Virus record (IMG/VR): IMGVR_UViG_3300028859_000042
Length of the DNA stretch: 33,420 bases
From: a virus
Direction: 5' to 3' (one strand)
Under the pieces are notes generated by a model that did no database searches, had not been told where the DNA came from, and saw nothing but the letters and a program-made list of their open reading frames with translations. The translations under genes were made by a program, and so were the position numbers. This document shows positions 1 to 33,420 of the stretch, piece by piece. Positions within the stretch are counted from its first letter, which is position 1. Every line of letters starts with the position of its first letter.

Positions 1-9150: not shown

Positions 9151-9336
9151 TTATTCGTTATTATAAGATGTTATTACATCATTATCAATTTCTAAATTTA
9201 CTCTATCTGGAACGTAATCACAAGTAATTATATAATATTCTAAGTTATTTCTAACTATTCTAAAATTTACATTATTCACTTGCAGGTATTCAATTCCTTC
9301 TTTTTCTGTTTTTCCGATAATACTATCTAATTCCAT
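9151..9336 (-). CDS. small hypothetical protein
   Basis: 61 aa. Same frame as 8491..9135 but separated from it by a TAA. Confidence 0.4.
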   Translation of the reverse strand: MELDSIIGKTEKEGIEYLQVNNVNFRIVRNNLEYYIITCDYVPDRVNLEIDNDVITSYNNE

Positions 9337-9500
9337 TTTTTATTTATTTTTATTCAATTTCTATATACGATATTAGAAATTTTTTACCACCAAATTTTGT
9401 TTTAAAATATAATTTAGTATCAATAATTCTCAAATCTTTCGCATCATCAGGTAATTTATTTTTTAACTCATCACTGATATTCAACTTCTCTTTTATCATT

Positions 9501-9893
9501 TTATTTTTTATTAATTCTTTTAATATATTCTTCTATATATTTAATATCAAATTCTTGTAATACTTTATCATTTTCTGATATATTAGTATCAAAATTATTA
9601 TTTATAGTTTCTAATTTATTTTTTCGTATGTAAGATTCAATAATATTTAATTTAATATTGTATATAACTGTTGTCCTTTGAAAATCATTAATATAATCAT
9701 CATATGTAAACTGAGTAATTTCAAAATCTCTAAAAGTCATTTCTATTTCAGTGTTCCAGTATTTGAATTTAACTGTTACATCATCATCATTAATATGAGT
9801 TATTATTCCTCTTCTTTTTATATCATTAGACGGATAATAAAGCCAAACTTTATTACCAATTTTATATTTAATATCATCCGATATTTTTTTCAT
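9501..9893 (-). CDS. hypothetical protein containing an internal IESYIRKNKLETINNN tail-like motif
   Basis: 130 aa. The tail motif sits mid-protein and a second tail-like C-terminus follows, suggesting fusion of two mini-gene units. Confidence 0.5.
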   Translation of the reverse strand: MKKISDDIKYKIGNKVWLYYPSNDIKRRGIITHINDDDVTVKFKYWNTEIEMTFRDFEITQFTYDDYINDFQRTTVIYNIKLNIIESYIRKNKLETINNNFDTNISENDKVLQEFDIKYIEEYIKRINKK

Positions 9894-9894
9894 T

Positions 9895-10293
9895 TTAATT
9901 TTTTATATCATTCCAATCAATATCATCACTATCTACATATTCATCAATTTCTTGGTTTCTATATTTGGAAATAATTTCTTGCCATGTTGGTTTAACTTTC
10001 CAAATACCAAGTATATTTATATAATCAGACCATTCAATGTGATTATCAATATCATAAACTTCTTCTCTATTTTCATTAACCCATTTAACATAATTAAATG
10101 CAAATGCTTGATCTGCAACAAAAAATCCAAGGTAAATTGCGAATATAGGTTTTGTGACTTTAAACACACCTTTATAATTTCTATCTTGATATTCTTGAAA
10201 AAGAATATAATCACCGAATTTTAATTGATTACAATTATCTGAGAAAGGATTAAGTTTTTTCATAATTTTATATTTCAGTTTGTATTTTTGCAA
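9895..10293 (-). CDS. hypothetical protein
   Basis: 132-aa ORF. Confidence 0.5.
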   Translation of the reverse strand: MQKYKLKYKIMKKLNPFSDNCNQLKFGDYILFQEYQDRNYKGVFKVTKPIFAIYLGFFVADQAFAFNYVKWVNENREEVYDIDNHIEWSDYINILGIWKVKPTWQEIISKYRNQEIDEYVDSDDIDWNDIKN

Positions 10294-10450
10294 GTCCGTA
10301 TCCTAAATATCCTCCTGATACACAGCATAATATAATTGTCAATATTATATTATTCATTACAAATAAAGGATTTATAATCATAATTATAACTAATAATAAC
10401 AATGTAATTATAGATATCACAAAAGGATAATATTTTTTTGCTTTTTTCAT
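10268..10450 (-). CDS. small two-TM membrane protein
   Basis: 60 aa, MKKAKKYYPFVISIITLLLLVIIMIINPLFVMNNIILTIILCCVSGGYLGYGL. Confidence 0.45.
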   Translation of the reverse strand: MKKAKKYYPFVISIITLLLLVIIMIINPLFVMNNIILTIILCCVSGGYLGYGLAKIQTEI

Positions 10451-10455
10451 ATTTT

Positions 10456-10809
10456 TTATTTATAATTAACTTCTAAATAATGTTTTATACATTTATTTAA
10501 TAATTCTGGATGAAGAATCTTTGCTGTTTGAATAGCGTCCATTTGCATTTCTGGCTTAGTATATCTTGCTAATGCCCAATCTATGTATGCTTCATATAAA
10601 TCTTCATCTGTCTTTACATTGTGATGCCTTGCTATTCTTCTATGAATTTTAGATGCATTATAATCTCCTAAAATAAGAATAAGAATCATTTTTTCTAAAT
10701 CGTGTTTAATTACTCTTAGCAATGAAACTTTTGTGGTTTCAGTCTTCCACAATTTTAAAATTGCTATCTTATGTTTATATACTCTTTTAGATTCATCAAA
10801 TCTATTCAT
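10456..10809 (-). CDS. hypothetical protein
   Basis: 117-aa ORF with His/Arg-rich segment HRRIARHHNV. I recognise no family. Confidence 0.5.
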   Translation of the reverse strand: MNRFDESKRVYKHKIAILKLWKTETTKVSLLRVIKHDLEKMILILILGDYNASKIHRRIARHHNVKTDEDLYEAYIDWALARYTKPEMQMDAIQTAKILHPELLNKCIKHYLEVNYK

Positions 10810-10844
10810 AACTAAGTTTTTAATAATTAGAATACAAAGATAAT

Positions 10845-10881
10845 AAAAAAAGTAGAATTAAATGAATAATTCTACTTTTTT
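10845..10881. terminator. A-run/T-run-flanked hairpin 3' of ORF 10902..11201
   Basis: aaaaaaa-gtagaatta-aatgaa-taattctac-tttttt. Confidence 0.5.
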
Positions 10882-10901
10882 AACTGTTATATTATGTTAA
10901 T

Positions 10902-11201
10902 TTAATCAAATAAATTTTCAGATGTCAATTCAGAGTCATCTCCATTTTCTGATGCTTCTTTACCATATCTAATTTGATTACTATTTTTAGCTATTTTCCA
11001 AGCTTCTTTTCTATAAACAAAATTTCCTTTTGATGTTAAAAATCCTTGCTCTTTTCTATTTGGCTCATGAAATTTAGTAGAGTTACAAGAAATTTCAATT
11101 TTATTTAATGAATCATAACAATCATTATGCCTTCTACCACAAACTATTATATCATCAAATTTAATTGCTGAGCATAATATATATTCTTTATCTTCCATCA
11201 T
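10902..11201 (-). CDS. hypothetical protein
   Basis: 99-aa ORF, ILCSAIKFDDIIVCGRRHNDCYDS. Confidence 0.5.
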   Translation of the reverse strand: MMEDKEYILCSAIKFDDIIVCGRRHNDCYDSLNKIEISCNSTKFHEPNRKEQGFLTSKGNFVYRKEAWKIAKNSNQIRYGKEASENGDDSELTSENLFD

Positions 11202-11420
11202 TAAACTATTATACCATTTAATATCATAATATTTTTATATTTGTTAAAGTCAAGTTTTTGACGAATTATTTCACATTTTTTATTATATTCTTTAAGTGTT
11301 TTTGCGCCTTCGTCTACACACTGATAATGAGTTTGTACAAGAATATCAAATTCTAATTGAGCATTTTTAGCATCTTCACGTTTTTCTTATACATAAAGTA
11401 CTAGTTCTTCTGTAGTTCCG
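11200..11420 (-). ncRNA. candidate omegaRNA/reRNA region downstream of (and overlapping) the TnpB 3' end
   Basis: A 220-nt stretch immediately 3' of tnpB with no credible ORF. TnpB/Fanzor guide RNAs are encoded at this position. The last ~113 nt of tnpB plus 3 nt beyond its stop are conserved (~86% identity) in a decayed second copy at 28548-28660, which marks the element's right end near 11418. This is an inference, not a structure I can fold by eye. Confidence 0.3.
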
Positions 11421-12878
11421 TCAACTTAAACATGCACAAATTTGTACAGGAAGTGACGTTTGGATGTTGTTTGATAACATTCCTTGTCCGAACACACTAT
11501 TCTTTATAAATTTAAAGAAATCGTAGTCGCATTTAATTTTAACTGGATTACACAGTTTAAACATATAATTTTTCAGCCATGAAAAATCATTATTTTTGTT
11601 TGATTTTTTAATATGATTAACTGCACCATTTAAATCTGCATTCATTGTTTTATTTATTAGTTTGTCTGTAAACAATCCACGTTTAGAACGAACACCATTT
11701 AGTTCTTTATCTAACGGATTATTAACATCATCACTAACACAAGAACACTTGGAAGTGTAGGCTTCGTTAATTATATCTACTTGAATTCCAACTTCATTAC
11801 TTTTATATTGAATGTAATCCAATAATTTAATGAAAGGAATCTGTATGAAATTTTGTTTTACTTTATTATTTAATTTGCAGTCACCATTATATTTTAAGCT
11901 AGCTAAATTATATGATATGGTTAGGTTTGTTACTGAATTTAATTTCAAGAACTCAACTACCCTTTTACTTACTTTATGAAACTGATCATAAAAATAACGA
12001 TTCCTCTTTTCATAAAGAAATGTCTTATACTTCCTTAATTCTATTCCTCTTTGAGTCCACTTGGAAGCATATTTAATATTATTTTTACTTAAACTATATT
12101 CTATTACTTCGTTAGAAATTGATTCATTTAATTTAGCTATAAAACGATTGAATTTTGAGTTATAAGTCTTAAAGTGATTTCCATCTACAATAATTGATTT
12201 AGATTTTTTATCATCAATAAATATTGCAAGCAAATTATTGACTCCAACATCAATCCCTGCTTCTTTTATGTTCAAATTACTATTTAAAATATCTTCAGTT
12301 AAATAGTTCAAGTGTAAATAAATTTCTTTGTTTGAGTAAACTATTTTAAGGCTTTGAATGTTTTTTGGTAGAAATTCGTGTTTGAAATCAATGTAAAACA
12401 TTTTATTACTTAAGTTAATTCCAATTTTATCTTTTTTCTTGAAGGAAAATGCAATTTGATCAACTAAAATTGAATATTTTGTTACCAAGAATAGCTTTTT
12501 AGCACTGGGTGTATTTGCCTTAACTTTTTGTTTGATTTTAGTGAAAAATGCTTTATAACTTACTTTAACTCTCTTAATCAAATCAGAAATATTATGAATT
12601 TTAAGACATTTAGATAAACGAATCAACTCAATCATTTTATCATAATTTTTATATTTATCTTTAATAAACTTTACTTTGTCTTTTTCCAAACCGCCAGCAG
12701 TTTCAGCAAGAACTGCTCTCATGACTTTATAGTTAGAAAGTAAATTAAAATCTTCTTGGTTTTCCTTCAATATTATAAGGTATAAGTTTTCGAAGTGACG
12801 ATATTTGAAAATATAATCACTCATCATTTTTTTATATTTATCTTCTTTAATGTGTATTATGAAGGTTCTATTATTCAT
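11421..12878 (-). CDS. tnpB: TnpB/Fanzor-like RuvC nuclease (IS605 OrfB family)
   Basis: 485 aa. RuvC-I is GIDVGVNNLLAIF, RuvC-II is EAYTSKCSC and RuvC-III is NADLNGAVNHI, so the D/E/D triad is intact. The usual CxxC...CxxC zinc ribbon between RuvC-II and RuvC-III is degenerate, but there is a C-terminal Cys cluster (CNPVKIKC...ICAC). No TnpA partner is present. Confidence 0.8.
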   Translation of the reverse strand: MNNRTFIIHIKEDKYKKMMSDYIFKYRHFENLYLIILKENQEDFNLLSNYKVMRAVLAETAGGLEKDKVKFIKDKYKNYDKMIELIRLSKCLKIHNISDLIKRVKVSYKAFFTKIKQKVKANTPSAKKLFLVTKYSILVDQIAFSFKKKDKIGINLSNKMFYIDFKHEFLPKNIQSLKIVYSNKEIYLHLNYLTEDILNSNLNIKEAGIDVGVNNLLAIFIDDKKSKSIIVDGNHFKTYNSKFNRFIAKLNESISNEVIEYSLSKNNIKYASKWTQRGIELRKYKTFLYEKRNRYFYDQFHKVSKRVVEFLKLNSVTNLTISYNLASLKYNGDCKLNNKVKQNFIQIPFIKLLDYIQYKSNEVGIQVDIINEAYTSKCSCVSDDVNNPLDKELNGVRSKRGLFTDKLINKTMNADLNGAVNHIKKSNKNNDFSWLKNYMFKLCNPVKIKCDYDFFKFIKNSVFGQGMLSNNIQTSLPVQICACLS

Positions 12879-12887
12879 TCAATTACT

Positions 12888-12950
12888 TGATTTTATTGCG
12901 TATTATATATAAATATTTAATAATTGTTTAATTTATTTACACTTTTTTAT
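12888..12950. repeat. copy 1 of a ~60-nt direct repeat (core tatatataaatatTtaataatt)
   Basis: Lies 10-70 nt upstream of the tnpB start on the minus strand. A near-identical core recurs at 13440-13500 upstream of ORF 13107..13418. Confidence 0.5.
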
Positions 12951-13106
12951 AGTTTTGTTTAAATTTTTTGTAACTGAATCTAACCTCTTGCTCTTATGCT
13001 TTTAGCTTCACCATATTGACTATTTTCATCACCACTTGAATATGAAAAGCCAATTTCTTTTATAAATTCTTCTGTGAAAATTTTTAACATAACTTTATAT
13101 TTTTAA

Positions 13107-13418
13107 TTATATAATATTATTATCAACGCACCAATTATTAAATAATTTTTCTAACGATGGTTCAATTTTAAAAAATATAGTGATAGGTAATTTATCTATA
13201 ACCATATTTTGATAATATTTATCTAAAAAATTCAAATTCTTTTGAATTTGTGATTTAGTCATATCAATATCTTTACATCTATTAAAATATTTAATAAATG
13301 GTGATTCTAAATCAAAATATGCATATACATCAGCTTGTTCCATAATTGATATTTTAAATATTAATAATAAATTTGAATACAAAGATAATACATTATTTTT
13401 ATATACTAAAATGTGCAT
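13107..13418 (-). CDS. hypothetical protein
   Basis: 103-aa ORF bracketed by the two direct-repeat copies. Confidence 0.45.
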   Translation of the reverse strand: MHILVYKNNVLSLYSNLLLIFKISIMEQADVYAYFDLESPFIKYFNRCKDIDMTKSQIQKNLNFLDKYYQNMVIDKLPITIFFKIEPSLEKLFNNWCVDNNII

Positions 13419-13439
13419 ATAAAATAATATAATTTTTTA

Positions 13440-13500
13440 TTGTTATTTAACATTATATATAAATATGTAATAATTTTGAATGTTTTTGCTCTAAATATTT
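13440..13500. repeat. copy 2 of the ~60-nt direct repeat (core tatatataaatatGtaataatt)
   Basis: Sits in the divergent intergenic region between ORF 13107..13418 (-) and ORF 13555..13884 (+). Confidence 0.5.
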
Positions 13501-13554
13501 GGTAGATTTAAAAAAATGTAGTATTTTTGCTAATTGTCATAATAAAATAAAACT

Positions 13555-13884
13555 ATGATTTATATATTAATAATTTATTTGTTTGGATTTTTATATATTC
13601 CAAAAACATTACTCAATAAAACTGAGCCAGAAAAACTAAAATCAAAAGATTATATCATTTTCAATGGTCAACAATCATATATGAAATGCCTATTATATTT
13701 TTTTGTTTTTAATTGGATTTGTTTTTTATTTTTAAATAAAATAAGAGAAATGAGAAAAATAGATTATTATAAAGATGTTATTGATAGTTGGAATAAAAGT
13801 TATGGATTTGAAAATCTTCATGATCAAACTAAATTAGATTATATTAGAATCAGTAGATATATTAAAATTAAAAAACTAAAATGA
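13555..13884 (+). CDS. family C: TM + FNWICFLFLNKIREMRKIDYYK + ...YIKIKKLK
   Basis: 109 aa, paralog of 13881, 21556 and 21905. Confidence 0.6.
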   Translation: MIYILIIYLFGFLYIPKTLLNKTEPEKLKSKDYIIFNGQQSYMKCLLYFFVFNWICFLFLNKIREMRKIDYYKDVIDSWNKSYGFENLHDQTKLDYIRISRYIKIKKLK

Positions 13885-14219
13885 TACAGATCATACCATT
13901 TATATTTCTTATAATATATTTTACAAGTTTTTCATACATGCCTTATATTTTAGACAAAAAAACTAAACCAAAAGGAAATGACGGACTTATTGAAACTAAA
14001 TACAATGTATTATTTTGTTTTGTTAATATTTTTTGTTTTTTATTTTTGAATAAAATTAGAGAAAAAAGAAAAATAAATTTTTATAAAAATAGAATATTAC
14101 ATTATGATCAAAACTTTATAAAAATTTTTGGTTTTGAATCATTATCACCTGATGGTAAATTAGATTACAATAGAATGAAGAGGTATTTAAAACTTAAAAA
14201 AATAAATGAAAAATCATAA
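13881..14219 (+). CDS. family C paralog (NIFCFLFLNKIREKRKINFYKN ... RYLKLKKINEKS)
   Basis: 112 aa with an ATGA overlap with the upstream paralog. Confidence 0.6.
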   Translation: MIQIIPFIFLIIYFTSFSYMPYILDKKTKPKGNDGLIETKYNVLFCFVNIFCFLFLNKIREKRKINFYKNRILHYDQNFIKIFGFESLSPDGKLDYNRMKRYLKLKKINEKS

Positions 14220-14565
14220 ATCTGAGTACCATATAAATCATACAAAAATACGTTATTTAGAAAGATTTAATGAAATTTTATCTGATGATGAATATGATGA
14301 ATTATGTTCATTATTATCAATAGAAAATTCTATAAGATTAACAGCTCATAAATATAGAAACATTATTAAATTTAAAGAACATTATATTTGGTGCACGTTT
14401 AATAGATATAAATATATCATCACAGTATATTTTTTAAGCAAAAAAGAAATAATATCATACAATAATGGTAAAATAGATTATTCAAAAGCTACTTTAAAAT
14501 ATAAAGAAAAAAATGACAGAAAAAAAATATTTAAGAAAACTCAGAAACATGCTATCTCAAATTAA
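14206..14565 (+). CDS. hypothetical protein
   Basis: 119-aa ORF. Confidence 0.5.
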   Translation: MKNHKSEYHINHTKIRYLERFNEILSDDEYDELCSLLSIENSIRLTAHKYRNIIKFKEHYIWCTFNRYKYIITVYFLSKKEIISYNNGKIDYSKATLKYKEKNDRKKIFKKTQKHAISN

Positions 14566-14965
14566 TCTACATATTTACAAAGATAGTGATGAAAAAACTT
14601 ACATTGATATAATTAAAAAATATGCAATGAAGTTTATAAAAATGAAAGAAGATAATGATAATAGTGGATTAAAATATAAATTAGGTAAAATATATGTAGA
14701 TTTATATAATATCATAAAACAATATAATACAAGTGAAGAAACTATTAAACAACTTTATAATGAAGAACAAATTAAATTAGTTTTGCATAAAAGATTTGAT
14801 TATAAACAAAATCCTATTGTGAGACGTGACAATAAAGGAGTACTAATTGGTATGGGATTTGGTGGCAATAAAAATATGACAAGATATCCTAAAAAGAATC
14901 GTCCTCTAAAAGTGTGGAAAAAATTTTACGAAATGTTCCCAATTGAAGCAAAAAAAGATAATTGA
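14513..14965 (+). CDS. hypothetical protein
   Basis: 150-aa ORF that overlaps the previous ORF in a different frame. Confidence 0.5.
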   Translation: MTEKKYLRKLRNMLSQINLHIYKDSDEKTYIDIIKKYAMKFIKMKEDNDNSGLKYKLGKIYVDLYNIIKQYNTSEETIKQLYNEEQIKLVLHKRFDYKQNPIVRRDNKGVLIGMGFGGNKNMTRYPKKNRPLKVWKKFYEMFPIEAKKDN

Positions 14966-14998
14966 AATGGTAAAACATCATCTAAAATGAAATAATTT

Positions 14999-15574
14999 AT
15001 GATTGAGTACTACAATAAATATTTTAATATAATATCTGAAAATGATAGTTATAATTCTGAAATTGCATTTATTAATACAAATAATACTTGCATATTTAAA
15101 GAATCTGCATATGTTGAATATATTGAAAATAACACATTAAAATATGGAATATTCAAAATGACAGATGAATTGAAAAAAATTTATTTTGAATTTAGAAATA
15201 ATCCAGATTTTATACATAAAATAATCAAAAAAATTCAAATTTCAACAAACAATTATTCTTATATTAAAATATTAAAAGATAATATAAATCCTCAATTAGA
15301 AGGAAAAATAATGATTTTTAAATTTAAGCATAAAATTTCTGAAACTATTGGAACTTATATAATTAAAGAAAAAATAAATATTATTGGTCATACATTTAGA
15401 ATAAATTTAAATAAAAAAAGTCATTATCTCAATACTGATTATTGTTATTTCACTAATGTTGAATATTGCATTGAAGATTATAGTTTAGATATTAGAAATG
15501 ATATTCATATTAAATCTTTGAATATATTAAATATAGAAAGAAAAGAAAAAATTAAAAAATTAAATTTATTATAA
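14999..15574 (+). CDS. hypothetical protein
   Basis: 191-aa ORF. Confidence 0.5.
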   Translation: MIEYYNKYFNIISENDSYNSEIAFINTNNTCIFKESAYVEYIENNTLKYGIFKMTDELKKIYFEFRNNPDFIHKIIKKIQISTNNYSYIKILKDNINPQLEGKIMIFKFKHKISETIGTYIIKEKINIIGHTFRINLNKKSHYLNTDYCYFTNVEYCIEDYSLDIRNDIHIKSLNILNIERKEKIKKLNLL

Positions 15575-15577
15575 TTT

Positions 15578-15916
15578 ATGAAAATTATATTACTATCAAT
15601 AATTATATTTGAGTTATATGCAATAATTTCTATATATGCAAAAAAATATTTAGAGAAGAGATATAATAAAATGTATAAAGATTTTTTTATTTATGTAAAT
15701 ATTAATTTAGATTTTCCAAAGGCGTTATATTATCCTATTCATATATTATTACGTAAAAAATATGATATGAAATATAAGAAATTATATTTAAGTGCTAAAA
15801 TAGATGAAATATATTTTTATGATTTTCAATCTGACTTTATTGATAATAAATTATCTAATTTACAAAAAGAACTAAACAAAATTAATAGACAAATTAAATT
15901 AAAAAAATTAAAATGA
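15578..15916 (+). CDS. TM + tail-family protein (...QIKLKKLK)
   Basis: 112 aa with an N-terminal TM helix. First of 3 tandem copies. Confidence 0.55.
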   Translation: MKIILLSIIIFELYAIISIYAKKYLEKRYNKMYKDFFIYVNINLDFPKALYYPIHILLRKKYDMKYKKLYLSAKIDEIYFYDFQSDFIDNKLSNLQKELNKINRQIKLKKLK

Positions 15917-16350
15917 TTAATACATTTATTTTATTAGTAGAAATTGCAATTATATTATCTATATATTATCTGATAAATTCATTCATATTAAAAAATGAAC
16001 TTAAAAAATATACTAATGAATATAGAATATATTTTAAAAAAAGACATATAAATAAACATCCTATTTTATATATTTTTTTCACTATGTTTATATTTTTATA
16101 TAATAAGTATCATAAAGATGAAATTGAATATGATTTCTTAAAATATAAAGTTGAAAGATGTGATTTAATAAAAAATGATCCATATTTTATAACGCTAAAT
16201 AATAACATATCTGTTTATAAAAATAACTCTGTTTATAAAATTGATAATTTTAATATTAAAGAGGAAGAAATACGAAAAAAATTAAGATCTTGTGCATTAA
16301 AAATAAAATTAAAAAAAATAAATAAAATAGTTAATGATGATAGCAAATGA
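15913..16350 (+). CDS. TM + tail-family protein (...ALKIKLKKINK)
   Basis: 145 aa with an ATGA overlap. Confidence 0.55.
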   Translation: MINTFILLVEIAIILSIYYLINSFILKNELKKYTNEYRIYFKKRHINKHPILYIFFTMFIFLYNKYHKDEIEYDFLKYKVERCDLIKNDPYFITLNNNISVYKNNSVYKIDNFNIKEEEIRKKLRSCALKIKLKKINKIVNDDSK

Positions 16351-16681
16351 TATAATATTAATATGTTTTATAATATTTAATATTTATATAATAGTAAATT
16401 GTATATTATTTATCATTTATAAAAAATTAATTAAAAAAGGTATTGATTTTTATGAATATTTTTATGATAATAATATTAGGAAGAAAATTTTATTATATAT
16501 GTTTTTAACTATATTTATTATTTCATATAATATTTTATATAAAGATAATATTAAACTTAAGTATTATAATTATAAATTGAAAAAAATAAGATATGGAGAA
16601 GATTTTGAATCAGAATTAAATGAAATAAAAAAATTAATTCATCAGACTGAAAGAAGAATAAAAATTAAAAAATTCAAATGA
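16334..16681 (+). CDS. TM + tail-family protein (...RRIKIKKFK)
   Basis: 115 aa. Confidence 0.55.
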   Translation: MMIANDIILICFIIFNIYIIVNCILFIIYKKLIKKGIDFYEYFYDNNIRKKILLYMFLTIFIISYNILYKDNIKLKYYNYKLKKIRYGEDFESELNEIKKLIHQTERRIKIKKFK

Positions 16682-17169
16682 ATAATATATTAAAGCTAAT
16701 AACGATTTCTTTTGAAAAATATTATTATAATAATAGGAATGAATATCTTAAAATAGATTTTATTAAAAATTTTATGTATGATAATTGTGATAATATAAAT
16801 CCTACTGATTTTATTAATAAAAAAATACCAATATATTTCGTTTATGATATAAAAGATAATTTAGAATTAAAAGATATAAATATAAATGAATTTGATACTA
16901 ATGAAATTTATGATAATAAAAAACAAATTTTAGAGTTAGTCGATCAAGATAATGAAATAATTGAATGTATTGATTTTTCATTATTTTCTGATAGAAAATA
17001 TATAATATATTCAAATTTAAATAATAATATAGTATTAAAAAATAAAATATATTCAAATGATTATAAATTATTTTTATTCTATGAGGATCATAACTTTATT
17101 GTAAAATTAATATATTCTCCTAATATTAGAAAATATAAATTACAGCAAATTAAAAAGACGATAAAATGA
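16678..17169 (+). CDS. hypothetical protein
   Basis: 163-aa ORF. Confidence 0.5.
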   Translation: MNNILKLITISFEKYYYNNRNEYLKIDFIKNFMYDNCDNINPTDFINKKIPIYFVYDIKDNLELKDININEFDTNEIYDNKKQILELVDQDNEIIECIDFSLFSDRKYIIYSNLNNNIVLKNKIYSNDYKLFLFYEDHNFIVKLIYSPNIRKYKLQQIKKTIK

Positions 17170-17381
17170 AAATAGGAGATATAGTAATATATATAGGTAA
17201 AGATAATAAATTAATATATTTGAAAGAATATACTATTTATTATATAACTACAACAGGATTTAATTATATATTTTTTATGATTGATGGAATTAATGCTATG
17301 AGCATGTTTCCTATTGAAGATTTTTGTACATTAAAAGAATATAGAAAATTAAAATTAAATAAATTATGCTCAACCAAGTAA
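17166..17381 (+). CDS. family B-like (MKIGDIVIYIGKD...TLKEYRKLKLNKL)
   Basis: 71 aa. Confidence 0.55.
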   Translation: MKIGDIVIYIGKDNKLIYLKEYTIYYITTTGFNYIFFMIDGINAMSMFPIEDFCTLKEYRKLKLNKLCSTK

Positions 17382-17584
17382 AAGGAATTACAGCTAAAAC
17401 AGAATTAGATAAAAAAGCATATGAAAAATATGAAGAGTATATTGATATTCAAGGTTATTACACTCAATATACGTTAGATTTATTCTTAACTCAAAAGAAA
17501 TCTAATAAAATTAAATTATTTTATGAAATAGCTTTAAAACAATTGAGATTAGATAAATTAAATAAATTATGTATACAGAATTAG
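17366..17584 (+). CDS. family D member (...LRLDKLNKLCIQN)
   Basis: 72 aa. First of 4 tandem copies with overlapping junctions aaattATGtatacagaattag. Confidence 0.55.
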   Translation: MLNQVKGITAKTELDKKAYEKYEEYIDIQGYYTQYTLDLFLTQKKSNKIKLFYEIALKQLRLDKLNKLCIQN

Positions 17585-17763
17585 AAAAATTAAACAAGTT
17601 TGCATATGATATGTTTATATACGACATGAAAAATAAATATAGAATAAGCTATTTGACTATTTATGAATTTATTGAAAATAAAGAAATATATCATAATTAT
17701 TATGATAAAGCAAAAAAATTAATAAGAAAAGAAAAACTTAATAAAATATGCACACAAACGTAG
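17569..17763 (+). CDS. family D member (...IRKEKLNKICTQT)
   Basis: 64 aa. Confidence 0.55.
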   Translation: MYTELEKLNKFAYDMFIYDMKNKYRISYLTIYEFIENKEIYHNYYDKAKKLIRKEKLNKICTQT

Positions 17764-17939
17764 ATATGCTAGCATATGAATTATATTGTGAAAGTAGAAA
17801 TCCAAAGGATGAAGGATATTCATGCCTATGTACATTTGATTATTTTATTTATAAAAAAAATGAATATCAATTATATTATGATAAGGTTATCAGAAAAGAA
17901 AAACTTAAAGAATTAAATGAAATATGTACACAGAATTAG
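17748..17939 (+). CDS. family D member (...IRKEKLKELNEICTQN)
   Basis: 63 aa. Confidence 0.55.
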   Translation: MHTNVDMLAYELYCESRNPKDEGYSCLCTFDYFIYKKNEYQLYYDKVIRKEKLKELNEICTQN

Positions 17940-18115
17940 ATAAATTGACATATAAATTATATTCAGAATATATGATGTCTGAAAGATGTATTATTTGGAA
18001 TGATATTGAATATTTTATAAAACGTAAAGATTCATATCATGATTATTTCAATGACGCTATAATTAAATTAAGAAAAGAAAAACTCAATACTATATCAAAA
18101 TATGTGCAAATTTAA
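17924..18115 (+). CDS. family D member (...LRKEKLNTISKYVQI)
   Basis: 63 aa. Confidence 0.55.
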   Translation: MYTELDKLTYKLYSEYMMSERCIIWNDIEYFIKRKDSYHDYFNDAIIKLRKEKLNTISKYVQI

Positions 18116-18663
18116 TATCGGAGATAAAATTGTTTATATTGTATATGAAAATAATTTATCTTTTTATGAGTATCCGTTTGAGTGTTTTAAATATAGTGTT
18201 TTATTGTTAATTATTTAGCATGTGTTACTTGTCAACCATCTCTTTATTAGTTAACTACGTACAACTCTCAATTTTAACTTGGGGATTAATTAAAACATAA
18301 GAAACAACTCCATAGTAGTTGATCAGAACAATCAACCACGTATGCTTTATTTTAGTCTATCCTAATTGATGACCCATACAATCAAATTTTATAACTATAT
18401 AAATAACAAGACATTACTAATATTAAATAGATAAAGCGAATCAACATAAATATATATATTAAGATATCCAAACGGATACTCATATATCTTTTTATGATGA
18501 TTTTTTTAAAAAATATAACACGTATACGATAGTTCAAATTTTAAATAATGGTATTACATTTGGACTAGGAATTAAAGAGATAGGTGGTTATTACTCATCA
18601 AATTATTTCATAACTTTAAAAGAATATAGAAAATTAAAACTTCAAAAATTAGAATTGTTATGA
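18102..18663 (+). pseudogene. family-B gene split by a MITE-like insertion
   Basis: The 5' part MCKFNIGDKIVYIVYENNLSFY runs from 18102 to 18169. The 3' part ...ITLKEYRKLKLQKLELL* runs from 18498 to 18663. Deleting 18170-18497 joins them in frame into a 77-aa family-B protein. Confidence 0.7.
18157..18497. mobile_element. MITE-like non-autonomous element (~316 bp) with TIRs and a 12-13-bp target-site duplication
   Basis: The direct repeat tatctttttatga occurs at 18157-18169 and at 18485-18497. The terminal inverted repeats are tatgagtatccgtttg (left) and caaacggatactcata (right). The interior is GC-richer than its surroundings and has no ORF. Confidence 0.65.
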
Positions 18664-18906
18664 TAACTAATATAAATAAATATGATAAAGTAGTATATAT
18701 TTTGGTCATGATGGTAAAATTAGTCAGTCTAAATTTATCTATGGTAATATTTATACAGTAACAGGCTACTTTCGATCTTATATACCAGAATTGTCTTATA
18801 TAACTACAGATGAAATAGAAAATTTTTATATTTATCTTAATTTTTTTATTACATTAAAAGAATATAGAAAATTAAAACTTCAAAAATTAGAATTATGTTT
18901 AGAGTA
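18660..18906 (+). pseudogene. family-B paralog with a -1 frameshift in a T4 homopolymer (18700-18703)
   Basis: MITNINKYDKVVYI(L) then shifts into GHDGKISQSKFIYGNIYTVTGY...ITLKEYRKLKLQKLELCLE*. Inserting one T restores a full-length family-B ORF. Confidence 0.55.
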
Positions 18907-19104
18907 GGAGAAAAAATAGTTTATATAAAGCAATCATATACTGGACTTAAATTAGCATCAATTCATATTATAAAAGATATTAGATTTGATACTAGTATAT
19001 CATTAGAAGATTCTTATAAAAATTGGTGGTTTTCATCCGAATGTTTTATATCACTATCTGAATATCGAAAACAAAAACTTAATGAATTAAAAAAAATATC
19101 ATAA
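18895..19104 (+). CDS. family B member (MFRVGEKIVYI...SLSEYRKQKLNELKKIS)
   Basis: 69 aa. Confidence 0.6.
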   Translation: MFRVGEKIVYIKQSYTGLKLASIHIIKDIRFDTSISLEDSYKNWWFSSECFISLSEYRKQKLNELKKIS

Positions 19105-19169
19105 TATTTTTTTATTCAAAATTAATTTCATATATTTGCACATTAAATGTTTAACTAAATAATTATAAT

Positions 19170-20231
19170 ATGATAGATAAAAATATTTGTATACCTGGCA
19201 ACATATTTGTTGTAAATAACAAAGTTTCAAAAGTAAATAATCAATATAATGATTATTATAATCAAAAAGACTCATTAGGATTAAATGCTTATATTCATAT
19301 GAAAGATGGAATAGATTATTCTGGTTATAACATGATTGAAATTCCATCAGGTACAAAAATTGAAATAATTAAATTTAAAAATGCAACAGCATTTTTTAAA
19401 ATAATAAGTGAGCCTAATAATATTTATTCTGCATATTGGTCTCCATTTAAAGTTAAAGTTGATAAAATTGAAGGTCAAGAAATTAGTGAACCTGAAGTTA
19501 TACCAACTAGATATAAAATCTTCTATAAAGGAAAAGCTCACAAGCCAAAATATTTCAATGATCTTGGTAAAGTTAAAGCATCATTACTTATTACAATTGG
19601 ATATTATGAAAATCAATATGAAATGTTCCAAAAATATATTGATCGTAATCCAGAATTAGAAGACTCACAAATTCCAGAATGGTGTCAATCTGCGAATGAA
19701 ACATTTGATAGAGATGATTGTAAATATCTTGAAATTATGTCATACGTTAATGGTGATAACAAACATCCTATCAAATTTGATTTTGATATGCTTAAATATT
19801 ATGATGATTCAATGAGATTGATTAATGTCACTGCTCAGTTTGGCAACGCAGCAAGAGAAGTATTCAAAAATGTAATGAATACAAAAGAATATTCTTATAT
19901 GTTAGTTTATTATCCTTATGAATATCGTAATCCTAATAATTTTGATGTAAGTTATGGCTATAAAAGTAGTAATTTTGATTTTAGTGAATTGAAAGAAGAT
20001 CAAAGAATTAAAGACATTTTAAAAGAATCTGGGATCAAAGGAACAAAAAAATCTACCAAATTTGGTAAAACTGCAATAGCTTTTAAAACTCTTGATGATC
20101 TTAAACAAGTTATGTTAAGGCTAGAACCAAAAGAATATTTTATTCTTGATTGTGACGGTGATCAATTAATTGAAAAAAATACAAGATTTATTAAATTAAT
20201 TATGCTTCAAGAAGAAAATTTTGATGAATAA
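19170..20231 (+). CDS. hypothetical protein
   Basis: 353-aa ORF with no recognised domain. The short ORFs inside it on both strands are spurious. Confidence 0.6.
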   Translation: MIDKNICIPGNIFVVNNKVSKVNNQYNDYYNQKDSLGLNAYIHMKDGIDYSGYNMIEIPSGTKIEIIKFKNATAFFKIISEPNNIYSAYWSPFKVKVDKIEGQEISEPEVIPTRYKIFYKGKAHKPKYFNDLGKVKASLLITIGYYENQYEMFQKYIDRNPELEDSQIPEWCQSANETFDRDDCKYLEIMSYVNGDNKHPIKFDFDMLKYYDDSMRLINVTAQFGNAAREVFKNVMNTKEYSYMLVYYPYEYRNPNNFDVSYGYKSSNFDFSELKEDQRIKDILKESGIKGTKKSTKFGKTAIAFKTLDDLKQVMLRLEPKEYFILDCDGDQLIEKNTRFIKLIMLQEENFDE

Positions 20232-20234
20232 TAT

Positions 20235-20537
20235 ATGAAAATAGGAGATAAAATATTTTGCTTAGATTATCAAATATATTCGGATTATAATGACGATATT
20301 AAATATAAAGGAGGATTATTAAAAAAAAATACAGAATATACAATCTATGGTATTTTTTTAGAATTTAGTGATTATTCTGAAAAATGGGTAGCAGAAACTC
20401 CTAAGATAGATGATAATAATTGTCAAATATATTTTGAATTAATTGAACTTGATGAGTTGATGTTTAATAAATGTAGATTTTTAACTAATAATGAATATAG
20501 AAAACTTAAGTTGCAGAAAATATATGAAAGTAGGTGA
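20235..20537 (+). CDS. family B member (MKIGDKIFCLD...NNEYRKLKLQKIYESR)
   Basis: 100 aa. Confidence 0.55.
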   Translation: MKIGDKIFCLDYQIYSDYNDDIKYKGGLLKKNTEYTIYGIFLEFSDYSEKWVAETPKIDDNNCQIYFELIELDELMFNKCRFLTNNEYRKLKLQKIYESR

Positions 20538-20757
20538 TAAAGTAATTTTTCATAGTAATCATTATTATAGAGATTTAATAGAAGGTTACACATATACAAT
20601 ATCTGAAATTAATAGAATAGATGATGCTTATATTGAAATACCTAACGAAGATTATATTATAGTATTATTAGAAAATACTTACGTTTTTTTATCAGATTTT
20701 ATAACTATAAAAGAATATCGAAAACTTAAATTGAAAGAAATAGATGAAAGTAGGTGA
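20491..20757 (+). CDS. family B member (YMKVGDKVIFHS...TIKEYRKLKLKEIDESR)
   Basis: 88 aa by the ORF track. The likely start is the internal Met just before KVGDKV. Confidence 0.55.
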   Translation: MNIENLSCRKYMKVGDKVIFHSNHYYRDLIEGYTYTISEINRIDDAYIEIPNEDYIIVLLENTYVFLSDFITIKEYRKLKLKEIDESR

Positions 20758-20947
20758 TAAAGTTGTATGTATTGATAATTATAATTATACATATAAAATT
20801 TCATTAGATAAAATTTTAACAATAAAATTCAATAATAATTCTTATATGAAATTTGATGAAATCGATTATAGATATTCAAGTAATAGATTTATAACTATAA
20901 AAGAATATAGAAAACGTAAATTAAAAAAATTAAAAAACTTATACTAA
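20744..20947 (+). CDS. family B member (MKVGDKVVCIDN...TIKEYRKRKLKKLKNLY)
   Basis: 67 aa. Confidence 0.6.
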   Translation: MKVGDKVVCIDNYNYTYKISLDKILTIKFNNNSYMKFDEIDYRYSSNRFITIKEYRKRKLKKLKNLY

Positions 20948-20985
20948 TATTTGGTAGTTATAAAAAAATATATTATCTTTATAAT

Positions 20986-21510
20986 ATGACAGAAAACAAA
21001 CAAATAAATAAAAATGTAACTTTTTTTGGAGGTGCTATTAATGATAGAACTACTTCTAAATATAGTGATAGTGTTTTAATTGGAAACTTTTTAGCTTCAA
21101 ATGGGTATATAATTAAAAATGGAGGATATAGTGGATTAATGGAAGCTGTTTCTAAGGGAGCTAATGAAGCAGAAGGTACAATAATTGGTTATACTTGTTT
21201 ATCTATTGGCTGTGCAAGAGGAAATGAATATTTAACAGAAACAGTTCCTTGTATTGACATCTATCAAAGATTGAGATTATTAATATCTGATAGTGAAATT
21301 TTTATAGTCCAAATAGGTGGAATTGGTACATTATCTGAAGTGTTTCTTCTATTAGATGGCATAAGAAAATTAAAAGTAAAACCAAGAATATTTTTATTTG
21401 GACCTGAATGGAACAATTTATTTAATAATTTAACTGACTTTATGTCACCTGATCAAATAAAAATGATCACATTTTGTCAGGATTTTGAAGAATTTATAAA
21501 AGTTTTTTAA
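20986..21510 (+). CDS. LOG-family (lonely guy / SLOG, TIGR00730-like) Rossmann-fold nucleotide-processing protein
   Basis: 174 aa. NGGYSGLMEAVSKGA matches the LOG GGGxxGLMG motif, and VQIGGIGTLSEVF matches PGGxGTxxE. Confidence 0.7.
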   Translation: MTENKQINKNVTFFGGAINDRTTSKYSDSVLIGNFLASNGYIIKNGGYSGLMEAVSKGANEAEGTIIGYTCLSIGCARGNEYLTETVPCIDIYQRLRLLISDSEIFIVQIGGIGTLSEVFLLLDGIRKLKVKPRIFLFGPEWNNLFNNLTDFMSPDQIKMITFCQDFEEFIKVF

Positions 21511-21555
21511 ATTTATTTAGTTGGTATCATATTTGTAATATTAAAAAAAATATAA

Positions 21556-21885
21556 ATGACTGTATTTTATACATATTTATTTGGTGTGATAGTAGTATTT
21601 ATTCTAATTATAAATATTCATATATTAGATGAAAAAACAAAATATAAAGATGATGATAGAGATTTATCTATAAAATACTATATATTATTTTATATTTTTA
21701 ATATATTTTGTTATTTATTTTTAAATGTAATACGTGAAAAAAGAAAAATAAATTATTATAAATATTATATAAAATGTTTTGATGATAATAGAATATATTT
21801 TGAATTATCATTTAGTTTAGAAATTGAAATCAAAAAAAGAAATAAAATAATTAGATATTTAAAAATTAAACAATTAAAAAAATAA
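21556..21885 (+). CDS. family C paralog (NIFCYLFLNVIREKRKINYYKYY...IIRYLKIKQLKK)
   Basis: 109 aa with a TM N-terminus. Confidence 0.6.
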   Translation: MTVFYTYLFGVIVVFILIINIHILDEKTKYKDDDRDLSIKYYILFYIFNIFCYLFLNVIREKRKINYYKYYIKCFDDNRIYFELSFSLEIEIKKRNKIIRYLKIKQLKK

Positions 21886-21904
21886 TCATTATATAAACTT
21901 AAAT

Positions 21905-22270
21905 ATGATAATAGCAGTAAAAGTGTATCAAATTATTTTATTTATGATATTAATTGCAATTATTTATAAAATTGTTCTGGTATTAGATGAAAAAACAAAA
22001 TTTCCTGATGATCATAGAAAAATATCTTTTAAATATTCTATATTTTTTTATATTTTTAATGCTTTTTGCTTTCTATTTTTAAATACTATAAGAGAAAATA
22101 GAAAAAATGATTATTATAAATATTACGTAAAATATTATAAAAAATATAAAAAATCACTTGATTTTTTAACTAAATATTCTATATATGATGATTGTAATGC
22201 AATAAATTATAATATTAAAACTTATAATAAAATACTTAGATATTTAAAAATTAAACAATTAAAAAAATAA
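21905..22270 (+). CDS. family C paralog (NAFCFLFLNTIRENRKNDYYKYY...ILRYLKIKQLKK)
   Basis: 121 aa. Its 3' flank aataatcattatataaac is duplicated after both copies. Confidence 0.6.
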   Translation: MIIAVKVYQIILFMILIAIIYKIVLVLDEKTKFPDDHRKISFKYSIFFYIFNAFCFLFLNTIRENRKNDYYKYYVKYYKKYKKSLDFLTKYSIYDDCNAINYNIKTYNKILRYLKIKQLKK

Positions 22271-22438
22271 TCATTATATAAACCCAAACATGACAATATT
22301 GTTATGCTTAACAAAAAAAAAAGAAAATTATGAAACATCAACATTAGGTTTTATCATTTGATAGAGGTTCACCTTTTATTATTTTTAATCAATTAGTATT
22401 TAAAAAAATTAATAATTTAATAAAAAAATAATAAAAAT

Positions 22439-22762
22439 ATGAAAACTACAATAAAAAATGATATAAAAAAACTGGCGGAGAATCAATCAAATCTCAGAAA
22501 TCAAAGAAAAACTATTCACATTAAAGGTGAAAGAGTAATGGAATCATGGAAAGCAGATTATTTACATTCTGAAAACAGACATGAATTAAGAATGTTATAT
22601 GCAGCTTATGCAGTATTAAAAGGTAAAATATTTGAAGAAATTGAACCTAAAAATAAACCAGATAAATTGCCTTTATCATATTACAAAAATTCAATTGATA
22701 AATTAGTTGAAAAATATAATGTGATAGAAGAAATTAAAGATGAATCATTAGCATCTATTTAA
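22439..22762 (+). CDS. hypothetical protein
   Basis: 107-aa ORF. Confidence 0.5.
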   Translation: MKTTIKNDIKKLAENQSNLRNQRKTIHIKGERVMESWKADYLHSENRHELRMLYAAYAVLKGKIFEEIEPKNKPDKLPLSYYKNSIDKLVEKYNVIEEIKDESLASI

Positions 22763-22763
22763 T

Positions 22764-23090
22764 ATGATAATGAAAAACGTCAAAGATGATTTAGAAAAAG
22801 ATAAATTATTTATATTAATTGACAACAAGCTTGATGTTACTTATGGAGGAGTTCAAGGTGCTCACGCTTCATGCCAATGGTTACTTGATCATAAATAGGT
22901 GCAAACCTGGAATAATCAATACTTAATTTTTCTATCTGCAGAACTTGAAAAATGGATATTTAAGTTAACTCTTAAAAATATAGATTTCACAGTGTTCTAT
23001 GAACCTGATTTAGATAATAAACCAACTGCATTAGCAGTACATGGCAATGATTCTCTATTTCGTAATTTAAAACTTTGGGGTGCTTTATAA
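22764..23090 (+). CDS. PTH2-type peptidyl-tRNA hydrolase-like gene interrupted by one in-frame TAG (22896-22898)
   Basis: The ATG at 22764 opens MIMKNVKDDLEKDKLFILIDNKLDVTYGGVQGAHASCQWLLDHK, then TAG, then VQTWNNQYLIFLSAELEKWIFKLTLKNIDFTVFYEPDLDNKPTALAVHGNDSLFRNLKLWGAL*. The block LFILIDNKLDV..GGVQGAHAS matches the Pth2 core (vVRtDLkMgkGKiaAQcsHA) and the C-terminus matches ...TvLgIGP.....D..TG.LKLy. It is a shortened, divergent version. It is either a pseudogene or is translated by UAG readthrough. Confidence 0.5.
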
Positions 23091-23112
23091 GCACCCCGAT
23101 TTTAATAAAAAT

Positions 23113-23183
23113 GCTCATTTAGTCCAGTGATAGGGCGGTAGCCTCTAAAACTACCTACATCGGTTTGAATCCGATAGTGAGCA
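23113..23183 (+). tRNA. tRNA with anticodon CUA (UAG-decoding suppressor-type tRNA)
   Basis: The cloverleaf folds by hand. The 7-bp acceptor stem is gctcatt/agtgagc with one G-U. The D stem is gtcc/gggc and the T stem atcgg/ccgat. The T loop is tttgaat. The anticodon stem is gtagc/(a)ctac around the 7-nt loop cuCUAaa, with U33 and A37 present. The discriminator is A and no CCA is encoded. A19 in the D loop together with U56 in the T loop is a covariant replacement of the G19-C56 tertiary pair. The anticodon lies at 23145-23147. Confidence 0.65.
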
Positions 23184-23216
23184 CAAATATATTTTTCATA
23201 AGGTATATTTATTTTT

Positions 23217-23250
23217 AAAAGGATTGAAATTCATTTCAATCCTTTTTTTA
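23217..23250. terminator. strong hairpin with U-tract 3' of the tRNA
   Basis: aaaa-ggattgaaa-ttca-tttcaatcc-ttttttt: a 9-bp perfect stem extended by an A4/T4 pairing. Confidence 0.6.
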
Positions 23251-23289
23251 TGTATAAAAATTTGCACATTCAAAATTTAATAGTTATAT

Positions 23290-23742
23290 TTGTATCTTAT
23301 TTTAAAACTTATAAAAATGATTGTAAATATTGTAAATTATGTAATGAGTAGTTCATATATATCATTAAATACTGATTATAATATTTTTTATAATAATAAT
23401 GATTCTATTAAAATATTAGATTTTAATAAGATGCTTGATATTACTATATCAATGAAAATAAATAATATAAATTTAGGTGGACTATTATGGTTCGTTAAAG
23501 AAATTCGTATGTATGAAATATGTCAATTAAAAGAATGTAAAGATTTTACTGATATGTTGAGAATGATTGGTATAATAATTGGCACAAATACTATATCTAT
23601 AAGTGATGAAATATATTCAATAAAAGGTTTAACTTTATTAGAATTAACTCACATAATTGATAATAATCCTGATAATTCATTTCAGAAATTACGAACATAT
23701 ATTAGAAAGAAAAAACTTGAAAAAATAATGATAGATGCTTAA
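23290..23742 (+). CDS. tail-family protein (...LRTYIRKKKLEKIMIDA)
   Basis: 150 aa. Paralog of 24944..25372 in the region GLTLLELTHIIDNNPDN / GITLHQFNMMINDDKY. Confidence 0.55.
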   Translation: MYLILKLIKMIVNIVNYVMSSSYISLNTDYNIFYNNNDSIKILDFNKMLDITISMKINNINLGGLLWFVKEIRMYEICQLKECKDFTDMLRMIGIIIGTNTISISDEIYSIKGLTLLELTHIIDNNPDNSFQKLRTYIRKKKLEKIMIDA

Positions 23743-23989
23743 CGTTGGAGACAAAATTTATTTTATTAAATCTTTATGATACAATATAGATTTACCATCA
23801 AATAAAGAATTAACAATCTTACATATATTTGATTGCCGTAATAATATTGTAATAGGAGGAGTTACTACTGTAATTAGAATAAAAGAAGCTATAATTGTTG
23901 ATGATTATTATTCAGAACAATTTTTATCATTGAAAGATTATAGAAAAGAAAAACTAAAAAAATTATCAAATATATGCAAGCTTGGGTAA
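23735..23989 (+). pseudogene. family-B paralog with an in-frame TGA (23777-23779)
   Basis: MLNVGDKIYFIKSL then TGA then YNIDLPSNKELTILHIFDCRNNIVIGGVTTVIRIKEAIIVDDYYSEQFLSLKDYRKEKLKKLSNICKLG*. Confidence 0.5.
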
Positions 23990-24228
23990 AAAAACATAAT
24001 TCAACATTTTATTGTATTGATAACTATATAAAAAAAGATAATAAAAATTATAATCTTAAATCTTATAAAATGGGTACATCTTTTGATAAATATACTAATT
24101 TTAGAATAATATACTATGATAGTAATATATCAAGACAAGTTTTTTTTTCAAATATAACATTATCTGCTAATGAATATAATAATTTTATAAGAAAAACAAA
24201 AATTGAAAAATTATCAAAATATGAATGA
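23974..24228 (+). CDS. tail-family protein (...FIRKTKIEKLSKYE)
   Basis: 84 aa. Confidence 0.5.
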   Translation: MQAWVKKHNSTFYCIDNYIKKDNKNYNLKSYKMGTSFDKYTNFRIIYYDSNISRQVFFSNITLSANEYNNFIRKTKIEKLSKYE

Positions 24229-24484
24229 TTGGATAAATAAATGGATAGAAAGAAAAAATGAATTACCATTATTTTTTGATTATATTATTAAAAAAGATAA
24301 TGAAAAATATGAATTTTATTCATATATGAAATTAACAACTTATGAATTTAGCATAAAAGTTAAATTGTCATATTATATTATAAATGTAGATACTATGTTT
24401 TCAGATGAAAAAGAAATATCATTTAATTCATTTAATAATTATCTTAGAAAAATTAAATTAGAAAAATTAAATGAAAATATCTAA
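24203..24484 (+). CDS. tail-family protein (...YLRKIKLEKLNENI)
   Basis: 93 aa. Confidence 0.5.
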   Translation: MKNYQNMNDWINKWIERKNELPLFFDYIIKKDNEKYEFYSYMKLTTYEFSIKVKLSYYIINVDTMFSDEKEISFNSFNNYLRKIKLEKLNENI

Positions 24485-24758
24485 TTTTGAATTATTGATT
24501 TATGTTATAAATAACGTTGAACGTTTTTATATATCAGAAGGATATGTTATAGATCGTATATCATATAATATAATTAGAAATACATTATGTATAACTGTAC
24601 GATATTTAATTAAAGTTGATTCTGAATTATGTACAAGTATTACAGTAAATGTTAATATTAGAGATTATATTAGAGAAACTAGAAGAATAAAATTTAAGAA
24701 AATGAAAATAGATGAAAATAACAAAAAAGGATATGATGATTTATATATTGAATCATGA
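24471..24758 (+). CDS. hypothetical small protein (weak tail IRETRRIKFKKMKIDE)
   Basis: 95 aa. Confidence 0.45.
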   Translation: MKISNFELLIYVINNVERFYISEGYVIDRISYNIIRNTLCITVRYLIKVDSELCTSITVNVNIRDYIRETRRIKFKKMKIDENNKKGYDDLYIES

Positions 24759-24794
24759 TGAAGAATTTATTCTTAATAAAAAATATACTATTGA

Positions 24795-24947
24795 CGATAT
24801 AAAATATCATATATCAATAATGAAATTAATATTGATATTACATATTTAATAGCTGATAATAAATATAAACAATTTAATTATTATATTTATATTTTAGAAT
24901 ACGTAAAATATATAAGAAAATTTAAATTATCTAAAATAATATTATGA
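24795..24947 (+). pseudogene. start-less remnant of a tail-family gene (...EYVKYIRKFKLSKIIL*)
   Basis: A 50-codon open frame ending in a TGA that overlaps the next ATG. It has no ATG but keeps the tail motif. Confidence 0.3.
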
Positions 24948-25372
24948 TAAACGTAAAGTTATATAATAAAGAATTATTTACTAAACATAATTTGTTTATT
25001 GAAGTCTGTATTCCTAATGATAAATATAATTCTATATCTCATTTATTTGATGTAATAATAAATAAATTAATAGAGTATAAAAATAGAGATGTTTATTTTG
25101 CTTCTATTCGTAGTTTAATAGGTATAATGCTAGTTGAAATGAAACATGTAGATGAATTGGAATTAGAAGATTTTTTTAGAATTTTTCAATATAGATTTGA
25201 TGTGCTTGATAATAAAATAGATGTGTTTAATGGATGGTATCATTTTATAAATCAAGATATAGAAGATATTAAAGGAATAACTTTACATCAATTTAATATG
25301 ATGATTAATGATGATAAATATATTAAAAAATATTTTAGAATGATTAAACTTCAAAAATTATCAAAATTATGA
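24944..25372 (+). CDS. tail-family protein (...YFRMIKLQKLSKL)
   Basis: 142 aa. Confidence 0.55.
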   Translation: MINVKLYNKELFTKHNLFIEVCIPNDKYNSISHLFDVIINKLIEYKNRDVYFASIRSLIGIMLVEMKHVDELELEDFFRIFQYRFDVLDNKIDVFNGWYHFINQDIEDIKGITLHQFNMMINDDKYIKKYFRMIKLQKLSKL

Positions 25373-25740
25373 TAGTAGAATATTATAATATAGATTTTTC
25401 AATAAATTATCAATCTGAAGAAATAGATTCAAATAGAATATATAATATTATTAAAAATTATATAAATAATTATATAATGATATATAAAAATAATCCTCAT
25501 ATTTATGTAGGTAAGGATTGTTTTGATTTTATTTTATATTCCGATAAATTTCATCTTATTTCTTACAAATCATCAAAACCTTATATCGGAATATTATATG
25601 ACTGTTATCTTTATATAAACACAGATTTACAAGAAGGGGATTTTTATTTATCTAATAATAAAATAGATTTTAAACAATATAATAGAAAATTAAAAATAGA
25701 AAAAATAAATAATTATTATAATGAAAATAGTAAAATTTAA
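25369..25740 (+). CDS. tail-family protein (...YNRKLKIEKINNYY)
   Basis: 123 aa. Confidence 0.5.
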   Translation: MIVEYYNIDFSINYQSEEIDSNRIYNIIKNYINNYIMIYKNNPHIYVGKDCFDFILYSDKFHLISYKSSKPYIGILYDCYLYINTDLQEGDFYLSNNKIDFKQYNRKLKIEKINNYYNENSKI

Positions 25741-25857
25741 TGTTGAAATATTTGATAATTATATATTAAAAACTACTAGGATTTTTACGAATTATTATAT
25801 AAAGAAATATCTAAAAATTTTAATGATTATGGAGTTGCTGTTGTTTTTAGTCGTAAA

Positions 25858-26064
25858 ATGATGGATAATTTAAATTATCTTAATTGTAATTATAAAATTC
25901 ATATTCAATATCAAGTAAATGATTATATAAACATAAATGATGTTTTTATATATCCATATTATGCAGCCAATGAATGTGATATTATATTAACAGATTTTGA
26001 TTTTATTAAATATTATAGAAAACAAAAACTTAAAGAAATATGTTTAAACCAGGAGATAGAGTAG
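25858..26064 (+). CDS. family B-related (tail DFIKYYRKQKLKEICLNQEIE; atypical head)
   Basis: 68 aa. Confidence 0.5.
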   Translation: MMDNLNYLNCNYKIHIQYQVNDYININDVFIYPYYAANECDIILTDFDFIKYYRKQKLKEICLNQEIE

Positions 26065-26282
26065 TTTGCATAAATGATGAAAATAATTGTGATCCAAATA
26101 TAAATCTAATTAAATATAATATTTATATTGTAAAAGAGTTACATGAATATACCAATAATAGAATAATATTAGAATATCATGAAAATAGTTTATATTATAA
26201 TACTAGATTTATATTATTAAAAGAATATAGAAAAGAAAAACTCAAACAAATAGAATTATGTTCAAACCAGGAGATAAAGTAG
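26040..26282 (+). CDS. family B member (MFKPGDRVVCIND...)
   Basis: 80 aa, tail LLKEYRKEKLKQIELCSNQEIK. Confidence 0.6.
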   Translation: MFKPGDRVVCINDENNCDPNINLIKYNIYIVKELHEYTNNRIILEYHENSLYYNTRFILLKEYRKEKLKQIELCSNQEIK

Positions 26283-26494
26283 TGTGTATTAATGATAAAT
26301 ATTTTGATAATGATAAATCTATAATAGAAATGATTAAATATAATATTTATACAATAAATAGAATTGCAGAAATTTCAGGTAGCAATACAGATAGAGTTGT
26401 ATTATATGAATGTAAACGTATGTATTTTTCACACAGATTCATATCATTAAAAGAATATAGAAAACAAAAATTATTAGAAATATGTTCAAAGTAG
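26258..26494 (+). CDS. family B member (MFKPGDKVVCIND...)
   Basis: 78 aa. Confidence 0.6.
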   Translation: MFKPGDKVVCINDKYFDNDKSIIEMIKYNIYTINRIAEISGSNTDRVVLYECKRMYFSHRFISLKEYRKQKLLEICSK

Positions 26495-26748
26495 GAGATA
26501 AAGTAGTTTGTATTGATGTTAAAAAATATAATAATAATAATTATAATGTAAACCTAATTAAATATAATATTTATACAATTAATATAGATTTTTCAGTTTT
26601 TGATAGATCAAGTTTTGGTAGATCAAGAGTTGAAATAAAAGAATGTTGTAATGAGACATTTTATTCAGAGAGATTTATATTATTAAAAGAATATAGAAAA
26701 CAAAAACTCAAACAAATAGAATTATGTTCAAACCAGGAGATAAAGTAG
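26482..26748 (+). CDS. family B member (MFKVGDKVVCIDV...)
   Basis: 88 aa. Confidence 0.6.
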   Translation: MFKVGDKVVCIDVKKYNNNNYNVNLIKYNIYTINIDFSVFDRSSFGRSRVEIKECCNETFYSERFILLKEYRKQKLKQIELCSNQEIK

Positions 26749-26963
26749 TTTGCATTGATCAACAATATAGAAAAAAATACAATTTACCTAATACAATATT
26801 AGAAGTTACAGAATATAAAGATATAAGATATAAAAAATTATTTAGTGAAAATTTTATTATTTGTTTCAAAGATATAAAATATGGATATAATTATAATTGT
26901 TTTATGCTATTAAAAGAATATCGTAAATTAAAATTATTAAAATTAAATAAAAATGATAAGTGA
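26724..26963 (+). CDS. family B member (MFKPGDKVVCIDQ...)
   Basis: 79 aa. Confidence 0.6.
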   Translation: MFKPGDKVVCIDQQYRKKYNLPNTILEVTEYKDIRYKKLFSENFIICFKDIKYGYNYNCFMLLKEYRKLKLLKLNKNDK

Positions 26964-27234
26964 ATCAAGTCTTGTTAATTATATAGAAAATCTAAATCTT
27001 AGAAAAACCCATGAATGTTTTGATACTAACTATATAATTGATAATAATTATATAATATGCATTGAATCATCTACTAATGTTTTTTTCATAGATAAAAAAA
27101 TGAATTCGAACCTGTATATTTTCATAATTAATATTGAAAAATTAAAAGATATTTATTATAAAAAAACTGGTAAAAATATAGAAATTTTAATGAGAAAAGA
27201 AAAACTAAAAAAATTAGAAGAATGTTCAAGATAA
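26953..27234 (+). CDS. tail-family protein with a different head (...LMRKEKLKKLEECSR)
   Basis: 93 aa inserted within the array. Confidence 0.5.
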   Translation: MISESSLVNYIENLNLRKTHECFDTNYIIDNNYIICIESSTNVFFIDKKMNSNLYIFIINIEKLKDIYYKKTGKNIEILMRKEKLKKLEECSR

Positions 27235-27446
27235 GAGATAGAGTAGTTTGCATTGATAATTCTTATTTATATGATATAAATCTATTACAATTAAATAATA
27301 TTTATATAATTGAAGATATTTTTAGTTATGATACAGAAAATAATTATATTGGTATGATATTAGAAAAATATAATTTTGAATTTAATTCTAATAGATTTAT
27401 ATCATTAAAAGAATATAGAAAACAAAAAATATTAAAATTATGTTAA
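27222..27446 (+). CDS. family B member (MFKIRDRVVCIDN...)
   Basis: 74 aa. Confidence 0.6.
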   Translation: MFKIRDRVVCIDNSYLYDINLLQLNNIYIIEDIFSYDTENNYIGMILEKYNFEFNSNRFISLKEYRKQKILKLC

Positions 27447-27685
27447 AACCAGGAGATAAAGTAATTTGTATTGATAATTCTTATTTAGATGATAATAGTA
27501 TGAGAAAATTATTATTAAACCATATTTATATAATTAAACTATGCTTTACATATCAATCAGATCATTTTAATTATATTATATTAGAAAATGATTTTGAATA
27601 TCATGAAAATAGATTTATAACATTAAAAGAATATAGAAAACAAAAACTATTAAAATTATGTTCAAACCAGGAGATAAGTTATTAG
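27440..27685 (+). CDS. family B member (MLKPGDKVICIDN...)
   Basis: 81 aa. Confidence 0.6.
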   Translation: MLKPGDKVICIDNSYLDDNSMRKLLLNHIYIIKLCFTYQSDHFNYIILENDFEYHENRFITLKEYRKQKLLKLCSNQEISY

Positions 27686-27906
27686 AAATATCAACTAACA
27701 AAATTTTCACATTCTGTGATTATATAAAAACTATATCATATTCATCAAATTATAATGATATGATAGTGAATGATTATGATTATGAAAATGGTTTAATATC
27801 AATCAATGAAGATGCAGAAAATTATCATAGAATTAATAAATATTTATCTATTAAAGAATGTAGAAAAGAAAAACTTAAAAAATTATATAAAGATTTTAAT
27901 ATTTAA
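27658..27906 (+). CDS. family B-derived, diverged (MFKPGDKLLEIST...SIKECRKEKLKKLYKDFNI)
   Basis: 82 aa. Confidence 0.5.
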   Translation: MFKPGDKLLEISTNKIFTFCDYIKTISYSSNYNDMIVNDYDYENGLISINEDAENYHRINKYLSIKECRKEKLKKLYKDFNI

Positions 27907-27999
27907 AGTTAAAAATCAATAAAATAAATAATATATTAATATCTAAATCATTTATATTTTATATCTTTGTCATCATTATAATAATTATTTAAAATACTC

Positions 28000-28266
28000 A
28001 TGAAAATAACATATACTAAGCAAAAAGGGGCGAGAATTAAATATTCATTCAAAAGACCATTTTCAATTAATATAAATGGTTATTGGTGGAATTGTGAATT
28101 ATTAAGATGGGAAAAAGAAGATGACTTCAATTTTTATAAATATGAATATACTAGTAATTATTATTCTTTAAAATCAGTTAAAAGATTTCTTATAAAATAT
28201 AAAGCACCAAAAGGTAAAGATTCCGTTACAAAAAAATTAAATAAAAATATAAAAAAGTGTAAATAA
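28000..28266 (+). CDS. small basic hypothetical protein
   Basis: 88-aa ORF. Confidence 0.45.
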   Translation: MKITYTKQKGARIKYSFKRPFSININGYWWNCELLRWEKEDDFNFYKYEYTSNYYSLKSVKRFLIKYKAPKGKDSVTKKLNKNIKKCK

Positions 28267-28479
28267 AATAAACTTTTTTAAAATATTATACTATTAAATA
28301 TAATTAAACAAATAGTTCTTTGATGTCATGATAAAATGGTTGTTAGTTAAAAACTTAACTAACGTAAAATCATAAAAGTAATAAGTTTGATTAAAAATCA
28401 AACTGAAACTTTTAATCGTTATACATATCAATAATATTGATTACAGTAAACATAGAACGATTAATACACTTTTAAATAC

Positions 28480-28665
28480 ATCTTAACAACGGACTATAAT
28501 AAGTCTTAAAAATGGTTGTTCGTTATGTAGTTTAAATAATTAAAAGCGACTACGATTTCTTTAAATTATTAAAGAATAGTGTGTTCGGATAAAGAATTTC
28601 ATCAAACGAAATTCAAACGTCACAGCAAGTACAAATTTGTATAAGTTTAAGTTGACGGTATACCT
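28480..28665 (+). pseudogene. decayed TnpB remnant retaining the element's 3' end (putative orphan omegaRNA scaffold)
   Basis: 28548-28660 matches the reverse complement of 11420-11540 (the last ~113 nt of tnpB plus 3 nt) at about 86% identity (16 mismatches, my manual count), ending exactly at gttgacgg. Further upstream similarity to tnpB is patchy, for example aaaatggttgttcgtt against aaatggtgttcgtt, and there is a ~140-nt internal deletion. No ORF survives. Confidence 0.6.
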
Positions 28666-28765
28666 ATTAATATATCAACCATGTGGATTAATCATGATAT
28701 GAAAGTTATCATAAAAAAAGATTTAGTTGGAAGTAAATTAAGAAAAAGAAAATTATTAAAAATAA

Positions 28766-28990
28766 ATGAAAATAGGAGATAAAGTTTTATTTACTGATTA
28801 TTTTTATGAACATCATAAATATATAACAGATAATAGATATAATATTTTTACAATCAAAGATTATTTTAGCGATAATTTCACCATTATTTCTTTATATGAA
28901 CTTCCAATGTATTATTTTGAACCAAAAAATTTAATAACAGTATCAGAAATTAGAAAAAAAAAATTAAAAAAATTAAAAATATATGAATAA
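28766..28990 (+). CDS. family B-like (MKIGDKVLFTD...TVSEIRKKKLKKLKIYE)
   Basis: 74 aa. Confidence 0.55.
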   Translation: MKIGDKVLFTDYFYEHHKYITDNRYNIFTIKDYFSDNFTIISLYELPMYYFEPKNLITVSEIRKKKLKKLKIYE

Positions 28991-29534
28991 ATTCGGAGTA
29001 ATATTAGCAAGAGTTCAGCCAGTACATAATGGTCATATGGCATTAATTAAAAAGGCATATGATGAAAATGAAAATGTAGTATTTTTAGTTGGAAGTGCGG
29101 ATAAAGTTGACTCAAGAAATCCAATTCCAGTTAGCATTAGAATTGAAATGCTAAAAGATGCATTAAAAGAAGCTAAGTTGATTGATAAATGTTTAATAAT
29201 ACCATTAGATGATTTAACTTCAGAAAGTGATAATTCTATTGAATGGGGTTTTTATCTTTATACTAAAATAGTAGATCAAATTAAAGATAGTTGTTTCACT
29301 ATGTATTATTCAGATGGATTTGAAATCATCACTAAATGGTTTCCAGGATTTATGTTCAAAAATAATGTATCTCTGGTGCTATTAGCAAGAGGAACTGTTG
29401 AAGATGGTGTATCTGCTACCGAAGTTAGAAAAGCTATACTGAGCAATTCTCCTGAGCTAAAAAACATGGTTCCAAAATCAGTCTATAATAACAGAAATAC
29501 GATTAAATCATTTATTGAATTAAATAAAGAATGA
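28983..29534 (+). CDS. nicotinamide/nicotinate mononucleotide adenylyltransferase (NadM-type NMNAT)
   Basis: 183 aa. ARVQPVHNGH is the (H/T)xGH motif and SATEVRK is the SxTxxR motif. The sequence is collinear with archaeal NadM (GRFQPFHKGHLEVIKK...; ...[23 protein letters not shown] against SATEVRKAILSNSPELKNMVPKSV). Confidence 0.8.
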   Translation: MNKFGVILARVQPVHNGHMALIKKAYDENENVVFLVGSADKVDSRNPIPVSIRIEMLKDALKEAKLIDKCLIIPLDDLTSESDNSIEWGFYLYTKIVDQIKDSCFTMYYSDGFEIITKWFPGFMFKNNVSLVLLARGTVEDGVSATEVRKAILSNSPELKNMVPKSVYNNRNTIKSFIELNKE

Positions 29535-29815
29535 AAAATATTTATATAACAAAAGATGAACTTGATAATTTCACAGAAGAACAATTAAATAGATTAGTAT
29601 TTGTTTTTTATGATGGGCAAGGAGACACTAGCGTTATGATATGGAAAGATTTTATTGAATTATCAAAAGAATGGGAGAAAGAACTTGGAATTGGATTTCC
29701 AAAAAATTCAGATAAATTTGATTTTTTATATAAAGATAGTGAACTAAATGGTAATATAAGTGAATTTCTATATTTTGATTTTAATAATGAATACAAAAGA
29801 ATTTATTTTAAATAA
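29531..29815 (+). CDS. hypothetical protein
   Basis: 94-aa ORF between the NMNAT and the RNA ligase. Confidence 0.45.
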   Translation: MKNIYITKDELDNFTEEQLNRLVFVFYDGQGDTSVMIWKDFIELSKEWEKELGIGFPKNSDKFDFLYKDSELNGNISEFLYFDFNNEYKRIYFK

Positions 29816-29823
29816 TAATTATT

Positions 29824-30060
29824 ATGGCAAAAGATTATTTTGATAAAGAATTTAAAAAAATGTGGATGGAAACGTGCATTGAATCTTGGAATGATCAATT
29901 TCTTGGAATATACTATACAAAACCATTTGAGGAAATTATTTATCTACATAATAATATAGAAGAATTAGAAAGATATATTTCAGCATATGAAAAAAAATAT
30001 GATACTAAACTAACATATAGATTAGATAACGGTTGCTCTTATATTTCACAATTAAAATAG
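29824..30060 (+). CDS. hypothetical protein
   Basis: 78-aa ORF. Confidence 0.45.
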   Translation: MAKDYFDKEFKKMWMETCIESWNDQFLGIYYTKPFEEIIYLHNNIEELERYISAYEKKYDTKLTYRLDNGCSYISQLK

Positions 30061-30064
30061 AGAT

Positions 30065-30358
30065 ATGAAAGAGCACAATCACAATAATGATATTAATTAT
30101 AATGCTGTTATTGAACAATGTGGTTTAATATTATATAAAAAGAAAGCAATAGGTAATAAAGCAAGATTATTGTATATAATTCAAGCAAAATCTGGTAGAT
30201 ATGATCATCAAAGTATTATTATAATAAAAGAAATTAATAAAGATTTCATAAAAATAAATGATTCTAATGATATAGAATCAAAATTATATGAACCAGATAG
30301 ATTACTTTATAACCAAATAAAAGAATATATAATAGAAGCAAATTATGAATATAGATAG
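30065..30358 (+). CDS. hypothetical protein
   Basis: 97-aa ORF. Confidence 0.45.
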   Translation: MKEHNHNNDINYNAVIEQCGLILYKKKAIGNKARLLYIIQAKSGRYDHQSIIIIKEINKDFIKINDSNDIESKLYEPDRLLYNQIKEYIIEANYEYR

Positions 30359-31367
30359 AAAATTAGCAACAATTCAGGTAATTAAAGACATATTACCAAT
30401 TAAAGGAGCAGATAGAATAGAGGTTGCACGCATAAAAGGTTGGAAAGTAGTAGTTAAAAAAGACGAATTTAAAGTAGGTGACAAAGTTGTTTATTTTGAA
30501 ATTGATTCACTATTACCTATTAGAGAAGAATTTGAATTTCTTAGAAATAGTTCATATAGAAAAACTGATGAACAAGAAGGTTTCCTCTTGAGAACGGTCA
30601 AATTACGCAAACAATTTTCATGTGGACTAATAATGTCATTAGATATTTTAAATGATACACCTTGTCATATATTTAAATTGACAGAAGGTGATGATGTATC
30701 TGATTATCTAAATGTTGTAAAATTTGAAGTTCCAATACCTGATGAACTTAAAGCTGATGTTGTTGGTCCTATTCCTTCATTCATATTGAAGACAAATGAA
30801 GAACGCGCACAAAATTTATCTGATGATTTCGATGAATGGAAAAAAGATAATGTAATATTCTATGAAACAGAGAAACTTGATGGTCAATCTACCACTATGT
30901 ATTTACATAATGGAGTATTTGGCGTGTGTGGTAGAAACTGGGAATTTAAAAGAAATCCAAATAATTTATTTTGGAAATTTGCAATTGAAAATAATATTGA
31001 AGAGAAATTAAGAATATATGGTAAAAATATTGCTGTTCAAGGTGAATTAATTGGTTCAGGAATAGAAGGCAATAACTATAAATTAAGCCATAAAACAATA
31101 AAATATTTTAGAGTTTTTAATATAGATGAATATAAATTGGAAGATTATAATACATTCGTTGATATTGTAACTAATGTATTAAATGCTGACACGGTTCCTT
31201 TAATTTGTAGTTATTATAAATTACCTGGCACTATTGATGAAATATTAAAACATGTTGAAGGCAAATCTGTATTAACAAATTCATCAAAAAGGGAGGGAAG
31301 TGTATTTAAATCAATTGATTCATCAATAAGTTTTAAGGTCATTAACAATGAATATTTAATTAATTGA
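30345..31367 (+). CDS. ATP-dependent RNA ligase, Rnl5-like (DraRnl/NgrRnl type) with N-terminal OB-like domain
   Basis: 340 aa. Nucleotidyltransferase motif I is KLDG (ETEKLDGQS, around residue 177). The motif IV-like EGSVFK and the V-like FKVIN lie near the C-terminus. There is no C-terminal OB domain, and the unique N-terminal domain begins KLATIQVIKDILPIKGADRIEVARIKGWKVVVKK. Confidence 0.65.
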   Translation: MNIDRKLATIQVIKDILPIKGADRIEVARIKGWKVVVKKDEFKVGDKVVYFEIDSLLPIREEFEFLRNSSYRKTDEQEGFLLRTVKLRKQFSCGLIMSLDILNDTPCHIFKLTEGDDVSDYLNVVKFEVPIPDELKADVVGPIPSFILKTNEERAQNLSDDFDEWKKDNVIFYETEKLDGQSTTMYLHNGVFGVCGRNWEFKRNPNNLFWKFAIENNIEEKLRIYGKNIAVQGELIGSGIEGNNYKLSHKTIKYFRVFNIDEYKLEDYNTFVDIVTNVLNADTVPLICSYYKLPGTIDEILKHVEGKSVLTNSSKREGSVFKSIDSSISFKVINNEYLIN

Positions 31368-31460
31368 TAATCAACAAATTACGGGAAGATATTATATATT
31401 TATATTATATATCATGATCTTGCATCTTTTTTATAATACATTTAATATTAGTGAATTACA

Positions 31461-31784
31461 ATGGTAGAATTTAAATTTAAAATTAGTGATGAAGCATTTA
31501 ATTTATTGATGTACATTAAAGAGCATAAACAAGCAGAATATCGTGATTATGAATTTGAAAATATAGATAAATTTATAAAATCTAATAATGAATTTATTAC
31601 AGTTGAACAATTTAAACATAGAAATTGTAATGGAACTTATTATTTAATCGACTTGAGATACATAATTTAGTTTGTAGTAATAATTTTGCATGGCATCCTA
31701 CATTTATATTAACTGAAATAGGTAAAAAAATGTTAGAAAATAATTGTAGAAGAATTAAATTAGAAAATTTAAATAAAATATAAA
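31461..31784 (+). pseudogene. frameshifted paralog of ORF 31997..32341
   Basis: ORF 31461..31670 ends ...CNGTYYLIDLRYII*. In the +2 frame it continues as NLVCSNNFAWHPTFILTEIGKKMLENNCRRIKLENLNKI*. This part is collinear with the paralog's ...CDGTLYLIPELIKYSLVDKYF...KKILVSVIRKEKLKKLEKL. A 1-nt indel near 31655 explains the shift. Confidence 0.5.
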
Positions 31785-31787
31785 AAA

Positions 31788-32009
31788 ATGTTTAAACATG
31801 GTGATGTAGTAATTGCATTAGAAACATATGATAATTTAATTGTAATAAATAATTCTTATATTATTGAACGTACTGGATATGTGAAAAATAGAAAAAAATA
31901 TTATGTAATATTACAGTATCCGCCTGGTTTTTATATAGAAGAAGAAAAATTTAAATTAGATATAAAATATCAAAGAATAGAAAAATTGAAAAAAATATGC
32001 AAAATATAA
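31788..32009 (+). CDS. family B-like (MFKHGDVVIALE...IKYQRIEKLKKICKI)
   Basis: 73 aa. Confidence 0.55.
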   Translation: MFKHGDVVIALETYDNLIVINNSYIIERTGYVKNRKKYYVILQYPPGFYIEEEKFKLDIKYQRIEKLKKICKI

Positions 32010-32341
32010 TAAATAGCAGAAATATTATTAATAATATTAGTCATGATGCTCATAAATTATTAATTTATATTTATGAGAATGGTAGTGCTGAATATAAAGA
32101 TCCACAATATCAATCTATCTCTGATTTTATAGGCAATTCATTATATTTGAATCTTGTTGAAGAATTTAAAATAAGAAATTGTGACGGTACACTTTATTTA
32201 ATACCAGAGTTAATAAAATATTCATTAGTTGATAAATATTTTTCAGAATATACTGATAAATATATATTATCTGATTTTGGTAAAAAAATACTTGTTAGCG
32301 TTATTAGAAAAGAAAAATTAAAAAAATTAGAAAAATTATAA
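31997..32341 (+). CDS. tail-family protein (...VIRKEKLKKLEKL)
   Basis: 114 aa, intact paralog of the frameshifted 31461 gene. Confidence 0.55.
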   Translation: MQNIINSRNIINNISHDAHKLLIYIYENGSAEYKDPQYQSISDFIGNSLYLNLVEEFKIRNCDGTLYLIPELIKYSLVDKYFSEYTDKYILSDFGKKILVSVIRKEKLKKLEKL

Positions 32342-32346
32342 AAAAT

Positions 32347-32763
32347 ATGCAAAAAATAGTAATAGTAAATAGTAATAATGGTTGTACTTTTTCATTATCA
32401 ACAAAAGTTATACGTAGATATTTCGAACTTTCAAATTTGGGTAAACCATATTTTTATATCAGAGATTATAGTTATTTAAATATCACTAAATATAAAAAAA
32501 TTGAAGATGCTGATGATTATTTTTATACTTCATTTAATGATTTAGGAAAAGAATTAACAAATGAAAATAACATTTTTGATAAAGAAAATTATTTTGATCA
32601 AATGGAAATTTTAAGAGATGATGTAAATTTAGTTAAAGCAGTGGAAGAAATAAAACCTGACGAAATAAAAATTGTTGAAATTCCAGATGATGTTGAATGG
32701 TATATTAGAGAAGAAGATGATGGACATGAATCAATAGAAGAAACACATAGATCTTGGTTTTAA
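32347..32763 (+). CDS. hypothetical acidic protein
   Basis: 138-aa ORF with an acidic C-terminus. Confidence 0.5.
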   Translation: MQKIVIVNSNNGCTFSLSTKVIRRYFELSNLGKPYFYIRDYSYLNITKYKKIEDADDYFYTSFNDLGKELTNENNIFDKENYFDQMEILRDDVNLVKAVEEIKPDEIKIVEIPDDVEWYIREEDDGHESIEETHRSWF

Positions 32764-32779
32764 TTAATTAAATAAATAT

Positions 32780-33247
32780 ATGAAAAAAGAGTTTTATAGT
32801 TATTCTGATGAAGAACAAAAACAAATAAAAAGAATTCAAGCATTTAGTTTGATGAAAGAAATAGAAATTATTAATTGTGATAAATTAGATGATGAAACGC
32901 ACACACAGTTAATGATATATGTTGTGTTATTTTCTAATCCTCACTTATCATATCTTAATAAATTTAATACAGAATATACTATTGTAGGCAATGAGATTAT
33001 TGAAAAAACTTATACAGTTAATAAAAAAATCGAAAAAATCGAAAAAATAAAACCTGATTATATTTTTGAAAGAAAAGAATATAAAAGAAAAACAGTAGTA
33101 GAAGGAAAGGTAGGAATTGTAAATGATTATGAAGAATATGTTAATAGTAAGAAATATTATGAATATTCAGATGATAGTTATGAAAGGAAAAATTGGAGAA
33201 CTATTGAATATAAATGGAAAAATTACATTAAAGAAATAAATATATGA
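32780..33247 (+). CDS. hypothetical protein
   Basis: 155-aa ORF. Confidence 0.5.
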   Translation: MKKEFYSYSDEEQKQIKRIQAFSLMKEIEIINCDKLDDETHTQLMIYVVLFSNPHLSYLNKFNTEYTIVGNEIIEKTYTVNKKIEKIEKIKPDYIFERKEYKRKTVVEGKVGIVNDYEEYVNSKKYYEYSDDSYERKNWRTIEYKWKNYIKEINI

Positions 33248-33420
33248 AAAAATTATTTTTATGTGCATTGTTTAGTGTATTATTTTTGTCTTGTCAAAAA
33301 TATAAAACATATGTGACAAAACCAGTTGTTTTAAGACAAATGGTTAAAACTGAAGTATCAAATAAATCAGCAAGTGGTAGTTTTTTATTGGTTTATGGGA
33401 TTTATAACTCTAAAGAAAAA
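33246..33420 (+). CDS. 5' part of a secreted/lipoprotein-like protein (runs off the window)
   Basis: ATGA overlap with the upstream gene. MKKLFLCALFSVLFLSCQKYK... is a signal peptide with the lipobox-like LFLSC. The frame stays open to the window end. Confidence 0.45.

Follow-up and report, generated by a model that had tools for sequence, protein, structure and literature searches.

Results

An IS607-family element that has lost its transposase gene

The window analyzed here is a 33,420-nt stretch of viral DNA (IMG/VR record IMGVR_UViG_3300028859_000042). It carries two copies of one insertion element. Copy 1 and the phage DNA on either side of it comprise the following features:

11204..11417, minus strand: remnant of phage gene B, without its first 34 codons and with one in-frame TAA where relatives have AAA
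11398..11417, minus strand: predicted 20-nt guide of copy 1, AACTACAGAAGAACTAGTAC, in flanking phage DNA (gene B)
11418..12983, minus strand: copy 1, an IS607-family element without tnpA, 1566 bp
11418..11537, minus strand: predicted omegaRNA (reRNA) scaffold and right end (RE) of copy 1, three stem-loop domains, ending ...GACGG
11421..12878, minus strand: tnpB ORF, 485 aa, ATG start, TGA stop
12249-12251, 11763-11765 and 11634-11636, minus strand: predicted catalytic codons of tnpB, D210, E372 and D415, respectively
12879..12983, minus strand: left end (LE) and leader upstream of tnpB, where tnpA is missing
12984..13090, minus strand: start of phage gene A (36 codons), with AGAGG abutting the left junction

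The span of copy 1 begins with the base that follows the left GG and includes the terminal GG. Its ends were set by comparison with copy 2 and with locus L083, which holds an autonomous relative of 2148 bp, and also by the element-free contigs L096 and L097, in which homology stops at 12983 and resumes at 11419. The original prediction had placed the right end 3 nt past the tnpB stop codon, and homology between the two copies ends exactly there, at ...GTTGACGG in both. The first 44 nt of the LE match the L083 LE at 40 of 44 positions, and a motif TWAR..CNGTTA is common to the window, L083 and L087-L092. The leader contains a promoter-like TAAACA-17-TATAAT at 12930-12902, a type of site no more frequent than in shuffled sequence.

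It had been noted that no recombinase accompanies tnpB. This is true of the present copy and window: tblastn with the related TnpA gave a best E-value of 0.17 over the ~33 kb, and Pfam detected no recombinase in the 20 window ORFs of at least 99 aa, which include all those within ~4 kb of tnpB. It does not extend to the family, the transposase of which is a serine recombinase. A TnpA with MerR and Resolvase domains overlaps tnpB in L083, where TnpB is 95% identical, and also in L090-L092 and L098-L101. The element is therefore assigned to the IS607 family, and the window copy is a tnpA-deletion derivative. For both copies, the occupied site shows GG at each junction and the empty one a single GG, the pattern of IS607 recombination at a GG dinucleotide, which involves neither target-site duplication nor terminal inverted repeats. 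The RE terminates in GG at 39 of 41 loci (CGG in about 39 of the 41, GGG in L048) and in CGA in the close relatives L001 and L003.

The last 121 nt of copy 1 are nearly free of differences from L083. Extra constraint on the RNA scaffold was considered as the cause and rejected, because the whole 3' 620 nt have diverged equally little, a sign of mosaic or recombinant history.

Insertion sites in phage genes

Intact homologues of gene A (P0124-P0126, 92 aa each) and of gene B (P0123, 105 aa, on contigs L096 and L097) define the insertion site of copy 1. L096 has 289 bp between the two GG junctions that are absent from the window. Copy 1 thus stands in place of phage DNA instead of being simply inserted, which shows that a secondary rearrangement took place. 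Although the joined flanks are in frame, insertion into a single gene was rejected, as the intact relatives show two genes and the 289-bp loss. The statement that 11200-11420 contains no credible ORF is mechanically correct, but the region is the remnant of a phage gene, truncated at its 5' end and nonsense-mutated.

Copy 2 lies in a third phage gene:

28000..28214, plus strand: 5' part of the interrupted phage gene, 71 full codons and the two G of the Gly-72 codon
28215..28658, plus strand: copy 2, non-autonomous (MITE-like), 444 bp, consisting of LE, an unrelated 230-nt middle and the RE with its predicted omegaRNA scaffold
28539..28658, plus strand: predicted omegaRNA scaffold of copy 2 (covariance model 96.5 bits; folding z-score -2.90)
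28659..28678, plus strand: predicted guide of copy 2, TATACCTATTAATATATCAA
28659-28782, plus strand: 3' part of the interrupted phage gene

The existence of a second copy near 28.5 kb was borne out, with homology at both ends of copy 1: positions 11418-11538 match 28538-28658 at 86%, and 12891-12981 match 28218-28308 at 79%. The middle 230 nt had no match in any fetched locus. When the flanks of copy 2 are joined at GG they form an open frame of 117 codons. The 121-aa homologue P0121, which is intact and 87% identical, reads across the junction, and a 100%-identical fragment (P0122) is found on a contig of 346,561 nt, which is assumed to represent the source genome. The empty site itself is present in L095, which reads AAAAGG/TATATC..., the slash marking the insertion point. 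The idea that both copies sit inside a tandem family of small ORFs in the window was discarded, since the reconstructed proteins have no significant paralogy. Splicing of the element out of the interrupted genes, as in an IStron, was likewise discarded; Rfam detected no group I intron even at E <= 10, so that the gene insertions are not silenced by splicing.

A TnpB without zinc finger and with an alternative glutamate

The 485-aa ORF contains all the motifs on which the original prediction had been built (GIDVG, EAYTSK, NADLNGAVNHI, CSC, CNPVKIKC and ICAC). The profile search suggested at that time detected both domains above their Pfam cut-offs: OrfB_IS605 at 39.6 bits (cut-off 30.5) and Cas12f1-like_TNB at 39.1 bits (cut-off 26.3). 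The NCBIfam model guided_TnpB scored 87.9 bits (E = 8e-25), under its curated cut-off of 100; the clade has diverged, but its relatedness is clear. The closest named relatives are bacterial TnpBs, 45-50% identical over the full length, and the RuvC triad D210/E372/D415 is unchanged in 24 of 24 aligned sequences. An AF2 model (pLDDT 83.9) resembles Cas12f, ISDra2 TnpB, ISFba1 TnpB and mimivirus Fanzor2 in Foldseek searches. Against PDB sequences, phmmer with the single protein gave no matches, and a profile of the clade reached Cas12f and no Fanzor at E <= 0.01. Family, triad and fold agree with the earlier assignment, and the protein is a member of the TnpB family of RNA-guided nucleases with an intact triad.

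In an alignment with Cas12f, the zinc-ligand positions of the window TnpB are occupied by S379 and S382 (SxxS for CxxC), and the second pair is missing. It had been proposed that the zinc ribbon was relocated to a cysteine cluster after RuvC-III. These cysteines are not conserved: C443 is mostly, but not fully, retained among TnpB relatives, the KIKC cysteine is Ser in most of them, and ICAC is ICAG in the 95%-identical homologue. The ligands have simply been lost throughout the clade, including the ordinary bacterial TnpBs at 45-50% identity, and the TNB-domain HMM matches the window TnpB despite their absence. A CxxC..CxxC zinc finger between RuvC-II and RuvC-III is frequent in TnpBs but not obligatory (PMC10711439). 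The canonical position of the RuvC-II glutamate is S322, invariant in the clade, and E372 sits seven positions before S379, the equivalent of C1, which points to the alternative RuvC-II glutamate that Fanzors use. The window TnpB is thus best described as a putative zinc-finger-less RuvC nuclease of the "alternative glutamate" kind.

This glutamate also favors the initial proposal, in which the protein would be a Fanzor, or a nuclease like it, from a eukaryotic or giant virus and would carry its zinc-binding module at a new place. The residue is in the Fanzor-typical position (PMC10711439), mimivirus Fanzor2 is among the structural matches (TM 0.55), and the genome is large and very AT-rich. 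However, RuvC-I is GIDVG, with D-[VIL]-G across the clade, instead of the DPG that serves as the Fanzor criterion (PMC10711439). The C-terminal cysteines are not conserved, the nearest named relatives are bacterial, and the PDB profile search gives Cas12f. In addition, the neighboring genes match PHROG families and uncultured phages of 462-735 kb, and a contig syntenic with the window carries a T4_Y16D-family gene; the gene content marks the host as a huge bacteriophage rather than a virus of eukaryotes. Fanzor membership is therefore refuted by the DPG test and the phage context, and the chance that this reading is right is negligible. What remains of the proposed link is the alternative glutamate and the IS607 family, the presumed source of Fanzor2 (PMC10711439).

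A covarying RNA scaffold and its flanking guides

Guide RNAs had been expected to overlap the tnpB 3' end and to extend past it into the 220 nt that follow. The first part of this expectation was confirmed by a covarying scaffold inside the end of the ORF, at 11418-11537. Its structure was derived from independent single-sequence folds and then tested by covariation; RNAalifold on a plain MAFFT alignment recovered a single stem. The three-stem structure shows strong covariation across 41 loci. With this pairing scheme, 85.9% of cells pair, compared to 33-43% when the partners are slid, and compensatory changes occur in 33 of 48 pairs, the observed values being reached by none of 500 shuffles. 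G-U pairs (218) exceed A-C pairs (56), which assigns the structure specifically to the sense strand of tnpB. The covariance model found L089, a locus outside the training set, at 76 bits, and scored copy 1 at 97.8 bits (E = 1e-19; folding z-score -2.06). In score, the two window scaffolds are on a par with the scaffolds of autonomous copies. In stem 2, copy 2 differs from copy 1 by two double compensatory changes (AUGUU/AACAU to AUUUC/GAAAU); stem 4 of the window scaffold has one mismatch relative to L083. Neither copy had an Rfam match, whether at the gathering score or with the limit relaxed to E <= 10. The final ~120 nt of the element, ending in CGG, make up a conserved, strand-specific three-stem RNA structure.

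The same kind of analysis was negative for the 220 nt past the stop as an omegaRNA gene. The region, which coincides with the gene B remnant, shows no excess structure (z = -0.18), and a guide role would fall only to its first ~20 nt, 11398-11417.

These 20 nt begin directly after the conserved CGG end. In the near-identical, element-free phage contigs L096 and L097, AAGG is followed directly by AACTACAGAAGAACTAGTAC, a match of 20/20, in agreement with the guide position proposed originally. For copy 2, the empty site of L095 matches the guide at 19/20 after AAAAGG; the single mismatch with this sole known empty allele is at position 5, inside the likely seed region. Each guide occurs once in the window. 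RAGG is found 5' of the LE at 11 independent junctions of the phage clade, and the RE itself mostly ends in CGG. In IMG/VR, scans for exact matches to the guide, to the left flank and to a 21-mer of the scaffold returned nothing new.

Discussion

The locus is best explained as an IS607-family insertion sequence in a huge phage that has lost tnpA and kept tnpB with its guide-RNA module for homing; we consider this reading about 75% probable. Judged from the sequence comparisons, the element most probably functions by homing, guided by its RNA, into phage genomes that lack it. According to this model, the tnpB transcript would be processed to an omegaRNA consisting of the scaffold and ~20 nt of flank, and TnpB-omegaRNA would recognize a 5'-RAGG transposon-adjacent motif (TAM) followed by the 20-nt target. 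Element-free genomes would be cut, either after excision or in a co-infecting sister phage, and recombinational repair from an occupied genome would copy the element back in. The element's own junction would be spared because the RE ends in CGG and not in AGG. Since tnpA is absent, copy 1 cannot excise by itself, and the donor joint that is the classic trigger of homing would arise only via TnpA in trans or co-infection. Movement to new sites would also require TnpA in trans from an autonomous copy, of a kind that related phage contigs do contain. One and the same phage population harbors autonomous, tnpA-less and gene-less forms of the element. Besides the missing tnpA, the model is weakened by the 289-bp replacement at copy 1, the stem 4 mismatch, the position-5 mismatch in the guide of copy 2 and the loss of all four zinc ligands. 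TnpB-driven homing has been demonstrated for an IS607-family element (PMC10690162).

It could be argued instead that copy 1 is an immobilized, decaying relic, whose TnpB and RNA are of no use to element or phage. The missing tnpA, the 289 bp lost from the adjoining phage DNA, the nonsense mutation in gene B and the mismatch in one scaffold stem are in line with such decay, and in L001, on a related 330-kb contig, almost nothing of the left end survives, and 18 nt separate the start of tnpB from the gene before it. The state of tnpB itself speaks against it. The ORF is full length with an invariant triad, an identical protein is present on 9 contigs (the longest of 208 kb), and dN/dS is 0.11-0.16 relative to homologues at 75-95% identity, a value that describes lineages including autonomous copies and not the branch of the window copy. 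Across these lineages tnpB appears to be selectively maintained. The scaffolds argue in the same direction: both score like those of autonomous copies, and the stem 2 differences between them are compensatory. A relic is, in our opinion, unlikely.

Less probable still is a domesticated function, in which TnpB-omegaRNA would serve the phage as a weapon that cuts rival phages or host DNA or, like TldR, as a repressor of a gene. TnpB-only loci persist at different sites in several huge-phage contigs (L001, L084 and L089), cleavage of the perfect targets in element-free sister phages would hurt competitors, and phages are known to encode regulators derived from TnpB (PMC13418256). Nevertheless, in the sequence available the guides match their own insertion sites alone, and the triad is intact, unlike that of nuclease-dead TldR. 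Autonomous copies with TnpA and TnpB in the same kind of phage fit a selfish element better than a fixed host function. Any benefit in competition would be mechanistically the same event as homing, and sequence cannot separate the two.

Returning to homing, a stronger version may be put forward tentatively, although we would not favor it over its negation: TnpB-omegaRNA of huge phages could act as a transposase-independent gene drive, with the 444-bp copy as a satellite that borrows TnpB at a second locus. During co-infection, a perfect RAGG-flanked site in the sister phage would be cut and the element copied by recombination. If so, this TnpB, with no zinc finger and an alternative glutamate, would represent an active and compact kind of nuclease that biochemistry has yet to characterize.

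IS607 TnpB elements are established, as is their part in homing, and the window element is a well-supported, ordinary member of a kind that is not new. What the locus offers is an unusually complete natural test case, with occupied and empty alleles at two sites in near-identical huge-phage genomes. The guides match these empty alleles at 20/20 and 19/20, both beside a consistent RAGG, which would make RNA-guided homing from phage to phage directly testable.

Among known systems, ISXfa1 of Xylella fastidiosa (PMC10711439), compared here by its description, provides the IS607 precedent. It shares the serine-recombinase context, the GG crossover, a guide RNA at the right end that overlaps the tnpB 3' end, a reRNA of about three stem-loops and a GG-containing TAM, GGG in ISXfa1 versus the RAGG inferred for the window element. 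In contrast, the window copy lacks tnpA, its scaffold is shorter (~120 nt versus ~150 nt), all four zinc-finger cysteines are lost, and the host is a huge phage. A pseudoknot has been reported in the ISXfa1 reRNA (PMC10711439). CboIStron and other Clostridium IS607 elements combine IS607 TnpA-S, which excises without scar, with a TnpB-omegaRNA that cleaves the vacant site so that the element is kept, and TnpA-less derivatives occur alongside autonomous copies there as well (PMC10690162). Unlike CboIStron, the window element has no group I intron, and its left end is only ~100 nt.

ISDra2 TnpB, from the IS200/IS605 group, resembles the window TnpB in overall fold (Foldseek E = 1.6e-11 for 8h1j and 3.2e-09 for 8exa) and presumably in its RNA-guided, TAM-dependent logic. 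It differs in its Y1 transposase partner, which acts on single-stranded DNA, in a TAM that is the transposase target motif and not a GG crossover, and in having the canonical glutamate and an intact CxxC..CxxC zinc finger; phmmer does not link its sequence to the window protein. Fanzor2 of Acanthamoeba polyphaga mimivirus (9b0l) has IS607 ancestry, the alternative RuvC-II glutamate and a large viral host in common with the window TnpB (TM 0.55), but it belongs to a eukaryotic virus, carries the DPG motif and was not matched in sequence by the clade profile at E <= 0.01. Cas12f (e.g., AsCas12f, 8dzj), with the same miniature RuvC nuclease architecture, is the top match both in structure and in the profile search. 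Cas12f is CRISPR-associated, however, acts as a dimer, retains the canonical glutamate and the zinc finger, and is only ~15% identical to the window protein. A clade of ~485-aa TnpBs without zinc finger, apparently under selection, may be of interest to those engineering compact nucleases.

Element Structure and the Missing tnpA

The window carries two copies of one element, of an ordinary and already known kind. What stands out is that matching occupied and empty alleles are documented for it.

Features of the two copies in the window
11418-12983 (-): copy 1, IS607-family element without tnpA
11421-12878 (-): tnpB ORF of copy 1, 485 aa
11418-11537 (-): guide RNA scaffold of copy 1, covariance model hit, 97.8 bits
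28215-28658 (+): copy 2, gene-less element of 444 bp
28539-28658 (+): guide RNA scaffold of copy 2, covariance model hit, 96.5 bits

The two copies are 86% identical over one end (11418-11538 and 28538-28658) and 79% over the other (12891-12981 and 28218-28308). They share the terminus ...GTTGACGG, where similarity ceases 3 nt past the tnpB stop codon, as the original prediction had it.

Copy 1 is an IS607-family element that lacks tnpA. Its left end matches that of an autonomous relative on contig L083, which encodes a 95%-identical TnpB, at 40 of the first 44 nt. In this relative, a gene for a 202-aa MerR+Resolvase protein overlaps the tnpB start, and the element measures 2148 bp versus 1566 bp for copy 1. 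The same overlapping gene, which is the IS607 architecture, occurs in L090, L091, L092, the phage-like contigs L098-L101 and many hot-spring loci. The earlier statement that no recombinase accompanies the nuclease was therefore right for the window, where Pfam scans detected none in 20 ORFs (each 99 aa or longer, with every one within ~4 kb of tnpB covered) and no TnpA remnant was found, but it does not extend to the family. Internal loss of tnpA appears to have occurred repeatedly in the clade, since several hot-spring relatives (L007, L009, L010, L016 and L018) retain no more than ~25 initial codons of a MerR-type TnpA (MYKIGKFSKLTGIS...), fused ahead of tnpB and located ~100 nt upstream of it.

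A different situation is seen on L001, a 330-kb IMG/VR contig, where an 82%-identical tnpB begins 18 nt beyond the stop of a 297-aa gene and no recognizable left end lies between the two (9967-9986). Its scaffold is intact (88 bits) and its right end is CGA, not CGG; this locus may be a fixed, immobile copy. Related phages hold several TnpB lineages, because the 13-kb contig L084, with a 75%-identical homologue, encodes two more TnpBs of a different type (10003-11223 and 11984-13201; 405-406 aa, with HTH_OrfB_IS605). In phage genome LR756500, too, the window TnpB finds matches at three places.

Occupied and Empty Alleles

Two contigs without the element, L096 and L097, match the window at 98-99.6% identity on either side of copy 1. 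In them, gene A (92 aa, P0124-like) and gene B (105 aa, P0123), which form the left and right flanks of copy 1, are both intact. Compared with them, copy 1 stands in place of 289 bp of phage DNA, with its left junction (AGAGG) within gene A and its right junction (AAAGAAGG/AACTACAGAAGAACTAGTAC) within gene B. At the gene-B site of these empty alleles, the 20 nt past GG are identical to the guide that had been predicted from the occupied sequence. The adjoining 220 nt, described as ORF-free, are the remainder of gene B, minus 34 codons and with one AAA-to-TAA change. The resulting in-frame TAA (window 11390-11392, minus strand), which is AAA (Lys) in the element-free relatives, fits gene decay following truncation.

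As AGG sites lie at both junctions of the missing 289-bp segment, its loss would be accounted for best by a further event directed to GG, in which either TnpA acted intramolecularly or two insertions recombined with each other. A separate stretch of 249 bp (10362-10610), an indel in a block of small genes downstream of copy 1, is missing from L096 and L097, which are otherwise 98-99% identical there.

When copy 2 is taken out and its flanks are joined at GG, an open frame of 117 codons results, and an intact 121-aa homologue with 87% identity to the reconstructed protein spans the junction. The contig of this homologue, L095, is ~98% identical to the window on either side and has the empty site ...CCAAAAGG/TATATCTATTAATATATCAA, in which a single GG is followed by a 19/20 match to the predicted guide of copy 2.

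The left flank is RAGG at 11 independent phage-clade junctions, with A at -3 in 11/11, and RGG in the hot-spring relatives. At the position equivalent to the A of RAGG, the right end of the element itself has C. This difference ahead of GG (A/R versus C) may provide a simple discrimination between target and self, in line with the TAM of ISXfa1, measured as GGG (PMC10711439).

A Conserved Guide RNA Scaffold

The right end is CGG in 39 of 41 non-identical loci (the exceptions are L048, with GGG, and the close relatives L001 and L003, with CGA), and flanks are unrelated starting at the first base past it. Independent minimum-energy folds of 18 members gave one architecture.

Parts of the scaffold in the 18 minimum-energy folds
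Outer stem: from GCGAC, around a long hairpin
Middle: second hairpin
Terminal stem: CGUCx/xGACG, around a third hairpin

When this fold-derived structure was laid onto the alignment, 85.9% of cells were paired, compared to 33-43% with slid partners; 33 of 48 pairs showed changes on both sides, and the covariation score was 0.349, whereas slid controls did not exceed 0.088. None of 500 shuffles reached the observed values. G-U pairs outnumber A-C pairs (218 versus 56), so that the structure is confined to the sense strand of tnpB; this favors an RNA over a site in double-stranded DNA. A covariance model made from this alignment found exactly two hits in the window, recovered L089, which was not among the building loci, at 76 bits, and had no match in element-free contigs. 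Folding relative to shuffled sequence gave z values of -2.1 and -2.9 for the window scaffolds, and excess folding was absent from the 120 nt that follow the right end (z = -0.18). Together, the covariance hits, the right end and the folding tests place the scaffold within the 3' end of the tnpB ORF, with the predicted RNA taking only ~20 nt beyond 11418. The anticipated overlap of the omegaRNA with the ORF thus holds, whereas the 220-nt region does not qualify as an RNA gene. The scaffold of copy 2 is of equal quality and has compensatory changes in stem 2 relative to copy 1. This architecture agrees with the reRNA of the IS607 element ISXfa1 (~150 nt, three stems; PMC10711439).

The TnpB Protein

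All motifs named in the original prediction are present in the translated ORF, and its TnpB identity is well founded. OrfB_IS605 (39.6 bits) and Cas12f1-like_TNB (39.1 bits) both score above their curated Pfam cut-offs; NCBIfam guided_TnpB (87.9 bits, E = 8e-25) falls short of its curated cut-off of 100. Identity to homologues falls from 95% in metagenomes to 45-50% over the full length in TnpBs of Sulfurihydrogenibium, Caloranaerobacter, Caminicella and Desulfurella, and the triad D210/E372/D415 is invariant in an alignment of 24 sequences. The AlphaFold2 model (mean pLDDT 83.9) matches Cas12f, the TnpBs of ISDra2 and ISFba1, and mimivirus Fanzor2. Values of dN/dS for tnpB were 0.16, 0.13 and 0.11 against relatives at 95, 82 and 75% identity, respectively. 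Divergence between window tnpB (11418-12878) and L083 (952-2412) is mosaic: the first 840 nt contain 74 differences and the last 620 nt just 7, a pattern suggesting that lineages of the element have recombined.

In a profile alignment to Cas12f, S379 and S382 occupy the first CxxC position, the second zinc-finger Cys pair has no counterpart, and the invariant S322 aligns with the canonical RuvC-II glutamate; E372 lies seven positions ahead of the first zinc-ligand position. Because of this pattern, the clade is predicted to use E372 as an "alternative" catalytic glutamate, and it has lost the zinc finger. Fanzors are defined by DPG plus the alternative glutamate, and a distinct TnpB clade combines this glutamate with D-hydrophobic-G (Yoon et al., PMC10711439). 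The window protein, with GIDVG, fits the latter clade rather than Fanzors. A Fanzor is rejected given the lack of DPG and the huge-phage host. The proposed Fanzor-like rearrangement, with a Cys cluster after RuvC-III, is not supported either, as these cysteines do not make up a zinc module: KLCNP is replaced by KLNNP, KLANP or KLSNP in some of the 24 aligned members, most have Ser for the KIKC cysteine, and the ICAC tail is unconserved already at 95% identity.

Proposed Working of the Element

The analysis supports the reading of this locus as TnpB with an omegaRNA and its guide, and makes it considerably stronger. What is demonstrated is that the element belongs to the IS607 family and lacks tnpA, that its protein and its strand-specific RNA structure are conserved, that its junctions lie at GG, and that natural empty sites match the guides. 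By analogy with IS607/IS605 biology (PMC10690162, PMC10711439), the tnpB transcript would be processed into omegaRNA, vacant sites would be cleaved in a RAGG-dependent manner, and the element would be re-inserted through recombination (homing). A phage element would meet vacant sites chiefly in co-infecting relatives, so that homing without TnpA would be possible. Transposition to new sites would require TnpA in trans, and autonomous copies circulate in related contigs. Copy 2 has a scaffold as good as that of copy 1 and could borrow the same TnpB. The alternatives to such a homing element are an inert relic and a domesticated weapon or regulator.

The Phage Genome

The host of the element is a huge bacteriophage and not a eukaryotic virus, as judged from phage protein matches, PHROG matches and contigs of up to 346,561 nt. 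An 817-aa protein (2518-4971, plus strand) combines a major-vault-protein shoulder domain with vault repeat and SPFH/Band-7 domains. It had no match among PHROG families, and its full-length identity to proteins from uncultured phages with genomes of 462 and 735 kb (LR756500, LR756501 and LR756503) is ~50%. The PHROG families matched by other ORFs include those of RNA ligase, cytidyltransferase and SSB. The exact TnpB occurs on 9 contigs, the longest of 208 kb, its 82%-identical homologue on the 330-kb contig L001, and the host gene truncated by copy 2 on the contig of 346,561 nt.

The G+C content of the window is ~20%. A tRNA at 23113-23184 (plus strand; Rfam tRNA 55 bits), labeled tRNA-Pyl by ARAGORN, has anticodon CTA and would read TAG, and of the 38 stop-to-stop ORFs that reach 100 aa only one ends in TAG (25 in TAA, 12 in TGA), a hint that this phage may suppress amber codons or recode TAG. 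Small paralogous ORFs form long tandem arrays (5600-7700, minus strand, and 17300-28980, plus strand; period ~190-240 nt), share a C-terminal motif, roughly L-K-E-Y-R-K-x-K-L-x-K-L, and are the source of most repeat families reported in the window.

Follow-up and report, generated by a model that had tools for sequence, protein, structure and literature searches.

The window analysed here, a stretch of 33,420 nucleotides from an IMG/VR virus record, contains a small gene that is split in two by a segment without open reading frames (ORFs), and the segment is flanked by a direct repeat. Is this segment a mobile element, did it arrive recently, and which enzyme could have moved it? A reading of the letters alone (hereafter the sequence-only reading) had proposed a recent, non-autonomous DNA transposon with terminal inverted repeats (TIRs) and a target-site duplication (TSD) splitting the gene, and this proposal is upheld by the TIRs, the empty sites and the other copies described below. 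The segment at 18165-18484 is very probably a MITE inserted in a phage gene; it codes for nothing, derives from or imitates an insertion sequence (IS) of the IS1595 family, and was presumably moved in trans by an IS1595-type transposase.

Anatomy of the insert and of the gene it interrupts

The direct repeat TATCTTTTTATGA is present at 18157-18169 and again at 18485-18497, just as had been reported from the sequence alone, where it was taken for a TSD of 12-13 bp next to an insert of 316 bp. Both lengths had to be revised. In all the other contexts in which the element occurs, identity begins at 18165 and ends at 18484, and the mobile unit is therefore 320 bp long and starts with TATGAG. Its TSD is 8 bp (TATCTTTT; Table 1). 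The apparent 13-bp repeat exceeds the TSD by 5 bp because the target itself continues with TATGA, which are also the first bases of the element; this extra TATGA is a chance match. What stands of the earlier description is that the insert lacks ORFs, that it is slightly richer in GC than its surroundings (0.26 in the interior, as in the whole unit, versus 0.20 in the flanks), and that it is bounded by inverted repeats, whose core is TATGAGTATCCGTTTG.

A perfect 16-nt inverted repeat within 600 bp was found in 23% of Markov-1 random windows, so that in DNA of 21% GC such a repeat is weak evidence on its own. An inverted repeat of at least 12 nt that is bracketed by an 8-bp direct repeat is far rarer, at about 0.01 per random window. 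The decisive evidence for transposition is comparative, and consists of empty sites and other copies of the element.

Table 1. Features of the inserted element, its targets and the neighbouring small genes, in window coordinates
Feature	Position	Strand	Remarks
Left TSD copy TATCTTTT	18157..18164	.	Present once in the empty alleles L122 and L126, which are shorter by exactly 328 bp
320-bp MITE, non-autonomous, IS1595 family	18165..18484	+	No ORF longer than 26 aa; 100% identical copies elsewhere
Left TIR	18165..18190	+	16 nt perfect (18165-18180), 26 nt at 85%; first 19 nt shared without mismatch with the 1010-bp IS at its left end
Right TIR	18459..18484	-	16 nt perfect (18469-18484, exact reverse complement of the left core); 85-87% identity over the last 39-41 nt with the corresponding end of the 1010-bp IS
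Right TSD copy TATCTTTT	18485..18492	.	Placed by comparison with the empty alleles
5' fragment of the 77-aa mini-gene, codons 1-21	18102..18164	+	Intact gene at L122 3179-3412
3' fragment of the mini-gene	18485..18663	+	Without an in-frame start of its own; TGA stop at 18661-18663
Next paralog, 81 aa when intact	18660..18907	+	Start codon and preceding stop codon (interrupted gene) overlap as ATGA; frame shifted here
MITE target AAATATTT, empty in the window	29536..29543	.	Occupied in L132; codons 2-5 of the gene at 29531-29815

The interrupted gene belongs to tandem arrays of paralogs of 60-90 aa with overlapping stop and start codons, which occupy 17166-19104 and 20491-20947 and share a conserved C-terminal (F)ITLKEYRKLKL motif. 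A distant member is found in an IMG/VR contig (L001), and no domain was found for this mini-gene family in Pfam. In the filled state the frame of the truncated mini-gene runs on into the element as far as a stop at 18218; the product has 38 aa, of which 21 are native and 17 come from the duplication and the element. Deletion of 328 bp in silico yields a 77-aa ORF that is 96% identical to the product of the intact gene in L122, and the gene is intact in L126 as well, in agreement with the expectation of the sequence-only reading that removal of the insert restores the frame. The reconstructed protein aligns end to end with the window paralogs, including the KVGDKVVYI-like motif at the N-terminus and FITLKEYRKLKL at the C-terminus. 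The 320-bp insertion inactivates the 77-aa mini-gene, and it also disrupts the overlapping stop/start that links this gene to the next paralog.

That next paralog is itself frameshifted by an extra TT at 18700-18701, within a T-run, in the window and in contigs L125, L118 and L216, and is intact, without the TT, in L124, L120 and L122. Since L124 carries the MITE and lacks the extra TT, the frameshift arose after the insertion. One may speculate that it fits the decay of redundant array members. A search with the anchor protein encoded downstream (19170-20231) recovered a single distant relative, again in L001, which was uninformative on the empty site.

Filled alleles, empty alleles and further copies

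Alleles were compared in contigs that encode exactly the proteins neighbouring the insertion. The site is filled in L124, L125 and L216, which come from both ENA and JGI assemblies and are 99.8-100% identical to the window across both junctions. It is empty, with the 77-aa gene intact, in L122 (together with 12 similar places) and in L126, and the empty allele seems to be the commoner one among the contigs read. The insertion is polymorphic, and it is recent, as the sequence-only reading had supposed. That reading had also inferred a cut-and-paste element that leaves by precise excision, which the empty alleles do not bear out: they carry linked single-nucleotide differences close by (18142 T>G, 18514 T>G, 18565 and 18567), and therefore resemble a sister haplotype into which the element had never inserted.

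Further copies, which the sequence-only reading had named along with the empty site as the things to look for, were found on other contigs. Copies that are 100% identical and have exactly the same ends occur in L217/L118, L124, L125, L216 and, inverted, L127, and partial copies in L123, L132 and L138. L132 derives from a 95%-identical strain, and its MITE lies at the ortholog of window position 29536. In L138 and in L217/L118 the MITE is placed after the stop codon of a 423-aa GIY-YIG-like ORF. This 423-aa protein (L118/L217, 634-1905), whose stop codon the MITE abuts, has a weak GIY-YIG N-terminus resembling SegE and group I intron endonucleases, followed by about 9 repeats of about 32 aa, and is a member of a large family found on large phage-like contigs.

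The inverted copy in L127 adjoins a RibD_C-like gene. Its right flank is the N-terminus of a RibD_C-type reductase, 81% (amino acids) and 83% (nucleotides) identical to genes in bacterial neighbourhoods of 35-37% GC, and because this flank is closest to bacterial loci, an identical MITE may also reside in a bacterium. The other flank consists of 78 nt of AT-rich DNA joined to phage sequence at window position 18139, which is not an element boundary; no convincing alignment of these 78 nt to the bacterial loci L218-L220 was found. This arrangement (flanks at 370-447 and 768-905 of L127, a short contig) is either a chimera or a real rearrangement. In L217 the right flank is that of the window site and the left flank that of another site, which is most simply explained by an assembly that crossed between copies. 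Both L217 and L127 are probably chimeric, so that the number of distinct sites, at least 3 besides the one in the window, is approximate. An invertible DNA switch was considered and rejected, since the inverted copy in L127 has different flanks and thus does not represent an inversion in situ.

No second copy was found by sensitive BLASTN of the insert inside the 33-kb window, nor did BLASTN of the region and the insert give any match among 50,697 phage records. An exact scan of IMG/VR with a 14-mer of the TIR returned more than 116 single chance matches, none with extended similarity, and an interior 24-mer of the element had no match there, so that the phage is absent from IMG/VR as searched.

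The TIR family, its autonomous partner and the probable phage host

By scanning a metagenome collection for the terminus we found a family of elements that carry TATGAGTATCCGYTTGnrTACCTAA at both ends. Its MITEs measure 250, 265, 284, 307 and 366 bp and its ISs 1008-1015 bp, and one element of 725 bp falls between them. A second MITE resides in the same phage, some 8 kb upstream of the first window position (L213, 1847-2289): it is 443 bp long, has perfect 16-nt TIRs and the TSD AAAAATTT, and differs in its interior from the 320-bp MITE; contig L214 begins just after it. Perfect 8-bp TSDs were found at eight sites (the window site, L135/L157, L134, L136, L148, L158, L193 and L213). All the duplicated 8-mers have A or T at at least 7 of 8 positions, even in genomes of 34-40% GC, which suggests that the family prefers AT-rich targets, of which a phage of 21% GC offers many. 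About half of the full-length IS copies lie in contigs without matching flank 8-mers. These mismatched 8-mers recur as the opposite flank in other contigs, so that the assemblies appear to cross between repeat copies; we therefore attribute the unmatched flanks to chimeric assembly, real recombination between copies being the alternative.

The autonomous partner is an IS of 1010 bp with the same termini and 8-bp TSDs (in L133, L135, L157 and L193), which encodes a transposase of 307 aa (3580-4503 on L133). A DDE transposase sharing the TIRs of the insert, which the sequence-only reading had thought worth searching for, thus exists. The protein matches the NCBIfam model for IS1595-family transposases (NF033547) with E = 4e-62 and 210 bits, against a cutoff of 75, and the Pfam domain DDE_Tnp_IS1595 (PF12762) with E = 2.4e-23. 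An N-terminal zinc ribbon is found in all IS1595 groups except IS1016; here the corresponding domain, Zn_ribbon_IS1595 (PF12760), scores 17.5 bits, under its cutoff of 25.4, with a CxxC-x16-CxxC motif visible, and PF12760 is precomputed for many close relatives. In total the transposase has 4700 relatives at E <= 1e-40, some of them named IS1595 family transposase by their sources. The element ends (TATGAGTATC...) presumably fit the consensus of the ISSod11 group.

The likeness between the MITE and the IS is confined to the termini (Table 1), of which the outermost 16-19 nt agree at both ends. Their interiors are unrelated, so that there is no sign of descent by internal deletion, and the interior is not conserved among members of the TIR family. 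The 320-bp element is thus small and non-coding, has TIRs and a TSD confirmed by an empty site, occurs at several loci, and shares its termini with an autonomous element, as is typical of a MITE.

Several lines of evidence place the window in a large phage. The window and its flanks encode T4-type genes (Pfam Phage_30_3 and T4_Y16D, two RNA ligases and a Seg-like GIY-YIG protein), the RNA ligases match phages best, including a metagenomic phage of 735 kb, and the longest contigs bearing window genes are of the 0.2-1 Mb class; on these grounds we assign the window to a large T4-like phage.

The window holds further features of its own. An 817-aa protein (2518-4971, +) combines Major Vault Protein shoulder, Vault_3 and Band_7/SPFH domains; it is unusual in a phage and is conserved in other contigs of the same phage. 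A perfect palindromic hairpin with a stem of about 22 nt (5315-5358) lies between convergent genes at 5303 and 5393 and is conserved in L142, and a 17-nt perfect inverted repeat, with arms about 100 nt apart, is present at 27271-27405. A tRNA at 23113-23183 (+) has the anticodon CUA, of the amber-suppressor type, and is labelled tRNA-Pyl by ARAGORN; TAG ends 19 of the 82 ATG-started ORFs of at least 60 aa, so that no global TAG recoding is apparent in the window. The 500 bp at 28267-28765 contain no ORF of at least 60 aa, and L217 ends at about 28377 and L210 starts at about 28306, which suggests a repeat or a strain-variable segment, in which only a 17-nt direct repeat was seen. A 485-aa TnpB (OrfB_IS605 and Cas12f1-like TNB domains; 11421-12878, -), also present in L216, represents a separate class of mobile element.

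The 1010-bp IS is multicopy in Bacteroidota contigs, and is found in Bacteroidales, Paludibacter and other Bacteroidota metagenome-assembled genomes, where its neighbours include Bacteroidota-type genes such as Por_Secre_tail and BACON. A contig with an IS end (L147) and a phage contig (L121) come from the same JGI sample series (Ga0302186). These results suggest that the host of the phage is a member of the Bacteroidota. Among phages, the transposase group gave only 2 weak matches in the 50,697 phage records; none was found by searching IMG/VR, and no transposase was found within the window. The related viral contig L142 (IMG/VR L221, 22.7% GC), which has a paralog family and the conserved hairpin in common with the phage, enters the autonomous IS at its left end and breaks off after 126 nt, and judging from this short stretch the phage lineage may carry the IS itself. 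The view of the sequence-only reading that the element is active in this genome is thus supported only in part: the transposase was located in Bacteroidota contigs, with only those 126 nt of the IS on the viral side.

Alternative explanations, known elements and significance

An ORF-less, slightly GC-richer insert of about 320 nt within a phage gene could also be a self-splicing intron, of group I or similar, which would be removed from the RNA and leave the gene working; T4-like phages do carry group I introns, and the whole insert folds better than its shuffles (z = -4.1 and -5.3). The fold signal is accounted for by the pairing of the TIRs, as the interior alone gives z = -0.3 and -1.8, and no Rfam match was obtained even at E up to 10, either in the whole window or in a permissive scan of 18000-18700. 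Introns make no target duplication, whereas an 8-bp one is present here. The identical element is also found in unrelated contexts, after a stop codon and inverted, and its termini equal those of a transposase-encoding IS, which together make an intron extremely improbable. We give equally little credit to a non-autonomous element of the IS200/IS605 type (PATE), moved by TnpB-linked machinery and perhaps carrying an omega-RNA-like cargo. A TnpB is indeed encoded 5 kb away, and the composition of the insert interior is strand-asymmetric. However, IS200/IS605 elements have subterminal hairpins, lack TIRs and make no TSD, and the insert has perfect TIRs, an 8-bp TSD and the termini of an IS1595-family IS. 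Neither similarity between the insert and the sequences flanking the TnpB gene nor an end sequence common to the two elements was found; they belong to distinct classes, as the sequence-only reading had already concluded.

Could the arrangement be the product of a local rearrangement or duplication, or of faulty assembly, rather than of transposition? The element is present in a single copy inside the 33-kb window, and the short-read contigs around it are demonstrably chimeric in places (L217, L127). Nevertheless, independent JGI and ENA assemblies span both junctions (L216, L124, L125), identical copies exist at other loci, the termini and the 8-bp TSD recur throughout a large family, and the element and 8 bp are precisely what the empty allele lacks, so that we consider this very unlikely. 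Somewhat less remote, yet still improbable, is a co-opted MITE, kept because a small RNA, promoter or terminator in its interior regulates the mini-gene array; the sequence-only reading had similarly imagined a small-RNA or regulatory cargo. In favour of such a role, all copies are 100% identical, and the insertion, which recurs in several samples, lies within an array whose genes are translationally coupled. The identity of the copies is explained by recency. Inside the element we found neither a sigma-70-like promoter nor an intrinsic terminator nor an Rfam match; the interior, which folds no better than shuffled sequence, is unconserved in the family, and the empty allele seems to be commoner. 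The proposed cargo is thus unsupported.

We therefore retain the IS1595-type MITE as the explanation of the insert. In the proposed scheme the MITE would have inserted at TATCTTTT, between codons 21 and 23 of the 77-aa gene, duplicating 8 bp. As it has no transposase, it must be mobilised in trans, and the enzyme that its termini point to is the 307-aa transposase of the 1010-bp IS, with its putative zinc ribbon and its DDE domain. IS copies of the host chromosome, or of the phage, could supply this transposase during infection, and transposition would most likely take place inside an infected Bacteroidota cell, with AT-rich 8-mers as targets. The comparisons show the anatomy of the element, its 8-bp TSD, the polymorphism of the insertion, several insertion sites, and the identity and family of the partner enzyme; the particular transposase copy involved, the place of the reaction and its chemistry (cut-and-paste or copy-based) are inferred.

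How does this element compare with others? The MPME1 and MPME2 elements of mycobacteriophages, reportedly described by Sampson and colleagues in 2009, are ultra-small mobile elements of about 440 bp; they resemble the window element in their small size, in their short inverted repeats and in being polymorphic between related phages. Unlike it, they have a small ORF and a different footprint at the insertion site, and they are not known to have IS1595-type termini or an 8-bp TSD.

[quoted passage not shown] The window element has the termini and the TSD length of this partner; unlike an IS of the family, it has no ORF, and its interior is unrelated to that of the IS. [quoted passage not shown] In contrast to both, the present case concerns a bacteriophage with T4-type genes and a bacterial IS as the partner.

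The closest precedent is the survey of Nadal-Molero et al. (NAR 2024, PMC11602168), who described viral MITEs common to prokaryotic hosts, with Bacteroidota phages among their examples, and found MITEs in only 0.01% of the viral sequences surveyed. As in those cases, a MITE in a phage has cellular counterparts that suggest a link to a host. What sets the present case apart is evidence at the level of populations: the site exists with and without the insert, the insertion lies inside a gene and inactivates it, the large T4-like phage harbours two MITE subfamilies, and the autonomous partner has been identified. The 320-bp MITE is thus an ordinary kind of element in an uncommon place, phage-host MITEs being already described and rare, and it reveals no new mechanism.

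Transposable elements are scarce in the genomes of virulent phages, and this locus offers a clean case at the population level, in which both allelic states are seen, a gene is inactivated, and a single large phage, so far uncultivated, carries at least two MITE subfamilies. Because the termini are common to a multicopy Bacteroidota IS that is present in a sample along with the phage, they provide a testable host prediction for a phage without a cultured relative. Repeats of this kind also break and scramble the metagenome assemblies of large phages. A wider picture can be drawn, to which we assign a rather low probability: the T4-like jumbo phage, a lytic one, would be an active arena and a vehicle for the IS1595-family system, with the MITE residing in a bacterial chromosome as well (the RibD_C-like flank in L127) and the phage lineage carrying the IS (L142/L221). 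If this were true, the phage would shuttle ISs and MITEs between Bacteroidota hosts, and MITE copies would rearrange the tandem mini-gene arrays.

What the first reader, a model, noticed from the sequence alone, without database searches (positions are those of the whole stretch)
22764..23252. tRNA with a CUA (UAG-reading) anticodon lies 22 nt downstream of a PTH2-like gene carrying a single in-frame TAG
What the sequence shows directly:
- 23113-23183 folds into a canonical cloverleaf: a 7-bp acceptor stem, U8, A14, U33, A37 and a T loop TTTGAAT.
- An A19/U56 covariation replaces the G19-C56 tertiary pair.
- The centre of its anticodon loop is C-U-A (23145-23147).
- Immediately upstream, a 109-codon reading frame (22764-23090) has a conserved core that matches Pth2-type peptidyl-tRNA hydrolases (..GGVQGAHAS.. 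and a C-terminal ..LAV.G....F..LKLW). It is open except for one TAG at 22896-22898.

In this window TAA and TGA terminate all the large genes. TAG appears as a stop only in the overlapping junctions of the mini-gene arrays, where readthrough would add 3-9 residues.

From this I infer that the element encodes its own amber-suppressor-type tRNA. It may use UAG as a conditional sense codon, through programmed readthrough or partial code-15-like recoding as described for crAss-like and Lak phages. Alternatively, it may replicate in a host where UAG is sense. A translation factor (a peptidyl-tRNA hydrolase) sits beside the suppressor and is itself the TAG-containing gene, which is striking.
Basis: partly seen in the sequence, partly recalled or inferred. 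Interest (0 to 1): 0.85.

Follow-up and report, generated by a model that had tools for sequence, protein, structure and literature searches.

The report
Suppressor tRNA with dedicated hydrolase module
A huge bog phage carries an amber-suppressor tRNA in one operon with a small PTH2-type hydrolase (itself interrupted by the UAG that the tRNA reads) and a helical partner protein, and this three-part module, not described in the papers I searched, recurs across many huge phages.

Summary
A genuine tRNA(CUA) lies at 23113-23183, 22 nt after a PTH2-fold gene (22764-23090) with one in-frame TAG (22896).

The gene is not a pseudogene. Both halves are under purifying selection (dN/dS 0.07-0.23) and the TAG is kept in diverged relatives. 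Independent in-frame TAGs occur at other positions in other lineages.

The main new result is a conserved three-part module:
- a partner protein (22439-22762, predicted three-helix bundle, no known family);
- the PTH2-like protein;
- a suppressor tRNA.

Across 97 loci from huge phages, including Lak megaphages, the suppressor is the nearest tRNA in 20 of 25 clusters at 70% identity. In the 80 IMG/VR loci it is nearest in 68 of 78, against 12.8 expected. Natural partner-PTH2 fusions exist. In TAG-recoded relatives the module is kept free of TAG.

About 98 kb of this phage shows no other in-frame TAG, and TAG ends 13% of its genes. Genome-wide code 15 is therefore not supported, although late genes of this exact genome were not reached.

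The most likely mechanism is that the hydrolase pair acts on the co-transcribed suppressor tRNA, and here the hydrolase is made only once suppression is active. The papers I searched describe none of this.

The parts
22271..22438 (+). Intergenic region upstream of the operon, the likely promoter region (the promoter itself was not identified)
   Evidence: 168 nt without an ORF. It aligns well with the corresponding regions of L009 and L012. Sigma-70-like matches are no more frequent than in shuffles.
22439..22762 (+). Partner gene: a 107-aa protein predicted to be a three-helix bundle, with no known family. It is the first gene of the module
   Evidence: A member of one of two distantly related families lies directly upstream of the PTH2-like gene in 55 of 62 distinct loci. 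The families have 250 metagenomic homologues, all unnamed, and no credible Pfam or PHROG match. The AlphaFold model has pLDDT 82.8. Fold searches give nothing specific. Natural fusions to the PTH2-like domain exist.
22764..23090 (+). PTH2-fold hydrolase-like gene (probable start 22770), about 106 aa when the TAG is read through
   Evidence: Translation. PHROG 3668 'hydrolase' matches across the TAG. Sub-threshold PF01981 hits in relatives. PDB profile hits to peptidyl-tRNA hydrolases. The AlphaFold model matches only the Pth2 fold. dN/dS 0.07-0.23.
22896..22898 (+). In-frame TAG, codon 43 counted from 22770, in the variable loop after helix 1
   Evidence: The same TAG is present in L008-L011 (92-94% protein identity). 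Homologues have D, E, N, K, S, C or L at this position.
23075..23099 (+). Hairpin of 11 bp spanning the TAA stop codon, followed by a T-rich tail. It may be a processing or stabilising element, or a leaky terminator, between the gene and the tRNA
   Evidence: Its 3' arm is kept in L008/L009, read as '..GAL*AP'.
23113..23183 (+). Amber-suppressor-type tRNA, anticodon CUA at 23145-23147. Class I, A73, CCA not encoded
   Evidence: It is the only tRNA in about 85 kb of this phage.
23217..23246 (+). Intrinsic terminator (13-bp stem and T run) that closes the operon

Best explanation
Context (shown). The window lies in the early or accessory region of a huge phage of about 21% G+C from peat-bog metagenomes. 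The longest contig carrying its genes is 346,561 bp.

Anatomy (shown). Positions 22439-23246 form one operon: partner protein, PTH2-fold protein, a hairpin spanning the stop codon, tRNA(CUA), terminator. This three-part arrangement is conserved in huge phages. The TAG-bearing gene is under purifying selection on both sides of the TAG.

Readthrough (inferred).
- The tRNA has no room for a promoter of its own, so it is transcribed with the two genes and cut out of the 3' end of the message.
- It decodes the single in-frame UAG of the PTH2-like gene.
- Full-length hydrolase is therefore made only when charged suppressor is present.

Function (inferred from conserved adjacency, gene fusions and fold).
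- The partner and the PTH2-like protein work as one unit on the ester-linked form (peptidyl- or aminoacyl-) of the suppressor tRNA.
- They either recycle it or limit how much of it is active.
- In this phage lineage the in-frame TAG closes a feedback or feed-forward loop between the tRNA and its own accessory enzyme.
- In relatives that are truly TAG-recoded, the same two genes are kept free of TAG, as expected of machinery that must be made before the code switch.
- In this phage the suppressor probably serves limited, regulated readthrough rather than a whole-genome change of code.
For: The tRNA is real, and its structure is maintained by covariation.

The gene is not a pseudogene.
- dN/dS is 0.07-0.23 in both the N- and C-terminal parts, at dS 0.19-0.45.
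- The TAG is kept in L008-L011.
- Independent TAGs occur at F-TAG-EPDL in L012/L036/L040 and after W in L111/L112.

The gene and the suppressor tRNA are linked.
- In 80 IMG/VR loci, 66 have a suppressor within 500 nt downstream on the same strand.
- The suppressor is the nearest tRNA in 68 of 78 loci, against 12.8 expected. The loci hold 811 tRNAs, of which 75 are suppressors.
- After dereplication the suppressor is the nearest tRNA in 39 of 49 clusters at 90% identity, 20 of 25 at 70% and 7 of 9 at 50%.
- The pairing also holds with opal (UCA) and UUA suppressors, in Lak megaphages and in LR756500.

The partner gene belongs to the module.
- It lies directly upstream in 55 of 62 loci.
- Natural partner-PTH2 fusions exist: P0326, P0405 and P0170 strongly, four more weakly.

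In recoded relatives the module is free of TAG, while neighbouring ORFs carry 6-17 TAG per 1000 codons.

The fold is Pth2.

The family is restricted to phages: 3 hits in 185,579 cellular species genomes, all on metagenome-assembled contigs.

The operon anatomy is seen directly.

No other in-frame TAG was found in about 98 kb of the same genome.
Against: - No biochemical activity is known for this family.
- Where canonical Pth2 has the GKGK motif, with what I recall as the catalytic lysine, the family has an invariant tyrosine. The chemistry or the substrate may therefore differ.
- The tRNA has a C-A mismatch in the anticodon stem.
- The amino acid it carries could not be inferred.
- Conserved adjacency shows a functional link, not what the substrate is.
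- 5 of 25 clusters at 70% identity have no suppressor in the locus fetched.
- Two TAG-recoded loci, L075 and L113, carry an opal rather than an amber suppressor next to the gene.
- The TAGs sit at variable positions, as expected also for neutral acquisition under any active suppressor.
- Late genes of this exact genome were not seen.
Confidence: 0.55

Rival explanations
1. Partial code-15 recoding. The phage reads TAG as sense in late (structural and lysis) genes that lie outside the sequence examined. The TAG in the PTH2-like gene is one of many neutral sense TAGs in genes expressed together with the suppressor.
For: - The established model places recoding in hallmark and late genes while early genes stay in standard code.
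- The same module occurs in Lak phages and in 5 of 80 loci with a clear local TAG-recoding signal.
- The TAGs sit at variable residues.
- No structural gene was found in the roughly 98 kb assigned to this genome.
Against: - 149 genes in 60 kb, and the further sequence examined, hold no second in-frame TAG.
- TAG is an ordinary terminator for 13% of genes, with no closer back-up stops.
- A structural-gene contig has no in-frame TAG in any ORF of 130 aa or more. Neither do its two roughly 80%-identical relatives. It comes from the same sample and has the same G+C content and a compatible tetranucleotide signature. Its link to this genome is unproven.
- In truly recoded relatives this gene is the one that avoids TAG.
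Confidence: 0.25
2. The PTH2-like protein is a general ribosome-rescue or tRNA-repair accessory, as proposed for canonical PTH2 of jumbo phages. It sits beside the suppressor only because both belong to tRNA-rich regions.
For: - Iyer et al. 2021 describe PTH2 in jumbo phages as part of rescue after tRNA cleavage.
- This phage also encodes two RNA ligases, a PNK-like protein and a CCA-adding-like enzyme.
- Some related loci carry a tmRNA.
Against: - The neighbour is specifically the suppressor even among 10-42 tRNAs (68 of 78 observed, 12.8 expected).
- In this phage and its close relatives the suppressor is the only tRNA for tens of kb, yet it still abuts the gene.
- The anticodon of the neighbour varies (CUA, UCA, UUA) but it is always a stop anticodon.
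Confidence: 0.12
3. The gene is a pseudogene, or it is split into two separately made peptides, the second starting at the GTG directly after the TAG.
For: - Gene callers annotate only the 63-aa C-terminal fragment (P0002).
- GTG follows the TAG.
Against: - Purifying selection acts on both halves, and the TAG is retained over dS 0.2-0.45.
- The fold is a single domain.
- Other lineages have TAGs at different positions that are not followed by a start codon (TAG GAA, TAG ACT).
- No Shine-Dalgarno-like sequence precedes the GTG.
Confidence: 0.05
4. The phage replicates in a host in which UAG is a sense codon.
For: None beyond the presence of the tRNA.
Against: - 20 of 149 genes end in TAG, and in paralogous gene arrays the TAG stops are conserved.
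- No such host is named for the TAG-recoded phages in the paper read.
Confidence: 0.02

Closest known systems
The 'code change module' of stop-codon-recoded phages (suppressor tRNA plus aminoacyl-tRNA synthetase plus release factor; Borges et al., bioRxiv 10.1101/2021.08.26.457843)
   Same: Both are compact sets of phage genes built around a suppressor tRNA. In recoded genomes both are kept in standard code.
   Different: The protein components differ: here a PTH2-fold protein and a helical partner, with no synthetase or release factor nearby. The paper never mentions a hydrolase. In this window the module gene itself carries the recoded codon, and the genome is not visibly recoded.
Canonical Pth2 peptidyl-tRNA hydrolases (Pfam PF01981; archaeal and eukaryotic enzymes, and PTH2 of jumbo phages as in Iyer et al. 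2021, PMC7824862)
   Same: The alpha/beta fold is the same (TM 0.6-0.68 to 2zv3, 3erj, 1xty, 1q7s). So are the QG-x-HA motif and an acidic residue at the 'DAG' position.
   Different: All members score below the Pfam gathering score. The GKGK lysine position is an invariant tyrosine. The family is restricted to phages. It has an obligate partner and a suppressor tRNA as neighbour, neither of which the jumbo-phage review by Iyer et al. reports for PTH2.
Orphan CUA suppressor tRNAs of standard-code jumbo phages, e.g. Xanthomonas phage XacN1 (PMC5852040)
   Same: A huge phage that otherwise uses TAG as a stop encodes a tRNA(CUA).
   Different: For XacN1 no target gene could be found. Here a target lies 22 nt upstream of the tRNA.
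Synthetic suppressor-tRNA feed-forward circuits (PMC7969014; only the title and the start of the abstract were seen)
   Same: An in-frame amber codon makes the output depend on a co-expressed suppressor tRNA.
   Different: That system is engineered. Here the arrangement is natural, and the gated gene product is itself predicted to act on tRNA.

Membership tests
tRNA (Rfam RF00005), amber-suppressor type | Cloverleaf scoring above the family's gathering score | tested here: met
   55.2 bits against 29. ARAGORN agrees.
tRNA (Rfam RF00005), amber-suppressor type | Anticodon CUA in a 7-nt loop with U33 and a purine at position 37 | tested here: met
   The loop is C-U-C-U-A-A-A, with CUA at 23145-23147.
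tRNA (Rfam RF00005), amber-suppressor type | Helices maintained by compensatory changes among relatives | tested here: met
   93.9% of cells paired, 19 of 21 pairs changed on both sides, slid controls 34-46%.
tRNA (Rfam RF00005), amber-suppressor type | Is aminoacylated and suppresses UAG in vivo | not testable with these tools
   Identity could not be inferred from similarity to co-resident tRNAs.
Pth2 peptidyl-tRNA hydrolase (Pfam PF01981) | Sequence reaches the Pfam gathering score | tested here: not met
   The window protein has no hit. The best relative scores 21.0 bits against 23.
Pth2 peptidyl-tRNA hydrolase (Pfam PF01981) | Pth2 alpha/beta fold | tested here: met
   The top 14 Foldseek hits in the PDB are all Pth2 or DUF2000 structures, probability 0.91-1.00 (1.00 for the first 13). 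The next hits have E above 0.2. The model has pLDDT 89.4. It is of a 65%-identical homologue, not of the window protein.
Pth2 peptidyl-tRNA hydrolase (Pfam PF01981) | Catalytic lysine of the GKGK motif (Lys18 of the Sulfolobus solfataricus enzyme, from my own knowledge of the mutagenesis literature) | tested here: not met
   Profile alignments place the family's invariant Tyr at or next to that position. This rests on the alignment alone.
Pth2 peptidyl-tRNA hydrolase (Pfam PF01981) | Catalytic aspartate of the D-A-G motif | tested here: inconclusive
   The family has invariant E and D in the motif E-P-D at the corresponding place. Which residue is the exact equivalent is not resolved.
Pth2 peptidyl-tRNA hydrolase (Pfam PF01981) | Hydrolyses peptidyl-tRNA | not testable with these tools
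   No experimental data exist for this family.
TAG-recoded (code 15) phage | In-frame TAG in many conserved genes, especially structural and lysis genes | tested here: inconclusive
   None other in about 98 kb of this genome. That sequence holds no hallmark genes. A co-occurring structural contig has no in-frame TAG, but it is not proven to be the same genome.
TAG-recoded (code 15) phage | Treating TAG as sense lengthens ORFs more than control reassignments do | tested here: not met
   Window coverage rises from 0.54 to 0.60, against 0.57 for the TGA control. Lak loci, the positive control, rise from 0.30 to 0.77.
TAG-recoded (code 15) phage | TAG rare or absent as a terminator | tested here: not met
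   20 of 149 genes end in TAG.
TAG-recoded (code 15) phage | Encodes a suppressor tRNA(CUA) | tested here: met
Code change module as described by Borges et al. | A release factor or aminoacyl-tRNA synthetase next to the suppressor tRNA | tested here: not met
   The neighbours are the partner and the PTH2-like gene. The nine large window ORFs scanned, the PTH2-like protein and the partner have no release-factor or synthetase domain. The other small ORFs were not scanned.
Partner / PTH2-like / suppressor-tRNA module (defined in this report) | Partner-family gene directly upstream, PTH2-like gene, then a suppressor tRNA within 500 nt downstream on the same strand | tested here: met
   Window 22439-22762, 22764-23090 and 23113-23183.

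The most novel reading that the evidence does not exclude
Huge phages carry a previously unrecognised two-protein accessory system dedicated to suppressor tRNAs: a divergent PTH2-fold esterase and a helical partner, sometimes fused. It controls the charged or peptidyl state of the suppressor, and so the strength or timing of stop-codon readthrough. It would be a missing component of the machinery that lets phages change the genetic code. In some lineages that keep the standard code, an in-frame cognate stop codon wires it into a self-sensing loop.
Probability: 0.4. Interest if true: 0.85.

Novelty: new variant of a known kind. Interest (0 to 1): 0.78.

Why it matters
Two questions about phage stop-codon suppression are open.
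- How do phages tune suppression against the host's release factors?
- Why do jumbo phages that keep the standard code carry suppressor tRNAs at all? For XacN1 no target was found.

This locus bears on both.
- It gives a natural suppressor with an identified target next to it.
- It gives two uncharacterised proteins whose conserved position, fusions and avoidance of TAG in recoded genomes mark them as candidate parts of the suppression machinery.
- Both proteins are small and easy to express, so the hypothesis can be tested directly.
- A natural regulator of amber suppression would also interest people who engineer expanded genetic codes.

Tried and rejected
- **Amino-acid identity of the tRNA.** I compared it with 128 canonical tRNAs of related loci. 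No isoacceptor stands out (best 0.65-0.74 identity, mixed types). The tRNA is class I with A73, and its identity is left open.
- **Back-up stops.** TAG-terminated genes are not followed more closely by TAA or TGA (median 13 against 4 codons).
- **Base after the stop.** In-frame TAGs are followed by purines, but so are most terminal TAGs in this A-rich genome. This says nothing.
- **All-against-all scan for in-frame TAGs flanked by homology.** It is noisy, because near-identical DNA aligns in wrong frames. The Lak positive control worked. Among real genes backed by distant homologues, only the PTH2-like gene came up.
- **Reaching late genes.**
  - The look-up of encoding contigs refuses proteins from outside the window.
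  - Stepwise walking along the 190,824-bp contig of the same phage gave 44 kb with no structural genes.
  - No dispersed exact repeat was usable as an anchor.
  - The C-terminal RK-KL tail motif is concentrated in the window.
  - The MKYIK-FE start motif gave 80 loci. Only L222 could be tied to the 346,561-bp genome.
- **Linking the tail-sheath contig to this genome.** The tetranucleotide correlation is 0.79, against 0.84 between the two halves of this phage's known sequence, which does not discriminate. Exact look-up puts the sheath on contigs of at most 128,956 bp.
- **Close relatives in GenBank.** There are none.

Full report
**Observation.**
ARAGORN finds a single tRNA in the window, at 23113-23184 with anticodon CTA. 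Rfam's tRNA model scores it 55.2 bits, against a gathering score of 29. Read against that alignment, the sequence has:
- a 7-bp acceptor stem;
- U8 and A14;
- the anticodon loop CUCUAAA, with CUA at 23145-23147;
- the T loop TTTGAAT.

The tRNA has one C-A mismatch at the loop-proximal pair of the anticodon stem.

The frame 22764-23090 is open apart from TAG at 22896. Comparison with relatives puts the likely start at 22770.

**Is the gene PTH2-like?**
- The window protein has no Pfam hit. It has a weak PHROG 'hydrolase' match that spans the TAG.
- Seven of ten diverse relatives hit PF01981, all below the gathering score.
- Profiles of the family hit solved peptidyl-tRNA hydrolases (2zv3, 24bt) at E 0.02 to 0.0009.
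- An AlphaFold model of a 65%-identical homologue (pLDDT 89.4) has only Pth2-family and DUF2000 structures among its 14 best Foldseek hits in the PDB. The scores then drop sharply.
- The QG-x-HA motif and an acidic E-P-D motif are kept.
- The position of the GKGK lysine of Pth2 is an invariant tyrosine.

It is therefore a divergent family with the Pth2 fold, not a member of the Pfam family.

**Pseudogene or readthrough?**
The closest loci in the protein collection are the same population (at least 99.9% identical). IMG/VR holds diverged relatives.
- In L008-L011 (92-94% protein identity) the same TAG is kept.
- Between these sequences dN/dS is 0.07-0.23 both before and after the TAG, with dS 0.19-0.45.
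- L012/L036 and L040, a different sub-lineage, have D at that site but a TAG at F-TAG-EPDL.
- L111/L112 have a TAG at a third site.
- The sites are variable positions. They are followed by GTG, GAA and ACT, so restarting translation after the TAG is not a general explanation.
- Two further lineages have TGA at the invariant Trp, in loci that look TGA-recoded.

The gene is translated through its stop codon.

**The module.**
This is the main result.
- Seventeen, and then eighty, IMG/VR loci encoding relatives (down to about 23% identity, G+C 22-48%, most on contigs of more than 90 kb) were scanned for tRNAs.
- In the 80 loci, 66 have a suppressor tRNA within 500 nt downstream on the same strand.
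- The suppressor is the nearest tRNA in 68 of the 78 loci that have any tRNA, against 12.8 expected if tRNA labels were random. There are 811 tRNAs, of which 75 are suppressors.
- After clustering 97 loci, the suppressor is the nearest tRNA in 39 of 49 clusters at 90% identity, 20 of 25 at 70% and 7 of 9 at 50%.
- The neighbour is usually CUA (79) but sometimes UCA (5) or UUA (3).
- The only GenBank phages with the protein are 15 Lak megaphages and LR756500. Each has a suppressor tRNA within 0.7-0.85 kb.
- The family has 892 representatives at the 50% identity level with E up to 1e-10. It is almost absent from 185,579 cellular species genomes: three metagenome-assembled contigs, two of them again with an adjacent tRNA(CUA).

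**The third component.**
- Clustering the neighbouring ORFs showed that the gene directly upstream belongs to one of two distantly related families in 55 of 62 distinct loci. The window's 107-aa gene at 22439-22762 is a member.
- The family has 250 metagenomic homologues, all unnamed.
- It has no credible Pfam or PHROG match.
- It is predicted to be a three-helix bundle (pLDDT 82.8).
- It has no informative structural relative.
- Several family representatives are natural fusions of the partner and the PTH2-like domain: P0326, P0405 and P0170 strongly, and P0313, P0316, P0424 and P0427 more weakly. This argues that the two proteins act together.

**Local anatomy.**
- The partner gene ends one base before the ATG at 22764.
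- A hairpin (23075-23099) spans the stop codon of the PTH2-like gene.
- The tRNA starts 13 nt later.
- A strong terminator follows at 23217-23246.
- The tRNA therefore has to be transcribed with the two genes.

**Is the phage recoded?**
- Treating TAG as sense lengthens ORFs in the window and in the clade's loci no more than the TGA control does. Lak loci, used as a positive control, respond strongly.
- I extended the sequence of this phage with L001 (7.5 kb upstream) and four loci (L116, L125, L186, L187) from a 190,824-bp IMG/VR contig. The contig is 100% identical where it overlaps the window. Together this gives about 85 kb of contiguous sequence.
- In the first 60 kb, 149 genes end in TAA (96), TGA (33) and TAG (20). 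No real gene other than the PTH2-like gene needs TAG as sense, and there is no other tRNA.
- L222 (13 kb) carries proteins that are found, as exact sequences, on the same 346,561-bp contig as the window's module genes. It has no in-frame TAG either.
- None of this sequence holds structural genes.
- A contig with a tail sheath and a baseplate hub also has no in-frame TAG in 23.6 kb, nor do its two roughly 80%-identical relatives. It comes from the same sample as the 190-kb contig, with the same G+C content.
- Exact look-up does not place the sheath on the 346,561-bp contig, so the link is unproven.
- Genome-wide recoding is therefore unsupported, but it is not excluded for late genes.

**Contrast with recoded relatives.**
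In seven loci with clear TAG recoding, including Lak, the partner and the PTH2-like genes have no in-frame TAG, apart from one in a probable pre-start extension in L075. The other ORFs carry 6.3-16.6 TAG per 1000 codons. This is the behaviour described for code-change genes. The window's clade inverts it: there the module gene depends on the suppressor.

**Literature.**
- The preprint on recoding in phages describes suppressor tRNAs, synthetases and release factors, but no hydrolase.
- A 2026 survey of jumbo phages likewise mentions none.
- Iyer et al. 2021 report canonical PTH2 in jumbo phages as a rescue factor and never mention suppressors.
- The XacN1 paper reports CUA suppressors for which no target was found.
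- No paper in the library combines Pth2, phage and suppressor tRNA.

The linkage, the partner protein and the recurrent in-frame stop codon appear to be undescribed, within the limits of that library.

**Mechanism.**
*Shown:*
- the conserved three-part arrangement;
- purifying selection across the TAG;
- the Pth2 fold;
- the fusions;
- the avoidance of TAG in recoded genomes.

*Inferred:*
- The tRNA is processed from the operon transcript and decodes the TAG.
- The protein pair acts on the acylated suppressor tRNA, either to recycle it or to restrain it.
- The TAG makes synthesis of the enzyme conditional on suppression.

The direction of the loop (positive or negative), the substrate and the inserted amino acid are unknown.

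Noticed in passing
L187:1401-1822 (+), about 37.5 kb into the same-phage contig IMGVR_UViG_3300028859_000006: A complete GOLLD RNA (Rfam RF02032, 278.9 bits, E 2e-79) is encoded by the same phage, about 37.5 kb beyond the window's end.
   Followed up: partly
L186:870-3650 (same-phage contig, about 34.0-36.8 kb), next to the GOLLD gene: A gene-free stretch of about 3 kb holds 9 copies of a conserved core of about 32 nt, TTACAAAAAGTTTTTTGTTTTACCAAATATTT. It also holds 6 copies of a 74-nt unit spaced about 93 nt apart. It could be an array of promoters, iterons or small RNAs.
   Followed up: no
window 606-32341, 21 genes (e.g. 606-950, 6670-6912, 20235-20537, 27658-27906): Twenty-one otherwise dissimilar small proteins end in the same C-terminal tail, [YI]RK[KE]KL[KQE]K[IL]. 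The motif is dense in the window and rare further along the genome.
   Followed up: partly
window 26258-26494 (TAG at 26492; next TAG at 26504): In the array of paralogous genes of about 80 aa, this member has TAG where its paralogues have Gln (CAG). It is followed by EIK and the family's usual TAG stop. Either the protein is 4 residues shorter, or a second TAG is read as sense.
   Followed up: no
window 2518-4971 (+): An 817-aa protein carries the Major Vault Protein shoulder and repeat domains and an SPFH/Band 7 domain (PF11978 5.5e-29, PF17795, PF01145). This is unusual for a phage.
   Followed up: no
window 11421-12878 (-): A TnpB/OrfB_IS605-like protein of 485 aa with a Cas12f-like TNB domain, inside the block of small genes.
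   Followed up: no
window 30345-31367; L001:5083-6030; L125:14118-15056; L125:15684-16406: The phage has a set of tRNA repair and maturation genes. There are two RNA ligase genes. A PNK/HAD-like protein and a CCA-adding-enzyme-like protein (GGCVRD motif) were judged from their sequence only. This fits a tRNA gene that does not encode CCA.
   Followed up: partly
12 genes between -3.7 kb and +72.6 kb relative to the window (e.g. L187:2680-3252); L188-L267: A family of genes starts with the near-invariant octapeptide MKYIK-x-FE, encoded by an almost fixed DNA string. The pattern hits more than 107 stretches of mostly AT-rich contigs in IMG/VR. Some members carry ankyrin or LRR repeats.
   Followed up: partly
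L075:5338-5411 and L113:5348-5421: In two loci whose ORFs show a clear TAG-recoding signal, the suppressor next to the PTH2-like gene has an opal (UCA) anticodon, not an amber one. This is unexplained.
   Followed up: partly
L033:4261-4333 and L034:4344-4416 (Lak-A2 and Lak-B7): In Lak megaphages, whose loci are rich in in-frame TAG, the suppressor tRNA beside the homologue has the anticodon UUA. It lies about 0.6-0.7 kb upstream of the gene rather than downstream.
   Followed up: no
window 20986-21510 and 28983-29534: A SLOG/LOG-family ('lysine decarboxylase'-like) protein and a cytidylyltransferase/NMNAT-like protein lie among the small genes.
   Followed up: no
about 7.5-9 kb upstream of the window start (start of L001; starts of the contigs behind L009 and L011): The two IMG/VR contigs start at exactly the same point, with the homologue at position 30,972 in both. 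By my estimate that point is close to where the ENA contig of L001 starts. This suggests a genome end or a repeat.
   Followed up: no

Follow-up and report, generated by a model that had tools for sequence, protein, structure and literature searches.

Guide-only derivatives of TnpB transposons are a known concept from the PATEs of the IS200/IS605 group, which are found in bacterial chromosomes. [quoted passage not shown] 2023, PMC10055086). IS607 elements follow other rules: a GG core is strictly required, donor joints are scarless, and 40 bp of LE plus 60 bp of RE suffice for excision. Their RE scaffold overlaps the 3′ end of tnpB, their TAM (TGGG) ends in the core GG, and experiments have shown IS607 TnpB to be as active with an omegaRNA supplied in trans as with one in cis. 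In the study behind these rules, natural IS607 elements have tnpB, with tnpA and a group I intron as optional components, and the protein-less versions are laboratory mini-constructs (Zedaveinyte et al., 10.1101/2023.11.20.567912). Two further comparisons are the MITEs of bacterial insertion sequences, which are short, non-coding, multi-copy, bear both parental ends, and are mobilized in trans, and the homing endonuclease genes of T4-like phages, free-standing or intron-borne (SegF, I-TevI and others), which are copied by recombinational repair once a co-infecting relative has been cut at its element-free allele and which show presence/absence polymorphism between close strains (PMC13565253).

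Here we describe a locus that shares features with each of these systems, in a 33,420-nucleotide stretch of viral DNA (IMG/VR record IMGVR_UViG_3300028859_000042; hereafter the window). The lineage carrying it is an uncultivated huge phage, very AT-rich at roughly 21% GC. We conclude that the locus is a discrete, protein-less, non-autonomous derivative of the IS607 (serine-recombinase) family and that it interrupts a 112-aa phage gene at a GG. Like PATEs, it keeps both ends of a TnpB-bearing element and the RE scaffold, with the flank as predicted guide; unlike them, it has no such hairpin ends, has a GG core and a complete relative with a MerR-resolvase TnpA, and was found in a phage, not in the chromosome of a bacterium. 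Because of the serine recombinase in its family and the logic of the GG core, we do not file it as a PATE, although it would be PATE-like in its working. With IS607 elements it shares the GG core at both junctions, scarless empty sites, a scaffold corresponding to the tnpB 3′ end, and a candidate TAM (RARGG) ending in the core GG, but it occurs naturally in guide-only form, has a foreign core of 240 nt, exists in at least two copies, and lacks an intron. By a limited literature search, we found no description of a natural protein-less IS607 derivative. It resembles a MITE in all the respects listed above if it is mobilized in trans as we expect, but lacks terminal inverted repeats and a target-site duplication and contains a functional-looking RNA gene. 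Compared with the T4-like homing genes, the target would be recognized through an RNA guide and a short motif instead of by a protein, and nuclease gene and spreading unit lie ~15.8 kb apart in the window.

The whole mini-element spans 444 nt (28215–28658, +), and its mobility shows in related contigs. Two contigs with the empty site (L019 and L021) fuse window ...28216 to 28657... without a scar and with flanks 99–100% identical, and this empty allele (...CACCAAAAGGTA/TACCTATTAAT...) encodes an intact 112-aa ORF. In the window, the same gene is split into an 88-aa 5′ ORF (28000–28266, +), of which residues 1–72 belong to the interrupted gene and the last 16 codons (tail KDSVTKKLNKNIKKCK) and the stop come from the mini-element LE, and a 33-aa 3′ ORF (28681–28782, +) that starts at an internal Met of the 112-aa protein. 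A GG precedes the element (28213–28214) and another terminates it (28657–28658), the junctions being ambiguous over GGTA (28213–28216 = 28657–28660). A second copy (copy C; that of the window is copy B) in contigs L025/L026 is 98.4–98.7% identical to B over 450 nt including the core, differing at only 6–7 positions; both of its flanks differ from those of B, and it also interrupts an ORF. The empty sites and the second copy show that the element has moved, and we conclude that it entered the phage gene recently. Sample ERZ27248620 contains both an empty allele of B (L017) and a contig with tnpB (L116). Four contigs (L012–L015) that are identical to the window up to 28660 and then continue into another flank were first read as a strain rearrangement at the RE boundary, a reading that we rejected: they join the B left flank to the C right flank, and their elements are B/C mosaics, those in L013 and L015 being identical to B throughout. 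Because the stretches identical between B and C exceed the assembler k-mer, a mis-join and real recombination or gene conversion are inseparable in these four contigs. Searching IMG/VR with the core pattern returned copy C only, and the RE and core patterns had zero matches in 185,579 species genomes, so no host or bacterial source was identified. Megablast of 27000–30000 against isolate phages gave no match, and protein searches found only distant phage relatives (TnpB ≤35%, RNA ligase ≤42%).

The mini-element comprises an LE of ~80 nt (28215–28294, +), a core of 240 nt (28295–28534, +), and an RE (28535–28658, +) that is 86% identical to 11541–11418 (−), the 3′ end of a tnpB element that we call locus A. 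The original prediction had described an alignment of ~86% with the tnpB 3′ end, stopping at GTTGACGG, at a locus without an ORF in a window with an intact TnpB, and these observations held. BLASTN aligned 28538–28658 (+) to 11538–11418 (−) at 85.95% over 121 nt (E = 1.5e–32), that is, to the last 118 nt of tnpB plus 3 nt, and the match ends at GTTGACGG (28651–28658; 11425–11418), 3 nt beyond the TGA of tnpB. The interval 28267–28765 is without an ORF of at least 60 aa, and TnpB is an ORF of 485 aa (11421–12878, −) with the Pfam domains OrfB_IS605 and Cas12f1-like_TNB. The prediction's reading of the locus as a decayed second tnpB copy fared worse. The patchy similarity to tnpB and the ~140-nt deletion that it placed upstream of the match are within chance: the best local alignment of the core with the tnpB body scores 33, compared with 30.0 ± 3.3 for dinucleotide shuffles, 56 of 300 of which reach 33, and tblastx and blastn of the core against all relatives gave AT-rich noise only, with no relation detected to tnpA, tnpB, or any other sequence compared. 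The motif aaaatggttgttcgtt, taken there for a tnpB remnant, is one of the two copies of a direct repeat of 17 nt in the core (28333–28349 and 28509–28525), which also holds several short AT-rich hairpins. A gradient of conservation toward the 3′ end, proposed as a check, is absent in that form. The LE, which had been missed, is 84–85% identical to that of locus A (28216–28277 and 28208–28294 (+) to 12983–12922 and 12990–12905 (−), respectively), so conservation is found at both termini and is not 3′-biased. The interval 28300–28700 is indeed GC-richer, at 24.2% versus 21.0% for the window, but weakly so (75th percentile of 400-nt windows) and in the RE only (28.2%), the LE having 11.5%. Instead of a decayed copy, the locus is a discrete element with ends at ~85% and 86% identity around an unrelated core.

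Locus A (11418–12983, −) is an IS607-type element without tnpA, with an LE (12983–~12905), tnpB (12878–11421), and the RE, bounded by a flanking GG (12985–12984) and a terminal GG (11419–11418). The RuvC triad of its TnpB (D210/E372/D415) is intact and is invariant in a 20-sequence family alignment. One relative, L125, is without the locus A element; this empty site was located via the upstream gene, the contigs reached via the downstream gene breaking off close to the RE. The window has no serine transposase, as expected for non-autonomous copies. L109 has one: this contig, with a TnpB 95% identical to that of locus A, encodes, between LE and tnpB, a 202-aa serine recombinase upstream of and overlapping tnpB, with MerR_1 HTH (residues 2–56) and Resolvase (residues 59–185) domains. 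Since a 95%-identical TnpB adjoins this MerR-resolvase serine transposase, we assign the family to the IS607 type. A search of IMG/VR with the L109 transposase found only a 42% relative in a giant-virus bin and no close relative; this, with the absence of a transposase from the window, weighs against the reading that we favor below. Both mini-element ends are shared with the autonomous element; the LE is 88% identical to L109 259–308, directly upstream of the serine-recombinase gene, and the LE motif GATTCCGTTACAAAAAA upstream of that gene is shared. The GG core dinucleotide occurs at both junctions of B (AAAAGG/TAAAG...GACGG/TATACC), C (TGAAGG/TAAAG...GACGG/TACTGG), L109 (AAAAGG/TTAGA...GACGG/TTATTG), and A (AAGAGG/TTAGA...GACGG/AACTAC), as well as in the target, and the empty sites in L019, L021, and L125 are scarless. 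These GG junctions, scarless sites, and end sizes match the published IS607 rules (10.1101/2023.11.20.567912) and support the family assignment. Judged by their similarity, the mini-element ends can presumably be recognized by the TnpA of the autonomous element, and the presence/absence alleles and two insertion sites fit excision and integration by TnpA via a circular double-stranded DNA intermediate.

We found that the RE has the features of a complete omegaRNA scaffold. In locus A, the scaffold (11418–11541, −) takes in the final 40 codons of tnpB and extends 3 nt beyond the stop. A covariance model (R1) scores 143 bits for A and 141 bits for B at full length, matches only these two places in the window, and detects a full-length, sense-strand module in 79 tnpB relatives, in each at the 3′ end of the gene. 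The consensus fold comprises three stem-loop domains. In an alignment of nine sequences, paired cells make up 97% and double changes are seen at 15 pairs, a level reached by 0 of 500 shuffles (slid controls gave 2–4); in a set of 77 distinct sequences, pairing covers 90.5% of cells and 481 cells are compensatory, compared with 127 ± 13 in shuffles. In this larger set, pairing is 92–97% in helices 2–5, which show many compensatory changes, and weaker in helix 1 (73%). An independent MAFFT/RNAalifold analysis with 120 nt of extra upstream sequence predicted no structure before GCGACTACG, ~11 nt inside the point at which the homology of the orphan begins. Rfam found nothing in either RE or the core, and only a tRNA across the window. 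The module is thus encoded in sense orientation across the 3′ end of tnpB, stops at the right boundary, and has a covarying structure, and on these alignments the right end retained by the mini-element corresponds exactly to the structured RNA that tnpB genes of this clade carry at their 3′ ends.

The orphan scaffold in B forms 33 of the 34 consensus pairs (fold z = –2.4). It differs from A at 17 of 120 positions: nine are unpaired, two pairs are doubly compensated, three single changes keep the pair, and one breaks it. Both double changes lie in one hairpin, as a proposed search for compensatory substitutions between the two copies had anticipated. RE identity to A, L109, L110, and L111 ranges from 86 to 90%, the orphan being nearer to L110/L111-type elements (89–90%) than to the resident locus A (86%), with whose TnpB we assume it to be compatible. 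Compared with the nearest full-length relative, L111, it has 12 differences, of which one is pair-breaking (binomial p ~0.01 under a rough neutral expectation of 0.43). Constraint on the RNA, which the original prediction had argued from differential decay, is supported on other grounds, by covariation across the TnpB clade. This covariation, seen in aligned sequences, demonstrates constraint in the TnpB family and not specifically in the mini-element lineage. The RE is needed for transposition anyway, and an intact scaffold in a young element could be inherited instead of having been selected at the mini-element stage.

As had been predicted, the RE abuts a flank different from that of locus A, which would give it a different guide. 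The predicted guide of the orphan omegaRNA (TATACCTATTAATATATCAA, beginning TATACCTATTAATATATC; 28659–28678, +) lies directly 3′ of the RE, its length being assumed by analogy with other TnpB systems. The same sequence follows AAAAGG in the empty alleles L019 and L021, with a perfect match to 28659–28680, while in the window its only perfect match is itself, the others being AT-rich sequence with at least three mismatches. The predicted guide of locus A (AACTACAGAAGAACTAGTAC; 11398–11417, −) likewise follows AAAGAAGG in the element-free L125, where GAAGG precedes it. The left contexts of five insertion sites (AAAGG, GAAGG, AAAGG, GAAGG, and AGAGG) suggest AAGG/RARGG as a candidate TAM, derived from these five sites only. 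The RE ends in ...ACGG, one mismatch from the putative AAGG in the last four positions; as a matter of self/target discrimination, this counts against homing. That the locus is a stand-alone guide holds as far as a complete RNA module in an ORF-less element goes, and use in trans would be its most plausible function.

We favor, with a probability of roughly 0.6, the interpretation that the mini-element is a non-autonomous OMEGA element reduced to its guide and dependent on TnpB in trans for its retention or homing. The TnpA serine transposase of a complete element of the L109 type would move it, with a double-stranded circle as the intermediate and the GG core as the crossover point. The mini-element would be transcribed by read-through of the co-oriented interrupted gene or from an internal promoter. 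TnpB made elsewhere, from locus A or from a closer cognate elsewhere in the genome, would bind the 124-nt right-end scaffold and mature an omegaRNA whose guide is the adjacent flank (TATACCTATTAATATATC...). The complex would then cut element-free phage genomes carrying AAGG followed by the exact guide sequence, whether these arise by excision or belong to co-infecting relatives, and recombinational repair from an element-bearing genome would restore or spread the element. In this way a neighboring TnpB could probably use the guide module to copy the element into phage genomes that are without it.

The main competing explanation, which we consider unlikely, is that the mini-element is an inert hitch-hiker: an IS607 deletion derivative that survives through its recombinase-binding ends, with the omegaRNA fold as an unexpressed or unused passenger. 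The few differences between B and C would have left too little time for decay, and no promoter or terminator signal in the mini-element rises above chance (sigma-70-like matches at 28277–28304 and 28471–28500 belong to a set of five found versus 6.6 expected). The transposition ends also overlap the scaffold, and the published RE requirement of ~60 bp would explain part of the conservation without RNA. However, the retained RE of 124 nt is twice that minimum, and its 5′ limit falls just upstream of the clade-wide RNA start. The RE differs between B and C by three changes, all neutral for the structure (two lie in a loop, and the third is U-A to U·G), pair-breaking changes relative to L111 are fewer than roughly expected under neutrality, and perfect natural targets are present. 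RNA-guided regulators derived from TnpB exist (PMC10705468), and the orphan guide differs from that of locus A, so the element might instead supply a trans-acting regulatory or anti-competitor guide that directs TnpB away from its own empty site to a locus of the host or of a rival phage. We regard this as very unlikely: the adjacent flank necessarily forms the guide, the empty allele matches it perfectly, within the window it perfectly matches nothing but itself, and the intact RuvC triad points to a nuclease rather than a repressor.

Two other origins are less probable still. Descent from a full tnpB copy, by segmental duplication or an old insertion with decay of the coding region, internal deletion, and selective retention of the 3′ RNA part, would account for the 121-nt match and the missing ORF, and any mini-element of this kind probably goes back, ultimately, to a full element that suffered a deletion. 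As an account of the present locus it is nonetheless contradicted, and extremely unlikely, given a core without significant similarity to tnpB or tnpA as DNA or in translation, an LE conserved as well as the RE, near-identity of the whole 450 nt at a second locus, and scarless absence from close relatives. An IStron-like intron–transposon hybrid that restores the 112-aa gene by self-splicing at the RNA level was suggested by the five insertions, which are all co-oriented with the interrupted ORF and in the same codon phase, and by the terminal G of the element; IS607-family IStrons with an omegaRNA at the 3′ splice site are known (10.1101/2023.11.20.567912). We give this idea hardly any credence. 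Rfam returned zero matches at E ≤ 10 in 28200–28720 to group I (models included), group II, or other families, the full-length relatives hold only ~90–110 nt between LE and first gene, too short for an intron core, and the 5′ exon would end in G, not U. We also rejected selection or splicing as the cause of the co-orientation and phase, because 73% of RARGG occurrences in the window are on the sense strand with GG at codon positions 1–2, so that five of five is expected by chance (p ~0.2); the regularity reflects a purine-rich target motif and codon usage.

If the mini-element is indeed a guide served by TnpB in trans, a broader arrangement can be tentatively proposed, which we consider possible but doubtful: one huge-phage tnpB may serve several dispersed guide-only satellites (at least two, in different genes), each with an address of its own, as a natural split gene drive. 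During co-infection, the nuclease with satellite omegaRNAs would cut rival genomes at every element-free site, converting these sites and co-converting flanking markers, or damaging competitors. If true, this would amount to RNA-guided homing and marker exclusion between phages by protein-less IS607 derivatives. The filled and empty alleles, the second copy, the tnpA-less tnpB copy, and the complete relative are all recoverable from public metagenomes and so provide a ready-made natural system in which TnpB-omegaRNA homing between co-infecting phages can be tested. "Non-restorative homing" has so far mainly been listed as a concept. The same system may show how nuclease and guide can separate in nature, and it supplies a compact, very AT-rich TnpB/omegaRNA pair with RARGG as candidate TAM.

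The protein-less mini-element B, which is 444 nt long (28215-28658, plus strand), is a discrete insertion. The contigs encoding the 74-aa protein downstream of B include L019 and L021, which join window position 28216 straight to 28657 (...AAAGCACCAAAAGGTA|TACCTATTAATATATCAACC...), and this junction yields an unbroken 112-aa ORF. In the window the same gene is split into an 88-aa and a 33-aa ORF, with the last 16 codons and the stop of the former supplied by B. The flanks of B are 99-100% identical to the empty-site contigs, and the presence/absence polymorphism is therefore recent. Because GGTA is present at both junctions, the boundary of B can be placed only within these four nucleotides.

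The original prediction had read B as a decayed copy of tnpB with a selectively kept 3' end. The alignment behind that reading is real: BLASTN pairs 28538-28658 (+) with 11538-11418 (-) of locus A, a tnpB element without tnpA (11418-12983, -; tnpB at 11421-12878, -), at 85.95% over 121 nt (E=1.5e-32), and the match terminates at GTTGACGG, 3 nt past the TGA of the 485-aa ORF. The patchy decay with a 140-nt deletion and the 3' conservation gradient are not, because the windowed dot plot of B against locus A contains exactly two conserved blocks around an unrelated core. The left block, missed earlier, pairs 28216-28277 with 12983-12922 at 85% and is longer by BLAST (28208-28294 versus 12990-12905, 84%). 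The best local score of the 240-nt core (28295-28534) against tnpB was 33, within the range of dinucleotide shuffles (30.0 ± 3.3, with 56/300 scoring at least 33), and tblastx of the core was negative; judged from these comparisons, the core is not related to tnpB. Viral and cellular collections held no homologue of the core except in copy C, a second copy of B. The core contains a 17-nt direct repeat, AAAATGGTTGTT(A/C)GTTA, at 28333-28349 and 28509-28525 (+), 176 nt apart; the latter is the motif that had been mistaken for a tnpB remnant. The GC content of 28300-28700 is 24.2%, at the 75th percentile of the window.

The ends belong to a transposon family that could be assigned through relatives, for which 197 TnpB homologues were collected and the closest placed on contigs. 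The 485-aa ORF of locus A is TnpB (Pfam OrfB_IS605 and Cas12f1-like_TNB), and its RuvC residues D210, E372 and D415 are invariant in 20 relatives. On contig L109, where TnpB is 95% identical, a 202-aa gene lies directly upstream of tnpB and overlaps it; its product carries a MerR HTH at the N terminus (2-56) and, after it, the catalytic domain of a resolvase (59-185); this inverted order of domains is the hallmark of serine transposases of the IS607 family. AAAAGG|TTAGATTCCGTTACAAAAAATTTAAAC, located upstream of this gene, is a homologue of the left block in A and B. From the L109 gene order and the shared left end (LE), three arrangements therefore emerge: LE-tnpA-tnpB/RE (right end) in L109, LE-tnpB/RE at locus A, where tnpA is deleted apart from roughly the last 25 nt at its 3' end, and LE-core-RE in B and C. 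No serine transposase was found in the window. GG is present at all junctions examined, in agreement with the strict GG core dinucleotide established by experiment for IS607 elements, which leave scarless donor joints and make no target duplication (10.1101/2023.11.20.567912).

Locus A has a less simple history. Contig L125, which is without this element, has two GG sites 286 nt apart (CAAGAGG|TATGAC and AAAGAAGG|AACTAC), and the 1566-nt element (12983-11418, -) stands in place of those 286 nt (L125 518-803), costing a 92-aa ORF its 3' portion and a 105-aa ORF its 5' portion; by this comparison, locus A appears to have arisen either by an insertion that was accompanied by deletion of neighbouring DNA or by two insertions recombining with each other. 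In L001 (4329-4451) and L112 (2832-2955), with tnpB identities of 82% and 75%, the RNA module is kept, the right end reads GACGA rather than GACGG, and no LE motif is recognisable upstream of tnpB; these elements have probably been immobilised, their LE and GG core having been lost. Positions 1-30 of L109 are the 3' end of a tRNA (GGTTCGAATCC...), so that insertion there was just downstream of a tRNA gene, within an 88-aa ORF. The host ORFs of both locus A and L109 stop at a TAG that arose where GG meets the element (GG|TTAG).

We compared the right ends of A, B, C, L109, L110, L111, L001, L112 and L032 (TnpB identity at least 52%). Their consensus has three domains: a compound stem-loop, a 7-bp hairpin, and a closing stem (CGTCA/TGACG) that encloses a further hairpin and is followed by G(G) and then the flank. 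The arms of the 7-bp hairpin are GAATGTT/AACATCC in A, GAATTTC/GAAATTC in B, GAATTTC/GAAGTTC in L001, L110 and L111, GAATAAC/GTTATTC in L112 and TTATCCTTAG/CTAAGGATAA in L032, where the closing stem is CGATG/CATCG. Across the nine, 97% of cells are paired and 15/34 pairs show double changes; 0/500 shuffles attained this, and slid controls gave 2-4. A covariance model of this module found full-length sense-strand matches at the tnpB 3' end at 79 further or original loci, and in the window only at 11416-11538 (-, 143 bits) and 28538-28660 (+, 141 bits). Over 77 distinct sequences, in an alignment fitted to the model, the paired fraction is 90.5% of cells, and compensatory cells number 481, versus 127 ± 13 for shuffles; pairing is 92-97% in helices 2-5 and 73% in helix 1. 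Because of that fitting, we repeated the analysis on 12 diverse relatives, each with 120 nt extra upstream, aligned by MAFFT alone. RNAalifold returned the same three domains, with compensatory changes in 22/33 pairs, and predicted no structure in the 120-nt upstream part. The structure begins at GCGACTACG and the homology between B and tnpB starts 11 nt ahead of it; thus, B keeps the whole structured module and no more of tnpB. Since IS607 transposition acts on double-stranded DNA and a right end of about 60 bp is enough (10.1101/2023.11.20.567912), and since G.U-type changes are tolerated on the sense strand only, the stems are best explained as RNA and, by position, as the omegaRNA scaffold. 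B differs from A at 17/120 positions. Nine of these lie outside the stems; two pairs have compensating changes on both sides, three single substitutions preserve or re-create a pair, and one outermost pair no longer forms. Each forms 33/34 pairs (fold z -2.4 for B and -1.9 for A).

IMG/VR scans with right-end, left-end and core patterns located copy C, a further occurrence of this 450-nt stretch, in L025/L026 and partly in L024/L028, at 98.4-98.7% identity to B, core included. Like B, it sits within an ORF, and both of its flanks differ from those of B (...GATTTTGAAGG|TAAAG...GACGG|TACTGGATT...). Contigs L012-L015 are window-identical to 28660 and continue into the right flank of C; their elements form a graded set of B/C mosaics, partly B-like in L012 and L014 and identical to B in L013 and L015. 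Possible causes are conversion of one copy by the other, allelic variants of C, or mis-joins brought about by the repeat; because the identical runs of B and C exceed the assembly k-mer, true recombination or gene conversion and mis-assembly are inseparable here, and we left these four contigs out of the evidence. L010 and L011 stop at window position 28377 and L018 begins at 28314; breaks or switches within the mini-element are common among the assemblies.

We regard the window as a piece of a huge phage that is uncultivated. It has 21% GC and tightly packed small ORFs, with genes for an RNA ligase, a T4_Y16D-family protein and a tRNA; viral contigs of 326-330 kb carry a relative of its tnpB, and no close isolate phage was found for it. 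Exact matches to window proteins came from JGI metagenomes of peat/bog type (3300029908-3300030041) and from ENA assemblies (ERZ272xxxxx). The tRNA (23113-23184, +; Rfam tRNA model 55 bits) has anticodon CTA, which reads the TAG stop, and is labelled 'Pyl' by ARAGORN, a sign that the phage may suppress amber codons or recode TAG. An 817-aa ORF (2518-4971, +) encodes a major-vault-protein-like product (Pfam MVP_shoulder, E=5.5e-29; Vault_3; Band_7/SPFH) in this phage-like genome. Small paralogous ORFs (about 65-95 aa) are arrayed at 25970-27700 (+) and 5600-7400 (-), with DNA identity high in patches (96.5% between 26205-26290 and 26671-26756) and related copies inverted at 5.6-6.8 kb.

The flank 3' of the right end of B, in the guide position, is TATACCTATTAATATATCAACC, the very sequence that L019 and L021, both empty alleles, carry after AAAAGG; another empty allele (L017) has one mismatch to it, at position 6. 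Likewise, the locus A flank AACTACAGAAGAAC comes after AAAGAAGG in L125. From the left contexts of five sites (AAAGG, GAAGG, AAAGG, GAAGG and AGAGG) we propose RARGG, the last GG being the core, as the putative transposon-adjacent motif (TAM), in analogy to the TGGG of CboTnpB (10.1101/2023.11.20.567912). The self junction reads ...ACGG-flank and the target AAGG-flank. Sample ERZ27248620 holds both L017 and a tnpB-bearing contig (L116), so at least one community contains the nuclease together with targets that lack the element. The anatomy of B, its mobility, its family and its RNA fold are demonstrated, as are the motifs of the nuclease and the existence of matching targets. Beyond these, we infer that B would be transcribed, plausibly by read-through because it is co-oriented with its host gene, that TnpB made in trans would mature scaffold and flank into an omegaRNA, and that the complex would cut element-free alleles, recombination then restoring or spreading B. 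An omegaRNA given in trans works with an IS607 TnpB (10.1101/2023.11.20.567912), and PATEs often encode omegaRNAs, necessarily used in trans (Meers et al., PMC10055086). The scaffold of B is 89-90% identical to the L110/L111 types and 86% to A, and the cognate TnpB may not be the resident one.

A decayed tnpB pseudogene is contradicted by the scarless empty sites, the near-identical copy C and the core without tnpB similarity; the original prediction thus picked out a real locus and guessed its likely role while misreading its nature. An orphan guide aimed at another locus found no support in the window. The regular orientation and phase of the insertions might have pointed to an IStron, but motif and codon usage account for this regularity and no intron core was found, making an IStron unlikely. 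A purely inert hitch-hiker deserves more weight, since the copies are young and the right end is needed for transposition in any case; however, the full module is retained exactly, at twice the minimal right-end length, and the few lineage-specific changes are structure-neutral; we consider inertness possible but less likely. We conclude that B is a naturally occurring, guide-only derivative of a TnpB transposon of IS607 type; it resides in a phage, and its empty sites are documented. Homing into co-infecting phages is a category in a 2026 review, and guide-only TnpB derivatives had already been anticipated conceptually; B provides a clean natural system in which to test for RNA-guided homing between phages.
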